Shown here in pieces: positions 1 through 45,403 of a stretch of 45,403 nt of DNA. Positions within the stretch are counted from its first letter, which is position 1. The number at the start of each line of letters is the position of its first letter. The notes under the pieces were generated by a model, which saw nothing but the letters and a program-made list of their open reading frames with translations, was not told the DNA's origin and ran no database searches. Origin of the DNA: Escherichia phage ECBP5. Position numbers and translations under genes: made by a program. The stretch lies in the sequence record NC_027330.1; one strand, given 5' to 3'.

Positions 1-208
1 AGCAGGGAATTATCTTTAAGGTTTAATGAATCTAATAAGCGCATGGATGCATTGCTAAGTGCAATGAATAGGGCTAACCCTCTATCAGTAGAGTATGAGG
101 AGCTTAGTAAAATGGCTCACAGCGAGTTGCAAACAATGCAAGCTATTAACAACAGCTCATTGCAACAACTAGAAATGCACTGGACAACCTCAGGTGACTT
201 TAGCCACC
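1..208. repeat. Exact duplicate of 45196-45403 (208 bp); wrap-around of a circularly permuted assembly
   Basis: First 208 bases are identical to the last 208 bases; an ORF starting at 45193 continues in frame into 1..234. Confidence 0.9.
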
Positions 209-234
209 TTCCAGCAGTGGGGATTGGGTTCTAA
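1..234 (+). CDS. Early hypothetical protein, 3' portion of the ORF that starts at 45193 (about 78 aa in total)
   Basis: Position 1 is in frame with ATG at 45193; stop TAA at 232-234. Confidence 0.5.
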   Translation, partial: SRELSLRFNESNKRMDALLSAMNRANPLSVEYEELSKMAHSELQTMQAINNSSLQQLEMHWTTSGDFSHLPAVGIGF

Positions 235-374
235 TGGATTACTTAACACGTATTGCAGCAGCAGAAAGCAAGCTGGCTATAGCTAACTTCTTGGGTGATA
301 AGAAGATGAGAGGGGAAGCTATTCAGGCCATTCACAAAGCTAAACTGGAGTATAGAAACTATGTCAAACGTTAG
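234..374 (+). CDS. Small hypothetical protein (46 aa)
   Basis: ATG shares a base with the upstream stop (TAATG) and the ORF overlaps the next start; below the ORF-track size cutoff. Confidence 0.3.
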   Translation: MDYLTRIAAAESKLAIANFLGDKKMRGEAIQAIHKAKLEYRNYVKR

Positions 375-621
375 AGATAGGGCAGCATCTTATCAGACAC
401 TAGAGTCTTTTAATGTGGATAGCAGAAGTTACCCTAGCCGCACGGTTCGTGGTATGTACCAGCAAGAGCAGCAGATTGCTAAAGCTGAGGAGGCTGGCTT
501 GATAGTCACAGCAGCTGATTTACAGCATACTCATAGCTGCGAGTGCTGTGGTGAGAATGAGGCATACCCTGACGGATTATGTGGCAAATGTTGGAATGAG
601 CTTAAGGCTCACAATGAGTAG
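361..621 (+). CDS. Early hypothetical protein, Cys-rich C-terminus (possible zinc-binding)
   Basis: 86-aa ORF ending HSCECCGENEAYPDGLCGKCWNE. Confidence 0.6.
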   Translation: MSNVRDRAASYQTLESFNVDSRSYPSRTVRGMYQQEQQIAKAEEAGLIVTAADLQHTHSCECCGENEAYPDGLCGKCWNELKAHNE

Positions 622-694
622 TTCACTTTAAGCCAGCAGGAGCTTGCTGGCTTATGGGGAGATACCCATAACTAACTAACTTGAGGTTAACAAG

Positions 695-1729
695 ATGCAA
701 AACATTAATGACTCTCTGCTGGCTATCATCAAGGGCTTTGACAAGATGACTGTTAAGGCTGCTTGGACTGAGGTTGATGCGCTGGGTGTAGATGTTAGCT
801 CATTGAATACCAAAACCCGTGAGGGCTTTATTACCTCTCTTGACCAGCTGCGCGTAAGCCTGAATGAGGCAGCTGTAGTTGAGGAGGAAGCTACTCTGAT
901 GTCTGAGCTGGATTGCTTAGAGGGTGAGATTAAGGCTACTATCGCTGATGCTGGTAAGGCTACTTTCCACTTAGGCGAGCTGCTGCTGAAAGCTAAAGAT
1001 GCTCACGAAAGCACACCGGACTTTCTGAAGTGGGTAGATGAGAAGTTTGGAATCAAGAAAGCTTGGGCTTATCGCTTGATGAAAGTGGCTAGCGTATTCC
1101 AAGAGGATGCATGGAAAGCAACTGCTGTTGAGGTGCTGTACACCCTGCAATCCCAAGCCACTGACAGCCAGCTTGAGCAAGCCAGAGAGCTGGCTGAGGC
1201 TGGCAAGCTAAACCGCAAGACTCTCTCCGAGCTGCTGGAACCTGTAGCGCCACCAGTTAAACAAGCTGAGCAGCCAGAGCCACAGAGTAGCCAGAAGCTG
1301 CTGCAACAAGCTGCGGACAGCCTGATTGCAAGCGCTGCTGAGCCACAGGAGGCCGCGCCACAGCTGCCAGAGTCTAGTGCACTAGACAGCAAGCCACAGG
1401 AGGATAAAGAAGACTTGATGGAGCTTGTAAGAGATTTACGTGAGCAACTGGCACTACAGCAGCAGCAGAATGCGGAGCTTATGAAGCAAATCACAGAGGC
1501 TAATAAGCCACGCATAGCGGCTAGTAACGCGCCTATGCTGCCTCAGTTCTCTAGCACTTGCATGTACGCCCGTTTAGGGCTGGCTGCTGAGGATGCAGCA
1601 GATAAGGCTAAGATTCTGGAAGCATTCAAGAGCTTGTGTAAGGCTGGCTATGGCCGCCAGCATGAAGCGTATAGCTTGCTTGATGAAGCTCGCCATAAGC
1701 TCATTCACGCTATGGAGGACGCAGCATGA
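695..1729 (+). CDS. Early hypothetical protein with Q/A/P-rich low-complexity central region
   Basis: 344-aa ORF with GAGG-type RBS upstream; no recognised catalytic motif. Confidence 0.7.
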   Translation: MQNINDSLLAIIKGFDKMTVKAAWTEVDALGVDVSSLNTKTREGFITSLDQLRVSLNEAAVVEEEATLMSELDCLEGEIKATIADAGKATFHLGELLLKAKDAHESTPDFLKWVDEKFGIKKAWAYRLMKVASVFQEDAWKATAVEVLYTLQSQATDSQLEQARELAEAGKLNRKTLSELLEPVAPPVKQAEQPEPQSSQKLLQQAADSLIASAAEPQEAAPQLPESSALDSKPQEDKEDLMELVRDLREQLALQQQQNAELMKQITEANKPRIAASNAPMLPQFSSTCMYARLGLAAEDAADKAKILEAFKSLCKAGYGRQHEAYSLLDEARHKLIHAMEDAA

Positions 1730-1911
1730 TTAACGGGAAACTCTATTTCTCAGAAGTTACTCACTGCTATTATCTGGTTAATGGTGATAGCTACCATTAT
1801 TATGAAACTTTTAGAAATACTCTTTGGCAGAAAAGCATTAATAATGCAGCACTTTTATTCTATTCACGAATAGATTTAAGGTTGTTGGGTAACAACTTCA
1901 GGCTTAAGTAA
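1726..1911 (+). CDS. Small hypothetical protein (61 aa)
   Basis: ATGA start/stop overlap with the upstream gene; AT-rich; weak support. Confidence 0.35.
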   Translation: MINGKLYFSEVTHCYYLVNGDSYHYYETFRNTLWQKSINNAALLFYSRIDLRLLGNNFRLK

Positions 1912-1960
1912 CTACTGGCGGCTAGCGATAGCCGCTATCAACTCTTTATAAGGAAATCAG

Positions 1961-4594
1961 ATGTACACTAGCGATGAGCTTTACCAGAAACAACTTGAGC
2001 TAGAAGGGGAGATGCATGGCTACGGTGTTACTCGCTTTGACCGTAACAACCAACGTGCGATTGATAGCGGTACACCTTCAGACACTGATTGGAACCGCCG
2101 TTTACTTTCTAACTTCATTGAGCCTATGGTGAAGGGTATTAATGCTTATAAGGAGTACTACAAGACTAAAGCTGGACGGCCTACAGTGGCTTTAAAGTAC
2201 ATCCGGCAGGTGCAGCCAGAGCAAGCGGCATACATCGCCATTAAGAACATTCTGGATGTGCTGGGTAGTACAACATTTGATGCTAACTGGCTTGTTACCA
2301 CTATTGGGCGTAGGATTGAAGACCAAGTAAGATTTACTAAGCTTGAGGAGGCTGCACCTAAGTATGTAGGCAAGGTTAAGGATAGCTTAGCTAAGCGCAA
2401 CTCTCTCCAGTATGCACACCAGCATAAGGTACTGGTCGCTACTGAGAAGAAGCTAGCGGAGAATCCAGACCGTGCTCAGCTTGAGCTGCCACGCTGGCAG
2501 GAGTGGGCTGAGGAGGATTGCAAGCACGTTGGTAGCTTGCTGGTCAATATCTTTGAGCAGTGTATTCTGTTTGAGGGTGAGCCAGTAATCCGCAAGGAGG
2601 TGCAGACAGTTCGCAAAGGTACACTGGTCTTCATCAAGCCTACTGAGAAAGTTACCAAGTGGATTCATGAGTTCAGAGAGGCTATTGGCGGGCTTGCTCC
2701 AGCTTACGCACCTTGCGTAGTTCCTCCGCTTGATTGGACTTCCCCATTTACTGGCGGGTTCCATACTGAAGCTGTTAGCAGCACTCTACATCTTGCTAAG
2801 GTTCGCAACAAGCGCCACCTGCGCAAGCTGACTAAAGAGCAGATGCCAGCAGTCTACAAGGCTGTAAATAACTTGCAGAAAGTGCGCTGGCGTATCTCTG
2901 AGCGTGTACTGGCAACCGCTAATACACTAGTGGAGCTGGGCTTGCCTTATGCGCTGCCGTCAAAGGATGAAAGCGACTGGAAAGAAAAGAATCCATGCCC
3001 TGTACCTGAGTACCTGCAAGACCTGCGAGGCGAGCAGCTGAAAGCGGCGCTTACTGCCAGCCAGTGGGAGGCTTTTCAAGAGTGGAAACAACTGGCACGC
3101 CAGAACTACGACGAGGAGAGCGAGCGCGTAGCAAGCTTTAGGGAAGTTGTTCGTACTTTAGGGCAGGCTAACCGCTACGTTGGCTTTGATGCAATCTACT
3201 TTGTGTACACGCTGGACTTTCGCGGGCGTGTCTACTGCCAGAGCAGCCTTGTAAGCCCACAGGGTGGCGACTTGCAGAAAGCCCTCATCAAGTTTGCGGA
3301 TGGTATGAAGCTGGGTGAGCGCGGCGAGTACTGGTTCAAGGTGCATGGCGCTAACGAATGGGGCTGGGATAAGAAGACCTTTGATGAGCGCGTAGCTCTG
3401 GTCAGCGAACCTGAGTTCTGCGAGATGTGCCTAGACATTGCCAGTGACCCAGTGACCTTCAATGACTGGATTAAGGCCGATAAGCCGTGGCAGTTCCTCA
3501 ACTGGTGCTTTGAGTATGCTGACTTCCTGAAGCATGTGCAATCAGCTGGCAACCCACAGGACTTTGTAAGCTATATCCCTTGTGCAATGGATGGTTCTTG
3601 CTCTGGCATCCAGCACTACTCTGCAATGCTGCGCGATACTGTTGGCGGTACTGCTGTTAACTTGGTTAACTCTGACAAGCCTAATGACATCTACGGAGAG
3701 GTCTGCAAGGTGACTATTAAAGAGCTGCAAGCAATTGCTGACGGCTCACAGGTATATGACAGCAAGATTGACCCTGTATTAGCTCAGCAGCTGGCGCAGG
3801 AGTGGCTACGTCTGCAACCAAATCGCAGCCTGACCAAGAAACCTGTTATGACCCTGCCTTACGGCAGCACTCAGTTAACCTGCCGTGAGCATGTTAGCCA
3901 GTGGCTTAAAGATTTGCAGAAGGAGGAGAACAAGCGAGCTAAGGCAGAGTTCAGAGAGCCTATGAAGGTACACGCTTTCGGCGATGCAGACAGCGCTATG
4001 CCGCTAAAGTTTGCTGAGTCTCTTATGACTAGCATTGTTTGGCACTCTATCGGCAAGGTTGTAGTAGCTGCGAGGGCTGGTATGGCTTACATCAAAGCCG
4101 TAACAAGCTCAGTGGCTAAGATGAATATGCCGCTTGAGTGGACTACTCCAACAGGCTTTATTGTCCGTCAGGAGATTTACCAGTTCACAACACGTCAGGT
4201 AAATACTCAGCTGCTGGGTGGAACTAAGTTTGTGGTCAGCACTAAGAGTAAAGATATTGATTATCATCGTATGATTAACTCCTGTGCGCCTAACTTTGTT
4301 CACTCAATGGATGCGAGCCACCTTACACTGGCAACTAACTACTTTGCAGATGCAGGTATTAGCAGCATTGCAGTAATCCATGATAGCTTTGGCACACATG
4401 CAGGAGCCACTGACCTGCTGCGTGAGCGTCTGCGAGCTTCAATGGTAGATATGTACGAACAGCATGACGTTATCACTAACTTCCTTGCTGAAACTGAGGG
4501 CAGACTTATGACAGCTTTTGAGCACATTCGAGTGCCAGAGCGTGGTGAGCTGCAACTTGATAGCATTAATCAATCTACATACGCTTTTGCGTGA
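1961..4594 (+). CDS. Single-subunit DNA-directed RNA polymerase (T7 gene 1 homologue)
   Basis: 877 aa; T7 RNAP-like segments DGSCSGIQHYSAMLRD, APNFVHSMDASHL, HDSFGTHA and C-terminal ...YAFA. Confidence 0.95.
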   Translation: MYTSDELYQKQLELEGEMHGYGVTRFDRNNQRAIDSGTPSDTDWNRRLLSNFIEPMVKGINAYKEYYKTKAGRPTVALKYIRQVQPEQAAYIAIKNILDVLGSTTFDANWLVTTIGRRIEDQVRFTKLEEAAPKYVGKVKDSLAKRNSLQYAHQHKVLVATEKKLAENPDRAQLELPRWQEWAEEDCKHVGSLLVNIFEQCILFEGEPVIRKEVQTVRKGTLVFIKPTEKVTKWIHEFREAIGGLAPAYAPCVVPPLDWTSPFTGGFHTEAVSSTLHLAKVRNKRHLRKLTKEQMPAVYKAVNNLQKVRWRISERVLATANTLVELGLPYALPSKDESDWKEKNPCPVPEYLQDLRGEQLKAALTASQWEAFQEWKQLARQNYDEESERVASFREVVRTLGQANRYVGFDAIYFVYTLDFRGRVYCQSSLVSPQGGDLQKALIKFADGMKLGERGEYWFKVHGANEWGWDKKTFDERVALVSEPEFCEMCLDIASDPVTFNDWIKADKPWQFLNWCFEYADFLKHVQSAGNPQDFVSYIPCAMDGSCSGIQHYSAMLRDTVGGTAVNLVNSDKPNDIYGEVCKVTIKELQAIADGSQVYDSKIDPVLAQQLAQEWLRLQPNRSLTKKPVMTLPYGSTQLTCREHVSQWLKDLQKEENKRAKAEFREPMKVHAFGDADSAMPLKFAESLMTSIVWHSIGKVVVAARAGMAYIKAVTSSVAKMNMPLEWTTPTGFIVRQEIYQFTTRQVNTQLLGGTKFVVSTKSKDIDYHRMINSCAPNFVHSMDASHLTLATNYFADAGISSIAVIHDSFGTHAGATDLLRERLRASMVDMYEQHDVITNFLAETEGRLMTAFEHIRVPERGELQLDSINQSTYAFA

Positions 4595-4603
4595 GGTGAC
4601 AAG

Positions 4604-5008
4604 ATGGAAAACTTTAAAGTAACTGAGCTTGATGATGAATTCATTATTATCCAAGAGTATGCTTGGCAGCGTCCAGAAACTATCACAGTATCTATAACAG
4701 AGACTGATGAAGCTGGTAACACTAAATTGGTCAAAGAGTGGAAAGAGCAGCGCAAGCCAGAGAATAAAGAGCTTCTTGCTGACATCTATATCTTTAATAA
4801 AAGCCAGCTAGATATGATGCGGTGGAATTATCAACTAGGTAACTGTCCTATTACTCAGAAGGGCTTACGTCGCTACTCGCTGGCTTATGGAAGCGGTAAT
4901 AACTGGTTTGGTTGCCCAGCAAGGACAGCTAAGCAGATGCTTAAGAGAGGTGTAGCTATACCTAAAGAGCTGTATGGATTATTCACTCATGTAAATGGAG
5001 CCTACTAA
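4604..5008 (+). CDS. Hypothetical protein (134 aa)
   Basis: ORF with GAGGTGA RBS 6 nt upstream. Confidence 0.6.
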   Translation: MENFKVTELDDEFIIIQEYAWQRPETITVSITETDEAGNTKLVKEWKEQRKPENKELLADIYIFNKSQLDMMRWNYQLGNCPITQKGLRRYSLAYGSGNNWFGCPARTAKQMLKRGVAIPKELYGLFTHVNGAY

Positions 5009-5184
5009 TGGAAGCTTTAATTAAAGGGCAGACCGTGTGGATTCACAGCTACACAGTGGGTCATGGTAACAACATTAAGCTCAAGCAGAGCGTCCACACG
5101 GATAAAGAGAAAGCCGTAGAAGCTTGGCGCTTGTTGGGTGGTTGGTTTAATGAGGCTGTAATTGTTGGAGTTGGTCAACAATGA
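5008..5184 (+). CDS. Small hypothetical protein (58 aa)
   Basis: TAATG overlap with upstream stop and ATGA overlap with downstream start; not in ORF track (<60 aa). Confidence 0.4.
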   Translation: MEALIKGQTVWIHSYTVGHGNNIKLKQSVHTDKEKAVEAWRLLGGWFNEAVIVGVGQQ

Positions 5185-5525
5185 AACTAAGTTATGAAGA
5201 ACTTGAGGCCAAGTGCGCTGCGCTGGCTGCGGAGAATGCGGGGCTGAAGAGTATACAGGAGTGGGCGGTTTCAGGCGTATTTAAATCAGGAGCTAAGGTA
5301 TTCGAGTCAACCAAAGCATCAGGATTTGACACTGACGACTGCCTACATGATGCGGTGCTTGTGATGCTATCTGAGCTGAAAACCCCGGCCACCGACGCTT
5401 TTCTGGCTGAAGTACGGGCGCAGGGTGTGGAGATGTTTGCAAAATATATAGCCCTTTACAATTCCAACTCAGAGCACCATGCGCAATCGTTCGCCGCACA
5501 GCTTCGCAAAGGGGTGCAGTTATGA
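5181..5525 (+). CDS. Hypothetical protein (114 aa)
   Basis: ORF translationally coupled to flanking genes. Confidence 0.6.
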   Translation: MKLSYEELEAKCAALAAENAGLKSIQEWAVSGVFKSGAKVFESTKASGFDTDDCLHDAVLVMLSELKTPATDAFLAEVRAQGVEMFAKYIALYNSNSEHHAQSFAAQLRKGVQL

Positions 5526-5743
5526 AACTTGTATTAGTCCTAGGGCTTGCTGATGGTCGTGTAATTGAGTGGCCTGATGATGCTGCACCTAAGTCTGTTA
5601 AGCCACCTGTCAACCGTGAAGGTGTTACGCAAACTTACAGCCTTGTAGGTTTCGTAGGTAACGAGGCTTACTATATACCTGAGTACACTACAGCAGCTCA
5701 GGCAATCAAACTATTAGTGGGGAGGGTATATGAGGAAGGTTAA
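5522..5743 (+). CDS. Hypothetical protein (73 aa)
   Basis: ATGA overlap with upstream gene. Confidence 0.5.
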   Translation: MKLVLVLGLADGRVIEWPDDAAPKSVKPPVNREGVTQTYSLVGFVGNEAYYIPEYTTAAQAIKLLVGRVYEEG

Positions 5744-5948
5744 TGTTAAGAAAAGTAAAATGAGAGGTACTGGAAATGTTTACCCAGGCCACCTAAGGCC
5801 TGACACCTATGAAAGGTTTACTGTTGAGGCCATGTTTCACCAGTTTATGCAAGAATCAATAGGTGATAAGGTGGAGGTTGTAGCAGTAGTTGAGTACAGA
5901 GATGGCACTGTAGAAACTGTACCATTATCTGCTATTAGCTTTGGGTAA
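5730..5948 (+). CDS. Hypothetical protein (72 aa)
   Basis: GGGAGGG RBS upstream of ATG; followed by a terminator hairpin. Confidence 0.5.
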   Translation: MRKVNVKKSKMRGTGNVYPGHLRPDTYERFTVEAMFHQFMQESIGDKVEVVAVVEYRDGTVETVPLSAISFG

Positions 5949-5954
5949 GTCACA

Positions 5955-5984
5955 GGCAGCTACTTAGGTGGCTGCCTTTTCTTT
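5955..5984 (+). terminator. Rho-independent terminator candidate closing the early/RNAP operon
   Basis: GGCAGC...GCTGCC stem followed by TTTTCTTTT. Confidence 0.5.
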
Positions 5985-5994
5985 TATCTGGCTT

Positions 5995-6078
5995 GTACTA
6001 GTTTGATAGTACAGTTGTTGAGAGTTATTCTCAGTCTAGTATACTAGACTAGACCGAATCGTACTAGTTGGCTAGTAC
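5995..6078. repeat. Cluster of three short palindromes
   Basis: GTACTAGTTTGATAGTAC, AGTCTAGTATACTAGACT and GTACTAGTTGGCTAGTAC in tandem. Confidence 0.7.
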
Positions 6079-6153
6079 AACAGGCGTTCCTACGTGAATA
6101 CTTTAAAATTTTGCGGGCGATTATCCGTCAGAATTTAAAGTTTTCTGAAAATC

Positions 6154-6175
6154 TTTAGGCACTACAATAGGGAGC
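6154..6175 (+). promoter_or_regulatory. Phage-RNAP promoter candidate (consensus copy)
   Basis: TTTAGGCACTACAATAGGGAGC; resembles the T7-class promoter layout (CACTA..ATAGG core, +1 G). Confidence 0.6.
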
Positions 6176-6274
6176 AAGCTAAGTAAGTTAAGTAAGCTAT
6201 AGTAAGCTAACTAAAGCTTAGTAAGCTCCCCTCTTTCCCTCTTTATAGAGGGATATAATATAGTAAGCCTTATC

Positions 6275-6313
6275 AGCCCTCTTGAGTGTAGTAGCTCAGG
6301 AGGGCTTTATTTT
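6275..6313 (+). terminator. Rho-independent terminator candidate
   Basis: 12-bp stem AGCCCTCTTGAG/CTCAGGAGGGCT (one mismatch) followed by TTATTTT. Confidence 0.6.
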
Positions 6314-6331
6314 GTCTAGTACACTAGACTG
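6313..6331. repeat. Palindrome AGTCTAGTACACTAGACT family copy
   Basis: GTCTAGTACACTAGACTGG. Confidence 0.7.
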
Positions 6332-6335
6332 GAGA

Positions 6336-6357
6336 CTTAGGCACTCCAATAGATAAC
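6336..6357 (+). promoter_or_regulatory. Phage-RNAP promoter candidate (variant)
   Basis: CTTAGGCACTCCAATAGATAAC; two substitutions relative to consensus. Confidence 0.45.
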
Positions 6358-6375
6358 TAATCAACGGAGCAGTTT

Positions 6376-6528
6376 ATGCAAACTAGTATTAAGCCAGAGA
6401 AGATGCAGTCTAAGAAGCTACGTAAGCTGAATGAGAAGGAGCAAGAGGAGCTTGCAATCCGTCAGCAGCATAAGGGCAAGCACCATAAGACCCAGCGTGG
6501 CAAGCGCCCTGAGTGGGAGGCTTATTAA
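6376..6528 (+). CDS. Small basic hypothetical protein (50 aa)
   Basis: GGAG RBS upstream; K/R-rich; stop 2 nt before the primase-helicase ATG; not in ORF track. Confidence 0.45.
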   Translation: MQTSIKPEKMQSKKLRKLNEKEQEELAIRQQHKGKHHKTQRGKRPEWEAY

Positions 6529-6530
6529 GT

Positions 6531-8543
6531 ATGTCTATTGTTATGAACCTACCTTGTCCTGCCTGTCAAAAGAATGGTGCAGATAGGCATGGTAAATATT
6601 TGATGGTATTCAGTGACGGAGGAAAACTCTGCTTACATACTCACAACCATGATAACCGTGAGCGCTACTATGAGCCACCAGATGGTAAAGACCCTGTGTT
6701 TGACCGTGAGATTGATGGCAAGGTTCAGTATTCTCCTGAGCAGTTCCGCAAGCTGGAATCAGATGGCAAGCTGAGTGATTCTTTTACTCGTCATCTGGCT
6801 ATGTCTGGTATGAGGATGAAAGACCGCTATGAGATTCTCACTGATGATGAGCGCACAGCTCTGGAGAATGAGTGGCGCATGGACATGGAGTGGTTTGATG
6901 GTCTTTCCTTTAAGTCACTAGCTGACCGTGGCATACACGGACTAATCGCCAAGCTTTATAATGTGCGAGTGGGTCATGATGAGTCTGGTAAAGTCGTCCG
7001 TCACTACTACCCTACTTATGACAGCCAGCTCAATCTGATTGGAGCTAAGTGTCGTACACTGCCTAAAGAATTTATGTTCGGGCATCTTGGTCGTCGCTTT
7101 GGTGATACTGCATTGTTCGGTATTCATACCCAGCAGGCTGTACTTGATAGTGGTACGTTCAAGAAAGGTAAGATGGGTAAGCTGCTGGTAGTTGGCGGTG
7201 AGTGCGATGCGATGGCAGCTCAGCAGATGCTTGTCAAGAGTCTCAATAAGCTTGAGCAGTTCAATGGGCTGAAGTCACTTGATGGCCTGCGTCTGGCTCA
7301 TGTGTGGTCGCCAACTAAAGGCGAGACAGCACTAGAGGAGATAGTAGCTAACCGTGAATACCTCAATCAGTTTGAGGATATTGTATGGGGCTTTGATAAT
7401 GACGATGTAGGCAACAAGCTTAACCTTGACTGCTCCCGCCTGTTCAGACAGAAGTCTAAGTTCTTTAACTACCCAGCTGGGTGCAAGGATGCCAATGACT
7501 GCCTGCTCAAAGGTAGAGAGAAAGAGTTTGTAGATGCATGGTGGCAGCCAGCAGAGGCTAGAGTTAAGGGCAAGCTGCGAGAGGCTGGTCACTACGCTAA
7601 GCGAGCTAAGCAAGCTGTAGAGATGGGCTTGTCATACTTCTGTGAAGCTCTCAACATGATTACATTTGGTATTCGCCTGCGTTACTTGTCTGTGTGGGGT
7701 GCGGGTACTGGTGTTGGTAAGACTGAGATTACTACTCAGCATATTACTAGCCTTATCAAGCAAGGTAAGCCAGTGGTAGCTATCTACCTTGAGAACAGTC
7801 CAGAAGAAGTCCTCAAGATGGTGGCAAGCCAGATGGCTAACAAGGACTTTATGAGTCCACCACTAGGTGAGGATGATGAGTACGATGCATCTAGGGATTA
7901 CACTCAAGAGGAATTAGACGCTACAATAGATGACTTAGTAGCAACTGGCTTGCTTATCATACCGGACCTTGAAGGTAGTAAGGATGTAAACGTAATAATG
8001 GAAGTCCTTGAAGATGCATTAGCATTAGGCTACCAGTATTATGTTATTGATAACCTGACAGCCTTTGAGCACTACGTAGATGGTAAGGTTCAAGTGGGTG
8101 TAGCTGCTATTGATGAGACTATGAAGCGCATCGGTACGTTTAAGGATGAGCATGACGTCAACATTATGCTTCTCACTCACTTAAGTAGACCAGAGAAAGG
8201 CCGTGACCCTCATGAGCTTGGTGGTGAAGTCTATATCACTGACTTACGTGGTGCAGGCTCTATCAGCTTTTGGGCTAATGGTGTATGGGGCATCGAGCGT
8301 AATACACAGGCTGAAGCTATCAGTGACAAGTGTACTACGCTGCTGCGTAACCTCAAGTCTCGTGGTGTAGGCCACAAGGTAGGCTCCACAGTTGTGCTCC
8401 GCAAGGACATTACAACTGGTGAGTTTGAGTACCTTGAAGGTGTTCATGAGCTGCCTCAGGTTGGCAGGAAGAAGAAGGAGAGCAAGCGTGATGCGCAAGC
8501 TCAACGGTTTATTGATGATGCAGATACTGACGGAGAGTTCTAA
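6531..8543 (+). CDS. Bifunctional DNA primase-helicase (T7 gp4-like)
   Basis: N-terminal Cys4 zinc ribbon CPACQ...CLHTHNH, TOPRIM-like acidic motifs, Walker A GAGTGVGKTE, acidic C-terminus ending in Phe (DTDGEF); start set at ATG 6531 (GGGAGG RBS) rather than GTG 6513. Confidence 0.92.
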   Translation: MSIVMNLPCPACQKNGADRHGKYLMVFSDGGKLCLHTHNHDNRERYYEPPDGKDPVFDREIDGKVQYSPEQFRKLESDGKLSDSFTRHLAMSGMRMKDRYEILTDDERTALENEWRMDMEWFDGLSFKSLADRGIHGLIAKLYNVRVGHDESGKVVRHYYPTYDSQLNLIGAKCRTLPKEFMFGHLGRRFGDTALFGIHTQQAVLDSGTFKKGKMGKLLVVGGECDAMAAQQMLVKSLNKLEQFNGLKSLDGLRLAHVWSPTKGETALEEIVANREYLNQFEDIVWGFDNDDVGNKLNLDCSRLFRQKSKFFNYPAGCKDANDCLLKGREKEFVDAWWQPAEARVKGKLREAGHYAKRAKQAVEMGLSYFCEALNMITFGIRLRYLSVWGAGTGVGKTEITTQHITSLIKQGKPVVAIYLENSPEEVLKMVASQMANKDFMSPPLGEDDEYDASRDYTQEELDATIDDLVATGLLIIPDLEGSKDVNVIMEVLEDALALGYQYYVIDNLTAFEHYVDGKVQVGVAAIDETMKRIGTFKDEHDVNIMLLTHLSRPEKGRDPHELGGEVYITDLRGAGSISFWANGVWGIERNTQAEAISDKCTTLLRNLKSRGVGHKVGSTVVLRKDITTGEFEYLEGVHELPQVGRKKKESKRDAQAQRFIDDADTDGEF

Positions 8544-8728
8544 TGATTGACACCCTTATTAAAATGTTCAAATTGGCGAGGGCTAACCCCGATGCCTTCT
8601 GTGATGGCGGTACAGTAGGTGAAAAGTGCTCTGGCATTAGTTGCCATGACTGCCCCTTCTCCTCAACCTCTAATCTTAATGCAACAATTGTTGAGCTTGA
8701 GAAAGCTCAGGAGAAACAAGATGTCTGA
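8543..8728 (+). CDS. Small Cys-rich hypothetical protein (61 aa)
   Basis: TAATG overlap with the helicase stop. Confidence 0.45.
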   Translation: MIDTLIKMFKLARANPDAFCDGGTVGEKCSGISCHDCPFSSTSNLNATIVELEKAQEKQDV

Positions 8729-8966
8729 AGTTAAAATCAGTGTACAAGTTTTCCCTAAACTTGCAGTAGAAGGGGAGGAGCATACTGTTACCCGTGTAGT
8801 TGCAACAGCTGACTGTGGTGATACAGGCTATTCAAGCGAGGAGTACCTTGTAGACCAAGCAGTAGAGAAGCTTGAAGGGTTTAATCGCGAGGATGTTATT
8901 GCAGCAACTAAGCGTGAAATACTGCGCGAGCTGACTGTTATCCTTGTAGCTAACGGAGTGCTATAA
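8721..8966 (+). CDS. Hypothetical protein (81 aa)
   Basis: GGAGAAAC RBS before ATG 8721; the ORF-track start at 8619 would overlap the upstream gene. Confidence 0.5.
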   Translation: MSEVKISVQVFPKLAVEGEEHTVTRVVATADCGDTGYSSEEYLVDQAVEKLEGFNREDVIAATKREILRELTVILVANGVL

Positions 8967-9145
8967 TGAAACGCATCACTGTTAAGAAAGGCGGCTTGTG
9001 GTACTTCATCACCCTGTTCACTCGCTATGGCGAGAAGCTCATGGTTAAGAACGTAACTGATGAGGAAACTGTCAGTCAGTATGGTCTTAGTTATGTAGTA
9101 TCAGAAGTTTACAAGGCACACAACGAGGTAATAGGTAACGTATGA
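8966..9145 (+). CDS. Small hypothetical protein (59 aa)
   Basis: Start/stop overlaps on both sides; not in ORF track. Confidence 0.4.
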   Translation: MKRITVKKGGLWYFITLFTRYGEKLMVKNVTDEETVSQYGLSYVVSEVYKAHNEVIGNV

Positions 9146-9366
9146 AGCCATTCAAAGATGTTGAAGATGGAGAGGTTTTCGTTGTTGATGGTGGTTTTGA
9201 ATTAAAGCGAGTCTCTGAATCCTCTGAGTATAATGCAGTGTTTACTGATTCAACTGATATAGGTGTTAATATCCCCTTTGATGAGACTACTTATACAGTA
9301 GATGAGTTTTCAAAATTACCAAAACCTGAACAGGAGATACTATTTGAAACCAGCAATTCTTACTAA
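9142..9366 (+). CDS. Acidic hypothetical protein (74 aa)
   Basis: ATGA overlap with upstream ORF. Confidence 0.5.
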   Translation: MKPFKDVEDGEVFVVDGGFELKRVSESSEYNAVFTDSTDIGVNIPFDETTYTVDEFSKLPKPEQEILFETSNSY

Positions 9367-9385
9367 CGCTAACGTTGGCCTCAAG

Positions 9386-9541
9386 ATGTCTGACCTTGAG
9401 GCTCGTGCTCGTGCTGGCGACCCTTGGGCGCAGGCTCAGCTGACTAAGCAAGCTATGGGCTTTGCTAACGCCATGCAAGCTGATGTCCGTGAGGGAGCTG
9501 ACATGCAAGACCGCAAGGACTTGCTGCTTATTAATCGATAA
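9386..9541 (+). CDS. Small hypothetical protein; alternative start at 9302
   Basis: In-frame ATGs at 9302 (overlapping upstream gene) and 9386; neither has a strong RBS. Confidence 0.4.
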   Translation: MSDLEARARAGDPWAQAQLTKQAMGFANAMQADVREGADMQDRKDLLLINR

Positions 9542-9578
9542 GCCACTTCGGTGGCTTTAGTATAGTGTACTAGACTGG
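9541..9578 (+). terminator. Hairpin with TTCG loop plus partial palindrome-family copy
   Basis: GCCAC-TTCG-GTGGC followed by TTT, then AGTGTACTAGACTGG. Confidence 0.4.
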
Positions 9579-9585
9579 AGTTAAT

Positions 9586-9855
9586 ATGAAGAAGACTCAT
9601 GTAGAGTTGTGGGCTTTTGGCAGTAATGGTCAGTTAGTTGCAACTGGTCTGGTCACACCAGCTGGTGTTTGCGGCTCTTTGTTTAAGAACTTCCCATGTG
9701 CTTATGGCGAGAGTGCAAGTCCACTAAGTGGTATGATTAAAGTTGATGGGAACTTTGGGTATGGTGTCACTGATAAATCAGAGCTTGAGTGGAAGTTACG
9801 TGCTAAGCGAACCTACCGTGCAGTCCGTTTCCAACGTGTTATTGTAGACTTCTGA
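9586..9855 (+). CDS. Hypothetical protein (89 aa)
   Basis: ORF following an intergenic hairpin. Confidence 0.55.
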   Translation: MKKTHVELWAFGSNGQLVATGLVTPAGVCGSLFKNFPCAYGESASPLSGMIKVDGNFGYGVTDKSELEWKLRAKRTYRAVRFQRVIVDF

Positions 9856-9863
9856 GGTGAATC

Positions 9864-10136
9864 ATGGTTAAAGATACTAGCTGGCAGGCTTACCAAGAAA
9901 TCCTGCGCGGTGGTGTGGCTGTTAAGCAAGCTGAGAAAGTCTTGCAAGTTATTAACTACTTCCCTGAAGGTGTTACCCGTGCTCAGTTGGCTCAGGGTAT
10001 GAACATGCCAATCAACTCAGTTTGTGGTCGTGTCAACGAGCTGCTGAAAGCTGAGGTAATCTATGTGTCAGGTACTGGTAAGTGTCCAGTAACTGGTAGG
10101 ACTGTTGAGATGCTGAAGGTGGTTGAGTATGAGTAA
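9864..10136 (+). CDS. Putative winged-helix DNA-binding protein (90 aa)
   Basis: Helix-turn-helix-like segment VTRAQLAQGMNMPINSVCGRVNELLK followed by a beta-hairpin-like YVSGTGKCPVTGRTVEM; assignment by eye only. Confidence 0.5.
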   Translation: MVKDTSWQAYQEILRGGVAVKQAEKVLQVINYFPEGVTRAQLAQGMNMPINSVCGRVNELLKAEVIYVSGTGKCPVTGRTVEMLKVVEYE

Positions 10137-10815
10137 TATTATCGCAGGCGCTATTGAGCTTGAAGAAGCAAAAGAATCCAAGGCCAAAAGCTTCAGTGTA
10201 GAAGATGTGCTTAAGAAGATTAAGGAGCACACGTTTGGCTGTGTAGTAGCTGGTGGTTATTGTCGTGACGTGTTTCATGGGGTGGCACATAAGGACATTG
10301 ACATCTGCATGTATAACTTCCACCCAAATGATGCTGGCGAGGTTGTCTTAGCTAATATGTTGTGGAAGTGGTTATCAACCAATGTTGCTGCTGAGAACAT
10401 TACAGCAACTAGTGGGGAGGACTATGATGACAAGCGCATACATTTTGTATGGCATCTTCCCTATCACAATGTGGACATCATCTGCTGGAACGCACACTCC
10501 CATACAAAAGTATTAAGTGGCTTTGACTGCAACCTTAATCAGTTCTACTTGCCGTCAACTGTTCCTTACTTTGATGGTGAGTCTGAGTATACACCAGACA
10601 TCAAGGAACACCCTGTATACTTTGGAGATGATTGCCCTGACTTCTTATTATTCCTTAAAGATCTACCCGATGAACGTGTAACTAAGATGGTTCAGAAGCA
10701 TCAGGCATTCTACCCAGCAGCTTGGTGTGGAACACAGGAGCCTGTTGTCTACTTTGATAAGATGCAAGGCTTTCCATGTGGGTTTGATGAAGACTTAGAT
10801 GAGATAGCTTGGTAA
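10123..10815 (+). CDS. Pol-beta-superfamily nucleotidyltransferase, CCA-adding/poly(A) polymerase head-domain type (230 aa)
   Basis: GGYCRDVFHGVAHKDIDI matches the GGxVRD...KDxD signature of the tRNA nucleotidyltransferase/PAP family; downstream FDCNLNQ resembles a degenerate RRDxTIN motif. Confidence 0.6.
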   Translation: MSMSNIIAGAIELEEAKESKAKSFSVEDVLKKIKEHTFGCVVAGGYCRDVFHGVAHKDIDICMYNFHPNDAGEVVLANMLWKWLSTNVAAENITATSGEDYDDKRIHFVWHLPYHNVDIICWNAHSHTKVLSGFDCNLNQFYLPSTVPYFDGESEYTPDIKEHPVYFGDDCPDFLLFLKDLPDERVTKMVQKHQAFYPAAWCGTQEPVVYFDKMQGFPCGFDEDLDEIAW

Positions 10816-10826
10816 CGTGAGGTAAT

Positions 10827-13412
10827 ATGAATAACTTTCCGTCAATGTTTGCCAATAAAGCTGACCGCCCCTCTGGTAAGGGGCGCTTTCTTGTTGGTGA
10901 CCTAGAGGGTGTAGGGCTTGTCAGGGCTATTCGTAAGCCGTCTGACATTCACGTCATCACCCTGCAAGATTACTTTAGCGGTGACTACTGGATTTTCTTC
11001 GACCCTATTGAGAATCGAATCAACCCTAGTGAGCTGCAAATGGAAGGTGAGCAGGATGGCTACATTGAGGATGGTGTTCGTATGCTCATGGAGTCAGAAG
11101 CTTTCTGCTTCCAGAACGGGGTAGGCTTTGACTTGCATGTGTTTGAGAAATGCTTCCCGTGGTTCAAGTATAACTACTTGGAGTCACGAGCAGCTAGACC
11201 ACATGCTGACATCTTCCCGTTTAAGTTTATGGATACCATGCTGGTTAGCCAGCTGACTTATCCAGACCGTCCATTGCCACCACAAGCTTACGCCATCGGA
11301 GCAGGTAATACAGGTCCGCATAGTATTGCAGCTCATGGTATCCGCATGGGTCGCTATAAGCCTGACCATGAGGACTGGTCTACCCTTACTGATGCAATGA
11401 TTCACCGTAACGTGGAAGACGTTGCTATCGGTACTGACATGCTTAAGTGGCTCATGGAGGGTGACTGGGCTGAGCAGAAAGCTCGTGGCCTTAACAAGAC
11501 TACTGGCTGCGGCATCGAGACTGCTTATCAGATGGAGCAGCAAGTAGCGCTCATGATTAGCCGTCAGGAGCAGCGTGGGTTCCGCTTTGATATGGCACAG
11601 GCTTACAAAGACTTCTGTACCATTGATAAGGAGATGGAAGATACAGCAGCTGCTGTTGACCCACTTATCCCACTCAGGCTGGTCACTAAGCCTTATAAGT
11701 TTGCTGACCTTAAATCAAGGTATGATGCACTTCTTAAATCTGGTCTGCTTGAGAATAGTAATCAAGATGATTTAGCTGCTTGGGGTTTATTGAGGCCATG
11801 TGATGTTAAAGACTTCTTCAATGGCATCCATCAGACCATGAAAGCTATGGGCGATGAAGCTCGCATGGGTGACAAGGCTACTATGTGGTCTTTGACAACC
11901 AAGAACGGTGACTACGGCAAGCGCCTGCAAGGTTACTTCCCTGAGATGCGGGGTAACATCAATGATACTCATGACCCTCTTGTAGCTGGTGCATTCACTC
12001 CAATTAGCTTTGAGCATATAGGATTGGGTAACCTTGACTACATCAAAGAGAAGGTGCTGTATCCGCTGGGCTGGCGTGGTGTTAACTTGTCTGACTCTGA
12101 GCAAGAGTGGTATGACGAGCATGGCACAACACGCTATCCGTGGGCTGGTAAGATTGATGATGACTCGCTTGAGCTGTGGAAGAAGAAGCAGGAAGTGCCA
12201 GAGTGGGCGCAGCAGGTTGTTAACTACTACATCTTACGCTCACGTCGCTCAGTTATCCTGAACCGTGGCGACCTTGACCACTTCCTTGAGAAGGGTCAGT
12301 GGCCTAAGCAGAAGAATGGGCGTCATGAATGTCGTGGCCTGCTGGCAGTAGCTTACTGCAAAGAGCATGACATGATGGCTATGGAATACTTTGCTAAGTT
12401 CCGTGAGTGGCCTACATCTGAGGATGAGGACTGGCGTGTACCAGCAGCGGCTTTCAGCATTGGTACTAACACGTTCCGTATGCGTCATCGCTTTGTGGTT
12501 AACATACCTGCTCGTGGGCTGTGGCCTCTGCGTCACCTGTTCATTGCATCCAAGGGTAAGCTTATCTTAGGCTGTGATGGGGCTGGACTTGAGCTGCGTA
12601 TGCTTAGTCACTTTATGAATGACCCTGAGTATCAGGACATCATTCTCACTGGTGACATTCATACACACAACCAGCTCAAAGCAGGCTTGCCTACTCGTGA
12701 TATGGCTAAGACATTCATCTATGCATTCCTGTATGGCTCAGGGATTGATGGCCTAGCTCGCTTGGCTGGCATTAGCTTTAGTGAGATGGAGCAGTGTATT
12801 GCTCGCTTCAAGGCAGAGCTACCTGCACTTGCTAAGCTCATTGAGCGTGTGGAAAATGCTGGTCGCAAGTTCGGATACCTGCAAGCTATTGATGGTAGAT
12901 GGGGTCGTATCCGTCGTAAGAATGGTAAGCCACTGCTGCACACTGCACTTAACGTATTGCTTCAGATGACAGGCTCTCTGGTCATGAAGTATGGTGAGTG
13001 CATCGCTGAGACTCAGATGATTGAGGAAGGAGTTGCATTAGATGATAAAGGCTATCCAGCTTTCGTGGCTAACGTACACGATGAAGTCCAGATGGAAGTC
13101 TCTGAAGATGAAGTTGATGTTATGGACTACACGTTGCCATATACACTTGATGGATTCGAGAATGAGAAGAAAGCTATCAAGGCAGTCTTTGATGTTGAAG
13201 AGAAGCGAGCGCACACAGATGATAGTGGGCGTAAGTGGTCAGCAGCTATCAAGGTTTCTGCTGCTGATGGTACTATCCATTGTCGCAGGTACTATCATCG
13301 AGCTGGTCACATCCTTATGGATGCTTTCGAGGCTGCTGGTGTTAAGTTCAACATGAGATGCCCACTTGCTGGTGAATATAAGATAGGTCGTAACTGGCAC
13401 GATACTCACTAG
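10827..13412 (+). CDS. DNA polymerase, family A, with 3'-5' exonuclease domain
   Basis: Exo I-like VGDLEG; motif A DGAGLELR; motif B RDMAKTFIYAFLYG; motif C VHDE; 861 aa. Confidence 0.93.
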   Translation: MNNFPSMFANKADRPSGKGRFLVGDLEGVGLVRAIRKPSDIHVITLQDYFSGDYWIFFDPIENRINPSELQMEGEQDGYIEDGVRMLMESEAFCFQNGVGFDLHVFEKCFPWFKYNYLESRAARPHADIFPFKFMDTMLVSQLTYPDRPLPPQAYAIGAGNTGPHSIAAHGIRMGRYKPDHEDWSTLTDAMIHRNVEDVAIGTDMLKWLMEGDWAEQKARGLNKTTGCGIETAYQMEQQVALMISRQEQRGFRFDMAQAYKDFCTIDKEMEDTAAAVDPLIPLRLVTKPYKFADLKSRYDALLKSGLLENSNQDDLAAWGLLRPCDVKDFFNGIHQTMKAMGDEARMGDKATMWSLTTKNGDYGKRLQGYFPEMRGNINDTHDPLVAGAFTPISFEHIGLGNLDYIKEKVLYPLGWRGVNLSDSEQEWYDEHGTTRYPWAGKIDDDSLELWKKKQEVPEWAQQVVNYYILRSRRSVILNRGDLDHFLEKGQWPKQKNGRHECRGLLAVAYCKEHDMMAMEYFAKFREWPTSEDEDWRVPAAAFSIGTNTFRMRHRFVVNIPARGLWPLRHLFIASKGKLILGCDGAGLELRMLSHFMNDPEYQDIILTGDIHTHNQLKAGLPTRDMAKTFIYAFLYGSGIDGLARLAGISFSEMEQCIARFKAELPALAKLIERVENAGRKFGYLQAIDGRWGRIRRKNGKPLLHTALNVLLQMTGSLVMKYGECIAETQMIEEGVALDDKGYPAFVANVHDEVQMEVSEDEVDVMDYTLPYTLDGFENEKKAIKAVFDVEEKRAHTDDSGRKWSAAIKVSAADGTIHCRRYYHRAGHILMDAFEAAGVKFNMRCPLAGEYKIGRNWHDTH

Positions 13413-13433
13413 TATTAAGCACTACAATAGGTA
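13413..13433 (+). promoter_or_regulatory. Phage-RNAP promoter candidate
   Basis: TATTAAGCACTACAATAGGTA immediately after the DNAP stop. Confidence 0.5.
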
Positions 13434-13461
13434 TAACAAACTAACTAACCAAGGAGTTATT

Positions 13462-13716
13462 ATGTGGAATATTATCTTTGAAGTATTAGCATTCTTCTTC
13501 TGTACTGTGTGCTTCTACCGTATTGCCAAGTGTTATGGTGATAAATTCAAATCTGCACTAGCTAACATGAAGCGTACTGAAAAACGTGAGCATCGTTATA
13601 ATTTTGCTGATTATCTAGAATTTCGTCAGTATCGTCTTGCTGCTATTTTATTTAAGGTAGCCACTTACGTATGCCTGTACTTTGCCTTGCTTAACTTATC
13701 AGCATTACTTAACTAA
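13462..13716 (+). CDS. Small hydrophobic (membrane?) protein (84 aa)
   Basis: Two hydrophobic segments; followed by hairpin CTCCCTC-TACT-GAGGGAG plus TTT. Confidence 0.5.
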   Translation: MWNIIFEVLAFFFCTVCFYRIAKCYGDKFKSALANMKRTEKREHRYNFADYLEFRQYRLAAILFKVATYVCLYFALLNLSALLN

Positions 13717-13802
13717 CAGTTAGCTCCCTCTACTGAGGGAGTTTGCTAGAGGGCCTAGTGTGGTTCTCTATCAAGCTATCAACTAACGTTAGGAGAAACA
13801 CA

Positions 13803-14567
13803 ATGTCTTTAGATAACTTTGACTTCGGCGCAGACCTAGCAGAAGCGTCTGGTGTCAAACGAGTAAACCCTGAAGTTGGCTTGCACTTTGCTCGTTTGCG
13901 TAGTGTGATTCACTTAGGCTCAATTGCTGCCATGTACCGTGGAAAGCCAAAGCCACCAGTTAACAAGGCTGCTTTCATCTTTGAACTTAAGGGCGACCTT
14001 GATGAGATTGATGACCTGCACCCTGACAACGGTGAGCCATTGTGCATCGGCATCGGGGTTAACCTTACCAAAGGTGACAATGCCAAGCTCACAGAAGTTA
14101 TGGCAGCTCTCATCTCTAAGAAGGAGATGGAGGAAGGTACTGTCAAAGGTATGGATGACCTGATTGGTCGTGTCTGCCAGCTTGACCTGAAGGGCAGTGA
14201 TGCCAAGGGTGATGACGGTAAGCCTAAGTACGTTGACATCAAATCACTCAGCCCTGTGGCTAAGGCATTCGCCGCACAGATTCCTGAGCTGTCAGTAGCT
14301 GGCGTAGGTCACTGCCGCCTGTCTCAGCTGTCTATGGCTGCGATGGATGAGCTGAACGTGTTCCTCGATGTCCAAGAGGGCATCATGAAATCTGAGGAGT
14401 GGAAAGCAGGAACGCACCCAGCAATCGCTCTGGTAGAGGAAATCCGCAAGGAGCGTCCGAACTATGCCAAGGCTGAGAAGAAGTCTGACAAAGGCGCTGA
14501 CGAGCCACAGGGCGAGCAGGAGCCGTCTAAGCCAGCTGAGCAGATGAACACCGATGAGGAGTTCTAG
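13803..14567 (+). CDS. Putative ssDNA-binding protein (T7 gp2.5-like by size and tail); acidic C-terminus ending in Phe
   Basis: AGGAGAAAC RBS before ATG 13803; C-terminus ...EQEPSKPAEQMNTDEEF; N-terminal DNFDFGA motif shared with the exonuclease; SSB call is an inference. Confidence 0.6.
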   Translation: MSLDNFDFGADLAEASGVKRVNPEVGLHFARLRSVIHLGSIAAMYRGKPKPPVNKAAFIFELKGDLDEIDDLHPDNGEPLCIGIGVNLTKGDNAKLTEVMAALISKKEMEEGTVKGMDDLIGRVCQLDLKGSDAKGDDGKPKYVDIKSLSPVAKAFAAQIPELSVAGVGHCRLSQLSMAAMDELNVFLDVQEGIMKSEEWKAGTHPAIALVEEIRKERPNYAKAEKKSDKGADEPQGEQEPSKPAEQMNTDEEF

Positions 14568-14609
14568 TCTAGTACACTAGACTGAAGCCGTACTAGTTAG
14601 CTAGTACGG
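14564..14609. repeat. Two adjacent palindromes (family copies)
   Basis: TCTAGTCTAGTACACTAGACTGA and CCGTACTAGTTAGCTAGTACGG. Confidence 0.7.
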
Positions 14610-14610
14610 T

Positions 14611-14633
14611 ATTAGGCACTACAATAGGAATAG
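14611..14633 (+). promoter_or_regulatory. Phage-RNAP promoter candidate (consensus copy)
   Basis: ATTAGGCACTACAATAGGAATAG. Confidence 0.6.
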
Positions 14634-14750
14634 AATGCTCAACTTATGCATCCCTGTATCTGGCGGTCGCTACAAAGGATACAGGTTGCCTATAGGCTGT
14701 AATGGTGTCCAAAGCCAACGGCTTGGGTGGTGCATAAGCATGAGCATTCT
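14634..14750 (+). other. Structured element between tandem promoters (nested inverted repeats); candidate small RNA or replication origin
   Basis: Outer inverted repeat ATGCTCAACTTATGCA / TGCATAAGCATGAGCAT enclosing hairpins CCTGTATC..GATACAGG and CCAAGCC..GGCTTGG; no ORF. Confidence 0.35.
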
Positions 14751-14755
14751 TAACC

Positions 14756-14779
14756 TATTAAGCACTACAATAGGAATAG
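14756..14779 (+). promoter_or_regulatory. Phage-RNAP promoter candidate
   Basis: CTATTAAGCACTACAATAGGAATAG. Confidence 0.55.
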
Positions 14780-14814
14780 TAGAATAGCCACACCGTGTGT
14801 GCTCCCTTCTCAAC

Positions 14815-14838
14815 CTATTAAGCACTAAATAGATATAG
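14815..14838 (+). promoter_or_regulatory. Promoter-like repeat with 2-bp deletion in the core (possibly weak or inactive)
   Basis: CTATTAAGCACTAAATAGATATAG; about 35-bp duplication of the preceding promoter block. Confidence 0.35.
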
Positions 14839-14875
14839 TGAATATCTCTTTCAAACTTTATGAGGAATTAATATT

Positions 14876-15235
14876 ATGGCATTTGTAATCAAATCTGATG
14901 TATCCAGTCGTATCGTAGCTGGCTCTTTCAAAAAGTCTGAGTTCTTCTATGTAGCTGATGAAGCTACTGGTGAGCTGGTTGGTAAGAAGTCTCACGACAT
15001 TCGTGAAGAAGCTGAACTGGAGCTGGCTGGTCTGGCAGGTCTGGAAGCTGGTCTGGAGTTCGCTAAGGCTCAGTTCCCTAAACTGTCCACTAAAGCTCAG
15101 GTTGGCAAAGCCAACGTAATCTCCGAGTATCTGGCTTGGGAAGCAGCTGGTAAGCCAGTTAAGTCTGTTGAAGAAGCAGACTCTGAAGAAGTACCGGAAG
15201 CTCCAGAAGCTGCCGCAGAAGACGAAACATTCTAA
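14876..15235 (+). CDS. Acidic 119-aa protein with SSB-like acidic C-terminal tail ending in Phe; probably highly expressed
   Basis: Preceded by three promoter-like motifs and followed by a strong terminator; net negative charge; C-terminus EAPEAAAEDETF. Confidence 0.75.
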   Translation: MAFVIKSDVSSRIVAGSFKKSEFFYVADEATGELVGKKSHDIREEAELELAGLAGLEAGLEFAKAQFPKLSTKAQVGKANVISEYLAWEAAGKPVKSVEEADSEEVPEAPEAAAEDETF

Positions 15236-15241
15236 TAAACT

Positions 15242-15279
15242 GCCCCATTGGTCAATTCGACCTTTGGGGCTTATTTTTG
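15242..15279 (+). terminator. Rho-independent terminator
   Basis: GCCCCATTGGTCAATTCGACCTTTGGGGC hairpin followed by TTATTTTTG. Confidence 0.65.
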
Positions 15280-15290
15280 TTGGAGGGTTT

Positions 15291-15413
15291 ATGCCTGTTT
15301 TCAAAAGGGTTTGTATGCTGTGTGGTACAGCGTTTTCTCCGGTTAAGAAAAGTCCATTCCTTTGCATAAGGTGTTACAGGAGTTGTGTTAAAGAGAGGGC
15401 TACTAATGTTTGA
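15291..15413 (+). CDS. Small zinc-ribbon-like protein (40 aa)
   Basis: GGAGGG RBS 5 nt upstream; CxxC...CxxC (CMLCG...CIRCY); stop overlaps the exonuclease start; not in ORF track. Confidence 0.4.
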   Translation: MPVFKRVCMLCGTAFSPVKKSPFLCIRCYRSCVKERATNV

Positions 15414-16491
15414 TAACTTCGACTTTGGGGCTGAGGTAACTGAACGTGTAAGCCCTGTAAAGCTGTGGCCTACTGAGGGTAGTGTGGTTGGCTTAGTAGA
15501 TGCTGACCTGTTGCCATATAACATTGCTTATGGCCTTGACCCGCTGAAGGTATTGCGAGCACAGAACAGAGTAGAGTCAGGTGACTGCTCCAGTATTAGC
15601 GAGACACCAGAGTTTATTGATGCTGCTGAGTCTATGGCTACCCGCATGAACAACTGGCTTGAGGAAGCTGGCTGTGATGCTGCCATTCCATATATGACGA
15701 AATCAGATAGCAACTTCAGGCTTGATGTAGCTTTCTCCAGACCGTACAAAGGTCAGCGTAAGAAGGAGAAGCCACCATTCTTCTATGAGTTGCGTGACTT
15801 CCTTATCAGCCACATGGGTGCTGTGATGTCAGATGGTGAGGAGGCTGATGACCTTATCTCTATGGAGGCTGAGCGTCGCAACAAGCTGCTTGAGGAACAG
15901 GGCATTGTATTAGGCTCACCTACTCATAAAGAGTTCTGTGACTTTGTTATCATCTCATCTGACAAGGATAGCCGCATCACAGCTGGCAGACACTATGACC
16001 CTTATCACATGAAGCTCACCTTTGGTACACCTGTTGGTGAGCTTGAGCCTGTTTATAAAGACGGGAAGATTAAGACTATCAAGGGTAGCGGCTTGCGCTT
16101 CTTTTATGCTCAGCTTCTAATGGGCGACCAGATTGATAATTACACTGGTATCCCTCGCTACAGGTTGCAGAAGGTCTACGAGCTGCTTGGTCAGCTTAAG
16201 ACAGAGCAAGAGCTTTATTATGCTGTACTTGAAGCTTATAAAGATAAGTATGGCAAGGGTATGGTGGTGGAAAACTACCGTGGAACTAAGAAGTTCTATG
16301 ATGACTACATGGATGACTTTGGAGTACCGCCACCTGATTATGAACTTTGGAAAGGCAAGAAAGCTTTCCTCACACCTTATCAGCTGATGGTAGAGCAAGG
16401 GAGACTTGCGTACATGCAGAAGTTTAAGGGTGACATCTGGAGAGCTAATTGCAAGCTTCCATCAGGTGGAGACTTGAGCGCATGGAGTTAA
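15406..16491 (+). CDS. 5'-3' exonuclease (T7 gp6-like, FEN family)
   Basis: VGLVDADLLPY, IISSDKDSRI and GDQIDNYTGIP parallel T7 gp6 segments; start at ATG 15406 (AGAGAGG RBS). Confidence 0.88.
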   Translation: MFDNFDFGAEVTERVSPVKLWPTEGSVVGLVDADLLPYNIAYGLDPLKVLRAQNRVESGDCSSISETPEFIDAAESMATRMNNWLEEAGCDAAIPYMTKSDSNFRLDVAFSRPYKGQRKKEKPPFFYELRDFLISHMGAVMSDGEEADDLISMEAERRNKLLEEQGIVLGSPTHKEFCDFVIISSDKDSRITAGRHYDPYHMKLTFGTPVGELEPVYKDGKIKTIKGSGLRFFYAQLLMGDQIDNYTGIPRYRLQKVYELLGQLKTEQELYYAVLEAYKDKYGKGMVVENYRGTKKFYDDYMDDFGVPPPDYELWKGKKAFLTPYQLMVEQGRLAYMQKFKGDIWRANCKLPSGGDLSAWS

Positions 16492-16889
16492 AGAAAACTA
16501 CTAAAGCTGATTTAGTTTGGATTAAGAAAGAGCTGCTGGAGAAGCAGCGTTACCGTTGCCCTATTACTGGTAGAGACTTACGGACAATGAAGCCAGCTAA
16601 CTTATGTGTTGACCACTGTCACACATCTGGTGTTATTAGAGCTGTGCTGCCAAAGGGTATCAATGGACTTGAAGGAAAGATTAAAACACTGATGCAACGG
16701 TTTGGTGGCTTTGAGGCCACTGATGTAGTAGGACAGGCCAAAGCCTTATATGCACTAGCAGACTTCATCCTTTTACACAGAGTGCCACAGACACCTTATC
16801 TGCATCATACACACCTGTCACCAGCAGAGCAGAGAGCCAAGCGTAATGCTCAGGCTCGTAAGCGGTATGCTTTGAAGAAGAAGGAGTAA
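16482..16889 (+). CDS. Endonuclease VII-like Holliday-junction resolvase
   Basis: CPITG...CVDHCHTSG zinc/His-Me finger motif; GGTGGAG RBS before ATG 16482. Confidence 0.7.
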   Translation: MELKKTTKADLVWIKKELLEKQRYRCPITGRDLRTMKPANLCVDHCHTSGVIRAVLPKGINGLEGKIKTLMQRFGGFEATDVVGQAKALYALADFILLHRVPQTPYLHHTHLSPAEQRAKRNAQARKRYALKKKE

Positions 16890-18013
16890 TGATGACTAAG
16901 ATGACTGAGAAGCAGCTTAAGGAGTGCCTTGTAGCTAAGATGACAACCAGTGAGATTGCTGAGAAGTTTGGCTTATCTCACAGGGCTGTTCAAATTCGCA
17001 AGGCAGCTTTAGCTAAGAAAGGCTACAGCCCTGAGCATGACATGGTGCATCAGGTTCCTGAGGGCTTCTTGCTTAAGGGTCAGTCAACCTTATATGGTAA
17101 GGATGGGGATGTTAAGCTGACTTGGGTTAAGTCATCTATTGACCGTGACAAGCAGCTTGAGCTACTGCGTGAGTTCATTGCTGGCATGGGTGATGACCTT
17201 CCTCGTGAGCTTCCAGTTACCTGTGGTGGTGTAGGTAGTGATGACCTGTTAAACCAGTTCACTATCACTGACTATCACTTAGGTATGCTGGCATGGGATG
17301 AGGAGTCTGGTGACAATTGGGATATGAAGATTGCAACTGACCTAATCCTCAAGTGGTTCCAAGAGGCTATCCGCTGTAGTCCTATGGCTAAGACAGCTGT
17401 GCTGGCTCAGCTTGGTGACTTCTTGCATTGGGATGGGCTGGATGCAGTTACCCCAAGTAGCGGTCATGTACTTGATGCGGACACACGCTTCCAGAAGCTG
17501 GCTCGTGCTGCCATCTACATCACAAGAGCTGTGATTAAGATGCTGCTTGAGAAGCATGAGAAAGTTCATGTTGTCTTTGCAGAGGGTAATCATGATATGG
17601 CTAGCTCAATCTGGATGCGTGAGTTCCTTACAGTGATGTATGAGGATGAACCTCGTATTACCATTGACCAGAGTCCAGACCCTTATTATTGCTATGTGCA
17701 TGGTGATACTACGTTGTTCTACCATCACGGCCATAAGAAGAAGATGGAGCAGTTGTCTGATGTGTTCGCTGCTAAGTTCCGTAGTGAGTGGGGTGCTAGT
17801 AAATATTCCTATGCTCACGTAGGTCACTTGCATCATCACAAAGTGATTGAAAGCCCACTGATGAAGGTAGAGCAGCATCAGACTCTGGCAGCTAAGGATG
17901 CTTATGCAAGCCGTGGTGGTTGGCTTAGCAAGCGAGCTGCTACTGTAATCACTTACCATAAGAAGTTTGGGGAAGTATGTAGGGCTACCATCACACCAGA
18001 GATGGTAAGTTAG
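16889..18013 (+). CDS. Calcineurin-like metallophosphoesterase with N-terminal HTH-like segment
   Basis: Metallophosphoesterase motif series DYH, GDFLHWD, GNHD, HHGH, GHLHHH; N-terminal TSEIAEKFGLSHRAVQIRKAALAKKG. Confidence 0.75.
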   Translation: MMTKMTEKQLKECLVAKMTTSEIAEKFGLSHRAVQIRKAALAKKGYSPEHDMVHQVPEGFLLKGQSTLYGKDGDVKLTWVKSSIDRDKQLELLREFIAGMGDDLPRELPVTCGGVGSDDLLNQFTITDYHLGMLAWDEESGDNWDMKIATDLILKWFQEAIRCSPMAKTAVLAQLGDFLHWDGLDAVTPSSGHVLDADTRFQKLARAAIYITRAVIKMLLEKHEKVHVVFAEGNHDMASSIWMREFLTVMYEDEPRITIDQSPDPYYCYVHGDTTLFYHHGHKKKMEQLSDVFAAKFRSEWGASKYSYAHVGHLHHHKVIESPLMKVEQHQTLAAKDAYASRGGWLSKRAATVITYHKKFGEVCRATITPEMVS

Positions 18014-18029
18014 AAACTACAATAGGACT
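18009..18029 (+). promoter_or_regulatory. Phage-RNAP promoter candidate (variant)
   Basis: GTTAGAAACTACAATAGGACT overlapping the upstream stop codon. Confidence 0.45.
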
Positions 18030-18052
18030 AACAACTTAGGAAACTTACTGTA

Positions 18053-18640
18053 ATGAAAGACACTTATATCTTTGACTTGGATGGTACATTAGCTTGCGGT
18101 AAACACCGCTTGCATCTGCTCCCAACTAAGGATACTGCACACCGTACAGAAGCTTGGGATAGTTTCAATCTTGCTGCTGGTGGTGATTCTCCAATCCTTG
18201 ACAACATCCGACTGATGAATGAATTGTTCCAGTTTGGTAAGCGTATCATCATCCTGTCTGGTCGTTGTGATGTAGCTAAGGCTATTACTGAGAAGTGGCT
18301 GTGGGAACATGGCTGTAACTTCAATCAGCTTATTATGCGCCCAGCAGCTGACCATCGTCGTGATATTGAGTTCAAGGAAGAGAAGCTGCGTGATATTGGC
18401 CTTGAGCGAATTGTAGCTTGCTTTGATGACCTTGAGCATGTTGCCAAGCACATCCGTAGCTTGGGTGTTACTTGTCATCTTGTCACTCACTACGACACTA
18501 ATTGTGTGTCAGTGAGCCAACATGTTCGCTACCCTGAGCCAAAGACTGATGATGATAACTTGTGGGATACAGAGGAAGGTGCAACTTTCAATGAAGGTTA
18601 TAACCAAGCTATTGAAGACACCAAGGAGCTTAATAAATGA
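18053..18640 (+). CDS. HAD-family phosphatase resembling the 3'-phosphatase domain of T4 polynucleotide kinase
   Basis: HAD motif I FDLDGTL; ILSGR, KEEKL and DDLEHV segments parallel the T4 Pnk phosphatase domain. Confidence 0.8.
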   Translation: MKDTYIFDLDGTLACGKHRLHLLPTKDTAHRTEAWDSFNLAAGGDSPILDNIRLMNELFQFGKRIIILSGRCDVAKAITEKWLWEHGCNFNQLIMRPAADHRRDIEFKEEKLRDIGLERIVACFDDLEHVAKHIRSLGVTCHLVTHYDTNCVSVSQHVRYPEPKTDDDNLWDTEEGATFNEGYNQAIEDTKELNK

Positions 18641-19203
18641 TTGTAATTCTTAATGCTCCACCGGCATCTGGTAAAGATACCATTGGAGGAATCTTAGCTG
18701 ACTGGCATGGCTGGAAAGCTCTTAGCTTCAAGAAGCCTATGTTTGACTTAGCTAAGTCTCTACTAGGTGAAGAGAAGTATGCACAGTTCCTTGAGTTGTA
18801 CAATGACCGCAGCACTAAGGACAAGCCTACTAGTCTTTGTGGTGGGCTGTCACCTCGTGACTTCTTCATCCATATCTCTGAGAAGATGTGCAAGCCACTG
18901 TTTGGTGAACAATACTTTGGTGAGCGCTTCCTTGAGCTGGTTAGCAATGAGGTAACTACTGTAGTTACTGATGGCGGCTTCCCTCAGGAAGTTCGTCCAA
19001 TGCTGGATGCAGGTCATAAGGTTGTTATTGTACGCTTGTTCCGCAAGGGCTATGACTTCTCTAATGACTCACGCCGCTACTTAACTGAGCAGGATTTCTC
19101 AGACTTGCCAACCTTCCGTAGCCCTTCATTCCTTGATGTTGAGCTTACAGAGGGTCATCCTTATCGTGCAGCTGATTACATCTTTAATAAGCTAGAGGGT
19201 TAA
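18637..19203 (+). CDS. P-loop nucleotide/polynucleotide kinase (T4 dNMP kinase-like)
   Basis: P-loop NAPPASGKDT resembles T4 gp1 dNMP kinase SGKDT; ATGA overlap with the phosphatase gene. Confidence 0.7.
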   Translation: MIVILNAPPASGKDTIGGILADWHGWKALSFKKPMFDLAKSLLGEEKYAQFLELYNDRSTKDKPTSLCGGLSPRDFFIHISEKMCKPLFGEQYFGERFLELVSNEVTTVVTDGGFPQEVRPMLDAGHKVVIVRLFRKGYDFSNDSRRYLTEQDFSDLPTFRSPSFLDVELTEGHPYRAADYIFNKLEG

Positions 19204-19204
19204 T

Positions 19205-20158
19205 ATGAACGTATTTGAGTTCCTTGGCTACCCAGCTGACCACCGACCTAAGAGCAAGGTTGTGCAGCTGGTTAAGCATTGGGATGAAGTACCTGAAAGC
19301 CGTAAGCAGTATCCGTATTATGCGCAGGTCAAGAAAGACGGTGTGTTTGGTATTGTTGTGGTAACTAAAGATGATGATGGCAACATTGCTGTTTCTGTCT
19401 TCGGTCGCACAGGTGAGCAGCTCAGTAACACTGAGGCAATCTGCTCACGCTTCCTTGAAGGTTACATTGCTGAGGGCATCTACATTGGAGAGGTGCTTAC
19501 TCAATCTCCATGTAGCCTTGAGGAGCTGTCAGGTATCCTCAACCCTAATCGTGTCAATAAGCTGGACATCAATCAGGAAGTTATCAAGTGGAACTTGTAC
19601 ATTGCTCTGCATGATTGCTTAACTGAAAAGATGTTCATAGCTGGCACATCAGCTGGCATCAGCTACCACACACGCCACGCTAGCTTGATGAAGCGTATTG
19701 CAGGTACTGACCTAGAGGAAAGCGCACTACCTTACACAGTCATTCACGATGACAAGCAGAAGGAACAGTTCACTAAAGCTTGCATTGCTGCTGGGGAGGA
19801 GGGTGCAGTCTACAAGCGTCCTGGCTGTGAGTGGGAAGCTGGTCATAAAGGCTGGCATCAGATGAAGGAAGTACGTGAGGTAACGTATGACCTAAAGTGT
19901 GTAGGCTACGAGGAAGGGTCAGGCAAGTACAAAGGAAAGGTCGCTAACCTTATCTTCCAATGGAGAGATGGTGAGTCTATTAAGGCCATGCTTGGTAAGG
20001 GCTATACCCACAAGGATGCTGAAGATATGTTCAATGACCCAAGCTTGTTTATGCATAAGGTCTTCCGTATTCGTGGCCTGCAAGATAGTAGCAAAGGCAA
20101 GATTAGATTACCTAAAGTACAAGAGGAACGTTATGACAAAGTTACCGGAGATTATTAG
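19205..20158 (+). CDS. ATP-dependent DNA ligase
   Basis: Ligase motif I KKDGV, motif IV EGAVYK, motif V WHQMKEV. Confidence 0.9.
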   Translation: MNVFEFLGYPADHRPKSKVVQLVKHWDEVPESRKQYPYYAQVKKDGVFGIVVVTKDDDGNIAVSVFGRTGEQLSNTEAICSRFLEGYIAEGIYIGEVLTQSPCSLEELSGILNPNRVNKLDINQEVIKWNLYIALHDCLTEKMFIAGTSAGISYHTRHASLMKRIAGTDLEESALPYTVIHDDKQKEQFTKACIAAGEEGAVYKRPGCEWEAGHKGWHQMKEVREVTYDLKCVGYEEGSGKYKGKVANLIFQWRDGESIKAMLGKGYTHKDAEDMFNDPSLFMHKVFRIRGLQDSSKGKIRLPKVQEERYDKVTGDY

Positions 20159-20513
20159 TAGACGCTTTAACGTTATTACGGGTAAGGAAGTGCCATTGGG
20201 CTGCATGGATGAGGATTACCCTCGTGCAAGTGGTCGCACAACTGGCATTGCACTACGTGCCATCTCTGACACCATTCTAACTGGTGTACCTGTGTTTGTC
20301 ACAGACCATGATGACTACCCAAGCTGTTATACCGAGCATTCAGCTAAGCTACTTGCTGGTCGTATTCGCGCACTAGCTGAACAGATGAATCTTAATGGCA
20401 TTGAGGTTGAAGCTGTCAGCACACCTCAGCGCAGGTTGAATGGCTCTTATGTATGGGGCGCACAAGTTAGCTTCCATTTGCATCAGGAAGTCACGTATGA
20501 CCTTCGCAAGTAA
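20133..20513 (+). CDS. Hypothetical protein (126 aa)
   Basis: AAGAGGAA RBS before ATG 20133; ORF-track start at 19968 lies inside the ligase gene. Confidence 0.55.
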   Translation: MTKLPEIISRRFNVITGKEVPLGCMDEDYPRASGRTTGIALRAISDTILTGVPVFVTDHDDYPSCYTEHSAKLLAGRIRALAEQMNLNGIEVEAVSTPQRRLNGSYVWGAQVSFHLHQEVTYDLRK

Positions 20514-20673
20514 GCAGCAAGCTATGGAGTTTGCCATCAACACTTTTGTAGATGGTAATCAACTCACATCAGCTGAGCAGGAAGCTGTTCAAGCTGCTGG
20601 TGTTAACATCAAACAGGTAGAGGACTATGTTAGACAAGCACTCGGTTCCAACGAGCCTGAAGGAGAGGATTAG
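20497..20673 (+). CDS. Small hypothetical protein (58 aa)
   Basis: AGGAAG RBS 6 nt before ATG 20497. Confidence 0.4.
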   Translation: MTFASKQQAMEFAINTFVDGNQLTSAEQEAVQAAGVNIKQVEDYVRQALGSNEPEGED

Positions 20674-20857
20674 TGATGATGAGTACCCGAATCCTAAAAA
20701 CCCTACTGCTCTTGATTTACCTACATACTCCTTCTTGGATGACGCACTACGTACCCCGACAACTAACTACCGTTCGGAGATGCATGAGTTCATCCGTAAG
20801 GAAGTCATACAAGAACTACGAGGGATTATCTTCTCATGCCTCAAATTCCGCAAGTAA
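20627..20857 (+). CDS. Hypothetical protein (76 aa)
   Basis: Protein-like composition; overlaps neighbouring ORFs in a different frame. Confidence 0.4.
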   Translation: MLDKHSVPTSLKERISDDEYPNPKNPTALDLPTYSFLDDALRTPTTNYRSEMHEFIRKEVIQELRGIIFSCLKFRK

Positions 20858-21297
20858 GAGATGCAGGCCACCTAGACCTGCTTATACTAGCAAGCCTTGC
20901 TAATGAGTACGCGCAAGAAGTTACTGAGATGAAACAGCATCCGGTGGACGCGAATGTACTCATGCATGGATTGGCAGCTACCATAGGTAATCCAACTGGA
21001 TACCTGAAGGTCTTAACAGTTGATGGTAAAGTGGTAGGTGGCTTTTGGGGTTGCTTAACCCATATGCCTTGGTCAGCAACCTTAGTTGCACAGGACATTA
21101 TCATCTTTGTTAATAAGGACTTCAGGGGCTATGGTAGGCTGCTGATAGATGACTGGCTCAAGTGGGCTAAGTCAGTGGGCGCAAAGGAAGTGTGCCTTAG
21201 CACAGCCTCAGGTATTGCAACAGAAACTACCTGCAAGCTGTTTGAAAGATTAGGATTCCGAAAAGTAGGCTATATGTATTCTAAGGAGGTTACATGA
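20836..21297 (+). CDS. GNAT-family N-acetyltransferase
   Basis: Acetyl-CoA-binding-like segment VNKDFRGYGRLLIDDWLKWAK; 153 aa. Confidence 0.65.
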   Translation: MPQIPQVRDAGHLDLLILASLANEYAQEVTEMKQHPVDANVLMHGLAATIGNPTGYLKVLTVDGKVVGGFWGCLTHMPWSATLVAQDIIIFVNKDFRGYGRLLIDDWLKWAKSVGAKEVCLSTASGIATETTCKLFERLGFRKVGYMYSKEVT

Positions 21298-21500
21298 GCA
21301 TGAGTAAACCTAAGGTTCCAGCATACAACCCGCCAGCTGCTAAGCCTGAGCGTCAGGTTGATGTTGAGCCTGAGGATGTACAGTTGGGTGATGCAGCAAG
21401 TCAAGACCCAACAAAGAAAGGTAAGCGCGCCCTTATGCGCCCTAGTGGTGCTATGAGTGGTGCAAACGCTGGTGGCAGTGGTGCAGGCTTAGCAGTCTAA
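21294..21500 (+). CDS. Small Gly/Ala-rich protein (68 aa), possible virion-associated protein
   Basis: AAGGAGG RBS; sits directly upstream of the portal gene. Confidence 0.5.
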   Translation: MSMSKPKVPAYNPPAAKPERQVDVEPEDVQLGDAASQDPTKKGKRALMRPSGAMSGANAGGSGAGLAV

Positions 21501-21509
21501 GGAGGGCTT

Positions 21510-23102
21510 ATGAGAGGGTATAGCCCTATCATCACTAAGGGTGGTGATGTTCCTTATATGAACAATCGCATGAAGGTTAAGGAAGAATCTGGCAAGCCAA
21601 AGTCAACCCTAGCTGAGCGATATAAAACCCTCTCAGCTAAGAGGGAGACACAGCTTTCACGAGCTAAGATGTATGCAAAGATTACCCTGCCAGCTCTGTT
21701 CACTGAAGACCAGAGTACTGACCAAGGTGATGCATATACTCAGAATAGCTGGCAGAGCTTAGGTGCGCAGGGTGTTAACCATCTGGCTAACAAGTTGGTT
21801 ATGACTTGGTTCCCGCCACAGCGTTCCTTCTTTAAGCTAGAGTTTACAGATGAGGCTAAGCAGGCTCTATACGATACTGGTACAGATGACGTTGAATTAC
21901 TCAGTATCATGGCTAGGGCTGAGAACAAAGCTAGACTTCTGCATGAACAAATCCAAGGACGCATTGCATGGACACAAGCTGCTAAGCATTTAATTGTAGC
22001 TGGCAATGCTATGCTCTATGCACCAGTTAATGACAGTCTTGTATGTTATCCGATGGATAAGTATGTAGTTAAACGTTCAAAGACTGGACGTGTAACTCAG
22101 ATGATTCTGGAGGAAGTTAAGTGCTTGAGTGAGTTCCCTCCAGCTGTTCAGGCTATCATCAAGGCTAAGAGGTTTAACCTTAAGCAAGATGATACTGTTG
22201 AGTTGTACACACAAGCTAAGTGGGATGGTAGTATGTATGTCATCACACAGGAAGCTGTGGATACTACAATAGGGAAGGAATACCGAGTCAAGCCTGAGGA
22301 GTCACCATTCATCGTCCTGACTTGGGAACGTCTGTATGGAGAGGACTATGGTCGTGGCTTAGTAGAATCTTGCTACGGCGACTTATTCACTTACGCTTTC
22401 CTGTCTAAAGCTGTTGCTAAAGGTTGTGCGCTTATGTCAGAGGTTAAATTCCTCGTCAAGCGCGGTTCAGCCACTTCACCAACTGCACATGCTAAAGCCG
22501 AAACAGGTGATTATGTATGGGGAGAGGAGGGTGATGTAAGTGTTGTACAGCTAGAGAAGTATGGTGATTACCAGACAGTCTTATCAGTTCTTGAAACATA
22601 CTCTAAGCGACTAGGTCAGGCATTCCTTCTGGCATCTGCTAACCGCAGGGATGCAGAGCGAGTGACAACCTATGAGCTGCGTATGGATGCAATGGAGCTG
22701 GAGACATCATTAGGTGGAACCTATTCTCAGATTGCTGTATCAGGTCAGCTACCTTATGCTAACCTGTTGCTCCAGCGCTCTGGCTTTAAGCTCCCTGCTA
22801 CTGATGCTGTACCAATCATTATCACAGGTATTGAGGCGCTAGGTAAAGCTGGTGAGCTTGATAAGCTTATGCAGCTGTCAGAGATGATGGCAATCCCTAA
22901 TAGCTGGTCGACAGCTGCACAGGAGCGCATCAAGTGGTCTGACTATATCGCATTCATCGCAGCTAACCTTAACATGGAGACTAGTTGGCTGATGACTGAA
23001 GATGAGTACAACAAGATGAAGCAGGCACAGCAACAGCTAATGCAGCAACAGCAACTTATGGAAGCTGCTGGTAAAGCTGCCCCACAAATGATGAAACAAT
23101 AA
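21510..23102 (+). CDS. Head-tail connector (portal) protein (T7 gp8-like)
   Basis: 530 aa; SWQSLGAQGVNHLANKLVM parallels T7 gp8 PWQAVGARGLNNLASKLML; TAAGGAGGG RBS. Confidence 0.9.
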   Translation: MRGYSPIITKGGDVPYMNNRMKVKEESGKPKSTLAERYKTLSAKRETQLSRAKMYAKITLPALFTEDQSTDQGDAYTQNSWQSLGAQGVNHLANKLVMTWFPPQRSFFKLEFTDEAKQALYDTGTDDVELLSIMARAENKARLLHEQIQGRIAWTQAAKHLIVAGNAMLYAPVNDSLVCYPMDKYVVKRSKTGRVTQMILEEVKCLSEFPPAVQAIIKAKRFNLKQDDTVELYTQAKWDGSMYVITQEAVDTTIGKEYRVKPEESPFIVLTWERLYGEDYGRGLVESCYGDLFTYAFLSKAVAKGCALMSEVKFLVKRGSATSPTAHAKAETGDYVWGEEGDVSVVQLEKYGDYQTVLSVLETYSKRLGQAFLLASANRRDAERVTTYELRMDAMELETSLGGTYSQIAVSGQLPYANLLLQRSGFKLPATDAVPIIITGIEALGKAGELDKLMQLSEMMAIPNSWSTAAQERIKWSDYIAFIAANLNMETSWLMTEDEYNKMKQAQQQLMQQQQLMEAAGKAAPQMMKQ

Positions 23103-23112
23103 GAGGTGTTAA

Positions 23113-23991
23113 ATGAGCTACGAAATCCTTTCAGTTGGCGACCAGCCTGCTAATAACAACGGTACTAATGGCAACCTGTCAACTGCACCAGAAGAGACTC
23201 CAGCTACCCCTGTAGAGGACAGCAACGGTAAGCCTGTAGAGACTACCCAAGCAACCACTGAGACTCAGACAACTGAACAGCCACCTGAACAGACTACTGA
23301 GGAACCTCAGGAGAGTGTGCCTGAATACTTCTTTGGTGAAGACCAAGTTGAGATTGAAGTACCTGAAGATATTGCAGCTGCTTTTGCTGAGAAAGGTATT
23401 GATAGCAATCAGGTACTGTCAGAGCTGTTTGCCAAGGGTGGTAAGTTTGAGCTGACGCCAGAGACTAAAGCTAAGCTCGATGAAGCTTTTGGCAAGCCTC
23501 TGGTAGATGGCTACCTGAACCTCTACCGCCAGCAGAATAAGCTGGCTGTTGACCAGTTTAAGTCTGATGCAGCAGCTCAAGAGAAGCTGCACACTGAGAT
23601 TACTGGTGACTTTAACACGCTGGTAGGCGGAGATGAGGGCTGGTCTGAGCTTGACAAGTGGGCTGCTGAGAACATGAGTGAAGCTGAGCTGGCATCCTTC
23701 AATGCTGTCATGCAGCTGCCGCCAGAAAACTGGAAAGCTCAACGGGCTGTCATTGAGGCCATGCAAATCAAGCGTGGTGCTGTTGTTGAGAAAACTGAGG
23801 GCACTGGCATGGGTGAGCTGATTGGTGATGACGGAGACGCTGGCAAGCGCAATTCTGAGGGATTGCCACAGACCCTGACAATGTCTGAGTTTCAGAGCAT
23901 GATGGGTACAGAGAAGTACCGGAAAGACCCAGCCTACGCTGCCCGTGTTGACGCTATCCGTCGAGCCTCTAAGCAAGCTGGTATTGCTTAA
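23113..23991 (+). CDS. Capsid assembly (scaffolding) protein
   Basis: 292 aa, highly acidic, between portal and capsid genes as in T7 gp9. Confidence 0.7.
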   Translation: MSYEILSVGDQPANNNGTNGNLSTAPEETPATPVEDSNGKPVETTQATTETQTTEQPPEQTTEEPQESVPEYFFGEDQVEIEVPEDIAAAFAEKGIDSNQVLSELFAKGGKFELTPETKAKLDEAFGKPLVDGYLNLYRQQNKLAVDQFKSDAAAQEKLHTEITGDFNTLVGGDEGWSELDKWAAENMSEAELASFNAVMQLPPENWKAQRAVIEAMQIKRGAVVEKTEGTGMGELIGDDGDAGKRNSEGLPQTLTMSEFQSMMGTEKYRKDPAYAARVDAIRRASKQAGIA

Positions 23992-24008
23992 ATTTCAACC
24001 ACTTAATA

Positions 24009-24030
24009 ATTAGGCACTACAATAGGAGAA
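24009..24030 (+). promoter_or_regulatory. Phage-RNAP promoter candidate (consensus copy) driving the capsid gene
   Basis: ATTAGGCACTACAATAGGAGAA. Confidence 0.6.
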
Positions 24031-24091
24031 GCTGAAAGTAGCTTTGTGGGCTAGTGCCTACCTAATAAATTTATAAGGAGACAACTAATAT

Positions 24092-25204
24092 ATGTCTAGC
24101 GTTAACAATCTGGTAAACCCTGCTGTCTCAGTCTCTGGTGAGGTAGATACACTACTCATTGAGAAGTTTGATGGTCAGGTTAAGTTGGCTTATAAAGAGA
24201 TGGTCAACATGATGCGCTACTTCGACCTGAAGGAAGTGGTAGGCACTAACTCCGTTTCTAACAAATACATGGGTACTACCCAAGTTCAGGGCTTAGCTCC
24301 TGGTGCTGATGTTAAAGGTACACAAGTTGAGTTCGACAAAAACCAGCTGGTAATCGACACTGTTGTTATTGCACGTAACAACGTAGGTATTCTTGCTGAC
24401 GTTCAGGATGACATCAATACCAAAGGTAAGCTGGCAGTAGATCAAGTAGAACAGCTGGGTATGATGGAAGACCGTATGCTTATCCAGCAGATTGCCTACG
24501 GTGCTATCAAGAACACCAAGACTAAGCGCACTAAGCCACGTGTTCGTGGTCATGGTTTCTCTGTTGATATTAAAGTCAAAGCAGAAACTATGGAGTACCC
24601 TAATGCTGTTCAGGCATCTCTGGAAGCTGTTCTGGAAGCTATGGTCAAGCAGAACGTGCCTATCCAGAAGATTGCTGCAATCATGGACTGGACGTACTTC
24701 AACACCCTGCGTGATGCAGAGCGTATTGTTAATGCCACCTACACCACTGCTTCTGGTACTACCATTAATGGCTTTGTACTGAAGTCTTACAACCTGCCAA
24801 TCATCCCCACTAACCAGATGCCTAACAAAGACCGTGACCAGCAGGACTTGGATGGCAACACCTCAGCACACCACCTACTGTCTAACGCTAATAACGGCTA
24901 TCGTTATGACGTACTGGACTCTGGTGATGACCGCATGGATAACGTAGTAGCTGTCCTGTTCGGTTCTGAAGGCCTGATGGTTGGTCGTTCAATCTCACTG
25001 CAAGGTAAGATTTGGATGAATGACAACAACAAGACTTGGTACATCGACTCTTGGATGTCTGAGGGTGCTATCCCTGACCGTTGGGAGCATCTTGGTGTCG
25101 TCCGTGTAGTTCCAGATGCATCTGCTTCTGAAGACGTGGCTGTTCGTAAGCGCGCTAACCGTAAGGTTGTTCCTGTCACTACGACTCCACTGGCTACTTC
25201 TTAA
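24092..25204 (+). CDS. Major capsid protein
   Basis: 370 aa; own promoter, TAAGGAG RBS and strong downstream terminator; position equivalent to T7 gene 10; highly biased codon usage. Confidence 0.8.
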   Translation: MSSVNNLVNPAVSVSGEVDTLLIEKFDGQVKLAYKEMVNMMRYFDLKEVVGTNSVSNKYMGTTQVQGLAPGADVKGTQVEFDKNQLVIDTVVIARNNVGILADVQDDINTKGKLAVDQVEQLGMMEDRMLIQQIAYGAIKNTKTKRTKPRVRGHGFSVDIKVKAETMEYPNAVQASLEAVLEAMVKQNVPIQKIAAIMDWTYFNTLRDAERIVNATYTTASGTTINGFVLKSYNLPIIPTNQMPNKDRDQQDLDGNTSAHHLLSNANNGYRYDVLDSGDDRMDNVVAVLFGSEGLMVGRSISLQGKIWMNDNNKTWYIDSWMSEGAIPDRWEHLGVVRVVPDASASEDVAVRKRANRKVVPVTTTPLATS

Positions 25205-25219
25205 TTATAAGTGCCACTT

Positions 25220-25250
25220 TGCCCCGTCCTCTTGGATGGGGCTTATTTTT
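25220..25250 (+). terminator. Rho-independent terminator (T-phi-like, after capsid gene)
   Basis: GCCCCGTCC-TCTT-GGATGGGGC hairpin followed by TTATTTTTG. Confidence 0.7.
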
Positions 25251-25263
25251 GTTAGGAGGCTGA

Positions 25264-25893
25264 ATGCAGCTCTATGTCAATACAAGACTAGATGCAATCA
25301 ACTATGTCCTCAGCTGTATTGGGCTTGCACCAGTTGACTCAGAAGATGATTACAACTTGGATGTTGCTCAAGCTGGTGGGATGGTTGATAAGGTTTCTAG
25401 GACTATTCAAAACAACAAGGGTAGGGGCTATTGGTTTAATCGAGAGGCTAACCACAAGCTTGCTCCAGACCCTGTCACCGGTAATGTGCTGATACCAAAC
25501 AACACGTTAGCTGTCTATCGTTTTGATAACTTCAACAGACCAGCAAAGATTGCTACAAGGGGTCGTGCCCTTTATGACACTGCTACCCACGGATTTGATA
25601 TGCGTGGATTGGCTAACAGTGATGGTTTTATGCACCTGATGCTAGTTACTCAAATAGATTATGGTGACTTGCCACAAACTGCTAAGGATGCCATAGCATC
25701 TCAGGCTGGTATGATGTTTGCTCGTAGTAACGAGATGGACGTTAACCGCATTAAGGTACTGGCTGGTGAAGCCGAGGAAGCTATGTGGGGTCTTGAGTGT
25801 GAGGAAACAACACAGTCTCAGGCTAATGCATTCAAGGATAGCAGGAGCATGGCACAGTTTAACTTTGTTGTTGGTGGGTATAACGATATTTAG
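25264..25893 (+). CDS. Tail tubular protein A (T7 gp11-like)
   Basis: 209 aa; N-terminal AINYVLSCIGLAPVDSEDD parallels T7 gp11 [20 protein letters not shown]. Confidence 0.8.
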   Translation: MQLYVNTRLDAINYVLSCIGLAPVDSEDDYNLDVAQAGGMVDKVSRTIQNNKGRGYWFNREANHKLAPDPVTGNVLIPNNTLAVYRFDNFNRPAKIATRGRALYDTATHGFDMRGLANSDGFMHLMLVTQIDYGDLPQTAKDAIASQAGMMFARSNEMDVNRIKVLAGEAEEAMWGLECEETTQSQANAFKDSRSMAQFNFVVGGYNDI

Positions 25894-25901
25894 GAGGATT
25901 G

Positions 25902-28292
25902 ATGGCCTATGTAACTACCAGCTATGGCAGGCCTATTCAAGGTGTGTCACAGCAACCTGACAGGATTAGGCTAGAGGGGCAATGCACCCTACAAGAGAAC
26001 TACATACCTGACGTGGTTAAGGGTCTTACTAAGAGGCCATCAACCTATCTTGTAGGCAAGATAGCTGACCACGGCATTAGTGCTTTCTCTAAATTCCACT
26101 CATATGATAGAGGTGACGAATCCTACTTCATGTGCATAGAACCTATGACTAACACAGTCAAGGTATTTAACTCTGACGGCGAGCCTCAGGTTGTAAATGG
26201 CACTACTGCTTATGTAGAGATCTCAGAGCCTTGGAAGCAGTTGGATATGCGTACCATAGGTGACTTCACATTCATCACTAACAAGACAGTTCCTGTTATG
26301 ATGTCAAGTGAGAAATCCCCATCTCAGTCAACACTTGGTATTGTCTACTGTCAGTATGCTACCTATGGTAAGACTTACAAGATAATGGCCGATGGAGCTG
26401 TAATTGCTACCTACACCACTAAAGATGGTGGCTCTGCATCTGATATTACAGATGTGGCAACTGATAACGTAGCATTGAAACTTTATAAGCAAATTCATGG
26501 CGACCCAACAGCAAGTCCTGTTATCCCTGCTAACCCTACATATGACGCTGAGTTACACGACAACGTTATCTATGTGACTAAGAGGGATGGTGGTGACTTC
26601 AAACTTACCACTAGTGACTCACAGAAGGGTGAAGACCTAATAGCTGCTAAGGGTTCTGTAAAATCTGTTAACCAGCTACCACCTATTGCACCGAATGGTT
26701 TCGTACTCAGAATCACTGGTGAAGGAAAGTCAACTAAAGATGACTACTGGCTAAAAGCGGAAGTTAGTAACGAATCAAAGATAAGGTGGGTTGAATCAGT
26801 ACAGCCAAATATCCCAATATCTTTCGATGCCACAACTATGCCACATGTGCTTATTCGTGAGTCGATAAGTGGCGGTGTTGCTACATTTACACTGAAGCCA
26901 GCTGATTGGGATAAGAGGGAAGTAGGTGGTGAGGATAGTAATCCAATCCCAAGCTTTATTGATGAGGATAATCCAATACCTATTCAGGCTACAGGGGTCT
27001 TCCAGAACAGGTTGTTCTTTTTATCTGGTGAAGCTTGGATAGCATCAAGGTCTAACCTTTTCTTTAACTTCTGGAGAGAGTCTACTCAGGCTGAGGTCGA
27101 CACTGACCCACTTGATGGTTACGCAGACACTGACAGAGTAAACAACCTATACCAGTATCAGATACTCAATGGTTCACTAGCCATATTTGCTGACCAAGCT
27201 CAGTTTATAATTGACGGCTCCAAGCCAGTTACTAAAGCTAACCTTACCTTGCAGCAGGTCACTGCTTACCCAAACAACATACATGCTCAGCCACAAGCTG
27301 GTGGAGAGAATATCTTCTTTGCTTATGATGCTAGTGGGTTTACTGGTATCCGCGAGTTGTTCACTGATAACTACACAGACACTAAGAAAGCCTACCCAAT
27401 CACTGACTATGTTAGTAAGTATATAGAGGGTCAATGCACACAGCTGCTAGCTTCCTCTAACTTCAACTCTATGATGGTCAGGACAGAGATGAATCCATCT
27501 GTTGTATATGTTTATGATTGGCTATGGCAAGCGGAGCAGAAGGTACAGAGTGCGTGGCATAAGTGGGTGTTTGATGGGGATGTCTTGTTCTTATTCTACC
27601 TGTCAGATTTAATGTACATTGTATACAGTAAGGATAATAAAACTTATGTGGACTACTTACATATGGTTAATGACCCGTCGGATTATGGTCTTGATTATTC
27701 CATTAAGCTAGATCACAAGGTTTCCGTAACTGCTGTATACGATCACGCGCTGAAGAAGTACTCTATACAGCTGCCTTACAGCAGGGGTGATGTTGTACTT
27801 ACAGTTGGTAATGGTGGGTATGAAACCATGCTTGGCTCAGCATTTGTTGCTACTCATGAGGGTAGTGGTGTTTGGTCAACTACTGAAAGAATCTCTGATG
27901 AGAAAGACCTTACAGTAGTTTGTGGAGTTAAGTACAAATCTAGGTACATACCTACGCAGCCTGTTGTTAAGGATGCCCGTGACAGGGTGATAGGTCTTGA
28001 TAGTATCATCATGAGCAACATGTATGTTCATTATGAGCTTTCTGGATTCTTGGAGATGTTAGTAAAACCTAAGCAGGGGCAAGAGCGTGTGTACAGATTC
28101 TTTGGTAGGTGGATGGGTTCTGCTAATAACTTAGTAGGCTCGCCAATATTAGAGAACGGCACATACAGAGCGCCAATTAGGCAGAGGGCAGAAGATCTTC
28201 AGATTACTATACAGTCTGATAGTCACTACCCATTAACCATTCGTGACATAGAAATTGACGGTACATTCCATCAACGTGGACAACGTATATAA
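25902..28292 (+). CDS. Tail tubular protein B (T7 gp12-like)
   Basis: 796 aa; N-terminal GVSQQPDRIR matches T7 gp12 GISQQPD; AGGAGG RBS. Confidence 0.88.
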   Translation: MAYVTTSYGRPIQGVSQQPDRIRLEGQCTLQENYIPDVVKGLTKRPSTYLVGKIADHGISAFSKFHSYDRGDESYFMCIEPMTNTVKVFNSDGEPQVVNGTTAYVEISEPWKQLDMRTIGDFTFITNKTVPVMMSSEKSPSQSTLGIVYCQYATYGKTYKIMADGAVIATYTTKDGGSASDITDVATDNVALKLYKQIHGDPTASPVIPANPTYDAELHDNVIYVTKRDGGDFKLTTSDSQKGEDLIAAKGSVKSVNQLPPIAPNGFVLRITGEGKSTKDDYWLKAEVSNESKIRWVESVQPNIPISFDATTMPHVLIRESISGGVATFTLKPADWDKREVGGEDSNPIPSFIDEDNPIPIQATGVFQNRLFFLSGEAWIASRSNLFFNFWRESTQAEVDTDPLDGYADTDRVNNLYQYQILNGSLAIFADQAQFIIDGSKPVTKANLTLQQVTAYPNNIHAQPQAGGENIFFAYDASGFTGIRELFTDNYTDTKKAYPITDYVSKYIEGQCTQLLASSNFNSMMVRTEMNPSVVYVYDWLWQAEQKVQSAWHKWVFDGDVLFLFYLSDLMYIVYSKDNKTYVDYLHMVNDPSDYGLDYSIKLDHKVSVTAVYDHALKKYSIQLPYSRGDVVLTVGNGGYETMLGSAFVATHEGSGVWSTTERISDEKDLTVVCGVKYKSRYIPTQPVVKDARDRVIGLDSIIMSNMYVHYELSGFLEMLVKPKQGQERVYRFFGRWMGSANNLVGSPILENGTYRAPIRQRAEDLQITIQSDSHYPLTIRDIEIDGTFHQRGQRI

Positions 28293-28301
28293 GGAGGGGC
28301 T

Positions 28302-28907
28302 ATGGCAGTAGCAGCTGGTGTAGGCGCTTGGGCTGCTGCTAACGCTGGTACAATCGCAGCGGTTAGTACAGCAGTAAGTGTTGCCGCCACTGCTGCCAGC
28401 TTTTATCAGCAAAGCCAACAGGCTAAGGCTCAAGAGCAGGCAGCTAAGAAGCAGAATGAGCAGCTGGCACAACAGGCAATCGAGTCATACGATGACCTTA
28501 CACCAGCAGAAATTGATGCTCAGCGCAATGCAGCAGATATGGAGCTTCAGCAAAAGGCAGAAGCTCTGCAAGCTAAGGGTAGGGTTAACGTATTCGCAGC
28601 AGCTTCAGGTACAGCTGGTCAGAGTGTAGATAGTATGCTTTTTAACATTGATGCCATCAAAGCACGTAACACTAATGAGATACTTAGGCAACGTGAGGCT
28701 GGCTTATTCAGCATCAAGCAACAAGCTGAGCAGTCAAGGCAAGGTGCTATCAGTAACATGAGCCGAGAAGCTATTCAGCGCCCATCGTGGGTTGAGGCAG
28801 GTCTTAAGATTGGTACTCAGACGATTAGTGGATTAGCAAACTATGACCAGAAGAATCGTGAGACTTTTAGCAAACAAGAGAAAGCAACAGTAAGGAGTAG
28901 CGTTTAA
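28302..28907 (+). CDS. Internal virion protein (T7 gp14-like)
   Basis: 201 aa, Ala/Gln-rich; first of three co-oriented genes of gp14/15/16-like sizes. Confidence 0.6.
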   Translation: MAVAAGVGAWAAANAGTIAAVSTAVSVAATAASFYQQSQQAKAQEQAAKKQNEQLAQQAIESYDDLTPAEIDAQRNAADMELQQKAEALQAKGRVNVFAAASGTAGQSVDSMLFNIDAIKARNTNEILRQREAGLFSIKQQAEQSRQGAISNMSREAIQRPSWVEAGLKIGTQTISGLANYDQKNRETFSKQEKATVRSSV

Positions 28908-31051
28908 TGGTGCAGCGTACAGAAGTTCAAGGTATGCAGCAGCTAGCAACAGGGCAGGTTAGTAGACCTGCTCAGGTTGTTCGCAGGGCTGTTGGGCCTA
29001 TCGATGATTCCAAGGTAAAGAGTTATGAAACAACTAACCGTATCCTAGGTGCTCTTGGTGATTTTGTAGATGCATCAAGTGAAGCAGCTTATAAGCAAGC
29101 TCAGGTTGATGTAGAGAAGAAGAAGATTAGTGGCATGGCTACCGCAGTCTCTGGTGGCAAACTTGGTGAGGAGGCCACTAAAGCTGAGTTGATGGGGTAT
29201 GACTTAGTTCAGTCTCAGTCTGAGCTGGCAGTGGCTAACGAGGAGTTATCCAAGGCTATAATGGCTCAGCCTGATATGGATGATGAAACCTACTCAAAGA
29301 TGCGGGATGCTAAGTATGGTGAATTGCTAGCTAAGTATCAAGACCGTGACCCTGATGTGTTCAAGGCCATCTCTGTTAAGGCTCAGGAGAGCCAAGGTGT
29401 ACTGTTCAATATCAGAACTAGAGCACAGAAAGAGTACAGAGATTACAAAGCCAAAGAAACCCTTAACTACAATATCAATAGTCAGCTTGATGGAGCTAGG
29501 TCTGTAGAGCAAGGTGTTAACTTAGTCCACCAGTATATGCACCAAGGTATGGCTATGGGCTTGAGTGAGCCAGATATTAAGGACATGCTTTTCCAGAACA
29601 TGAAGCTGACAGCAGCTAACGGTGACAACCGACTGCTTACATTCATGCAGAACATGGACTGGAGTAAGTATGCACCTGATACGCAGCAAGCTCAGAAAAT
29701 CTATAAATCTTATGTGGATGAAGCACAAGCCAAGTATGAAGCTGCTGTACAGAAGCAGAATGTATTTGCTTACGGGGCTATGTATGCTGAGCTAGAGACA
29801 GCTGCTAAGAATGGTACTCCACCAGAGCAGCTTATGCAGATGATGCAAAGTATGCAGGCTAAGGGTCTTAAGTTCACACCTTCAAGTGTGGCTAGCTACT
29901 TAACGATGGGGCAGAACATTAGCAAGTCTGAGGCTGCCTTACGTGGTAATGTGGCTGCATGGCAACAGAATCGTGGTCAGTTTAACCTAGCACAGAATCC
30001 ATTCATCCCTACTGATGATAAGAAGAAGGTGCTAGATGCTGCTGAGTCTGCTGTAATTGAGCAATCACAGAATGTGCCAGATGCGCAGCGTGGTGACTTT
30101 GTTATATCTAACCTTATTCGCCTGTCAGCTCAAGAAGGTATGCCAGTTAAGACTATTGGTACTGCTTTGCAAAGTCTAGCAACACTAGACACCAACGCTA
30201 CAATGACACCGTCTACTCAGCTCTGGACTAAGTACCTTATGGCTGCTGATGACCAGACTATCAGGATGAATGTACCTAGCGAGCAAGACCAAGCATTTCT
30301 GTTTGGGCTGCGTGATGTGCTAGCTAATAACCAAGGACAGGATGGAGACTTGATGCTCAAGACTGCTATCACTCGTGGTCAGCAGGTTAGGGATAATAAA
30401 GTTCCACTGACAACACAGCAGACTAATACTCTCCGTAGTAAGTCACTGTCTAATGTTAAGGACTTTAAAGACCCTACTCAAACCACTTGGTACTTCCGAG
30501 CTGAGAGCCTGCCTACACAGGTTAGGGATTATGTGGCTAATCAGGTTAATGCAAAGGCTAAGAGTCTTTATGCAGTAACTGGTAATACTGACAAAGCTGT
30601 TGAGCTTGCAACTAAGGAGTTCAAGAACAACAACATGATTCTTAGTGGTGGGGTAGTAGCTAACATTGGTGTGAGACAGCTTGCTGGGTTCATCCCTGAA
30701 TTTGCTCAGAAAGGTGACGATGCTGAGATGGTTCAGCGTAGAGCTGTGTCAGCCTTGGACTATAAGCTTGATAATATTATTAAGCAGCAGGCTAAGTCTG
30801 ACGGTATTGATTACAAACGAGAGGATGTGAATGTTATGTTCTCCAACTCTGGTAATACTTATCAGGTTAATGTTGGTGGACTGACAGTTGGCACATACTT
30901 CACAAGCGACTTAAAGAATGACTTCAATGAACAATTCTTTAAGCAGTGGAATGCTGAACAGGATAAACAGCTTGGTATCTCCGAGCGGTTCCGTCAGTTT
31001 GAGGAAACTAAAGACCTTCAACGCAAGGTACAGCAGATAATGCCTAAATAA
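28907..31051 (+). CDS. Internal virion protein (T7 gp15-like)
   Basis: 714 aa; position and size. Confidence 0.65.
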   Translation: MVQRTEVQGMQQLATGQVSRPAQVVRRAVGPIDDSKVKSYETTNRILGALGDFVDASSEAAYKQAQVDVEKKKISGMATAVSGGKLGEEATKAELMGYDLVQSQSELAVANEELSKAIMAQPDMDDETYSKMRDAKYGELLAKYQDRDPDVFKAISVKAQESQGVLFNIRTRAQKEYRDYKAKETLNYNINSQLDGARSVEQGVNLVHQYMHQGMAMGLSEPDIKDMLFQNMKLTAANGDNRLLTFMQNMDWSKYAPDTQQAQKIYKSYVDEAQAKYEAAVQKQNVFAYGAMYAELETAAKNGTPPEQLMQMMQSMQAKGLKFTPSSVASYLTMGQNISKSEAALRGNVAAWQQNRGQFNLAQNPFIPTDDKKKVLDAAESAVIEQSQNVPDAQRGDFVISNLIRLSAQEGMPVKTIGTALQSLATLDTNATMTPSTQLWTKYLMAADDQTIRMNVPSEQDQAFLFGLRDVLANNQGQDGDLMLKTAITRGQQVRDNKVPLTTQQTNTLRSKSLSNVKDFKDPTQTTWYFRAESLPTQVRDYVANQVNAKAKSLYAVTGNTDKAVELATKEFKNNNMILSGGVVANIGVRQLAGFIPEFAQKGDDAEMVQRRAVSALDYKLDNIIKQQAKSDGIDYKREDVNVMFSNSGNTYQVNVGGLTVGTYFTSDLKNDFNEQFFKQWNAEQDKQLGISERFRQFEETKDLQRKVQQIMPK

Positions 31052-31065
31052 GAGAGAGGTGAGTT

Positions 31066-34000
31066 ATGGCAGAGACAAGCGTACCCCAAGAGCAAAGCTT
31101 CGGCGACCTCTTTGGGGCTGCTGCTCGTAATAATTGGATATTACAGCAAAAGCAACAATCAGAGGACTTGATGACTTATGGTACGCCTGTTGAGGGCTAC
31201 AAGCCTAGCTATGAGGATGTCAGCAAGATTACCACTGATTATAAACTAACAGATGAGCAATCTAAGATTATCTCCGGCTCAATGAGTCCTGAGGAGCTAC
31301 AGTACCGAGCCAAGGTATTTAAGGATAATAACGACAGCAAGAAGACGCTTGACAATGCTGGGTGGAAAGGTATGGCAGCTGAGGTACTTAGCTATGCAGC
31401 TGACCCTGTGATGTTGCCAACATATGCACTTAAGACACCTATGGTTGTTGGTCAGATTGCTACAAAGCTTGGATTCCAGTTCTCTAAGACTGCTGTCACT
31501 GGTGCTATTGAAAGGGCTGTTGGTGCAGGTATCGTAGGTGGTGCAACTGGCTTAGGTCAGGAAGCTGTCCTGTCCATGTATGACCCAAATCGTGATGTCA
31601 ATGATGTCGTGTTGGCTGGTATCTCCGGTGTGGTTGGTGGTGCTGCATTCTCCAGCTTGGCTGATGGCGGCGCAGCTATCTTTGAGCGACTAACAGCTAA
31701 GCGTCAGCTTGGTAGGGCTATGGATGAAGCTGTTGAGGCATTTGATTGGGATAACAGCATTAGCCTAGTTAACTCAGCTGACCATGAGCTTACTGGAGCT
31801 TCTATGGGTCGCATCGAGAATACTCAATATGGTAAGTACTTTGACATGCTTCAGGGTGATATACCTGATGAACTAGCTCGTAAGCGTGTCCTTACCGAGG
31901 GTGATGCAATCAACAAAATGATTGATGACCTTACACCAACTGCTGAGGCTCGTATGTCTCGTGGTCAGCGTATGGAAGCAGAAGCACAGATTAAAGCTAC
32001 CTCTCATGATATGGAGATTATCGCACAGAGGCTTGCAGATGTGGAGGCAACTGCTCCAGCTGGTTCGGGTAAGGCGTTATCCAAGGCCAGACAAGATAGG
32101 GCTGCTGAGCTTAGCAGCTTGCGGTCACAACTTGATGACTTACGAGCGCAGGTTGTAACTAAGCAAACAGAGCTTGCCCCTCACGCAACTGGAGAGTATG
32201 CAGAGGCTGTTGGTGACATCAGCAGGCTTAAACAGGGTATCATCCCTGATAGACTTAAAGAACGATACCTCGATTTGATCACACCTGAAGACCCTGCACC
32301 AGCTTTCAATGAGGCTGTTGCTGGATTGCCACCAGTTAAAGATGAACCAGTGGTTCTCCCTGAGCAGGCAGCACAAGAAGCTGCTAAGCCAGTTGAGCAG
32401 CCTGATACCTCAATAGGTGCAGCTGAGGTTAAGGACTCTATCATCTTCCCTGACACGGAGGGTAAGGAGATTAGTGATACTTACGCTAATGTGCTTGGTG
32501 GGTTACAGAAGATTGGTGAGAAGATTCCAGTAACTAAGGTTGCTGGCTCAACTGCCTTGTACACCCGTGTCATGGCTGGTACTAAGGACAACACATTACG
32601 TGGTATTGCATCTTTAGTATTCAATGACCCACACGGTGTCAAGGGTGCTCCGCAGTCTGCCATTGCTTTCTCTGACACAATGCGCACCTCTATTATGCCT
32701 AAGGCATTCTTTATTGAGAATGCAGCTAAGGAGCAGTACCTCAAGCAGCTTGGTGTTAATCCACTATTCCAAGCTGGTAAGTATAATGAGGAGCTTATCA
32801 AGTTTGACCGAAACATTATGCTGCGCATGACAGAGCTTACTGACACTGTTATTGGTGATGCAGATGATGCAATTACCAGAGCTGCAAAGGCTCGTGCTCA
32901 GGCTTATGCTGAATCCCTCAAGCTTATGAAGCGATATGGTGTTCGTGGGTTTGAGAATGTAGAGGAACGTGCAAGCTATACTCCTGTTACCTTTGGCAAG
33001 AACGACATCACATCAGCCCTTGACCAGTTTGGTGAAGATGCAGTACGTGAAGTTCTAGCTCGTGGGTACATGACAGGTAAGATTCCGCTGTCAGATAAGT
33101 CAGCTCGATTGGTGGCAGATAACACACTTGAGCGTTTCTATCGCAAATCAGGCAAGGTAGCAGCTGTTAAGCCTACTGAATCTATCAGTGGTAAGATTGC
33201 TGAGGTTGTCAATGAGCTACGTGAGGGAGGTGTAGCTGATAGTGAAATCAGAACCGTTATTAACATGCTTCAAGATAAGGCTCATGATGAGTCAATCTCC
33301 GCTCGTGCCATGCAATCCTTACACCCTAACTTGGCAGCTGAAACCACTGATGGTCTGCGATTTGTGGACTTGGTGGATTCATCAACAGCTAGTGTGGATA
33401 AGTATGTACGAGATGCAGCAGCTCAGGCCGCCTTTGCCAAGTACGGTATGCGCTCACGCCGTCAGGTGGAGGATACTATCACTGAGGCATTCAAGCGTCA
33501 CCGCCAGCAGCTTACTGAGCTAACTGACAACTACAATCGAGCTAAGGAGAGGTTATCAAAGCTTGACCGTAGCAAGGCATTACCATCTGTGGTATCAGAG
33601 CTTGAGAAGACTATCAAGGACTATGAGCGCTTGGGTGATATTAATAAGTACCGTAAGTTCCTCGATAGCTATGAGGAAGACTTCTTCAACGGTGTCAAGG
33701 TTACTTTTGGTGAACCAGTTGAGCAGGCTAACAGTATTGCTTATGCTGCTAGCTCTACAGGTAAACTTGTTAACCTCATGATGCTTGGCTTCTCTGGTCT
33801 TGCTCAGGTAGCTGACTTGGGTGTTACGATAGCTCGTAGTGGTGTTGGTGCAACACTCAGGAACTTGCCAACTACCTTGTATCATGGTGTACGCTCCTTA
33901 TTGCCATCTGCACGTTACTTTGAAACCAATAATCAGTTAAACAACATGGCTGAGATATTTGGTACTGTAAGTCATCAAGACTACCTGTTTGGTCACAAGA

Positions 34001-34929
34001 TGATGAAGGGTGCTGAGTATGGCGATGCAGTTATTGGACAGGTGTCTAGGGCTGATAAGGTACTGGACAACATCGGATGGCTGCAAAGCACTATGTCCTT
34101 CCTCCGACCTATGCAGGGTATGATTGATGAGCTATCTGCTCGTAGCATCATGACCAACATAGTTGACCTGTCTAAGAATGGGATGTTCACTGGTAAGGTT
34201 CGCAAGAGCTTCCTTGAGCTTGGTAAGATGTCTGAGGATTCACTTGATTCCAGTATGACTCACATTAAGTCTCAGATGGGTTCTGGTAAGGACATCTTTG
34301 AAGCTATCCGCACACTTGACCCTAAGCTGCGTGATGAGCTTGGTACAGCTATTCGTACCATCCACACATTCAACATTGGCCGCTCTTACTATGGGGAGCT
34401 TCCAGCATTTACTAACCAATCGCTTGGTAAGATTTTCATGAAGCTTCAGTCATTCGCACTGGTAGCTTATGAGAAATCTATTCAGCGTGGTTTCCGTAAT
34501 GACCAAGCTGGATTAGTTGCAGCAACTGCTTGGTCAGCTGGATTAGCCTACTTGTGGTCTGAGGTGGATGTCCGTGCTCAGTCACTCAAGCAACCTGAGG
34601 CTAAGCGTGATGAGTACGTTCGTAAGCGCCTTGAGGATGAGATGGCTTATACAGTTGCCGGACGTATGTCTCAGCTTGCTGTACTCAGCACACTTGCTCA
34701 GGTCATGAACGTAGCTAACCCATATCAAGACAGTGTGCTCAAGCCTTTCGGTGAGTACCGTGGTGTTGCAGCAGGTGGTGCTATTGGCAAGGTTGGTCAG
34801 GCAGCAGCAGCTGGCACACGGCTTGCAACAGACCAGTCAGTAGACCCTGATGCTGATATGTATAAAGTCTATGGAGCTGTACCACTATTGAACACTGCAA
34901 TAGGTATGGCAATCCTCAACACATTATAG
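31066..34929 (+). CDS. Internal virion protein (T7 gp16-like), apparently without N-terminal transglycosylase domain
   Basis: 1287 aa; position and size; no ES...GLxQ motif seen at the N-terminus. Confidence 0.7.
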   Translation: MAETSVPQEQSFGDLFGAAARNNWILQQKQQSEDLMTYGTPVEGYKPSYEDVSKITTDYKLTDEQSKIISGSMSPEELQYRAKVFKDNNDSKKTLDNAGWKGMAAEVLSYAADPVMLPTYALKTPMVVGQIATKLGFQFSKTAVTGAIERAVGAGIVGGATGLGQEAVLSMYDPNRDVNDVVLAGISGVVGGAAFSSLADGGAAIFERLTAKRQLGRAMDEAVEAFDWDNSISLVNSADHELTGASMGRIENTQYGKYFDMLQGDIPDELARKRVLTEGDAINKMIDDLTPTAEARMSRGQRMEAEAQIKATSHDMEIIAQRLADVEATAPAGSGKALSKARQDRAAELSSLRSQLDDLRAQVVTKQTELAPHATGEYAEAVGDISRLKQGIIPDRLKERYLDLITPEDPAPAFNEAVAGLPPVKDEPVVLPEQAAQEAAKPVEQPDTSIGAAEVKDSIIFPDTEGKEISDTYANVLGGLQKIGEKIPVTKVAGSTALYTRVMAGTKDNTLRGIASLVFNDPHGVKGAPQSAIAFSDTMRTSIMPKAFFIENAAKEQYLKQLGVNPLFQAGKYNEELIKFDRNIMLRMTELTDTVIGDADDAITRAAKARAQAYAESLKLMKRYGVRGFENVEERASYTPVTFGKNDITSALDQFGEDAVREVLARGYMTGKIPLSDKSARLVADNTLERFYRKSGKVAAVKPTESISGKIAEVVNELREGGVADSEIRTVINMLQDKAHDESISARAMQSLHPNLAAETTDGLRFVDLVDSSTASVDKYVRDAAAQAAFAKYGMRSRRQVEDTITEAFKRHRQQLTELTDNYNRAKERLSKLDRSKALPSVVSELEKTIKDYERLGDINKYRKFLDSYEEDFFNGVKVTFGEPVEQANSIAYAASSTGKLVNLMMLGFSGLAQVADLGVTIARSGVGATLRNLPTTLYHGVRSLLPSARYFETNNQLNNMAEIFGTVSHQDYLFGHKMMKGAEYGDAVIGQVSRADKVLDNIGWLQSTMSFLRPMQGMIDELSARSIMTNIVDLSKNGMFTGKVRKSFLELGKMSEDSLDSSMTHIKSQMGSGKDIFEAIRTLDPKLRDELGTAIRTIHTFNIGRSYYGELPAFTNQSLGKIFMKLQSFALVAYEKSIQRGFRNDQAGLVAATAWSAGLAYLWSEVDVRAQSLKQPEAKRDEYVRKRLEDEMAYTVAGRMSQLAVLSTLAQVMNVANPYQDSVLKPFGEYRGVAAGGAIGKVGQAAAAGTRLATDQSVDPDADMYKVYGAVPLLNTAIGMAILNTL

Positions 34930-34936
34930 GAGGCGT

Positions 34937-35857
34937 ATGAACTTCTCTTTTACTCGTGATACTGGTGACGGAGTTAAGACAGTATTCACAATGTCCTTTG
35001 CAGGACAGGATGAGGGCTATTTGAATGCCTCTAATATTCACGTACTTGTTAATGGTGTAGAGGTTCCATTTACCATTAACCCAACTGACCCTAATAAGGT
35101 ATACCTATCAACTGCCCCAGCTAATGGGGCTGATGTCCTTATCAGGCGTATCATGCCTAAGAACGTGCCTTACTCTGACTTCAAGAACGGAAACCCATTT
35201 AGTCAGGATACGCTGAACTATACCCAGCTACAGCAGTTGTATGTGACACAAGAGCTACTTGATGGTTTCCTTCCAGATGGCTTCTACTTTAAGCAAGATG
35301 TCAACATGGGTGGTTATAACATCAAGAACTTGGGTGATGCTGTAGACCCTGATGATGCAGTTAAGAAAGAGGTAACTGATGATTTGGGTAATAGGGTAAG
35401 CTCTCTAGAAGATAATCTTACTGATACCTCGTTAACTACCGTTCCTTGGCGGTTTGTTGCAACTGGTGGAGAGATTACAATATCACCTCCTTACTCTTTC
35501 ACAAATGCCCTTCTCTACATCAATGGCGTTACACAGACCATAGGTGCAGATTATGCATACACAGTATCTGGTAATCAGCTACATCTACCTGAGCCACTAA
35601 GAGCTGGAGATGAGGTGTTTGTTATCATTGGAACCAACATACAGCCGCCTAGTGATTTAATCTCCTATGATGGGGCTATTATTGCATATGCGAGTATGGT
35701 GACTGGTGTACCTGTTCAGCAGGTCTATATACCTGTTGTTGGCCTCACCGTAAGTAACGCACTGGTTTTTATTGATAATGGCGTTATTCATACCCTTAAT
35801 GCACCTGCTAGCGGGGTTATCACTTCCATAGCTTGGCCTGATATTGTTATATCATAG
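34937..35857 (+). CDS. Tail fibre / adaptor protein with T7 gp17 N-terminal-like domain
   Basis: 306 aa; N-terminal segment pattern resembles the T7 gp17 tail-attachment domain. Confidence 0.7.
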   Translation: MNFSFTRDTGDGVKTVFTMSFAGQDEGYLNASNIHVLVNGVEVPFTINPTDPNKVYLSTAPANGADVLIRRIMPKNVPYSDFKNGNPFSQDTLNYTQLQQLYVTQELLDGFLPDGFYFKQDVNMGGYNIKNLGDAVDPDDAVKKEVTDDLGNRVSSLEDNLTDTSLTTVPWRFVATGGEITISPPYSFTNALLYINGVTQTIGADYAYTVSGNQLHLPEPLRAGDEVFVIIGTNIQPPSDLISYDGAIIAYASMVTGVPVQQVYIPVVGLTVSNALVFIDNGVIHTLNAPASGVITSIAWPDIVIS

Positions 35858-35865
35858 GAGGTAAC

Positions 35866-36099
35866 TTGATTCATGAGAAAGTAGGTGAGGTTGCAGCTGA
35901 AGCATTTAAGGCCACACCACCAACTGTTGTTGTTGGCCTGAACATCTTAGGTTACTCAATCTCTGAGTGGGTTCAGGTAGCTACACTTATCTATATCTTC
36001 TTACAGATGCATGTGCTAGCTATTAAGAATATAAGTTCATATAAATCCATGTGGGATTATGTTAAGGAGGTTATTCGTGGCAAGCGTAAGCAAGAGTAA
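35866..36099 (+). CDS. Class II holin (T7 gp17.5-like)
   Basis: 77 aa; TTG start after AGGAGG; hydrophobic SISEWVQVATLIYIFLQ resembles T7 gp17.5 SLNEWFYVAAIAYTVVQ; basic C-terminus. Confidence 0.6.
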   Translation: MIHEKVGEVAAEAFKATPPTVVVGLNILGYSISEWVQVATLIYIFLQMHVLAIKNISSYKSMWDYVKEVIRGKRKQE

Positions 36100-36403
36100 T
36101 AAGAATTCAGCCACAGAGGATGATGTAGGCCTTATCCATAAGCTTGTTACTAAGGTCATCACTAAGAAGCTTGAGAAGTGGTTAGAGCTTATTGAGCAGG
36201 GTGGTGACGTAGATTTAGTTGTGGATATGAAACAGCTCAAGTCTGCCATCGACTGGTGTGACAAGAATGGCATTGTATGTGCTGACCCAGCTGAGCAGAG
36301 TGACAATGAGCTTGGTGATAAACTGTCTGAGATTCGTAAAGCTCAACACGCTCGTGGTGTTGTCGTTCCATTCAAAGAGGATGAGGAGGGTTATGGTACA
36401 TGA
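36077..36403 (+). CDS. Terminase small subunit (T7 gp18-like)
   Basis: GTG start 6 nt after AAGGAGG; about 108 aa; directly upstream of and overlapping the large terminase gene. Confidence 0.6.
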   Translation: MASVSKSNKNSATEDDVGLIHKLVTKVITKKLEKWLELIEQGGDVDLVVDMKQLKSAIDWCDKNGIVCADPAEQSDNELGDKLSEIRKAQHARGVVVPFKEDEEGYGT

Positions 36404-38250
36404 GGCGTGTTAACAGGAACGACAAGAAAGCACAGCTAGAAATGTGGGAGGAGCTTGAAGCGATACAGAAAGCTTTTCCATTTACTGTGCAAGGCTTGTG
36501 GCTGTTTGCCTCACTTGTGCTTGAGAAGACTATTGTAGGCTCTCCTCACCTTAATCGCACACAGAAAGACATTCTTAGCTTCCTGCTTAACGGCGGGAAG
36601 TATATAGGCATACAGGCAAGCCGTGGTATGACCAAGACAGTTATGGCAGCTATCCTATGCTGCTTCTGTCTTATCCACATGCCACACTATCGTATCATTG
36701 TATTCTCACAGAACGGTAAGCGAGCTAAAGAGATTGCAGGCTGGGTAGTTAAAATCTTCTATGCTATAGACATCCTTGAGGTATTGCAGCCAGATACCTA
36801 TGCTGGCGACCGTTCATCCATTGAAGCTTTTGATATTCATTGGTGCTTCCGTGGTGCTGATAAGTCACCATCTGTCACCTGCTATTCTATCGAGTCAGGT
36901 GCGCAGGGTGCTCGTGCTGACCTTATCCTTGCTGATGATATTGAGTCGCTACAAAACTCCCGTACAGCTCAGAGCCGTGAGTGGCTGCTTGAGCAGTCAT
37001 TAGAGTTTGAGTCGATTAACCAGTATGGTCGTATCATCTATCTAGGTACACCTCAGGGTGTTGAGTCTATCTACAACACGCTTCCAGCTCGTGGCTACGT
37101 TATGCGTATCTGGCCTGGCCGTTATCCAACAGCTGAGCAGCTTGAGTTCTATGGCAATGCTCTGGCTCCATTATTCCGTAAGGATATTGAAGCTGACCCA
37201 AGCTTGCAAAGCGGTGGTGGGCTTGATGGTACTATGGGCAAGCCAACAACACCTGCTATGTATGATGAGGAGTTGTTGCAAGAGAAGGAGATGAGGCAAG
37301 GTCTTGCTAAGTTCATGTTGCAGTTCATGGTTCACACAGGTATGTCTGACCGTGACCGCTTCAAGCTTAAGCTAGAGAATCTGGTACTAATGAACTTCAA
37401 TGCCATGCAAGGTGCGGTTATGCCTGTGTGGAACAGTGACCAACGTAGCATGTGGCAAGCTGCCCCTCGCTTTGGTACACGTCCACAAGACAGGTTCTAC
37501 TTTGCTATGCAGCAGCCATATATCATGCGTGACTTTGACCTAACTGTTATGTTCATTGACCCAGCTGGTGGTGGCTCCCGCTCACAGGATGAGATGGGTT
37601 ATGCGATAACCAAGCTACTCGGTACTTATGTCTACATCTATGATGTTGATGGTGTCAAGGGTGGGTATGAACAATCAGAGCTGATGAAGCTTGTACAAGC
37701 TGCTAAGGATGCTAAGGTCAACGTTTGCTATGTTGAAAAGAACTATGGTAACGGTGCTCACTTTGCAATGCTTAAGCCACTGTTTGAGAAGTTTTACCCA
37801 GAGTGTAGGCTTGAGGAAATTAACTCAACAGGTCAGAAGGAACTACGTATCATCGATACACTAGAACCACTGCTGGGTCAGCATCGCTTGGTAGTATCAC
37901 AGACAGCTGTTATGAAGGACTACAACAGCATTCAGAAGTACCCAGCAGAGGTCAAGATGACTTACAGCTGCTTCTACCAACTTGCTCACATAACGAGCGA
38001 CCGTGGGGCGCTGAGGCACGATGACCGCTTAGACGCACTGGCTGGGGCTGTGGCGCAGATTGTCAACTACATCGACTATGACCAAGAGAAGGCCGAGAAA
38101 GACCGACAGGCGGAGGCTGACAAGCATTTCTTTGAGGTTATGGCTAACCCTAATGGTTTCGTCCACACGATGATGCACGGTGGTGATTTTATGAGCTATG
38201 TTGAGCAGCAAAACACCGGAGCCAACGCACTCAAGAAATACTTTAATTAA
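36400..38250 (+). CDS. Terminase large subunit (T7 gp19-like)
   Basis: 616 aa; position after holin/small subunit; ATPase-like LILADDIESL segment. Confidence 0.8.
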   Translation: MRRVNRNDKKAQLEMWEELEAIQKAFPFTVQGLWLFASLVLEKTIVGSPHLNRTQKDILSFLLNGGKYIGIQASRGMTKTVMAAILCCFCLIHMPHYRIIVFSQNGKRAKEIAGWVVKIFYAIDILEVLQPDTYAGDRSSIEAFDIHWCFRGADKSPSVTCYSIESGAQGARADLILADDIESLQNSRTAQSREWLLEQSLEFESINQYGRIIYLGTPQGVESIYNTLPARGYVMRIWPGRYPTAEQLEFYGNALAPLFRKDIEADPSLQSGGGLDGTMGKPTTPAMYDEELLQEKEMRQGLAKFMLQFMVHTGMSDRDRFKLKLENLVLMNFNAMQGAVMPVWNSDQRSMWQAAPRFGTRPQDRFYFAMQQPYIMRDFDLTVMFIDPAGGGSRSQDEMGYAITKLLGTYVYIYDVDGVKGGYEQSELMKLVQAAKDAKVNVCYVEKNYGNGAHFAMLKPLFEKFYPECRLEEINSTGQKELRIIDTLEPLLGQHRLVVSQTAVMKDYNSIQKYPAEVKMTYSCFYQLAHITSDRGALRHDDRLDALAGAVAQIVNYIDYDQEKAEKDRQAEADKHFFEVMANPNGFVHTMMHGGDFMSYVEQQNTGANALKKYFN

Positions 38251-38283
38251 TGGCAATAATCCCTTAGTTTTCATAACTTTGGG

Positions 38284-38305
38284 ATTAGGCACTACAATAG
38301 GAGAA
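38284..38305 (+). promoter_or_regulatory. Phage-RNAP promoter candidate (consensus copy)
   Basis: ATTAGGCACTACAATAGGAGAA followed by AGTAAG-repeat leader. Confidence 0.6.
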
Positions 38306-38422
38306 AGCTAAAGTAAGTACAGTAAGTAAACAGTAGCTATAAATAGCTATAGTAAGCTTTAGTTAGCCTAAGTAGTAACCTACTTATTGTCTTATTATAT
38401 TCTTTATAAGGAGAGCTATTAG

Positions 38423-39034
38423 ATGGCTACATATACCACCAGCATACTTAAGCTTATAAAAGGCTCTTTGTCTTCTGGTAAACTGCCTAAGGCTAACTCA
38501 CAAGGTGACTTAGTTGACTCTAAGTTAACTGATGATGGCACAAAGCTTGCTTACAATGGTAATGAAGTAACAGACTCTCGCACACAGCGTAAAAAGACTG
38601 AGGTCTATTACACTGGTGTTTCTGTTACTCTCACTGCGGGTACTCAGTACAATTTAGTAAACCTGTTAAAAGCTCTTACAGCAAACTCAGGTACACTTGC
38701 ACCATTCTTTGACACTACATCCAACAAACTCAAGGTTATTAATGATAATGCTAGTTGCATGTTCAAACTTAACCTAGTAGGCAACTGGGCGAACGCATCA
38801 TCAGATAGGAGTCTTCAGGTTGACTTTGTAGGAACAAACGGCAACAGGTTAGTTGCTAACAGGTCTTCAGCTACCACAGCTGATTCATTAACACTATCTA
38901 CTTTCTTATCTGTTGATAAGAATGGTAACTTAGCAACAAATGGCAGCACTGTTAACTTAACAGCTGTTGGTATCAACTTCACAATTACATCTGCGCTTCT
39001 TATTGCTGAGCAGGTAACTAAAGAATCTTTCTAA
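38423..39034 (+). CDS. Hypothetical late protein, Ser/Thr/Asn-rich (203 aa)
   Basis: AAGGAGAG RBS; own promoter upstream. Confidence 0.6.
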   Translation: MATYTTSILKLIKGSLSSGKLPKANSQGDLVDSKLTDDGTKLAYNGNEVTDSRTQRKKTEVYYTGVSVTLTAGTQYNLVNLLKALTANSGTLAPFFDTTSNKLKVINDNASCMFKLNLVGNWANASSDRSLQVDFVGTNGNRLVANRSSATTADSLTLSTFLSVDKNGNLATNGSTVNLTAVGINFTITSALLIAEQVTKESF

Positions 39035-39046
39035 GGAGATTAACAT

Positions 39047-39325
39047 ATGCCACGTAATATTACTGGTGATTCACCTAAGTCTGTACAAACTCAGTCCGTA
39101 TCTATGCTGCCAGTGGCTATTGTCACTCAGGCAAACTTGGCTAGCGCAGCTCACCCTATCAACGATACTACCAAGTCTGGCAAGCAAGTTGGTGGTCTGG
39201 TCTACGTTAAGCTGACTACTGGTGGTAATGTCTGCATCGCAATTGCTCAGGGTTCTGGCGCTACTGATAAGTGGCTGGTACTTGGCATGGATGCTGCTGG
39301 CTTCATTGAAGTAACACCAGCTTAA
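39047..39325 (+). CDS. Hypothetical protein (92 aa)
   Basis: AAGGAGA RBS. Confidence 0.55.
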   Translation: MPRNITGDSPKSVQTQSVSMLPVAIVTQANLASAAHPINDTTKSGKQVGGLVYVKLTTGGNVCIAIAQGSGATDKWLVLGMDAAGFIEVTPA

Positions 39326-39335
39326 TAAGGTTGGT

Positions 39336-39356
39336 CAGTCTAGTACGCTAGACTGG
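39336..39356. repeat. Palindrome family copy, terminator-like
   Basis: CAGTCTAGTACGCTAGACTGG followed by CCTCTTTCT. Confidence 0.6.
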
Positions 39357-39368
39357 CCTCTTTCTACT

Positions 39369-39926
39369 ATGAATACATTACTAATGCTACTTGCGTTAAT
39401 AAATCCTGTTCAGAAGTTAGAGCAAGATTTATCAAAGCACATAGAAATTTATACACACCAAGGAGGTTCCGAGTTGAATCGCAGTCAATTCCAGCGCTAT
39501 ATATTGCGCCCTACCCTTGAGAAGCTTGGTCTATACTCGCCACAAGCTGAGCGCTTGCTGACTATGATTGTAGCCCATGAATCTCTCAAGGGTCATTATA
39601 TTGTACAGACCACAGGGCAGGCTAAAGGCTTGTACCAGATGGAGAATGCAACACACGATGATGTGCTGCGTTGGGTTCACAATAACCGTCCTGAGCTTTA
39701 CCGTGAGATTGTAGAAATGGGTGATGGTCAGCCGTCAGCAGTTAAGATGATTACTGACTTAGACTATGCAACCGCTATGGCTCGCGCGTTCTTCCTCCGC
39801 TTTCCTGAGCCGTTGCCGACAGGCAACGACGAGGAGCTTGCAGCATACGCTAAGAAGCGCTGGAACACTCACTTAGGTAAGGCCACTCCTGACGACTACT
39901 TGAAGGCTTATCAGTCTTGGAAGTAA
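39369..39926 (+). CDS. Lytic transglycosylase-like protein (putative endolysin)
   Basis: AHESLKG...GQAKGLYQME fits the ES...GLxQ transglycosylase signature (compare T7 gp16 N-terminus TESRF...GPLGMMQF); short N-terminal hydrophobic stretch. Confidence 0.7.
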   Translation: MNTLLMLLALINPVQKLEQDLSKHIEIYTHQGGSELNRSQFQRYILRPTLEKLGLYSPQAERLLTMIVAHESLKGHYIVQTTGQAKGLYQMENATHDDVLRWVHNNRPELYREIVEMGDGQPSAVKMITDLDYATAMARAFFLRFPEPLPTGNDEELAAYAKKRWNTHLGKATPDDYLKAYQSWK

Positions 39927-40038
39927 GTTGCAGCAGCTGGTGTCAGCTTAAGTGGCAGGAGGCAGTTGAGTCAGGTGATGACTTAGCTGCCAGTGACTAT
40001 CTAAAGCTCTATGAGCTTTGGAGTAGCAGAGGTATGTA

Positions 40039-40353
40039 ATGAGTACAAGCAATATACCTAGCTTAGGTGGCTTCACTCCTATTGAGTCTCTTGTAAAAGG
40101 CGGTAGTGCTAAAGACATCTTCAATCCAATGAACATCTGGAATGATGGTGCAGGTGTATTACAGAAGCCATCGTCCTTGTTTACCAAGGAGACTATTACT
40201 GGAACAGGTAAGGACACTGAGAAGTCTCGTACTAAAGCTCAGGAAGAGGAAGATAGTGCTGCTGCTAAGCAAAGCTCTAGGGATGCTAACAAGTGGCTCA
40301 ACTGGACACCTAGTAGAAGTAGCACTAATACTAAAACTGGTTTATCTATTTAG
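40039..40353 (+). CDS. Hypothetical protein (104 aa)
   Basis: ORF with internal acidic patch. Confidence 0.5.
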   Translation: MSTSNIPSLGGFTPIESLVKGGSAKDIFNPMNIWNDGAGVLQKPSSLFTKETITGTGKDTEKSRTKAQEEEDSAAAKQSSRDANKWLNWTPSRSSTNTKTGLSI

Positions 40354-40361
40354 GAGTAATC

Positions 40362-40511
40362 ATGGGTAAGATTTTTAAGAATAAGAAAGTAGTAGCAGCT
40401 GCTGTTACCTTAGTTCTTGTCATCTTGGGTACAGCCCTAGGGACTGACTTGGGTGCAGATACTGCAAATAGCGTTACTGACCTTATCTGCACTATTGTAA
40501 GCTGTCAGTAA
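40362..40511 (+). CDS. Small membrane protein (49 aa)
   Basis: TAGGAG RBS; single hydrophobic helix VVAAAVTLVLVILGTALG; not in ORF track. Confidence 0.4.
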   Translation: MGKIFKNKKVVAAAVTLVLVILGTALGTDLGADTANSVTDLICTIVSCQ

Positions 40512-40720
40512 TGATTAAAGCTCTCCTTGAAGTTCTGGCAATCCTGCTCCGAGCTATTGAAAGGAAGCAAGTAAAAGAGGAGCAGCAAGATGCGCAAGCT
40601 GAAGCTGATCGTATTAGCACCAATCCTACTGAGTGGTTTAATGATCACTTCAGGGTGCGTACAGAGTCCAGCAAGACAGATGCCAGTAAAGCCAGCCCTG
40701 ACAACAGTCACACAAGTTGA
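40511..40720 (+). CDS. Putative i-spanin (Rz-like)
   Basis: N-terminal hydrophobic segment followed by charged helix; overlaps o-spanin candidate in another frame. Confidence 0.5.
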   Translation: MIKALLEVLAILLRAIERKQVKEEQQDAQAEADRISTNPTEWFNDHFRVRTESSKTDASKASPDNSHTS

Positions 40721-40799
40721 TGGTCAGATGTGCATGGATTTACAAGATGCAACTAAGTTGGGTTTGTACATACTAGGCCTTGAGCGCGGCTATCAGTAG
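40590..40799 (+). CDS. Putative o-spanin lipoprotein (Rz1-like)
   Basis: Signal peptide with lipobox-like LMITSGC, Pro-rich mature part; starts inside the i-spanin ORF in the +1 frame. Confidence 0.55.
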   Translation: MRKLKLIVLAPILLSGLMITSGCVQSPARQMPVKPALTTVTQVDGQMCMDLQDATKLGLYILGLERGYQ

Positions 40800-40855
40800 C
40801 CGCCTTATTACTCATAGCTATTCACAGTGAGTGGCTAGCAGTAATAGGAGATAAC

Positions 40856-42484
40856 ATGGCTAAACTTACAAGAGTAACGGACGCATTTGTGTACGTTAAG
40901 TCTAAATTAGCTGGAGCAATCCAGCGACTGTTAGAAGACAAGATGACTGACACTCTATCCATTAAGGATTTTGGTGCAGTCGGAGATGGTGTGCATGATG
41001 ACACAGATGCAATCATTGCAGCCTTCGCAGCTGCTAAGAACAAGTTTGGGGTCATTGCACCCTCAGGCCGTTATCGTGTAACCAGAGAGATTCCAGTCGA
41101 TTATGCACTGGTACTTATCGGGGAAGGTGGGAATGGCTTTAAGGGTACAAACTCAAGCCACAATCCATCGCCTCACTTTGGCACTACCTTTGTAAGTGAC
41201 ATGGCTAGTGGATACGTGTTCAATATCTCACCTGCTGCTTTCCAGTTTGGTCTTACCTTGCGTGACTTCTCTATCGAGCGTAACGAGTCATTAGGTATCA
41301 ACAATGCACGAGGTATGAGACTACATAATGTAGGGTGGACTGGTATCGTAGACAACGTGTGTATTGATGGCTTCTGGGAACATGGCTTGGTTATTGGTTA
41401 TATCCAAGATACACACTTCCGAGGCTGTACGGTATTACGTTGTGGTAATGAAGATGTGCCTAGTATTGAGATTGTTAATGACTCAAACTACGTATACTTC
41501 TTAAACTGCCATATCGAGTATTCTCCGTTCCTGTTCAAGAATACTGGCAATGCTTGGGAAGTTCACTTCACAAATAACCACTTTGAAGTTGCACAGTACG
41601 GCTCTAGCTCTGGTCTGCCTACCTTGAAGTATAAGCAAGCTCCGCTACAGCTTGGTGGTGGCAACATGGTTACTTTCAATACTTGTACAATTGTACCAGT
41701 ATCTGATGAGTATCTTCAGACTGCCCTTGGCATACCGTTTGACTCTTTACCATATTTCATTACTGGCTCGGGTTCATTCGTCAAGTTCATCAACTGCTCT
41801 GGTATTGCGCCAGAAGGTTCTGTCAGCTACATGTACCTAACAGGTACTGGTAATAAGGTACTTGGTGGCACATGGAAAGACATGACACCTAGGCGCCCTA
41901 GTATTGTCCTTGAAGATGGTGACATTGCTAATAACACATTAGCTATCCGTGTAGCTGCTGATGAGACAAAGCTGTACGGTGTCTTAGTCAATACTCGTGG
42001 CAAGATTACTGATAACTTGTTAACTGCATCAGGTACAGCGTCTACTACACGCAGAACTACTGGCATCCTTGTTGGATGTAGCCCTAGTGCGCCATTAGGA
42101 GCTGTTCAAGTTAGTGGTAACACTTATGACCTTGGTAATAGACCTAACCGCTATGTCTACCATCGTATTCAGATCAGTGGTCATGATGGAGGCTGCTCTT
42201 ACTTTGAGGGTATTAATGCCGCATTGTTTGACTTGGACTATGAGCTTTATAACCCTGCTGCAAACTTTGCTATGTGGAATACAACCTCATGGCAAGTGAC
42301 CAGTCAGGTCAATATGAATCCAGGACGTGTAGTAATGTTCCACGCAGGTGCAATAGCTGGATTTATTAATTACAGTGCATATGTAAAGAATGCTACGTTT
42401 AATAACCTTGCAGTAGAAGCTGGTGCATCTATTATGTACAAAGGCATCTCTGACGGTGAAGCAAGGATGTTCCAAGTTAAGTAA
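40856..42484 (+). CDS. Tailspike with pectate-lyase-like beta-helix domain (putative polysaccharide depolymerase)
   Basis: IKDFGAVGDGVHDDTDAIIAAF is a pectate-lyase-type beta-helix N-cap signature; 542 aa. Confidence 0.85.
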   Translation: MAKLTRVTDAFVYVKSKLAGAIQRLLEDKMTDTLSIKDFGAVGDGVHDDTDAIIAAFAAAKNKFGVIAPSGRYRVTREIPVDYALVLIGEGGNGFKGTNSSHNPSPHFGTTFVSDMASGYVFNISPAAFQFGLTLRDFSIERNESLGINNARGMRLHNVGWTGIVDNVCIDGFWEHGLVIGYIQDTHFRGCTVLRCGNEDVPSIEIVNDSNYVYFLNCHIEYSPFLFKNTGNAWEVHFTNNHFEVAQYGSSSGLPTLKYKQAPLQLGGGNMVTFNTCTIVPVSDEYLQTALGIPFDSLPYFITGSGSFVKFINCSGIAPEGSVSYMYLTGTGNKVLGGTWKDMTPRRPSIVLEDGDIANNTLAIRVAADETKLYGVLVNTRGKITDNLLTASGTASTTRRTTGILVGCSPSAPLGAVQVSGNTYDLGNRPNRYVYHRIQISGHDGGCSYFEGINAALFDLDYELYNPAANFAMWNTTSWQVTSQVNMNPGRVVMFHAGAIAGFINYSAYVKNATFNNLAVEAGASIMYKGISDGEARMFQVK

Positions 42485-42567
42485 TAAGTATTAATACTTA
42501 TTGAATCGTAACCAATTGGCAGCTTGCTAGGTAGTTATAGTAAGCTGCTGTTAACTGGAGTAAAGTT

Positions 42568-42696
42568 ATGTTATCTAATCAAGAGTTATTAGAAAAGTTT
42601 GATGAACTTATGTCACATCTCAATAGTGAAGACAACAGTATGGCTGAGGAGTTCAGAATTAATCTAGAGGAAGTATTAGAGTATCTTGTAAGCTAG
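42568..42696 (+). CDS. Small acidic hypothetical protein (42 aa)
   Basis: GGAG RBS 8 nt upstream; helical acidic peptide; weak support. Confidence 0.3.
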   Translation: MLSNQELLEKFDELMSHLNSEDNSMAEEFRINLEEVLEYLVS

Positions 42697-42873
42697 CTAG
42701 GTAGCCATTAGTGGTTACTGTAAGCTGGCCTTGAAACTTAAAATAGGGTGGACAGTTACAGCAGTTCCCGCCGCCGCCAGCTTCAGCTTTCCCCCATCGG
42801 GGTGGCTGCTGGCAACCTCTTAGGCCGCAGGCAGTTAGAGGGGGGGTGGGTAGGCTGGCTAGGTAGCTGGCAG

Positions 42874-43033
42874 TAGACCGACTGGTCTAGCGTAAGTCAT
42901 TGATGTTGTATCAGCTAACGAGTACATGAGAGCGCTGTACGTGAATACTTGCTGGCTCAAGCTGGCTGTGGCTCACAGAATTCTCCAGAGTGCGCTATAC
43001 ATATCAATGACTTACGTTAGACCGACTGGTCTA
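42874..43033. repeat. Two direct copies of 16-bp near-palindrome TAGACCGACTGGTCTA flanking an inverted repeat CGTAAGTCATTGAT / ATCAATGACTTACG
   Basis: Copies at 42874-42889 and 43018-43033; inverted repeat arms at 42891-42904 and 43003-43016. Confidence 0.75.
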
Positions 43034-43486
43034 CTAGTGGCTGGTCAGGCAGCTGCTGTGAGCTGGCTAGGTGGCTTACGGATAGCCGATTGTGAGCAGC
43101 CAGTGAGCCGCTGTGGGCTTCAGCTCCGCTGTGGCTACGGTTGGCTTGCCAGTGGCTTGAGGCGCTCTGTGAGCTGCTGAGGGCTGTGGCTTGCTGTACT
43201 CGTGTGCTAGTACGCTGCTGTGTGTATCTGTCTTTAGTCTGATGGGCTACTGTCTTTAGTTTGCTGCACCACTGGTAGCTTATTGGGTAGCTCATAGGTA
43301 GCTTACAAGGCTCACAGCTTGCTGGTACTACTGAGGGCTTACTAGGTAGCTTGCTATCACTGACTAGGTAGCTGCTGTTAGTTCACTAGGTAGCTAGCTA
43401 TGGCTTACTAGGTAGTTACTAGGTGGATTGATGTAAGCTTACTCAAGCTCTCTCTTAGTGCATCATTCGATGCACAATATAAGAAG

Positions 43487-43510
43487 AATAAGACACTACA
43501 ATAAGAATAG
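43487..43510 (+). promoter_or_regulatory. Phage-RNAP promoter-like motif (variant) near presumed left end
   Basis: AATAAGACACTACAATAAGAATAG. Confidence 0.4.
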
Positions 43511-43588
43511 AGTACGCCTTGCCAACAGCTCTCATGAGCTATCTAGGTGGCTTACTATCACTTACATCCAACTAACTAGGAGGCTTAC

Positions 43589-43687
43589 ATGAGCCTAGAT
43601 ATGCTGTACACACTAGTAGTCTGCTTTCTCATTAACTTGTTTGTACACTTCATAGCATTTAGCTTGCTAGAGGTATTGGCTGGGTAG
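43589..43687 (+). CDS. Small hydrophobic peptide (32 aa)
   Basis: TAGGAGG RBS 7 nt upstream of ATG; single hydrophobic helix; weak support. Confidence 0.25.
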   Translation: MSLDMLYTLVVCFLINLFVHFIAFSLLEVLAG

Positions 43688-43693
43688 CTTGAG

Positions 43694-43712
43694 TCAGTCT
43701 AGTACACTAGAT
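43694..43712. repeat. Palindrome family copy
   Basis: CAGTCTAGTACACTAGATT. Confidence 0.6.
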
Positions 43713-43745
43713 TAAGCTAATGTGAGCTACATCACTAAAATAGTG

Positions 43746-43774
43746 TTGACTAGGTAGCTCACTGCCTGTATAGT
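43746..43774 (+). promoter_or_regulatory. Host sigma70-type early promoter candidate
   Basis: TTGACT, 17-bp spacer, TATAGT; downstream TACTTACA resembles the T7 A1 start region. Confidence 0.45.
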
Positions 43775-44031
43775 TACTTACATCAAGACGACACAGCAAC
43801 AAGTTATCTTGATAGTGGCTCTAGTAGCTACTTGCTCTTTAACAATATGATGATTAGAAGCTTAGGCTGTACGGGTATTACTTCTCCTCAATCCGTCGCA
43901 AGACATCAGTGAGAGGCTAGCAGGAAGCGCTAGGGCAATAGAAAGTGACCTTATGCAGTGCTGCTAATCATCAAGCTCTTTAACAATCTGGAATCTACCT
44001 GATAGGCTTACTACAACAAAGGTGAACTATC

Positions 44032-44277
44032 ATGGCTATGAACAAAGTTAAATCTCCATTCGTCAAGATACTGCGTAAGGCTGGCTACTCAGTTAAGGAA
44101 GCAATGAACATCACGCTAGATGCTCAATACAACTTTCATAACACCAGACGCTGCTCAAGCAAGCACTTTAATCACTTGGCTAAGAATGGCAGGGTTGGTT
44201 GTATGTTCCAGTGGGATAACACCCCTGAGGGAGTACAATACTGGAATTATGTGCAGTCTGCGCTTAACAATAGTTAG
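44032..44277 (+). CDS. Early hypothetical protein (81 aa)
   Basis: AAAGGTGA RBS; basic protein. Confidence 0.6.
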   Translation: MAMNKVKSPFVKILRKAGYSVKEAMNITLDAQYNFHNTRRCSSKHFNHLAKNGRVGCMFQWDNTPEGVQYWNYVQSALNNS

Positions 44278-44661
44278 TAATAGATAGCTGCTGGCACTAG
44301 CCAGCCTATCAGGTAGATTCTGGAAGGATAGGAAGTTGAATAGAGCTGATGAAAGCTCTTGTGACCGCTCAAGCGGTGCTAATTAACCTAAGAATGCTCA
44401 GCTAGTGCGAGTCACACCAGAAAGGTGCTGAGCAGCTTATTAAGGTGAGCTTGATAGACTAACCACAACCAATAGGTAGCTATCATGATTTACATCCCAC
44501 TTAAGACTTACATACTGGCTATAACTTACACTGCTGTTGTGATTACAACAGCTTGTTTAGTGCTGATGTACGCTGACAGGTACATGTAACAAGGCTAGCC
44601 AGCAGCTGCTGGCAGTCTATCAAGCTTACTTTCAACTGATAGAACAACTGGAGATACAAAG

Positions 44662-44937
44662 ATGCAAACAGTGACTACTAAATACCTGCCAGCTACTAAC
44701 ACTCGTGGGGCACGCATCAAAGTCTCAAGCTGGTTAGGTAATAAAACCTTTAGCTATGACTATGCAGCCAGCTGTGCTCATGAAGCAGCTTTTAATGAGT
44801 GGTTAAAAGAGCAGAATGAAAGAATTGCTTTTGAGTGCCACTCAAATAATCTGAAAGCTAAGGCTGGCGGTTGGTTCAAGCTTGTAGCTAAAGGCAGCTT
44901 GCCGGATGGCAACGGTTACGGGTTTATTGTTAAGTAG
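44662..44937 (+). CDS. Early hypothetical protein (91 aa)
   Basis: GGAGA RBS. Confidence 0.6.
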   Translation: MQTVTTKYLPATNTRGARIKVSSWLGNKTFSYDYAASCAHEAAFNEWLKEQNERIAFECHSNNLKAKAGGWFKLVAKGSLPDGNGYGFIVK

Positions 44938-45002
44938 CAAACTAGCAGCCATTAGCTTACAGTGGCTGCAATGATTGTTACTAACTAACTGAGGTTACAA
45001 TT

Positions 45003-45191
45003 ATGACTTACTTACTTATAGCCGCTTGCGGGTGGCTGATGTTTATCTACAAAGTACGCCGTGACTTTAAGAAGGCTCACGAACGCTACAACATAGTTAA
45101 GCGTGGTGATAATTGGGTTGTGAGAGATAGTAAAGGCCGCTTTGTTACTATCACAGATAACTACTGGAACATTTGCAAGCTGGGAGCATGA
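45003..45191 (+). CDS. Early hypothetical protein with N-terminal hydrophobic segment (62 aa)
   Basis: GAGGT RBS; LLIAACGWLMFIY. Confidence 0.55.
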   Translation: MTYLLIAACGWLMFIYKVRRDFKKAHERYNIVKRGDNWVVRDSKGRFVTITDNYWNICKLGA

Positions 45192-45192
45192 T

Positions 45193-45403
45193 ATGAGCAG
45201 GGAATTATCTTTAAGGTTTAATGAATCTAATAAGCGCATGGATGCATTGCTAAGTGCAATGAATAGGGCTAACCCTCTATCAGTAGAGTATGAGGAGCTT
45301 AGTAAAATGGCTCACAGCGAGTTGCAAACAATGCAAGCTATTAACAACAGCTCATTGCAACAACTAGAAATGCACTGGACAACCTCAGGTGACTTTAGCC
45401 ACC
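45193..45403 (+). CDS. Early hypothetical protein, 5' portion (continues at 1..234 across the wrap-around)
   Basis: ATG at 45193 one base after the upstream stop; open to the window end. Confidence 0.5.
   Translation, partial: MSRELSLRFNESNKRMDALLSAMNRANPLSVEYEELSKMAHSELQTMQAINNSSLQQLEMHWTTSGDFSH
45196..45403. repeat. Exact duplicate of 1-208
   Basis: Identical to window start. Confidence 0.9.

Follow-up and report, generated by a model that had tools for sequence, protein, structure and literature searches.

The locus and its transcription

The stretch of DNA analysed here (the window) is the complete 45,403-nucleotide genome of the SP6-like Escherichia phage ECBP5 (NC_027330.1), which shares ~94% nucleotide identity with Pectobacterium phage PP99 over the 4.2-kb region compared and is a relative distinct from that phage. 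Its plus strand carries, at 20836..21297, a gene for a GNAT-fold N-acetyltransferase that starts with ATG and encodes 153 aa, the stop codon being counted in the coordinates. Two small open reading frames precede it, one at 20440-20673 and one of 76 aa at 20627..20857 (plus strand; PP99 orf34, phrog_35369), which overlaps the start of the GNAT gene by 22 nt. Neither has a Pfam domain, the PHROGs to which they belong are of unknown function, and no antitoxin-like gene lies beside the GNAT gene. On the downstream side, the GNAT stop codon overlaps (ATGA) the ATG of a plus-strand gene (21294..21500, phrog_9033) for a 68-aa gp7.3-type tail protein, an ejected nozzle-plug protein whose C-terminal part contains DPTKKGKRALMRP. 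The portal (head-tail connector) gene follows at 21510..23102 (plus strand; PF12236 Head-tail_con, E=3.1e-58; PP99 orf37) and is the first large structural gene downstream. An earlier note on this DNA had placed the GNAT gene just upstream of the portal gene, which holds for the order of the genes but not for direct adjacency, since the gp7.3-type gene intervenes.

A family of promoter-like repeats has nine copies, all on the plus strand, where 0.03 matches would be expected by chance; their resemblance to SP6-type promoters and their intergenic positions suggest a putative promoter role. The nearest phage-RNAP-type copy upstream of the GNAT gene (TTAGAAACTACAATAGGA) lies at 18010..18027 on the plus strand and is the putative start of its transcription unit. 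The next, also on the plus strand, is found at 24010..24027, immediately 5' of the major capsid gene, and a strong terminator-like hairpin lies 3' of the capsid gene at 25221-25242. No copy of the repeat occurs between 18010 and 24010, and no phage promoter separates the GNAT gene from the late DNA-metabolism, portal and scaffold genes. Thus, the boundary between replication and structural modules that had been drawn at this gene exists in gene order, where the DNA-metabolism genes end and portal, scaffold and capsid follow, but not as a break between promoters. The phage RNA polymerase probably reads the GNAT gene in a unit beginning at the 18010 promoter-like site, which would also include the last DNA-metabolism genes and the genes for the gp7.3-type tail protein, portal and scaffold, and translation of the GNAT would be coupled to that of the gp7.3-type gene.

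A second gene in the window, of 92 aa at 39047-39325, is also labelled 'acetyl-CoA acetyltransferase'. This label is probably a propagated misannotation, because it comes from a PHROG name match only and because the product, which is too short, contains neither a thiolase nor a GNAT domain of Pfam. A role for the GNAT in DNA hypermodification was also considered and set aside, the full PP99 gene list being without thymidylate-synthase or hydroxymethylase-type genes.

Fold and family of the protein

The protein gives a full-length match to the PHROG 1249 'acetyltransferase' profile (E=3.1e-37, residues 3-151 against profile positions 6-156 of 180), its only other PHROG match being phrog_3810. 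It scores 24.5 bits against PF00583 (Acetyltransf_1), above the curated Pfam gathering cutoff of 20.7, and 24.7 bits against PF13508, under the cutoff of 27 for that family. The AlphaFold2 model (pLDDT 96.7, pTM 0.90) follows the secondary-structure order of the GNAT fold, beta1-alpha1-alpha2-beta2-beta3-beta4-alpha3-beta5-alpha4(-beta6), with strands at residues 5-9, 55-62, 65-76, 83-92 and 118-120 and helices at residues 14-28, 39-50, 94-113 and 129-138. Foldseek returned 434 PDB matches at E<=1e-3, the best 50 of which are all GNATs (TM 0.66-0.78), and a search of the PDB with the family profile returned 73 GNAT matches. The earlier note had held that its assignment should fall if structure prediction found no GNAT fold; the predicted structure has that fold.

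The protein matches no named GNAT subfamily. None of the curated NCBIfam cutoffs is reached, the best matches being Sat3 (32.1 bits against 360), ArsN1a (18.3 against 170) and AAC(6') group E (13.2 against 140); no SpeG or AAC model passes, and PADLOC gives no match for the protein. We therefore reject its placement in any named family, whether resistance, RimI, SpeG or toxin. The protein is best read as a small, soluble N-acetyltransferase of the GNAT superfamily that would depend on acetyl-CoA.

Homologues are present in 222 phage records, and the orthologues in PHROG 1249 include PP99 orf35 (98.7% aa identity, labelled 'acetyltransferase'), K1E gp27 and K1-5 gp27, with ICBM2 gp38 a further member. 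Apart from the PP99 protein, these orthologues share about 28-57% aa identity with the window protein, are likewise ~150 aa long, carry the same label and show no substantive difference from it. The dN/dS of the gene is 0.046 against PP99 and 0.13 against an Edwardsiella phage, values which indicate that purifying selection acts on it. The 153-aa gene proposed earlier is thus confirmed, far beyond chance, as a real, strongly conserved acetyl-CoA-type acetyltransferase gene of SP6-like phages. The annotation itself is already known from PP99, K1E, phi-A318 and dozens more SP6-like phages; the identification is correct but ordinary, because many phage genomes already carry it. The target had been left unnamed in the earlier note and stays so: the protein reaches no curated subfamily threshold, and we found no experimental study of any PHROG 1249 member in the searchable literature, the PP99 paper making no mention of the gene.

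The acetyl-CoA loop and the acceptor pocket

The acetyl-CoA-binding-like segment noticed earlier is GNAT motif A. It occupies residues 96-112 (FRGYGRLLIDDWLKWAK; 21121..21171, plus strand) at the junction of strand beta4 and helix alpha3, comprising the acetyl-CoA pyrophosphate loop and helix alpha3, and is covered by the model helix at residues 94-113. In an alignment with PDB 4h89, D95-F96-R97-G98-Y99-G100 falls on the acetyl-CoA pyrophosphate loop RGRGVG of that structure; relative to the motif consensus (Q/R-x-x-G-x-G/A), it keeps the G-x-G core and has Asp in place of the leading Q/R. In a set of 146 diverse representatives of the family, the loop and helix are conserved at R97 (97%), G98 (77%), L103 (88%) and W110 (93%), and elsewhere in the same set conservation is high at G68 (99%), G140 (97%), D/E87 (94%) and E28 (84%).

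The position of the tyrosine general acid in helix alpha4 (DpA Y128, SSAT Y140, SpeG Y134) is occupied by F136 in the window protein. Tyr is found here in 55% of the family and Phe in 27%, and the position varies even between close relatives (Y, F, T, I). One could therefore suppose a GNAT-fold protein with little or no catalytic activity, whose role in assembly or regulation would depend on binding; the degenerate T7 gp7 may be a case of this kind (its GNAT-like model lacks helix alpha4 and it has no Pfam-detectable motif). However, many GNATs lack the tyrosine general acid, and the acetyl-CoA loop residues are the most conserved of the family. Moreover, Y128 is the catalytic Tyr of DpA, and the Y128F mutant is impaired in catalysis yet still forms product (PMC10267138). 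We regard a weak or inactive enzyme as improbable.

DpA is also the closest solved relative by sequence. This enzyme is a 1,3-diaminopropane/polyamine N-acetyltransferase of Acinetobacter baumannii (PDB 8A9O/8A9N; PMC10267138), cellular rather than phage-borne, and, like the window protein, a single domain of ~150 aa (TM 0.77, about 23% identity). It is the top PDB match of the family profile (8a9o, E=6.7e-13, 52 bits), followed by streptothricin, phosphinothricin and aminoglycoside acetyltransferases; the best Foldseek matches are AAC(3)-I-like, DpA, AAC(6')-Iy and SSAT (TM 0.74-0.78), and Sat3, as given above, is the best NCBIfam match. Of the DpA pocket set (Y21, Y25, Y65, D80, D81, E116), Y21 and D81 align with Y25 and the conserved D/E87 of the window protein, D80 with Q86, and E116 with S122. 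Residues 139-153 are without strand pairing in the AlphaFold2 monomer although their pLDDT is 89-95, which would fit the strand-swapped dimers of DpA, SSAT and AAC(6')-Iy if the monomer model is a guide.

Taken together, these resemblances make it possible that the enzyme is a small-molecule N-acetyltransferase for a polycationic amine, either a polyamine of the putrescine, spermidine or cadaverine type or an aminoglycoside- or streptothricin-like compound. By lowering polyamine charge, such an activity could tune DNA condensation and packaging, or it could counter the inhibition of phage growth by polyamines or antibiotics. However, the curated cutoffs are far from reached, no curated polyamine-acetyltransferase model being matched, the catalytic Y128 of DpA is F136 here, its E116 falls on a serine, and GNAT sequence similarity is a poor predictor of the acceptor. 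Nor would a polyamine role explain the tight, conserved coupling to the gp7.3-type and portal genes, and we found no phage polyamine acetyltransferase in the searchable literature. On balance, we think a small-molecule acceptor possible but doubtful.

A conserved genomic slot

The order ligase, small ORFs, GNAT, ~60-aa gp7.3-like ORF and portal is the same in the window and in PHROG 1249 phages, being seen in PP99, K1E, Pm5460, phi-A318, Njord, CB5A, Vc1 and the Edwardsiella phage. Scoring synteny on about 20 annotated or metagenomic loci, we found the order GNAT, gp7.3-like, portal, scaffold, capsid in Gajwadongvirus, Molineuxvirinae, Colwellvirinae, Krylovirinae, Ghunavirus and metagenomic relatives. 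A GNAT sits in the same slot in phiKMV-like phages, where it is Rac, and in gh-1-like phages, and T7 gene 7 appears to be a degenerate form. Ten of 12 phages, drawn from five lineages, have the overlap between the GNAT stop and the next start. The homologue of two Zobellviridae is flanked by a tail protein on one side and by annotated internal virion proteins on the other. The linkage to the portal is shown for the Autographiviridae-type core only, because the distant family members (about 26-33% identity) are on short contigs with unidentifiable neighbours.

This arrangement brings in another class of acceptor, namely a phage protein acetylated during assembly, most plausibly the coupled gp7.3-type tail protein, with another ejection protein possible. 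The 68-aa protein has a C-terminal motif (KKGKRALMRP...GAGLAV) in common with K1E gp28, phi-A318 gp28, LUZ19 gp29, 17A gp19 and T7 gp7.3, and in T7 gp7.3 the C-terminal loop 84-98 anchors in the nozzle, with K84/K85 touching the DNA end (PMC11784390). Acetylation of the N-terminus, or of those KGKR lysines that lie against the DNA end, could then affect tail assembly, infectivity or host range. The overlapping genes, the Zobellviridae neighbourhoods and the 'host range' annotation of T7 gene 7, the slot equivalent with a GNAT-like model, all point this way; conserved acidic residues in the acceptor pocket would suit a basic peptide, and the fold and sequence matches include N-terminal acetyltransferases (RimI-like, Naa30). 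Against this, adjacency may simply reflect the first position in the late cluster, Rac is active alone in the host without phage proteins, and the searchable literature yielded no documentation of the T7 gene 7 phenotype. The T7 cryo-EM paper, in which only residues 84-98 of gp7.3 are modelled, mentions no gp7.3 acetylation, the word 'acetyl' being absent from its text (PMC11784390). A virion-protein acceptor is, in our estimation, unlikely.

The T7 gene 7 protein (PHROG 2746) deserves separate comment. Its gene lies in the slot discussed here, upstream of the portal with gp6.7 on one side and gp7.3 on the other, and its predicted fold is GNAT-like. Profile comparison aligns it collinearly, though weakly, with the Rac family (E=0.0018) and the window family (E=9e-4), and PHROG cross-matches are at about 1e-5. 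It differs in having 133 aa, no Pfam GNAT match, no helix alpha4 in the model and no clear acetyl-CoA loop, and its homology depends mainly on one confident AF2 model from a 12-sequence alignment. A broader version of the virion-protein reading would make the GNAT and the overlapping gp7.3-type gene one functional unit across Autographiviridae, in which the tail-plug/ejection protein is acetylated during its synthesis (at the N-terminus or KGKR lysines), T7 gene 7 is a degenerate relic and the host effect of Rac is a side branch. If true, acetylation would set tail assembly, DNA retention or infectivity, but we consider such a unit quite unlikely. The GNAT protein itself is probably not part of the virion: in phiPsa17, the GNAT of the gene 7 slot was not among the reported virion proteins, whereas gp6.7 and gp7.3 were (PMC4517105).

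Comparison with Rac

Just one occupant of this slot has been studied. Rac (LUZ19 gp28, PHROG 3986) is the GNAT of phiKMV-like phages and sets off the cleavage of RpoA, the alpha subunit of the host RNA polymerase, an effect which requires its acetyl-CoA-pocket residues and is accompanied by raised lysine acetylation (PMC7552054). It acts when expressed alone in the host, in the absence of phage proteins, and inhibits the growth of its own host (PMC7552054). The LKA1 homologue of Rac causes no alpha cleavage (PMC7552054), Rac has no effect in P. putida, and the direct substrate of Rac was never identified.

Rac resembles the window GNAT in superfamily, in size and in being the last gene before the structural genes, and it likewise overlaps a small virion protein gene that is followed by portal, scaffold and capsid. 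The gene before the GNAT differs, being RNA polymerase in phiKMV-like phages and ligase in the window phage. An alignment of the two family profiles covers 116 collinear columns (hhalign 94.8%, E=5e-8). Rac nevertheless belongs to a separate PHROG, and BLASTP against the window protein gives E=0.2. Against the window-family HMM, Rac proteins reach 5-15 bits and the cellular DpA 52 bits, while the Rac-family HMM scores window-family proteins at -2 to 16 bits; the Rac profile comprises 6 sequences, because the homologue search gave one cluster only. The D-x-H-V-G between beta3 and beta4 is invariant in this 6-sequence alignment, and the Rac-family DDxHVGPC motif to which it belongs is absent from the window family, the hhalign alignment having a gap there. 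Specific orthology with Rac was accordingly rejected at the sequence level (BLASTP E=0.2; HMM cross-scores of at most 16 bits), and the kinship, as judged from these comparisons, appears to be at superfamily level only, plus synteny. Since the effect of Rac is genus- and host-specific, its target is not transferable to the window protein.

The growth inhibition by Rac, a slot analogue, together with the presence of a small stand-alone GNAT in a mobile element, bears on the option raised in the earlier note of a toxin that acetylates aminoacyl-tRNA. A protein of the TacT/AtaT type would shut off host translation in this way. TacT, AtaT and ItaT, from type II toxin-antitoxin systems, are likewise small stand-alone GNATs on mobile elements, but their antitoxin partner, catalytic Tyr and basic character are all missing here: no RHH/DUF1778-like antitoxin was found, the downstream ORF being the gp7.3-type tail protein, Phe stands where the catalytic Tyr is expected, and the protein is near-neutral (pI 6.9, net charge -0.2), with pI below 7 in 69% of the family. 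The AtaT Y144F protein of PDB 6gtr is the inactive mutant, its substitution being presumably equivalent to F136. The 60 best sequence matches and the 50 best fold matches contain no named toxin structure, nor is there a PADLOC match. Lacking antitoxin neighbour, catalytic Tyr, basic character and any specific toxin match, the toxin-antitoxin reading was rejected, and we regard a tRNA-directed toxin as scarcely credible.

Proposed role

From the open reading frame, its fold, conservation, synteny and promoter context, we infer the following as to acetyl-CoA use, acceptor class, timing and biological role. Our preferred reading, held tentatively and with somewhat less than even confidence, is a post-translational-modification enzyme that takes a protein amine (lysine or N-terminus) as acceptor and serves host takeover in mid-to-late infection. 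Acetyl-CoA would be bound via the beta4-alpha3 loop (R97-G98-Y99-G100) and the acetyl group passed to a primary amine in an acceptor pocket predicted to be lined by the conserved Y25, E28 and D87. Some protein present in the infected cell would be the likeliest acceptor, through a lysine or its N-terminal amine, with Rac, the sole studied GNAT of this genomic slot, as the model for the role. Counting against this reading are the superfamily-level kinship to Rac, the genus- and host-specific effect of Rac, Phe at position 136, and the nearest solved relatives, most of which acetylate small molecules. Overall, the acceptor is probably a cationic amine, and probably protein lysines, with polyamine-type or virion-protein targets as the alternatives. 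According to the secondary account in PMC7552054, AcrVA5 is a prophage GNAT that acetylates Lys635 of Cas12a, and it may serve as a functional analogy only, being a phage-borne mini-GNAT that neutralises a host protein by lysine acetylation, although its genomic context differs. Our search for anti-defence phage GNATs returned nothing usable from the searchable literature.

As an annotation, the finding contributes nothing new, and the question of interest is the acceptor. At least five lineages within the T7 supergroup of phages have kept a GNAT-fold gene immediately upstream of a gp7.3-type gene and the portal, and it appears to be under purifying selection. The acceptor might also account for the 'host range' label that T7 gene 7 has long carried, and it would reveal whether acetylation is a general step in host takeover or in virion maturation in a group of phages widely used in therapy and biotechnology.

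Identity and fold of the predicted acetyltransferase

The earlier note had placed a GNAT acetyltransferase gene at 20836-21297 (+), and an open reading frame (ORF) with an ATG start, encoding 153 residues with its stop included in the span, lies exactly there; the segment quoted as acetyl-CoA-binding, FRGYGRLLIDDWLKWAK, is likewise present (nt 21121-21171, +; residues 96-112). The product matches PHROG 1249 ('acetyltransferase', E=3.1e-37) and passes the gathering threshold of Pfam PF00583 (24.5 bits against 20.7). Full-length homologues are found in 222 phage genome records and, at E<=1e-3, in 1,199 representative protein clusters. The gene is real and under purifying selection, with a dN/dS of 0.046 in the comparison with Pectobacterium phage PP99 and of 0.13 in that with an Edwardsiella phage, values close to that of the portal gene (0.03-0.04). 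Since its PP99 orthologue, orf35 (98.7% amino acid identity), already carries the label 'acetyltransferase', as do counterparts throughout the SP6-like phages (K1E gp27, Pm5460, phi-A318, Njord, CB5A and others), the annotation of the gene as an acetyltransferase is already known.

We used an alignment of 146 diverse representatives of the family, mostly 24-40% identical to the query, to obtain an AlphaFold2 model (mean pLDDT 96.7, pTM 0.90), whose elements run in the order beta1-alpha1-alpha2-beta2-beta3-beta4-alpha3-beta5-alpha4. Foldseek gave 434 PDB matches to this model at E<=1e-3, the best 50 of which are all GNATs, with query-normalised TM scores of 0.66-0.78; the best matches include AAC(3)-I-like enzymes, the Acinetobacter baumannii polyamine acetyltransferase DpA, AAC(6')-Iy, a RimI-like enzyme, SSAT and GNA1. 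The family profile gave 73 matches to PDB sequences at E<=1e-3, the best 60 being essentially all GNAT-type acetyltransferases, headed by DpA (E=6.7e-13, 52 bits). Because the model, the Foldseek matches and the profile matches all show a GNAT fold, the GNAT interpretation stands.

Active site and subfamily

The acetyl-CoA loop is intact, with D95-F96-R97-G98-Y99-G100 aligned to the RGRGVG pyrophosphate loop of PDB 4h89. Among the 146 representatives, conservation is highest at G68 (99%), R97 (97%), G140 (97%), W110 (93%), D/E87 (94% acidic), D14 (88%), G126 (88%), E28 (84%) and R8 (82%). Pocket residues were mapped through the profile alignment to DpA and the DpA structure paper (PMC10267138), which makes D87, Q86 and Y25 the equivalents of DpA D81, D80 and Y21 and sets E28 beside the position of DpA Y25. 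Because these residues map onto or near the DpA pocket, we infer that the acceptor pocket, with its conserved acidic residues, would suit a cationic amine; the protein would bind acetyl-CoA and N-acetylate such an amine. The acceptor might, on this pattern, be a polyamine or other small cation, a possibility that we rate as somewhat unlikely; no AAC, ArsN, RimI, SpeG or toxin model of NCBIfam came near its threshold, the best score being 32 bits for Sat3 against a cutoff of 360. PADLOC likewise gave no match, and membership of a named resistance, RimI, SpeG or toxin family is rejected on these results.

The catalytic residue of DpA, SSAT and SpeG is a tyrosine in helix alpha4 (Y128, Y140 and Y134, respectively; PMC10267138). 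The ECBP5 protein has a phenylalanine, F136, at this position, which is variable even among close relatives (Tyr in only 55% of the 146 representatives, Phe in 27%). The Y128F variant of DpA is described as 'catalytically impaired', yet product was still formed (PMC10267138). Given both facts, catalysis by the ECBP5 protein may be slow or may rely on a different proton donor, for which position 125 (Ser or Thr in 88% of the family) is one speculative candidate. With F136 on one side and the intact acetyl-CoA loop on the other, a largely non-catalytic role seems distinctly improbable.

The presence of F136 also bears on the suggestion that the protein might be an aminoacyl-tRNA-acetylating toxin. 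Apart from the missing tyrosine, no neighbour of the gene is antitoxin-like, the protein is near-neutral in charge (pI 6.9, with a pI below 7 in 69% of the family), and no specific toxin match appeared among the best 60 sequence matches, the best 50 fold matches or in PADLOC. We therefore disfavour the toxin option, which is highly improbable.

Genomic context

Exact direct terminal repeats of 208 bp (1-208 = 45196-45403) show that the window is a whole linear phage genome, whose unit length is 45,195 bp. Every large ORF lies on the + strand, including an 877-aa ORF (1961-4594, +) whose size corresponds to the annotated 2,634-nt RNA polymerase gene of PP99. Around the GNAT gene, a 4.2-kb region is 94% identical to PP99 (Autographiviridae, Gajwadongvirus); relatives with 93-95% identity there have Pectobacterium, Klebsiella, Vibrio cholerae and Pseudomonas as their recorded hosts. 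The 542-aa tail spike (40856-42484) has a pectate-lyase-like beta-helix (PF12708, phrog_4217), whereas that of PP99 is annotated differently, as a putative deacetylase; the differing tail spikes and recorded hosts suggest either receptor-module swapping or doubtful host labels.

Another ORF, of 92 aa (39047-39325), corresponds to PP99 orf49 and K1E gp42, which are annotated 'acetyl-CoA acetyltransferase'. It matches only PHROG 2725, which bears that name, is far below thiolase length and has no Pfam thiolase or GNAT domain, so the label is probably a propagated misannotation; the ORF has no kinship to the GNAT.

Upstream of the GNAT gene lie a PNKP-type HAD phosphatase (18053-18640), a 188-aa ORF (18637-19203) placed like the dNMP kinase of PP99, an ATP-dependent DNA ligase (19205-20158) and then three or four small ORFs with no known function, the last of which shares 22 nt with the start of the GNAT gene. 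On the other side, the earlier note had placed the gene just upstream of the portal gene (21510-23102, +; PF12236, E=3e-58), which is followed by scaffold and capsid genes. It is indeed one small gene away, but it is not adjacent, since a 68-aa ORF (21294-21500, +) intervenes, its ATG overlapping the GNAT stop (ATGA, 21294-21297). PP99, K1E and others label this ORF 'hypothetical'. Its product is proline-rich at the N-terminus, and at the C-terminus (...KKGKRALMRPSGAMSGANAGGSGAGLAV) a basic cluster precedes a G-rich L/I-x-V/I ending. The same basic/Gly-rich motif ends K1E gp28, Pm5460 gp33, phi-A318 gp28, LUZ19 gp29, 17A gp19 and T7 gp7.3, and by this motif the ORF encodes a gp7.3-type tail-plug or ejection protein (PMC11784390; PMC5520035). 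In T7, this C-terminal loop fixes six gp7.3 copies within the nozzle of the tail, with K84/K85 touching the DNA end (PMC11784390). A further reading, consistent with the ATGA overlap but in our view unlikely, is that the enzyme acetylates the coupled gp7.3-type protein or ejection proteins; that the GNAT and the gp7.3-type protein are enzyme and substrate, and so control tail assembly or infectivity, is a little more doubtful still.

The earlier note also set the gene at the replication/structural boundary. A repeat with the core TTAGGCACTACAATAGGA (<=3 mismatches) has nine copies, every one on the + strand, against 0.03 that chance alone would give; they lie at 6155, 6337, 13415, 14612, 14758, 18010, 24010, 38285 and 43489, most of them just upstream of genes, and from their resemblance to SP6-type promoters they probably mark phage RNA polymerase promoters. 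Copies flank the GNAT gene, with none between 18010 and 24010, and a strong terminator-like hairpin follows the capsid gene. Thus the boundary holds as a change in gene content, but no promoter was detected at it. The GNAT gene probably shares a transcript with late DNA-metabolism genes upstream as well as with the portal and scaffold genes downstream, and its product would be made in mid-to-late infection. Among other repeats, a palindromic element, GTCTAGTACACTAGAC, occurs five times in intergenic-looking positions (6030-6054, 6310-6339, 9556-9580, 14563-14592 and 39334-39363) and could be an RNA-processing hairpin or terminator, and short direct repeats (families D3 and D4, 22-nt spacing, around ...CTAGGTAGCT...) near the right end (43050-43572) are reminiscent of the arrays of repeats close to the ends of T7-group genomes.

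A conserved slot in the T7 supergroup

The order GNAT, gp7.3-like, portal, scaffold, capsid is kept in Gajwadongvirus, Molineuxvirinae and Colwellvirinae and in metagenomic relatives whose GNAT is ~35-38% identical, and in 10 of the 12 phages examined the stop of the GNAT gene overlaps the start of the gene that follows. Krylovirinae keep the order with a different GNAT family (LUZ19 Rac, MR8, phi-2; JG068 according to its own paper), and Ghunavirus, the T7-like Pseudomonas phages, have gp6.7-like, GNAT, gp7.3-like, portal. In two Zobellviridae the PHROG 1249 homologue lies instead between a tail protein and annotated internal virion proteins. The record of Vibrio phage Vc1 (KJ502657) is filed as Drexlerviridae, yet it carries, at 1050-4496 of locus L016, an Autographiviridae-type module (GNAT, gp7.3-like, portal, scaffold, capsid), so its taxonomy line looks wrong.

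In T7 the slot is occupied by gene 7, 'host range' (1831-2232 of locus L009, from NC_001604; PHROG 2746), whose product has no Pfam match. The AlphaFold model of this product has a GNAT-like topology as far as beta5-beta6, without alpha4, although only one of five models, from a 12-sequence alignment, is confident (pLDDT 92, the other four ~70). Foldseek gave this model 223 PDB matches at E<=1e-3, the best 50 of which are all GNATs; hhalign matches were weak but collinear (E=0.0018 against the Rac family, 9e-4 against the ECBP5 family), and PHROG cross-matches reached ~1e-5. On this modelling, T7 gp7 is a probable degenerate GNAT, a lead rather than a result.

The only studied slot occupant is Rac (LUZ19 gp28, PHROG 3986). 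Produced alone in P. aeruginosa, it leads to cleavage of RNA polymerase alpha at Q244-E245, requires the acetyl-CoA pocket predicted for it and increases lysine acetylation; that study named neither the protease nor the direct substrate, and the LKA1 homologue gave no alpha cleavage (PMC7552054). Rac had no growth effect in P. putida (PMC11794488). The hhalign alignment of the ECBP5 and Rac families (116 columns, 94.8%, E=5e-8) is no more than any pair of GNAT families would show. Pairwise BLASTP gave E=0.2, the ECBP5-family HMM scored Rac proteins at 5-15 bits against 52 for DpA, and the ECBP5 family lacks the DDxHVG motif that is invariant in the Rac family, so the protein lies outside the Rac family. 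The two have in common the GNAT superfamily and the slot, which reflects either extreme divergence in place or replacement by another GNAT, and Rac's specific target cannot be transferred to the ECBP5 protein.

Function and implications

In phiPsa17, gp6.7 and gp7.3 were among the virion proteins detected and the slot GNAT was not (PMC4517105), and by analogy the ECBP5 protein would not be a virion protein. Our preferred reading, held tentatively, is that it acetylates a protein in the infected cell, a Rac-like host-manipulating modification.

To the known annotation of the gene, the analysis adds its context: the intervening gp7.3-type gene with its stop/start overlap, a module boundary without any detected promoter, a natural Phe at the catalytic Tyr position, and the exclusion of named subfamilies together with a toxin reading of very low probability. 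Beyond ECBP5, we observe that three PHROG families (1249, 3986 and, if the T7 gp7 model is right, 2746) supply the GNAT-fold genes that occupy this one slot in the T7 supergroup, across Autographiviridae.

What the first reader, a model, noticed from the sequence alone, without database searches (positions are those of the whole stretch)
34937..42484. Two receptor-binding proteins: a short gp17-N-terminal adaptor fibre and a distal beta-helix tailspike
The 306-aa gene at the canonical fibre position has only a T7 gp17-like attachment domain plus a short C-terminal part. A 542-aa protein at the far end of the genome carries a pectate-lyase-type beta-helix signature (DFGAVGDGVHDDTDAI), typical of capsule or LPS depolymerases. 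This suggests a modular adaptor plus enzymatic tailspike, hence a polysaccharide-dependent host range.
Basis: partly seen in the sequence, partly recalled or inferred. Interest (0 to 1): 0.45.

Follow-up and report, generated by a model that had tools for sequence, protein, structure and literature searches.

The report
Known adaptor plus tailspike of phage ECBP5
The window is the published coliphage ECBP5 (KBNP1315), whose short tail adaptor and separately encoded beta-helix tailspike form the two-part host-recognition device already described for SP6/K1-5-like phages, so the finding is correct but ordinary.

Summary
Both genes are real and sit at the stated coordinates. The window is the complete genome of Escherichia phage ECBP5 (= KBNP1315, KJ749827, genus Gajwadongvirus).

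- **Adaptor (306 aa):** it has a T7 gp17-type N-terminal domain and one small beta docking domain homologous to the middle domain of K1-5 gp37. A 68-residue C-terminal domain is specific to its clade. It matches the solved tail adaptors of phages Kp7 and HRP29.
- **Tailspike (542 aa):** it is a confidently modelled right-handed beta-helix. Its first residues, MAKLTR, resemble the docking heptapeptide of K1-5 gp46. Residues 4-61 are 52% identical to the K1-5 endosialidase N-terminus. The body is a horizontally exchanged cassette, 33-36% identical to tailspikes of P22-like prophages, N4-like phages and Kuttervirus.

The adaptor-plus-spike reading is supported, but it is already in the literature (Lee 2015; Lukianova 2020; Leiman 2007). 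Enzymatic activity has not been tested for this protein.

It is a 203-aa mini-fibre carrying an Sf6-type knob (38423-39034), placed behind a late promoter identical to the one upstream of the gene at the major-capsid position. Its slot holds exchangeable fibre proteins in relatives. Its place on the virion is unknown.

The parts
34937..35857 (+). Tail adaptor protein, 306 aa (SP6/K1-5 gp37 family). It sits directly after the 1287-aa internal virion protein and before the holin.
   Evidence: PF03906 E 2.8e-15. phrog_2710 E 2e-112. PDB 7y22_e Kp7 'tail adaptor protein' E 6.6e-40 and 8es4_G HRP29 Gp44 E 2.4e-32. K1-5 gp37 37% identity, E 8e-54. 98% identical to PP99 orf45 'tail fiber adaptor protein'.
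34937..35374 (+). Adaptor aa 1-146: T7 gp17-type N-terminal domain, which attaches to the tail at the gp11/gp12 junction in T7-like phages.
   Evidence: Pfam aa 4-146. Foldseek hits to T7 gp17 N-terminal structures 7boz, 7ey9, 8dsp and 8e4g.
35432..35644 (+). Adaptor aa 166-236: small beta domain (T4 gp10-like / XD-like). This is the inferred docking platform for the spike's N-terminal peptide.
   Evidence: hhalign against the K1-5/SP6 gp37 middle domain: probability 99.8%, E 1.4e-28. Foldseek to CBA120 TSP4 N-terminal XD domains (7rfv, rmsd 2.7 A over 68 columns) and phage B2 Gp48/49 (9d84_B, TMt 0.75). phmmer to the same module in 8vbx, 9k4a and 9d83. pLDDT 84-92.
35651..35854 (+). Adaptor aa 239-306: C-terminal domain specific to Gajwadong-type 306/304-aa adaptors. 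Its role is unknown.
   Evidence: pLDDT 91-95 for aa 250-306. It is absent from the K1-5 and Kp7 alignments. hhalign to the K1-5 C-terminal domain gives probability 0.9%, and to its own middle domain 5%. Other homologues carry different C-termini.
40856..42484 (+). Tailspike, 542 aa: N-terminal docking peptide, neck, right-handed parallel beta-helix and a C-terminal beta domain.
40856..41038 (+). Spike aa 1-61: docking peptide MAKLTRVTD plus a helical neck and the first beta-helix cap (includes the DFGAVGDG motif).
   Evidence: aa 4-61 are 52% identical to K1-5 gp47 aa 2-59, E 3e-14. aa 4-90 match the N-terminus of the Kp7 fibre 7y5s. The first 5 residues equal K1-5 gp46 MAKLT. Nucleotide similarity to MR4 continues to 41010, while similarity to PP99 stops at 40853. 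aa 1-25 are disordered in the monomer model.
38284..38304 (+). Phage-RNAP (SP6-like) late promoter ATTAGGCACTACAATAGGAGA, the last one before the knob-to-spike gene block.
   Evidence: Identical 21-mer at 24009-24029, upstream of the gene at the capsid position. 4 matches with up to 3 mismatches against 0 expected. 6 copies of the core sequence in the genome. Gene order.
38423..39034 (+). Knob mini-fibre, 203 aa: a conserved 16-aa N-terminus, one fibre-shaft repeat (aa 17-50) and an Sf6-type tail-needle knob domain (aa 50-197). Candidate third adsorption component.
39047..39325 (+). gp41-like 92-aa protein (phrog_2725, the family of K1-5 gp41/gp42). In relatives it is fused N-terminally to the knob domain.
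   Evidence: phrog_2725 E 8.5e-30. K1-5 gp41/gp42 belong to the same PHROG, and fusion proteins exist in L008 (246 aa) and L010 (202 aa). No Pfam or PDB match.
39333..39358 (+). Terminator-like hairpin after the knob and 92-aa gene pair.
   Evidence: 11-bp stem, 6 GC pairs. This is a consensus scan only.
40786..40803 (+). Terminator-like hairpin after the spanin genes, 53 nt upstream of the spike ATG. No phage promoter lies between it and the spike.

Best explanation
ECBP5 uses the two-component adsorption organelle of SP6/K1-5-like podophages.

**Adaptor.** Six trimers of the 306-aa adaptor are expected to bind the tail through the T7 gp17-type N-terminal domain (aa 1-146). A short helix follows (aa 144-159). 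It leads to a single T4 gp10/XD-like beta domain (aa 166-236), which serves as the docking platform.

**Spike.** The 542-aa tailspike is encoded 5 kb downstream as the last late gene. It docks non-covalently through its extreme N-terminus, MAKLTR. This belongs to the motif class x-x-[LFS]-T-[RK]-x-[TK], shared by all terminal spikes in this clade and by the K1-5 gp46 heptapeptide MAKLTKP. The rest of the spike is a trimeric right-handed beta-helix that binds, and probably cleaves or modifies, a surface polysaccharide of the APEC host. The O-antigen is the most likely target.

**Host-range switching.** The spike body is a horizontally swapped cassette, so exchanging it on a constant adaptor changes the host.

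**Shown here:** the homologies, the domain plan, the fold, the synteny and the cassette boundaries.

**Inferred:** the copy numbers, the physical docking site, trimerisation, the catalytic activity and the identity of the receptor.
For: - **Identity of the window:** exact ECBP5 proteins. ECBP5 = KBNP1315 = KJ749827.
- **Adaptor:** PF03906. K1-5 gp37 at 37% identity over aa 1-235, E 8e-54. Kp7 adaptor 7y22_e and HRP29 gp44 by sequence and by fold. The middle domain matches the K1-5 gp37 middle domain at 99.8% hhalign probability. Gene order is the same as K1-5/SP6 gp36-gp37-gp38.
- **Spike N-terminus:** 52% identical to K1-5 gp47 and matching Kp7 7y5s. All clade spikes start with [LFS]-T-[RK].
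- **Conserved groove residues:** invariant polar residues cluster at aa 134-259 across 31 homologues that are 29-94% identical (mostly 33-37%). They include D137, D185, N211, E221, H242 and E244.
- **Cassette exchange:** the adaptor is 98% identical to PP99's, yet the spikes are unrelated. Nucleotide identity to PP99 ends 3 nt before the spike ATG. Body homologues carry P22 head-binding (PF09008), Kuttervirus TSP-N (PF18668) or T7 gp17-N (PF03906) anchors instead.
- **Literature:** the adaptor with hepta- and undecapeptide docking (Leiman 2007, as summarised in PMC6872550). The PP99 two-component spike and gp55 deacetylase (PMC6989608). KBNP1315 ORF56 as a tail spike (PMC4640515).
Against: - No virion proteomics, structure or enzymology exists for ECBP5, so assembly and activity rest on homology.
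- The docking site is ambiguous. In K1-5 the gp47-type N-terminus is said to bind the C-terminal part of gp37. The ECBP5 adaptor C-terminus is unrelated to that part, while the spike neck is gp47-like.
- The N-terminal 25 residues are unmodelled.
- The beta-helix fold alone does not prove catalysis. Structural neighbours include the non-enzymatic adhesin PfbA and epimerases.
- No close solved homologue fixes the catalytic residues. The best sequence identity to any PDB chain is about 20%.
Confidence: 0.85

Rival explanations
1. The system is three-component. Besides adaptor and spike, the 203-aa knob mini-fibre (38423-39034) is a virion protein. It docks on the tail, for example on the clade-specific adaptor C-terminal domain (aa 239-306), and contacts a second receptor. 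ECBP5 would then be a dual-receptor phage. This extends the main explanation rather than excluding it.
For: - The Sf6-type knob domain is a distal tail-tip module (PF16532 E 1.4e-44; 3rwn E 3.8e-42).
- The N-terminus carries a fibre-shaft repeat, duplicated in the 243-244-aa variants.
- The gene lies directly behind a late promoter identical to the one upstream of the gene at the capsid position.
- In L008 and L010 a knob protein occupies the second-tailspike slot right after the spike.
Against: - There is no evidence that the protein is in virions.
- The co-occurrence follows phylogeny and may simply reflect shared ancestry.
- No similarity was found between the knob N-terminus and the spike docking peptide.
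- The PP99 authors proposed a single receptor.
Confidence: 0.3
2. The knob protein and the gp41-like proteins are capsid or neck decorations (head fibres), not tail receptor-binding proteins.
For: - The gp41-like domain is fused either to the knob (L008, L010) or to an Ala-rich tail with a weak phi29 head-fibre hit (PF11133) in L012.
- HRP29, which has a homologous adaptor, carries novel decoration proteins according to its PDB title and literature (recalled).
- The promoter is shared with the gene at the capsid position, which suggests high copy number.
Against: - The PF11133 hit is weak.
- The 92-aa protein has no PDB match, including the HRP29 chains.
- In every characterised case (Sf6, HS1) the knob domain sits at the tail tip.
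Confidence: 0.15
3. The 542-aa beta-helix only binds polysaccharide, or modifies it (for example by epimerisation or deacetylation), and does not depolymerise it.
For: - The spike of sister phage PP99 deacetylates the O-antigen rather than cleaving it.
Against: - Invariant carboxylates and histidines lie on consecutive rungs (D137, D185, E221, H242, E244) across distant homologues. This is typical of catalytic grooves.
- Most neighbours are lyases or hydrolases.
- There is no SGNH/GDSL domain, unlike PP99 gp55.
Confidence: 0.2
4. The 306-aa protein is itself a short tail fibre that binds a receptor through its C-terminal domain, and the spike attaches elsewhere.
For: - It has a well-folded C-terminal domain of unknown function (pLDDT above 90).
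- Homologues end in various tip-like domains or are much longer (506-769 aa in Nufs112 and 6939 according to PMC9915841).
Against: - The adaptor is more than 90% identical among phages isolated on Escherichia, Pectobacterium, Pseudomonas, Klebsiella and Vibrio. That is incompatible with it determining host specificity.
- The spike lacks any other anchor domain.
- Homologous adaptors in the Kp7 and HRP29 structures carry the spikes.
Confidence: 0.05

Closest known systems
K1-5 / K1E / SP6 gp37 adaptor with gp46 and gp47 tailspikes (Leiman et al. 2007; Tu 2017; Gebhart 2017; summarised in PMC6872550)
   Same: - The gene order is the same: internal virion protein, adaptor, holin, terminase, then the spike at the right end.
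- The adaptor is 37% identical over aa 1-235.
- The middle docking domain is homologous (99.8% hhalign probability).
- The spike N-terminus MAKLT equals the start of the gp46 heptapeptide, and aa 4-61 are 52% identical to gp47.
   Different: - ECBP5 has one terminal spike, not two.
- Its adaptor has only one XD-like domain. The second, paralogous C-terminal domain of gp37 (K1-5 middle against C-terminal, 95% hhalign probability) is replaced by an unrelated 68-aa domain.
- The spike body is neither an endosialidase, nor a K5 lyase, nor P22-like.
- An extra knob-protein gene follows the terminase, where K1-5 and SP6 have only gp41/gp42.
Pectobacterium phage PP99 orf45 adaptor + gp55 tail spike (Lukianova et al. 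2020, PMC6989608)
   Same: Same genus. The adaptor is 98% identical. Synteny is identical, including the knob and 92-aa genes. The paper states the two-component spike and compares PP99 with ECBP5.
   Different: The PP99 spike is an SGNH/GDSL O-antigen deacetylase (PF13472) with no detectable sequence similarity to the ECBP5 beta-helix. Only the [LS]-T-[KR] start is shared.
Klebsiella phage Kp7 tail adaptor (PDB 7Y22 chain e) and tail fibre gp52 (7Y5S / 7XYC)
   Different: The adaptor C-terminus differs. The fibre body differs and carries an intramolecular chaperone domain according to the literature. The host is Klebsiella and the target is capsule.
Shigella phage HRP29 gp44 adaptor (PDB 8ES4)
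   Same: The adaptor is homologous (E 2.4e-32, aa 24-239). It is a T7-like tail carrying separately encoded beta-helix tailspikes.
   Different: The HRP29 spikes are of the P22/Sf6 type. The HRP29 adaptor is shorter (260 aa) and lacks the ECBP5 C-terminal domain.
Sf6 gp9 / HS1 tail-needle knob (PDB 3RWN, 4K6B), for the neighbouring 203-aa protein
   Same: The knob domain (aa 51-197) matches at E 3.8e-42, with about 56% identity in the printed alignment.
   Different: There is no P22 gp26-type coiled-coil needle. [quoted passage not shown]
Tailspikes of P22-like prophages, N4-like FSL SP-076 and Kuttervirus SS9
   Same: The beta-helix body (aa 16-542) is 33-36% identical, E 1e-68 to 1e-81, with conserved groove residues.
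   Different: Their N-terminal anchors differ: PF09008 head-binding, PF18668, or long N4-type N-termini. Their substrates are unknown.

Membership tests
SP6/K1-5 gp37-type tail adaptor | N-terminal T7 gp17-like tail-attachment domain | tested here: met
   PF03906 aa 4-146, 56.8 bits against a cutoff of 25.2. Foldseek hits to T7 gp17 N-terminal structures.
SP6/K1-5 gp37-type tail adaptor | T4 gp10-like / XD-like branching domain after the anchor | tested here: met
   hhalign 99.8% to the K1-5/SP6 gp37 middle domain. Foldseek to the CBA120 TSP4 N-terminal XD domains and B2 gp48/49.
SP6/K1-5 gp37-type tail adaptor | Two paralogous docking domains (D2 and D3) for two spikes | tested here: not met
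   Only one XD-like domain is present. The C-terminal 68 aa show 0.9% hhalign probability to the K1-5 C-terminal domain and 5% to the protein's own middle domain.
SP6/K1-5 gp37-type tail adaptor | About 300 aa, with no distal receptor-binding or enzymatic domain | tested here: met
   306 aa with no other Pfam domain. The protein is more than 90% conserved across phages of five host genera.
SP6/K1-5 gp37-type tail adaptor | Gene position between the internal virion protein (gp36) and the holin/terminase | tested here: met
SP6/K1-5 gp37-type tail adaptor | Physically carries the spike on the virion | not testable with these tools
   Needs cryo-EM, pull-down or proteomics. It is shown only for the homologues Kp7 and HRP29 (PDB titles) and K1-5/K1E (literature).
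Adaptor-bound tailspike (K1-5 gp46/gp47 class) | Short conserved N-terminal docking peptide in place of an anchor domain | tested here: met
   MAKLTR compared with the K1-5 gp46 heptapeptide MAKLTKP. aa 4-61 are 52% identical to gp47. The clade-wide motif is [LFS]-T-[RK]. There is no PF03906, PF09008 or PF18668 domain.
Adaptor-bound tailspike (K1-5 gp46/gp47 class) | Gene at the right end of the late region, with the body exchanged between relatives | tested here: met
Right-handed parallel beta-helix polysaccharide enzymes (pectate-lyase-like superfamily, PF12708) | Right-handed parallel beta-helix fold | tested here: met
   [not shown]
Right-handed parallel beta-helix polysaccharide enzymes (pectate-lyase-like superfamily, PF12708) | Catalytic acidic residues in the groove | tested here: inconclusive
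   D137, D185, E221, H242 and E244 are invariant or nearly so in 31 homologues. They were not mapped onto a characterised active site.
Right-handed parallel beta-helix polysaccharide enzymes (pectate-lyase-like superfamily, PF12708) | Depolymerising activity on host capsule or LPS; homotrimer | not testable with these tools
   No biochemical data exist for ECBP5. The KBNP1315 paper reports only the HHpred similarity.
Sf6-type tail needle knob (PF16532), for the neighbouring 203-aa protein | Knob domain | tested here: met
   PF16532 at 152 bits against a cutoff of 27. 3rwn E 3.8e-42.
Sf6-type tail needle knob (PF16532), for the neighbouring 203-aa protein | P22 gp26-like N-terminal coiled-coil needle that plugs the portal channel | tested here: not met
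   The N-terminus is 50 aa with one shaft repeat. The needle Pfam domains seen in the 288-323-aa prophage homologues are absent.

The most novel reading that the evidence does not exclude
Gajwadongviruses may carry an unrecognised third adsorption component. It would be a small, highly expressed mini-fibre built from a 16-aa anchor, one or two shaft repeats and an Sf6-type knob.

The mini-fibre may dock on the clade-specific C-terminal domain of the adaptor, which replaces the second docking domain of K1-5 gp37. That would give a polysaccharide-spike plus knob dual-receptor system on a T7-like tail.

By the gene-fusion argument, the gp41/gp42 family, which has no assigned function in SP6-like phages, would be the partner or anchor of this fibre.
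Probability: 0.3. Interest if true: 0.45.

Novelty: already known. Interest (0 to 1): 0.18.

Why it matters
The adaptor-plus-spike design explains a striking pattern. Near-identical phage chassis (adaptors more than 90% identical) have been isolated on Escherichia, Pectobacterium, Pseudomonas, Klebsiella and Vibrio. Only the terminal spike cassette changes between them. This is useful for engineering host range, but it is established knowledge.

The part that is not established is the role of the conserved knob mini-fibre and of the gp41-like proteins. If they are virion components, current single-receptor models for this genus, and spike-swap engineering based on them, would be incomplete.

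Tried and rejected
1. **Shared docking peptide between knob and spike.** BLASTP of the knob protein against the spike N-terminus found no similarity (E 0.24). The idea was dropped.
3. **Different docking sites for ECBP5 and PP99.** I first thought ECBP5 used an undecapeptide site and PP99 a heptapeptide site on the same adaptor. I set this aside for two reasons. The adaptor has only one XD-like domain. All clade spikes share one [LFS]-T-[RK] motif, with intermediates such as L014 LTRPK.
4. **Adaptor C-terminal domain as a degenerate copy of the middle domain, or a homologue of the K1-5 gp37 C-terminal domain.** hhalign gave probabilities of 5% and 0.9%. Not supported.
5. **PDB search with the 92-aa gp41-like protein.** Nothing was found.
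6. **Pfam and PHROG scans of proteins carrying the shaft repeat.** These were largely uninformative. One protein hit a tail-fibre PHROG and one gave a weak PF03906 hit.
7. **Sigma-70 promoter scan.** Matches were not enriched: 12 found against 14.3 expected.
8. **Literature search for 'needle knob' in Autographiviridae.** No relevant paper was found.
9. **PDB id search for the Kp7 structure paper.** The paper is not in the library.

Full report
**What the window is.** The three proteins in question are exact matches to GenBank entries of Escherichia phage ECBP5, on a 45403-bp contig. They are AID17699.1 'tail fiber protein', AID17711.1 'tail protein' and AID17703.1 'tail needle knob'. ECBP5 is phage KBNP1315, accession KJ749827, isolated on an avian pathogenic E. 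coli. It belongs to the genus Gajwadongvirus in the Autographiviridae. Its closest relatives in the phage collection are Pectobacterium phage PP99, Pseudomonas phage MR4, Vibrio phage JSF38 and several Klebsiella phages, at 90-94% nucleotide identity over most of the genome.

**Observation.** Both ORFs exist as described.
- The 306-aa protein carries the T7 gp17 N-terminal domain at aa 4-146 (PF03906, E 2.8e-15), followed by about 160 further residues.
- The 542-aa protein contains DFGAVGDGVHDDTDAI at aa 38-53, inside a PF12708 match (E 2.3e-10).
- The DNA after the spike matches the early region of PP99. The spike is therefore the last late gene, and 'far end of the genome' is right.
- The interval between the two genes is not part of the device. 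It holds the holin, TerS, TerL, a knob protein, a 92-aa gene, the endolysin, a 104-aa gene and the spanins.

**The adaptor.**
- It is 37% identical to K1-5 gp37 over aa 1-235 (E 8e-54).
- It matches two solved tail adaptors: Kp7 7y22_e (E 6.6e-40) and HRP29 gp44 (E 2.4e-32). These are also the top fold matches, followed by T7 gp17 N-terminal structures.
- An alignment of 30 homologues and an AF2 model give a four-part plan: the anchor domain (aa 1-146), a helix (aa 144-159), a small beta domain (aa 166-236) and a confident C-terminal domain (aa 239-306).
- By hhalign, the middle domain is homologous to the K1-5/SP6 gp37 middle domain (99.8%). In K1-5 the middle and C-terminal domains are paralogues of each other (95%).
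- The ECBP5 C-terminal domain resembles neither of them (0.9% and 5%).
- ECBP5 therefore has one XD-like docking domain plus a clade-specific C-terminal domain of unknown role.

**The spike.**
- The AF2 model is confident (pLDDT 89.7; aa 1-25 disordered) and forms a right-handed beta-helix with a C-terminal beta domain.
- No close solved homologue exists.
- Full-length relatives (53-94% identical) sit on contigs of about 45 kb.
- At 33-36% identity the same body occurs behind other anchors: P22 head-binding domains in E. coli, Salmonella, Citrobacter and Morganella prophages; Kuttervirus TSP N-domains; N4-like phages; and even fused directly to a gp17 N-domain.
- This host spectrum points to O-antigen rather than capsule as the target. 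That is an inference.
- Invariant polar residues cluster on consecutive rungs (D137, D185, N211, E221, H242, E244). This is compatible with a conserved active site, but I could not map them to a characterised mechanism.

**Docking.**
- According to Leiman et al. 2007, as summarised by Latka et al. 2019, K1-5 gp46 binds the middle of gp37 through the heptapeptide MAKLTKP. K1-5 gp47 binds the C-terminal part through the undecapeptide MIQRLGSSLVK.
- The ECBP5 spike begins MAKLTRVTD, and aa 4-61 are 52% identical to gp47 aa 2-59.
- The adaptor of PP99 is 98% identical to that of ECBP5. Yet PP99 gp55 is unrelated by BLAST, even at its N-terminus. It begins MGYSTKPKT, which resembles K1-5 gp46 (13 of 24 identical).
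- Listing the spikes of all related genomes read here resolves this. Every one starts with x-x-[LFS]-T-[RK]-x-[TK], and intermediates such as LTRPK occur in L014.
- With only one XD-like domain available, the most economical model is a single docking site that recognises a peptide of about 7 residues. This site assignment is an inference.
- The nucleotide breakpoints fit a cassette model. Similarity to PP99 ends 3 nt before the spike ATG. Similarity to MR4 ends at codon 52.

**Prior knowledge.**
[quoted passage not shown] It compares PP99 with ECBP5 and shows that gp55 deacetylates the O-antigen.
- A 2023 paper noted that ECBP5, PP99 and MR4 have tail-fibre proteins more than 90% identical despite different hosts.

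**What was missed: the knob protein.**
- Right after TerL there is a phage promoter (38284-38304), identical to the one upstream of the gene at the capsid position.
- Behind it lies a 203-aa protein. Residues 51-197 are an Sf6-type tail-needle knob (PF16532 E 1.4e-44; 3rwn E 3.8e-42).
- Its N-terminus has a conserved 16-aa start and one copy of a repeat of about 35 aa. The repeat occurs up to 19 times in long proteins from metagenomes (66 hits; sequences).
- The repeat is duplicated in the 243-244-aa variants.
- In relatives with other adaptor C-termini (L008, L010), the knob is fused to a gp41-like domain and lies directly after the spike, in the position of the second spike of K1-5.
- In ECBP5 the gp41-like 92-aa gene follows the knob gene, and a terminator-like hairpin closes the pair.
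- These facts make the knob protein a credible virion fibre. Whether it sits on the adaptor, elsewhere on the tail or on the head is open. A weak phi29 head-fibre hit on a gp41-like fusion protein in L012 keeps the head option alive.

**Verdict.** I set interest low (0.18). The only open, modestly interesting lead is the knob mini-fibre and its gp41-like partner as a possible third adsorption component. I put its probability at about 0.3.

Noticed in passing
window 38284-39358: A late promoter, the knob mini-fibre gene, a gp41-like 92-aa gene and a terminator-like hairpin form a compact unit. The promoter 21-mer is identical to the one upstream of the gene at the capsid position (24009-24029).
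   Followed up: yes
[not shown]
   Followed up: partly
L008 11597-12337; L010 17348-17956; L012 13312-13761; window 39047-39325: The gp41-like domain (phrog_2725, mis-named 'acetyl-CoA acetyltransferase'; it includes K1-5 gp41 and gp42) occurs in three forms: alone, fused to the knob domain, or fused to an Ala-rich tail with a weak phi29 head-fibre hit. This suggests it is a virion-anchoring module.
   Followed up: partly
window 38471-38572 (knob protein aa 17-50): A repeat of about 35 aa (..IPK....G.L.DS.L.DDGT.L.Y.G) is present in 1-19 copies in long, unannotated proteins of up to 4574 aa from metagenomes. It matches no Pfam family. It is probably an undescribed fibre-shaft repeat.
   Followed up: partly
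window 35651-35854 (adaptor aa 239-306): This is a confidently folded C-terminal domain, specific to Gajwadong-type adaptors. It replaces the second docking domain of K1-5/SP6 gp37. Other homologues end in quite different tips, for example ...SAPVGSLYLRxDG..LYVKESG..GWV.
   Followed up: partly
L001 10679-10909 (PP99 orf56); L014 16716-16946; L015 16498-16722; window 42569-42697: Relatives carry a small gene with a Tad2-like Pfam hit (PF11195) immediately after the spike. ECBP5 has only an unrelated 42-aa ORF at that position.
   Followed up: no
window 6159, 13419, 14616, 14762, 24014, 38289: There are six copies of the phage promoter core GCACTACAATAGG, all on the + strand (0.09 expected by chance). 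No such promoter lies directly upstream of the tailspike.
   Followed up: partly
[not shown]
   Followed up: no

Follow-up and report, generated by a model that had tools for sequence, protein, structure and literature searches.

The lysis region of Escherichia phage KBNP1315/ECBP5 raises the question of which small inner-membrane protein works with its outer-membrane spanin lipoprotein. Lee et al. (2015, PLoS One, PMC4640515) described the lysis genes of this phage and already published the split layout, with the holin (ORF46) before the terminase genes and the endolysin (ORF51), "Rz" (ORF54) and "Rz1" (ORF55) after them, together with expression tests of holin and endolysin. The window, i.e. 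the whole 45,403-bp stretch analyzed here, is the KBNP1315 genome itself: it has the published length, its ORFs have the same coordinates as those of the published table (among them ORFs 46, 51, 54 and 55), and for ORF51 the protein shows 100% identity to ECBP5_0051. All ORFs of the original prediction were found where it had placed them, on the + strand and conserved, and the match of each lysis-region ORF to a phage protein family in PHROG profiles indicates that they are more than chance ORFs. With good confidence, the region can be described as the late-gene lysis system of an SP6-like phage (genus Gajwadongvirus), encoded at two sites on one strand. The split layout is ordinary and its interpretation is not new (PMC4640515); the sole real discrepancy with the published account is the identity of the i-spanin, either a 69-aa ORF or a 49-aa protein. 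Our additions to that account are a gp16-like protein without a transglycosylase domain, and a canonical signal peptide and lipobox in the lipoprotein.

The o-spanin lipoprotein ('Rz1', ORF55, 69 aa; 40590..40799, + strand) matches the Rz-like spanin family phrog_8971 (8e-32), has translated matches in about 160 phage records, and is preceded by its own Shine–Dalgarno sequence, AAGAGGAG. In 41/41 loci the gene is read in frame +1 relative to the 69-aa ORF, here with a 131-nt overlap, and the lipobox LMITSGC proposed in the original prediction was confirmed. It ends at Cys23 and could be read directly from the sequence (T-S-G-C, residues 20–23; 40647..40658, + strand), follows a canonical signal peptide of MRKLK and 14 hydrophobic residues, and has Val rather than Asp at +2. 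The pattern [ILMFTV][^REKD][GAS]C fits all 41 loci. The mature protein of 47 aa contains an invariant periplasmic C48 and the C-terminus DAxxLGLYIxxLERxY. In the outer-membrane step of lysis, this lipoprotein would be anchored in the outer membrane through Cys23 and act with a small inner-membrane partner; the membrane topologies given here for the lysis proteins are predicted ones.

We tentatively favor the 69-aa ORF overlapping the lipoprotein gene (40511..40720, + strand) as an Rz-like partner. This i-spanin candidate, which is not annotated in KBNP1315, starts with an ATG overlapping the stop codon of the 49-aa gene (TAATG), and would be translationally coupled to that gene. Its overlap with the lipoprotein gene is of the classic +1 type. 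It has a short N-terminal hydrophobic or amphipathic helix, followed by a charged helical region with the invariant motif AQxEA...NPxxW(F/Y)xxHF. After the N-terminal helix, 36% of the residues are charged (Rz, 34%; T7 gp18.5, 38%), and T7 gp18.5 has a comparable maximum of 15-residue hydropathy. A spanin census called the corresponding ORF of phage UAB_Phi78 the i-spanin (PMC6139136). In a linked AF2 model, which yielded no contact map and a mean pLDDT of only 52.6, the helices of the 69-aa ORF (pLDDT 71–76) and the C-terminal domain of the lipoprotein (75–83) are ordered, and the tail of the 49-aa protein is not (31–40). Against this assignment, the hydrophobic run in this genome is only 13 residues long and broken by E7 and R14, with a KD19 of 1.06 and a hydrophobic moment of 0.58; no Shine–Dalgarno sequence of its own was found upstream, and the C-terminal third is poorly conserved among the 41 loci. 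The candidate is short, as the original prediction remarked, and 58–73 aa is normal for the clade. The identification as i-spanin itself is tentative: the ORF is conserved, coding and overlaps the o-spanin gene, but several published and database annotations give the role to the 49-aa protein. If the 69-aa ORF is the partner, the 49-aa protein may be an accessory membrane protein or a second subunit.

The 49-aa inner-membrane protein (ORF54; 40362..40511, + strand; phrog_4712, 1e-23) has translated matches in 104 phage records. It consists of a basic N-terminus, a 19-residue TMD (KD19 2.37, uncharged throughout) and a periplasmic tail of 21 residues with CxxxxC at its end. That it alone is the i-spanin, forming a minimal separated two-component spanin with the lipoprotein and leaving the 40511 ORF an accessory or other role, is somewhat unlikely in our estimate. 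The strong N-in TMD and the Cys-containing tail agree with such a role, as do the name Rz given by the genome authors (PMC4640515), the i-spanin assignment in the census for SP6, K1-5 and K1E (PMC6139136), and the annotations of phages Premi and LL11. Further, in Vibrio phage ICP3 the gene for the homolog (phrog_4712, 45% identity) is immediately followed by that for a 65-aa lipoprotein. The two occupy the position of T7 18.5/18.7, between genes 18 and 19, and no overlapping ORF of the 69-aa type was found at this pair. Set against the evidence for the 69-aa ORF, this direct pairing makes the identity of the inner-membrane partner ambiguous. However, the tail offers only 21 weakly charged periplasmic residues (14% charged), or 68–71 together with the lipoprotein, which the census flags as 'too small / too short' (PMC6139136), and it has low confidence in the linked AF2 model. 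It is also retained between ICP3-type and SP6-type phages despite their unrelated lipoproteins, which argues against a specific tail-to-tail contact. Finally, this reading offers no explanation for the Rz-like ORF, which is strictly conserved, translationally coupled and placed in the canonical overlap. That the 69-aa ORF and the 49-aa protein serve together as partners of the lipoprotein is unlikely.

RefSeq and PHROG labels suggest another role for the 49-aa protein, namely that of a second holin, pinholin or antiholin controlling an exported endolysin, with no spanin function. Both phrog_4712 and phrog_9987 carry the holin label, and the protein is annotated as a holin in RefSeq and in many records, among them PP99, SP6 and K1-5. 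It is small, has a single TMD and is encoded next to the endolysin, and an exported endolysin would need only membrane depolarization. The label, however, derives from gene position, and no experiment behind it was found. The charge layout is the reverse of that of a typical holin: the N-terminus, on the inner side, is basic, and the short C-terminus, on the outer side, is acidic and contains Cys. The genome already encodes a T7-family holin, and the 49-aa protein accompanies lipoprotein genes in two unrelated contexts, as well as the non-exported M15 endolysins of SP6 and K1-5. A holin role is quite improbable.

The T7-family holin is ORF46 (77 aa; 35866..36099, + strand), which begins with a TTG behind AGGAGG and overlaps the start of TerS (36059–36403, + strand), followed by TerL (36400–38250, + strand). 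Hydropathy places its main TMD at residues 35–53, followed by a basic C-terminus. ORF46 matches the holin family phrog_920 (3e-14), into which T7 gp17.5 also falls (1.2e-30), and scored 24.3 bits against Pfam PF10746, slightly below the cut-off of 25.4. The predicted placement of a holin ahead of TerS, as in T7, is supported. Expression of ORF46 caused moderate growth inhibition, with synergy with ORF51 (PMC4640515), and at the end of infection the protein would permeabilize or depolarize the inner membrane. Downstream of TerL, the block of endolysin and spanin genes is headed by a phage RNA-polymerase promoter (38285..38301, + strand), an exact match to TTAGGCACTACAATAGG, a pattern with 10 matches in the 45,403-bp genome against 0.22 expected. 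The published account places the same promoter at 38283–38302 (PMC4640515).

ORF51 (185 aa; 39369..39926, + strand) encodes the endolysin, with a short hydrophobic N-terminus (residues 2–11), a disordered linker and a lysozyme-like or lytic-transglycosylase-like domain (residues ~37–185; AF2 model pLDDT 89.7) carrying the catalytic E71-S72. E71-S72 and a GxxQ motif are invariant in the alignment, and the ES...GxxQ motif aligns with WTES...GMMQ of T7 gp16. Searches of Pfam (SLT included), NCBIfam and PDB sequences gave no match. The protein belongs to a separate family, phrog_3108 (6e-47), found mostly in marine Vibrio, Alteromonas and Pseudoalteromonas phages, where homologs adjoin holins and are annotated as endolysins in some records; SP6 and K1-5 have an M15 peptidase endolysin in the corresponding slot. 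Lee et al. linked ORF51 to lytic transglycosylases by HHpred, called it a SAR endolysin, and found that its expression led to lysis that was Sec-dependent and blocked by azide (PMC4640515). Azide is a blunt tool for a test of export. Fold, catalytic motif and published lysis bear out the original prediction of a transglycosylase-type endolysin, and the enzyme is probably a lytic transglycosylase with Glu71 as the catalytic residue, on a fold that cannot separate this chemistry from that of a muramidase. A stem-loop of 11 bp (39333..39358, + strand), located 10 nt upstream of the endolysin ATG by a terminator-like scan, is possibly a processing site or a weak terminator.

The N-terminal hydrophobic stretch of ORF51 comprises 9–10 residues with no basic n-region and, judged from the sequence, does not qualify as a textbook signal peptide or as a SAR domain, in contrast to the SAR label of the paper. 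An internal start absent from the paper, TTG codon 36 behind AAGGAGG (39474..39926, + strand), would give a 150-aa form without the hydrophobic segment. A Shine–Dalgarno sequence with TTG or ATG is kept there in 8/8 lineages examined, in two of which the frame upstream is closed, and many gene callers report the 150-aa form, so that use of this start is probable. The long form would reach the periplasm via Sec through its short hydrophobic N-terminus, and the 150-aa form, also probably made, would need the holin.

The original prediction held that the transglycosylase domain of T7 gp16 appears here as a separate gene. The absence of this domain from the gp16-like internal virion protein (ORF44; 31066..34929, + strand) was confirmed: ORF44 had no match in Pfam, its match to phrog_342 ('internal virion protein with endolysin domain') begins only at position 217 of the 1235 in the profile, and its BLASTP alignment with T7 gp16 begins at T7 residue 276. 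That the 185-aa enzyme is this domain in a gene of its own was overstated, as the enzyme and gp16 have only the catalytic motif in common (hhalign probability 1.7%); the enzyme occupies the endolysin slot, and its family is spread over many unrelated phages. It is also very unlikely that ORF51 is a virion-associated wall-degrading enzyme used in infection, replacing the missing gp16-like domain. The gp15-like protein, for its part, does not extend to the 'lysozyme domain' end of the profile of its family, ORF51 follows structural genes (needle knob, ORF50) in one transcription unit, and it shares the gp16 motif; against this, an N-terminal export signal and azide-blocked lysis from within are at odds with packaging, since an exported protein cannot enter the capsid, and the M15 slot, the adjoining holins and the lack of a detectable specific relation to gp16 point to an endolysin.

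Two ORFs within the range were overlooked by the original prediction. One encodes a 40-aa soluble protein with a CxxWC motif (ORF52; 39917..40039, + strand; phrog_1312, 3e-16), with a homolog in every examined relative showing the interval between the endolysin and 49-aa genes, including SP6, K1-5, UAB_Phi78, PmP19, Reminis and Aer_P220, irrespective of endolysin type. The other encodes a 104-aa low-complexity protein (ORF53; 40039..40353, + strand; phrog_38226, 1.5e-68) confined to the PP99/ECBP5 group; no counterpart was found in the same interval of SP6, K1-5 and other relatives.

The 69-aa ORF shows a coding signature. It is open in 41/41 related loci, matches phrog_9219 (1.5e-29), has translated matches in about 160 phage records, and shows codon-position entropies of 0.98/0.49/1.39, with the least variation at position 2. 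That it is not a gene and stays open merely through the conserved lipoprotein gene is hardly tenable: although 131 of its 210 nt overlap that gene, it has no Shine–Dalgarno sequence, and it is unannotated in K1-5 and K1E as well as in KBNP1315, its 22 non-overlapping codons give a pN/pS of 0.52, compared with 2.6 and 0.92 for the two alternative frames, the third frame at these loci is open for 4–23 codons only, its start (ATG, GTG or TTG) overlaps or abuts the upstream stop even as the frame relative to the 49-aa gene varies by clade, its invariant residues P, W, H and F fall where the signal peptide of the lipoprotein is itself unusually invariant, and independent gene callers report it as a 53–73-aa gene in 47 protein clusters.

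Comparison with SP6, K1-5 and K1E (Zindervirus, Vectrevirus) shows the same gene order of holin, TerS, TerL, small genes, endolysin, 40-aa ORF, 49-aa TMD protein, a 58–73-aa ORF overlapping a 69-aa lipoprotein gene, and tailspike. These phages differ in that an M15-type peptidase endolysin of ~115 aa takes the place of the 185-aa lysozyme-fold enzyme, and they have neither a 104-aa ORF53 nor a needle-knob gene. Family 1 lytic transglycosylases (MltE, Slt70) and phiKZ gp144 have a similar lysozyme-like fold with a catalytic Glu followed by Ser, but only 9–18% sequence identity to ORF51. T7 shares the holin family directly before TerS, and a spanin lipoprotein gene read in frame +1 relative to the gene for the inner-membrane partner. 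Its spanin genes, however, lie between TerS and TerL and not after TerL, with 18.7 wholly embedded in the gene for the 143-aa gp18.5 where there is only an overlap with the 69-aa ORF here; its endolysin is the gp3.5 amidase, and its gp16 retains the transglycosylase domain. The 47-aa and 65-aa pair of Vibrio phages ICP3/VP4 (Kongari et al. 2018, PMC6139136), in which the stop of the 49-aa homolog overlaps the lipoprotein start, likewise lies between TerS and TerL, and has an unrelated lipoprotein (phrog_10167). Lambda Rz/Rz1 resembles the present system in its outer-membrane lipoprotein with a periplasmic Cys, its out-of-frame gene overlap, and a small inner-membrane partner whose periplasmic part is helical and charged; the sequences show no similarity, and the present system has, coupled upstream, the additional conserved membrane protein of 49 aa. 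The lambda pair has ~130 + 40 periplasmic residues, compared with ~53 + 47 for the 69-aa ORF and lipoprotein, or 21 + 47 for the 49-aa protein and lipoprotein, the former of which are the products of the unannotated 40511–40720 ORF and 'Rz1', and the latter the 'Rz' and 'Rz1' of the KBNP1315 paper (PMC4640515).

The ORF table published for the 45,403-bp genome of phage KBNP1315 (Lee et al. 2015, PMC4640515, S2 Table) gives coordinates identical to those of the window, and the ORF46 sequence and ORF51 N-terminus printed in the supplementary figures of that paper agree with the window translations, which identifies the window as the published KBNP1315 genome. The 185-aa protein encoded by ORF51 shares 100% identity with ECBP5_0051 from Escherichia phage ECBP5, and the 4.9-kb region has 93% nucleotide identity to two phages of the genus Gajwadongvirus, Pectobacterium phage PP99 and Pseudomonas phage MR4. 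All of the ORFs listed in the original prediction exist in the window, and each matches a PHROG family: the 77-aa holin candidate (ORF46, 35866-36099; phrog_920, holin, 3e-14), the 185-aa enzyme (ORF51, 39369-39926; phrog_3108, unknown, 6e-47), the 49-aa peptide (ORF54, 40362-40511; phrog_4712, "holin", 1e-23), the 69-aa ORF (40511-40720; phrog_9219, unknown, 1.5e-29) and the lipoprotein (ORF55, 40590-40799; phrog_8971, Rz-like spanin, 8e-32). Except for the 69-aa ORF, these are entries of S2 Table, which also lists ORF52, ORF53 and, downstream, ORF56 (40856-42484).

Annotations of SP6, K1-5 and other relatives show the order holin, TerS, TerL, followed by endolysin, small membrane protein, lipoprotein and tailspike, so the split layout is already known as a feature of the SP6-like group as a whole. 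For KBNP1315 it was published in 2015, in a paper that names the lysis cassette in its title (PMC4640515). The original interpretation of a split cassette is thus largely right, though already published for this very genome; its proposal that a domain of T7 gp16 had become a separate gene did not survive intact. As stated, the finding carries little weight and its residual value lies in annotation. Two points of interest are left, the identity of the inner-membrane spanin subunit and a possible dual-start endolysin.

The holin candidate lies just upstream of TerS (36059-36403) and overlaps its start, a position that matches T7 genes 17.5/18, as had been predicted. It is a small membrane protein with a basic C-terminus (RGKRKQE), and its hydropathy profile has one clear TMD (residues 35-53) and a weaker hydrophobic stretch (residues 19-31). 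It scored 24.3 bits against Pfam PF10746, 1.1 bits under the cut-off of 25.4. A direct BLASTP comparison with T7 gp17.5 gave no alignment, so the two are tied through a profile family only, phrog_920, which T7 gp17.5 matches at 1.2e-30. Expression of ORF46 alone caused moderate growth inhibition, and its co-expression with ORF51 led to a faster drop in OD (PMC4640515).

Matches to the phage promoter consensus TTAGGCACTACAATAGG number 10 across the window, compared with 0.22 expected. An exact copy at 38285-38301, just after TerL (36400-38250) and also listed in PMC4640515, makes the endolysin and spanin genes part of a late unit that they share with the needle-knob and tailspike genes; the closest match upstream of the holin gene is at 24010. 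Seven promoters are predicted in the text of PMC4640515 and eight promoter lines appear in its S2 Table, from which the matches at 24010-24026 (exact, before the capsid gene) and at 7914-7930 and 18010-18026 (weaker) are absent. A sigma-70 promoter scan of the region returned 11 sites versus 14.1 in shuffled sequence, with no excess. Upstream of the endolysin gene, the product of 38423-39034 has a tail needle knob domain of the Sf6 type (PF16532, 1.4e-44), here in a T7/SP6-like podovirus. The next gene (39047-39325) encodes a 92-aa protein that carries the database label 'acetyl-CoA acetyltransferase' (phrog_2725), probably a misnomer, because only positions 11-99 of the 238-position profile are matched.

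Two small genes between the endolysin and 49-aa genes were absent from the original prediction. ORF52 (40 aa, 39917-40039) overlaps the end of the endolysin gene and encodes a soluble protein (phrog_1312) with the pattern CxxWC...YxxLxxW. Its conservation in this position extends, irrespective of endolysin type, to SP6, K1-5, UAB_Phi78 and those Proteus, Klebsiella, Ralstonia and Aeromonas phages that were examined, and it may be a lysis regulator. ORF53 (104 aa, 40039-40353) is a low-complexity protein (phrog_38226) with no TMD, found in the lysis block of the PP99/ECBP5/MR4 group only.

To compare the spanin genes, 45 sequences were gathered, drawn from the window, from this region in other phage records and from 31 IMG/VR loci; 41 of these have the lipoprotein. 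In the window its gene begins 78 nt downstream of the 49-aa gene and overlaps the 69-aa ORF by 131 nt. It is in frame +1 relative to that ORF, a placement that was anticipated and that recurs in all 41 loci. The signal consists of MRKLK and a 14-residue hydrophobic region followed by T-S-G-C23-V24, with no Asp at +2. The predicted lipobox, LMITSGC, ends at Cys23, giving a signal peptide and lipobox as read from the sequence, and the lipobox pattern is present in 41/41 loci. A second Cys, C48, is invariant in the alignment and would be available in the periplasm for an intermolecular disulfide. Judged by sequence features, the lipoprotein has everything expected of an o-spanin. A 7-bp GC-rich stem-loop (40786-40803) without a proper T-run spans its stop codon, before the tailspike gene.

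Annotations of the inner-membrane partner conflict. The "Rz" of PMC4640515 is ORF54, the 49-aa protein, and the 69-aa ORF is absent from its S2 Table. A spanin census (Kongari et al. 2018, PMC6139136) lists a "separated" i-spanin for SP6, K1-5 and K1E and assigns that role to the 49-aa homologue, flagging it "Too small?" and the pair "Too short"; in UAB_Phi78 it chose the overlapping 69-aa ORF instead. The GenBank records of phages Premi and LL11 chose the 49-aa protein, which RefSeq labels "holin"; it thus carries three incompatible labels, Rz/i-spanin, holin and hypothetical. The 69-aa ORF is unannotated in the ECBP5 genome and several reference genomes, and the AerP_220 paper has no content on lysis genes. 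Knowing the partner of the lipoprotein would correct spanin annotation in a large set of phages, among them therapeutic-candidate coliphages and Klebsiella, Salmonella and Proteus phages, and would also define the smallest working spanin.

The 69-aa ORF has the hallmarks of a gene. In each of the 41 loci, all of which also have the 49-aa gene, the frame that trails the lipoprotein frame by one nucleotide contains an open ORF of 58-73 aa, and the third frame offers open stretches of just 4-23 codons. Its start (ATG, GTG or TTG) overlaps the 49-aa stop by 1, 4 or 8 nt, or follows it by no more than 4 nt, and this junction holds although the frame relation varies among clades. In the 22 codons outside the lipoprotein overlap, pN/pS is 0.52, compared with 2.6 and 0.92 in the other frames, and variation is lowest at codon position 2. 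Independent gene callers placed the protein in 47 clusters, all of 53-73 aa. These features argue for a real, translationally coupled gene, and the coding signature rules out the ORF as a by-product of lipoprotein conservation. We also considered a frameshift fusion of the 49-aa and 69-aa frames into a canonical i-spanin of 118 aa. Relative to the 49-aa gene, the 69-aa ORF is in frame -1 in Gajwadongvirus, VL73 and Reminis and in frame +1 in SP6, K1-5 and the Klebsiella and Proteus phages, a separate start codon stands at the junction in every lineage, and none of the 47 homologous protein clusters exceeds 73 aa; the shifting frame relation and missing long forms rule the fusion out.

The 69-aa protein is our leading candidate for the partner of the lipoprotein, at a little under an even chance. 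It has the canonical overlapped +1 architecture, and its post-helix residues are 36% charged, compared with 34% in Rz and 38% in T7 gp18.5. In a linked-chain AF2 model of the three periplasmic parts, its helices (pLDDT 71-76) and the β-hairpin and helix of the lipoprotein (75-83) come out ordered and the 49-aa tail (31-40) disordered; the model gives per-residue confidence without contacts, at a mean pLDDT of 52.6, and is weak evidence. By charge composition and these predicted helices, the 69-aa protein has the charged helical periplasmic domain expected of an i-spanin. Its invariant motif, AQxEA...NPxxW(F/Y)xxHF, coincides with the unusually invariant signal peptide of the lipoprotein. Against this assignment, the N-terminal helix is predicted to be amphipathic in ECBP5, where the hydrophobic run of 13 residues contains E7 and R14 (KD19 1.06, hydrophobic moment 0.58). 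In its favour, hydropathy taken over 15 residues does not fall below the T7 gp18.5 level, the clade median being 12 uncharged residues with KD15 2.09, compared with KD15 1.72 and KD19 1.35 for the gp18.5 control.

That the 49-aa protein alone is the partner we consider doubtful. Its TMD is robust: a basic N-terminus precedes a 19-residue uncharged stretch (KD19 2.37, summed Hessa-scale insertion energy -0.87), predicting an N-terminal TMD oriented N-in, C-out. In Vibrio phage ICP3 (L046, 1765-2105), a homologue with 45% identity and membership of the same PHROG family has a stop that overlaps the start of the gene for an unrelated, acidic-tailed 65-aa lipoprotein, and the two lie between genes 18 and 19, in the place of T7 18.5/18.7, without an ORF of the 69-aa type. 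(The ICP3 RefSeq record annotates another ORF, of 30 aa (orf51), not the 47-aa one.) However, the tail of the 49-aa protein is just 21 residues long and weakly charged (14%), falling short of a charged helical domain that could reach the o-spanin, and it is conserved across phages with unrelated lipoproteins. A complex of all three proteins seems less likely still.

For the SP6-like group as a whole (~160 phage records), we tentatively propose that the outer-membrane step may depend on a conserved three-gene module and not on a two-gene spanin, or else that the overlooked ORF is the true i-spanin and the 49-aa protein is misassigned in the literature. A smaller, separate possibility is that the endolysin is made as two isoforms. 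The module would bring together a Cys-tailed membrane anchor of 49 aa, a translationally coupled 58-73-aa Rz-like protein, whose ORF is mostly ignored by current annotations, and the lipoprotein, and all three would be needed.

The endolysin matched no Pfam or NCBIfam family at E <= 0.1 (SLT models included) and no PDB sequence, and a fold search was needed. An AlphaFold2 model (mean pLDDT 89.7) has a folded domain from about residue 37, with MltE as the top-ranked Foldseek match and the lysozyme-like fold of family 1 lytic transglycosylases (SLT). In an alignment of 40 homologues, E71, S72, Q90 and E92 are invariant and a G-x-(Y/F)-Q-M-E stretch is conserved; E71-S72 and the G-x-x-Q motif align to the SLT catalytic motif WTES...GMMQ of T7 gp16. 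HHpred also ties ORF51 to lytic transglycosylases (PMC4640515). The protein is a lysozyme-superfamily enzyme, and most likely a family-1-type lytic transglycosylase, a reaction chemistry we infer. In E. coli BL21, cells lysed rapidly once ORF51 was induced, and increasing doses of sodium azide delayed or blocked this lysis (PMC4640515).

PMC4640515 labels ORF51 a SAR endolysin, a type defined here by a weakly hydrophobic, Gly/Ala/Ser-rich N-terminal TMD of ~16-20 residues. The N-terminus, MNTLLMLLALINP..., has 9-10 hydrophobic residues and no basic residue; the stretch spans residues 3-11 (TLLMLLALI), followed by N-P (KD19 0.81), and AF2 places a helix at residues 2-11 only. This is too short for a SAR domain, and a short, atypical signal or tether seems the better description of the N-terminus. 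The Sec-dependent, holin-independent export also expected of a SAR endolysin is reported in PMC4640515 as the azide-sensitive lysis. The annotated ATG (39369) has no SD and lies 10 nt after an 11-bp hairpin (39333-39358). An internal start with a strong SD, AAGGAGG with TTG at 39474 (codon 36; 39456-39476), is kept together with that SD in 8/8 lineages checked, including two with a closed upstream frame. These conserved alternative starts suggest a 150-aa cytoplasmic isoform beside the 185-aa exported one, a possibility that bears on antimicrobial use of the ORF51 enzyme.

The original prediction had the transglycosylase domain of T7 gp16 appearing here as a separate gene. The gp16-like protein (ORF44, 31066-34929; 1,287 aa) has no Pfam match; its match to the family "internal virion protein with endolysin domain" begins only at profile position 217, and its alignment to T7 gp16 only at residue 276; the domain is thus absent from it, as that prediction implied. 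The 714-aa gp15-like internal virion protein (28907-31051) matches phrog_4290, 'lysozyme domain-containing protein', over positions 5-694 of 969, and appears to be without the part that names the family; no wall-degrading domain can be recognised in either internal virion protein. The idea of the 185-aa gene as the freed gp16 domain did not hold up. An hhalign comparison with the T7 gp16 N-terminus aligned the motif only, at 1.7% probability, and homologues of the endolysin occur in Vibrio, Alteromonas, Pseudoalteromonas and Acetobacter phages, some of them adjoining holins or themselves annotated as endolysin. In SP6 and K1-5, the slot held by the 185-aa enzyme in ECBP5 is occupied by an M15 peptidase endolysin, and together these results indicate that one endolysin type was swapped for another, rather than a virion domain relocated.

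Follow-up and report, generated by a model that had tools for sequence, protein, structure and literature searches.

Where does the genome of Escherichia phage ECBP5 physically begin and end? ECBP5 is a Gajwadongvirus-like phage of the SP6/T7 supergroup whose assembly is closed as a circle; in the window (the whole stretch of DNA analyzed here, 45,403 nt, sequence record NC_027330.1) the genes all lie on one strand, and a gap of 1,547 nt (42485-44031, 3.4% of the genome) separates the tailspike from the first early gene. Our preferred reading, to which we give a probability of roughly 0.85, is that this gap contains the concatemer junction of a T7/SP6-type genome: the assembler would have merged both copies of a direct terminal repeat (about 459 bp) into one and circularised the contig. 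Judged from its sequence, the gap has the layout of a T7 concatemer junction: the predicted repeat, of which the assembly contains a single copy, follows the last late gene and precedes the first early one. It is known that terminal repeats can go missing or be misplaced when T7-like phages are assembled from short reads (PMC10438801). A collapsed terminal repeat is ordinary for this phage family, is not annotated in the genus, and implies no new biology. The features on which the argument draws are collected in Table 1.

Table 1. Sequence features of the tailspike-to-early-gene gap of ECBP5 and of the packaging genes (window positions)
Feature	Position	Strand	Basis or remark
T7-type terminase genes: small 36059-36403, large 36400-38250	36059..38250	+	Pfam PF11123, PF22530
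Conserved box with CTAGGTAGTT repeat copy, left of variable gene cassette	42521..42551	+	42499-42577 conserved in PP99, MR4, JSF38, Z1
Probable small gene, 42 aa, acidic, in variable cassette between tailspike and repeat	42568..42696	+	GGAG ribosome-binding site, phrog_6163
Conserved box with CTAGGTAGCC repeat copy, right of cassette	42688..42729	+	Sequence repeats, relatives
TAAAATAGG motif, ending exactly 19 nt before predicted repeat start	42739..42747	+	Equal distance in Nufs112, Tola; conserved in close relatives
Predicted direct terminal repeat, 459 bp	42767..43225	.	Boundary homology to Nufs112, Tola, T7, SP6, K1-5; non-coding; GC-rich island
Near-invariant first 85 nt of repeat: terminal CCCGCCGCCGCC, CCCCCATCGGGG at 42791-42802, G-run	42767..42851	+	Alignment of 9 clade repeats
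Inverted-repeat element: 33-nt arms, 98-nt centre, TAGACCGACTGGTCTA in each arm	42872..43035	.	Within predicted repeat
ATCTGTC directly after repeat; positional counterpart of T7 class II pause signal ATCTGTT	43226..43232	+	Comparison with T7, SP6, K1-5, Nufs112, Tola
Two 22-nt units, each beginning CTGTCTTTAG	43228..43274	+	Tandem Repeats Finder
GGTAGCT / CTAGGTAGCT array, 11/22-nt phasing	43272..43430	+	Autocorrelation, Tandem Repeats Finder, relatives
Perfect 7-bp hairpin GTGCATC-ATTC-GATGCAC bordering AT-rich stretch	43458..43475	+	Read off sequence
Putative variant phage-polymerase promoter AATAAGACACTACAATAAG in AT-rich DNA; candidate secondary origin	43487..43505	+	Phage promoter consensus
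Window-specific insert; 32-aa hydrophobic ORF (43589-43687) with AGGAGG ribosome-binding site	43542..43676	+	Comparison of relatives
Strong sigma70 early promoter TTGACT-17-TATAGT, about 980 nt from predicted left end	43746..43774	+	10/12 consensus positions
Two GCTCTTTAACAAT boxes flanking 141-nt insert with inverted repeat	43834..43987	+	Box common to SP6, Nufs112
Leader hairpin TGATAG...CTATCA-TG and first early ORF (81 aa)	44000..44277	+	Sequence, ORF list

The evidence that carries this reading is homology to ends mapped by experiment. The termini of Pantoea phage Nufs112 were mapped by PhageTerm and run-off Sanger sequencing (PMC9915841) and those of Aeromonas phage Tola by PhageTerm (PMC9145550), and in both phages the annotated repeat starts 24 nt before CCCCCAT.GGGG and 19 nt past TAAAATAGG and stops directly before ATCTGTY. 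ECBP5 displays the same pattern at identical distances: TAAAATAGG, 19 nt, the repeat start, 24 nt and CCCCCAT.GGGG on one side and, on the other, the repeat end followed directly by ATCTGTY. Both sets of boundary motifs stand at fixed distances in the window and in 9 close relatives, around an interior that varies from 334 to 779 nt. The signature is present in T7, Salmonella phage SP6 and coliphage K1-5 as well; the distance of CCCCCAT from the end is 24 nt in both Nufs112 and Tola, and the motif is found at nt 26 in T7, at nt 29 in SP6 and at nt 25 in K1-5. By this homology we predict that the virion left end falls at 42767 and the right end at 43225 (each +/- about 2 nt), and that the virion genome measures about 45,654 bp.

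Terminal-repeat annotation is absent from every public record of the genus, and a literature search for published termini in the genus found none; the PP99 paper likewise reports no termini. The ends of the PP99 record were considered as true ends and rejected, as the sequence is continuous across them and cut inside the repeat. Z1 has a terminal overlap of 127 nt, which was rejected as a genuine terminal repeat: it falls within the predicted repeat, and its length points to overlapping ends of a circular contig, 127 nt being the largest k-mer of a common SPAdes setting (a k-mer list with 127 as its largest value was used in PMC9145550). Boundary-motif scans of IMG/VR for contigs stopping at physical ends were uninformative on the ends, returning only one true relative (L013) and PP99 itself; the other 30 matches were chance 16-mers.

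On the transcribed strand, a pause-like heptamer stands at the right edge of the predicted repeat. The T7 class II signal ATCTGTT lies at the concatemer junction, and any base change abolishes it for T7 polymerase (bioRxiv 10.1101/2021.01.11.426313); the signal calls for exactly ATCTGTT with A, C or T before it, and the corresponding sequence in the window is T-ATCTGTC, in which position 7 is C rather than T. Nufs112 and Tola, too, carry a second copy of the pause-like motif. Depletion of ATCTGTY elsewhere on the + strand, sought as an indirect sign of pausing, was not seen (5 observed vs. 5.8 expected).

Beyond the heptamer lies the short-repeat array, comparable to the short repeats at the left end of T7; in 10 relatives it is placed alike with respect to the repeat end. 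At up to one mismatch, CTAGGTAGCT has 19 matches in the window, against 5.95 +/- 2.28 (maximum 11) in shuffles; 14 of the 19 fall in 42527-43759, 12 of them on the + strand (5 exact, 7 with one mismatch) and two, on the minus strand, being palindromic overlaps. Of the 15 + strand copies of the GGTAGCT core, 9 fall in 42485-44031 (binomial P = 2.7e-10), an interval with no minus-strand copy. Autocorrelation gives a 22-nt periodicity in 43226-43440 (z = 5.6), and Tandem Repeats Finder delimits arrays at 43228-43274 (period 22), 43274-43305 (period 11) and 43341-43415 (period 22). Short oriented repeats of this kind, flanking the terminal repeat, have counterparts in T7 and SP6.

Past the array come the promoters. 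The phage polymerase of ECBP5 differs from T7 polymerase. From 7-9 sites, all on the + strand, we derived the promoter consensus ATTAGGCACTACAATAGG; the putative variant at 43487-43505 departs from it by 3 mismatches (2 in the upstream specificity part and 1 at the start site) and is identical in most relatives, where it lies 244-313 nt past the repeat end. A search just upstream of the repeat for a consensus phage promoter (as phiOR in T7) found none, the nearest being at 38290. The sigma70 early promoter is present in 8/9 close relatives, and the same proportion keeps the order of repeat, array, variant promoter, sigma70 promoter and early gene; in MR4 the order matches up to the variant promoter, and the sigma70 match is missing. 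A family search with the 32-aa ORF gave no match, the RNA fold of 43825-44000 (a possible RNase III-like site) was not above shuffles (z = 0.39), and Rfam gave no match at E <= 1 on 42300-44700.

These elements could also be taken mainly as an iteron-type replication origin, made up of the array and the AT-rich stretch, in which case the physical ends need not be here; the window does offer four to five direct repeats phased at 22 nt, then a hairpin and AT-rich DNA with a promoter-like site, and the tandem direct repeats adjoin the AT-rich region. We consider this unlikely. The boundary motifs match mapped ends in relatives, and a phiOL-like origin role is compatible with a terminal repeat at this place rather than an alternative to it. 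It also counts against an iteron origin that T7-like phages start replication at polymerase promoters beside AT-rich DNA and that we know of no iteron-binding initiator in such phages.

The short-repeat arrays of T7-like phages have, to our knowledge, no established function. Because the core is kept across Gajwadongvirus, Nufs112 and Tola, as against CCTAAAG in T7 and CCTTAGT in SP6, it is conceivable, and we suggest it only tentatively, that the oriented, helically phased GGTAGCT array is a lineage-specific recognition code for a phage protein (e.g., the small terminase or a polymerase-packaging complex), and the copies might act as short homology linkers by which small gene cassettes are exchanged at the genome ends. 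If true, comparing changes in the motif with changes in the protein across lineages could reveal what such arrays do in T7-like phages.

The interior of the predicted repeat raises a question of its own. GC content reaches 0.66 at 42750-42849, compared with 0.459 window-wide, and a second GC- and T-rich block follows at 43050-43199 (GC 0.62-0.64, AT skew -0.5). The earlier note, which had listed a GC-rich block as one element among others, can be refined here: that block would be the start of the repeat itself, making up its first 85 nt, and the paired palindromes would lie inside the repeat. The inverted arms (42872-42904 and 43003-43035) are 85% complementary and 98 nt apart; TAGACCGACTGGTCTA occurs exactly twice, at 42874 and 43018, with no further copy even at 3 mismatches. 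Folding of the element as single-stranded DNA gives -39.2 kcal/mol, where shuffles give -23.3 +/- 3.0 (z = -5.3). MR4, JSF38, Z1, L013 and both RCIP phages preserve the 98-nt spacing of the arms; PP99, Roth32 and the Edwardsiella phage have no right arm. Covariation in the inverted repeat, amounting to only two wobble-type transitions, was uninformative, and conservation of the outer palindrome does not extend to Z1, the RCIP phages or L013. With 33-nt terminal inverted arms, and present in some relatives and absent in others, this 164-nt element (42872-43035) might be a small, non-autonomous mobile element that entered the repeat, and no functional part of the end. We find this more improbable still than an iteron origin: the element is single-copy in the genome and has no flanking target duplication, contrary to what defines a MITE; its left arm and centre are homologous to PP99 and Nufs112 sequence, both of which lack the right arm; and the arms and the indels differ in their boundaries.

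All the elements listed in the earlier note were recovered at the positions it gave, the repeats and the inverted repeat occurring above chance; its statement that the gap has almost no coding capacity largely held. Within the repeat, ORFs of 84 aa (+) and 92 aa (-) were rejected as coding, being broken by stops or frameshifts in relatives and having no PHROG match. Several relatives' records carry spurious small coding sequences within the repeat. To the left of the repeat, on the other hand, the 42-aa ORF at 42568-42696 is probably a real gene, because it has a GGAG ribosome-binding site (8 nt upstream) and matches phrog_6163 (E = 2.7e-9); relatives have a different ORF at this position. A link between the cassette junctions and the repeat copies was too weak to retain (3/4 within 10 nt, rough P about 0.06).

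The packaging genes also bear on the nature of the ends. T7-type terminases and a single-subunit RNA polymerase, whose gene lies at 1961-4594, are encoded (PF22530, PF11123, PF00940, PF14700), and the large terminase is 99.5% identical to that of Gajwadongvirus PP99, 76% to that of Nufs112 and 71% to that of Tola; the terminase pair would be the machinery expected to cut at the repeat boundaries. Together with the boundary motifs that match mapped ends, these genes argue that the earlier note was right to liken the region to the terminal repeats and concatemer junction of T7. Headful packaging of a circularly permuted genome with no fixed ends would account for an assembly that closes as a circle, but it is very improbable with a terminase of T7 type (PF22530, PF11123) whose large subunit is 71-76% identical to those of phages with verified non-permuted short terminal repeats. 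Just as hard to credit is the proposal that the exact 208-nt repeat with which the window begins and ends is the true terminal repeat and that 42.5-44 kb is merely a regulatory intergenic region, since this overlap lies inside a small early ORF (ATG 45194 to stop 234), the relatives' records were opened at differing arbitrary points, and the end signature of mapped relatives is found at 42767 and 43225 instead. Because the identical 208-nt ends fall within an early ORF, the edges of the window are artefacts of assembly; that the true ends lie in the gap and not at these edges, as first proposed, is accordingly the placement that the sequence favors.

If the gap is a concatemer junction with a collapsed terminal repeat, a life cycle can be sketched by homology with T7; we infer it in this way, as we infer the exact cut sites in ECBP5, the pausing, and the roles of the array and the inverted repeat. 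The linear virion DNA, of about 45,654 bp, would start with CCCGCCGCCGCC (42767) and end with the second repeat copy at ...GCTGTGTGT (43225). The left end would enter the cell first, and host RNA polymerase would start at the sigma70 promoter (43746-43774), from which the early genes, including that of the phage RNA polymerase, would be transcribed. Replicated genomes would form concatemers via the repeats, with one repeat per junction, and the T7-type terminase (36059-38250) would then cut at the two conserved boundaries, the repeat being re-duplicated at packaging. The ATCTGTC to the right of the repeat would stand where T7 has its polymerase pause site at the concatemer junction; the phased GGTAGCT array would correspond to the short-repeat arrays of T7, and the variant promoter in AT-rich DNA to phiOL, as a putative secondary origin.

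The analysis thus supplies likely true ends and a likely length (about 45.65 kb) for the ECBP5 genome, and the same rule gives likely ends for about 10 public Gajwadongvirus-like records that have no annotated terminal repeat. Having the ends right is important for annotation, for rebooting and engineering genomes, and for taxonomy based on intergenomic identity. More generally, a compact boundary signature is common to phages from T7 through SP6-like phages (CCCCCAT.GGGG some 25 nt in from the left end, ATCTGTY at the right edge and, in this clade, also TAAAATAGG 19 nt outside the left boundary), and it can locate collapsed repeats without reads.

Among known systems, the arrangement resembles that of T7. 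There, too, a non-coding repeat separates the last late gene from the first early one, CCCCCAT.GGGG stands some 25 nt in from the left end, ATCTGT comes directly after the repeat, and short repeats form an array on its right and are fewer on its left (a right-end side comparable to the box at 42521-42551 here), followed by a phage promoter and the sigma70 early promoter(s). The order of elements runs parallel to phiOL (annotated at 405 and comparable to the variant promoter at 43487-43505 in AT-rich DNA) and A1-A3 (498-750). The two differ in repeat length (160 bp in T7 vs. about 459 bp here), in array unit (CCTAAAG at about 13-nt spacing vs. GGTAGCT at 11/22 nt), in the number of early promoters (three vs. 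one) and in the heptamer (ATCTGTT vs. ATCTGTC); phiOR, which in T7 precedes the right repeat by about 550 bp, has no consensus phage promoter as its counterpart in ECBP5, and the T7 terminal repeat, unlike that of ECBP5, contains no large inverted repeat. SP6 and K1-5 share the gene order, with the tailspike last, and a repeat that opens with GC-rich short tandem repeats, then CCCCATAGGG, with the boundary at (A)TCTGTT; they also share a right-hand array (CCTTAGT), one sigma70 promoter, the GCTCTTTAACAAT box and a TGATAG...CTATCATG leader. Their terminal repeats are shorter (174 and 234 bp), their array motif and promoter consensus differ, and they lack the 164-nt inverted-repeat element. The closest relatives with mapped ends are Nufs112 (410-bp repeat) and Tola (631-bp repeat), neither of which was retrieved by blastn with the ECBP5 end region; their repeat interiors are not alignable with that of ECBP5, and Nufs112 has GTACTAGTAC-type palindromes in place of the TAGACC...GGTCTA element. 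Yet both share with ECBP5 the duplicated pause-like motif, the GGTAGCT-core repeats to the right of the terminal repeat, and the identical boundary rule, TAAAATAGG-19 nt-start-24 nt-CCCCCAT at the left and ATCTGTY directly after the end at the right.

The nearly gene-free gap between the tailspike and the first early gene of ECBP5 is predicted, from sequence comparison, to hold the physical ends of the genome. The boundary signature comes from two relatives with mapped ends: Pantoea phage Nufs112, whose 410-bp repeat was determined by PhageTerm and run-off Sanger sequencing (PMC9915841), and Aeromonas phage Tola, whose 631-bp repeat was determined by PhageTerm (PMC9145550); both are annotated in their records. 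Each of these two repeats begins exactly 19 nt past TAAAATAGG and 24 nt ahead of CCCCCAT.GGGG, and its end directly adjoins ATCTGTY. The window carries all three motifs at identical spacing (left, ...CTTAAAATAGG-19 nt-/CCCGCCGCCGCCAGCTTCAGCTTT-CCCCCATCGGGG...; right, ...GCTGCTGTGTGT/ATCTGTCTTTAG; slash, boundary), and we therefore place a predicted direct terminal repeat of 459 bp at 42767-43225, its ends uncertain by about ±2 nt because the compared phages differ there by 1-2 nt. This fits the proposal of the earlier note that the ends lie in this repeat-rich region. The signature extends outside the clade (T7, SP6, K1-5), and the heptamer here departs at position 7 from the strict T7 signal; no avoidance of ATCTGTY was seen elsewhere on the + strand of the window.

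Terminal repeats and boundary motifs in other phages (slash, boundary)
Phage	Repeat	Left-end motif	Right boundary
T7	160 bp	CCCCCATAGGGGG at nt 26	ATCTGTT at nt 161
SP6	174 bp	CCCCATAGGG at nt 29	...CTA/TCTGTT
K1-5	234 bp	CCCCATAGGG at nt 25	as in SP6
Nifs112	296 bp	variant (CCCCCTAGGG)	TATCTGTC
phiKMV	414 bp	variant (CCCCCGTAGG)	without ATCTGT

Both boundary contexts are nearly unchanged in nine close relatives, while the interior ranges from 334 to 779 nt with modular insertions and deletions, the pattern expected for functional boundaries around a tolerant interior. No terminal repeat is annotated in the close relatives' GenBank records; the linear PP99 record is cut inside this region, and the PP99 paper reports no termini. 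A 127-nt overlap in Z1 was rejected as a terminal repeat: it sits inside the predicted repeat and looks like an assembler overlap. The many tiny "hypothetical protein" CDS annotated within the predicted non-coding repeat and short-repeat array of relatives (MR4 2888-4337, Z1 148-861, an Edwardsiella phage 1217-2122) are probably spurious.

Features of the ECBP5 window
Feature	Position
Single-subunit RNA polymerase gene	1961-4594
T7-type small terminase gene	36059-36403
T7-type large terminase gene	36400-38250
Tailspike, pectate-lyase-like	40856-42484
Two conserved boxes, one repeat copy each, around variable small-gene cassette	42499-42729
TAAAATAGG motif	42739-42747
Near-invariant first 85 nt of repeat: terminal CCG triplets, CCCCCATCGGGG, G-run	
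Repeat interior thereafter: 164-nt inverted-repeat element, then G/T-rich block rich in GCT	
ATCTGTC and two 22-nt CTGTCTTTAG units	43226-43274
GGTAGCT array	43272-43430
7-bp hairpin, then AT-rich stretch with variant phage promoter	43458-43505
Window-specific insert, 135 nt (about 62 nt in relatives)	43542-43676
Two GCTCTTTAACAAT boxes around 141-nt insert	43834-43987
Leader, then first early gene	44032

The sequence elements that the earlier note had listed here (a repeat array, a GC-rich block, two TAGACCGACTGGTCTA copies with an inverted repeat, a promoter-like variant and a sigma70-type promoter) were all recovered. Allowing at most one mismatch, CTAGGTAGCT-type repeats match 19 times in the window (5.95 ± 2.28 expected), 14 of them within 42527-43759 and 12 of these 14 on the + strand. 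The GGTAGCT core clusters here: a stretch making up 3.4% of the genome holds 9 of its 15 + strand copies (P = 2.7e-10), all in one orientation. Right of 43226 the copies recur with a 22-nt phase (z = 5.6), and arrays with periods of 22 and 11 are called there by Tandem Repeats Finder. This phased, lineage-specific array might, though less probably than not, serve as a recognition code for a protein or as a linker through which cassettes are exchanged. An iteron-type origin would account for the array and the AT-rich DNA, and is compatible with a phiOL-like origin beside a terminal repeat, but it leaves the end signature unexplained.

The GC-rich block reaches 66% GC, versus 45.9% for the whole window. 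The two TAGACCGACTGGTCTA copies are exact, occur nowhere else in the window, and lie in a pair of 33-nt inverted arms separated by 98 nt; folded as single-stranded DNA, the inverted-repeat element is much more stable than shuffled sequences (z = -5.3), and comparison with relatives shows it to be lineage-specific. A mobile-element origin for it is disfavored, as there are neither extra copies nor a target duplication.

The window edges are an exact 208-nt overlap (nt 1-208 and 45196-45403) within a small early ORF (ATG 45194, stop 234); this marks the contig as a circularly closed assembly whose edges are not physical ends, as previously suspected. The overlap is a circular-assembly artefact that leaves 45,195 unique nt, and the virion genome would be about 45,654 bp (45,195 + 459). 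That the edges are true terminal repeats, or that packaging is headful, is contradicted by the position of the overlap inside an ORF, by the T7-type terminase and by the relatives whose ends are mapped.

All of the roughly 50 genes are co-directional, and a T7-type tail fibre N-domain protein is also encoded. Together, the region and the terminase point to genus Gajwadongvirus, in the SP6-like branch of Autographiviridae: TerL identity is 99.5% to Pectobacterium phage PP99 and Klebsiella phages Z1, Roth32 and RCIP0053, 99.4% to RCIP0089, 99.0% to MR4 and 98.1% to JSF38. TerL is uninterrupted in ECBP5 and matches in two pieces in Z1, RCIP0053, RCIP0089 and Edwardsiella phages; an HNH endonuclease is annotated under the match in the Z1 record.

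The claim that the gap has almost no convincing coding capacity held for the larger ORFs (42926-43180, +; 43017-43295, -), which we rejected as genes since stops or frameshifts break them in relatives, but not for a 42-aa ORF (42568-42696), which is probably a gene, given its ribosome-binding site and PHROG match (phrog_6163, E = 2.7e-9). The variable cassette (42566-42687) holds this ORF in ECBP5 and a 76-aa ORF in PP99, JSF38 and MR4; of the region's four cassette junctions, three are no more than 10 nt from a CTAGGTAGCT copy (P about 0.06, weak evidence). Directly after the tailspike stop codon comes a perfect AT-only palindrome, AATAAGTATT/AATACTTATT (42483-42502), which does not have the form of a canonical intrinsic terminator. 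The insert at 43542-43676 encodes a 32-aa hydrophobic ORF (43589-43687) with an AGGAGG ribosome-binding site and no family match.

On the early side, both promoter-like sites of the earlier note were confirmed as sequence matches: a candidate variant phage promoter at 43487-43505, and the sigma70 promoter TTGACT-17-TATAGT at 43746-43774; no consensus phage promoter was found immediately upstream of the predicted repeat. The order repeat, array, variant promoter, sigma70 promoter, early gene is conserved in eight of nine close relatives, with MR4 agreeing up to the variant promoter and having no sigma70 match. The 141-nt insert contains an inverted repeat (43848-43861/43960-43973), and its RNA fold is no better than shuffles; PP99 and JSF38 have a single GCTCTTTAACAAT box without insert, and the box is common to SP6 and Nufs112. 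A leader hairpin, TGATAG-N(14-32)-CTATCA (two matches, 0.02 expected), lies immediately 5' of ATG in two early genes, with their ribosome-binding sites inside it (44000-44034, 44452-44487); it also precedes SP6 gene 1 and Nufs112 ORF3 (682-715 and 1163-1197 in those records) and may control early-gene translation. The intergenic palindrome (CAG)TCTAGTAYACTAGA(CTG), at 6035, 6315, 14568, 39339 and 43698 (with a copy in coding sequence at 1373), precedes phage promoters by 27-49 nt in two cases and the sigma70 promoter by 48 nt in one, and is possibly a regulator site or RNA hairpin; related GTACTAGT..CTAGTAC hairpins occur nearby and within the PP99 and Nufs112 repeats.

By analogy with T7, replicated genomes would be joined into concatemers in which every junction contains a single repeat copy, and such a junction is what the assembler would have returned; a T7-type terminase would cleave both conserved boundaries, the repeat being duplicated in packaging. 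This general model is summarized in PMC10438801, and PMC13227401 cites the concatemer junction as needed for T7 packaging. The left end would enter the cell first, with host polymerase initiating at a single strong early promoter ~980 nt from the end, and the counterparts of the array and phiOL-like site would be the short repeats at the T7 left end and phiOL, which is a secondary origin. A modest novelty is that the ends are predicted without reads for ECBP5 and its genus, with an explicit boundary rule. The architecture itself is that already known from T7 and SP6: element order parallels SP6, and the annotated T7 left end likewise has a 160-bp repeat, a CCTAAAG array (175-355), phiOL (405), promoters A1-A3 (498-750) and gene 0.3 (925).
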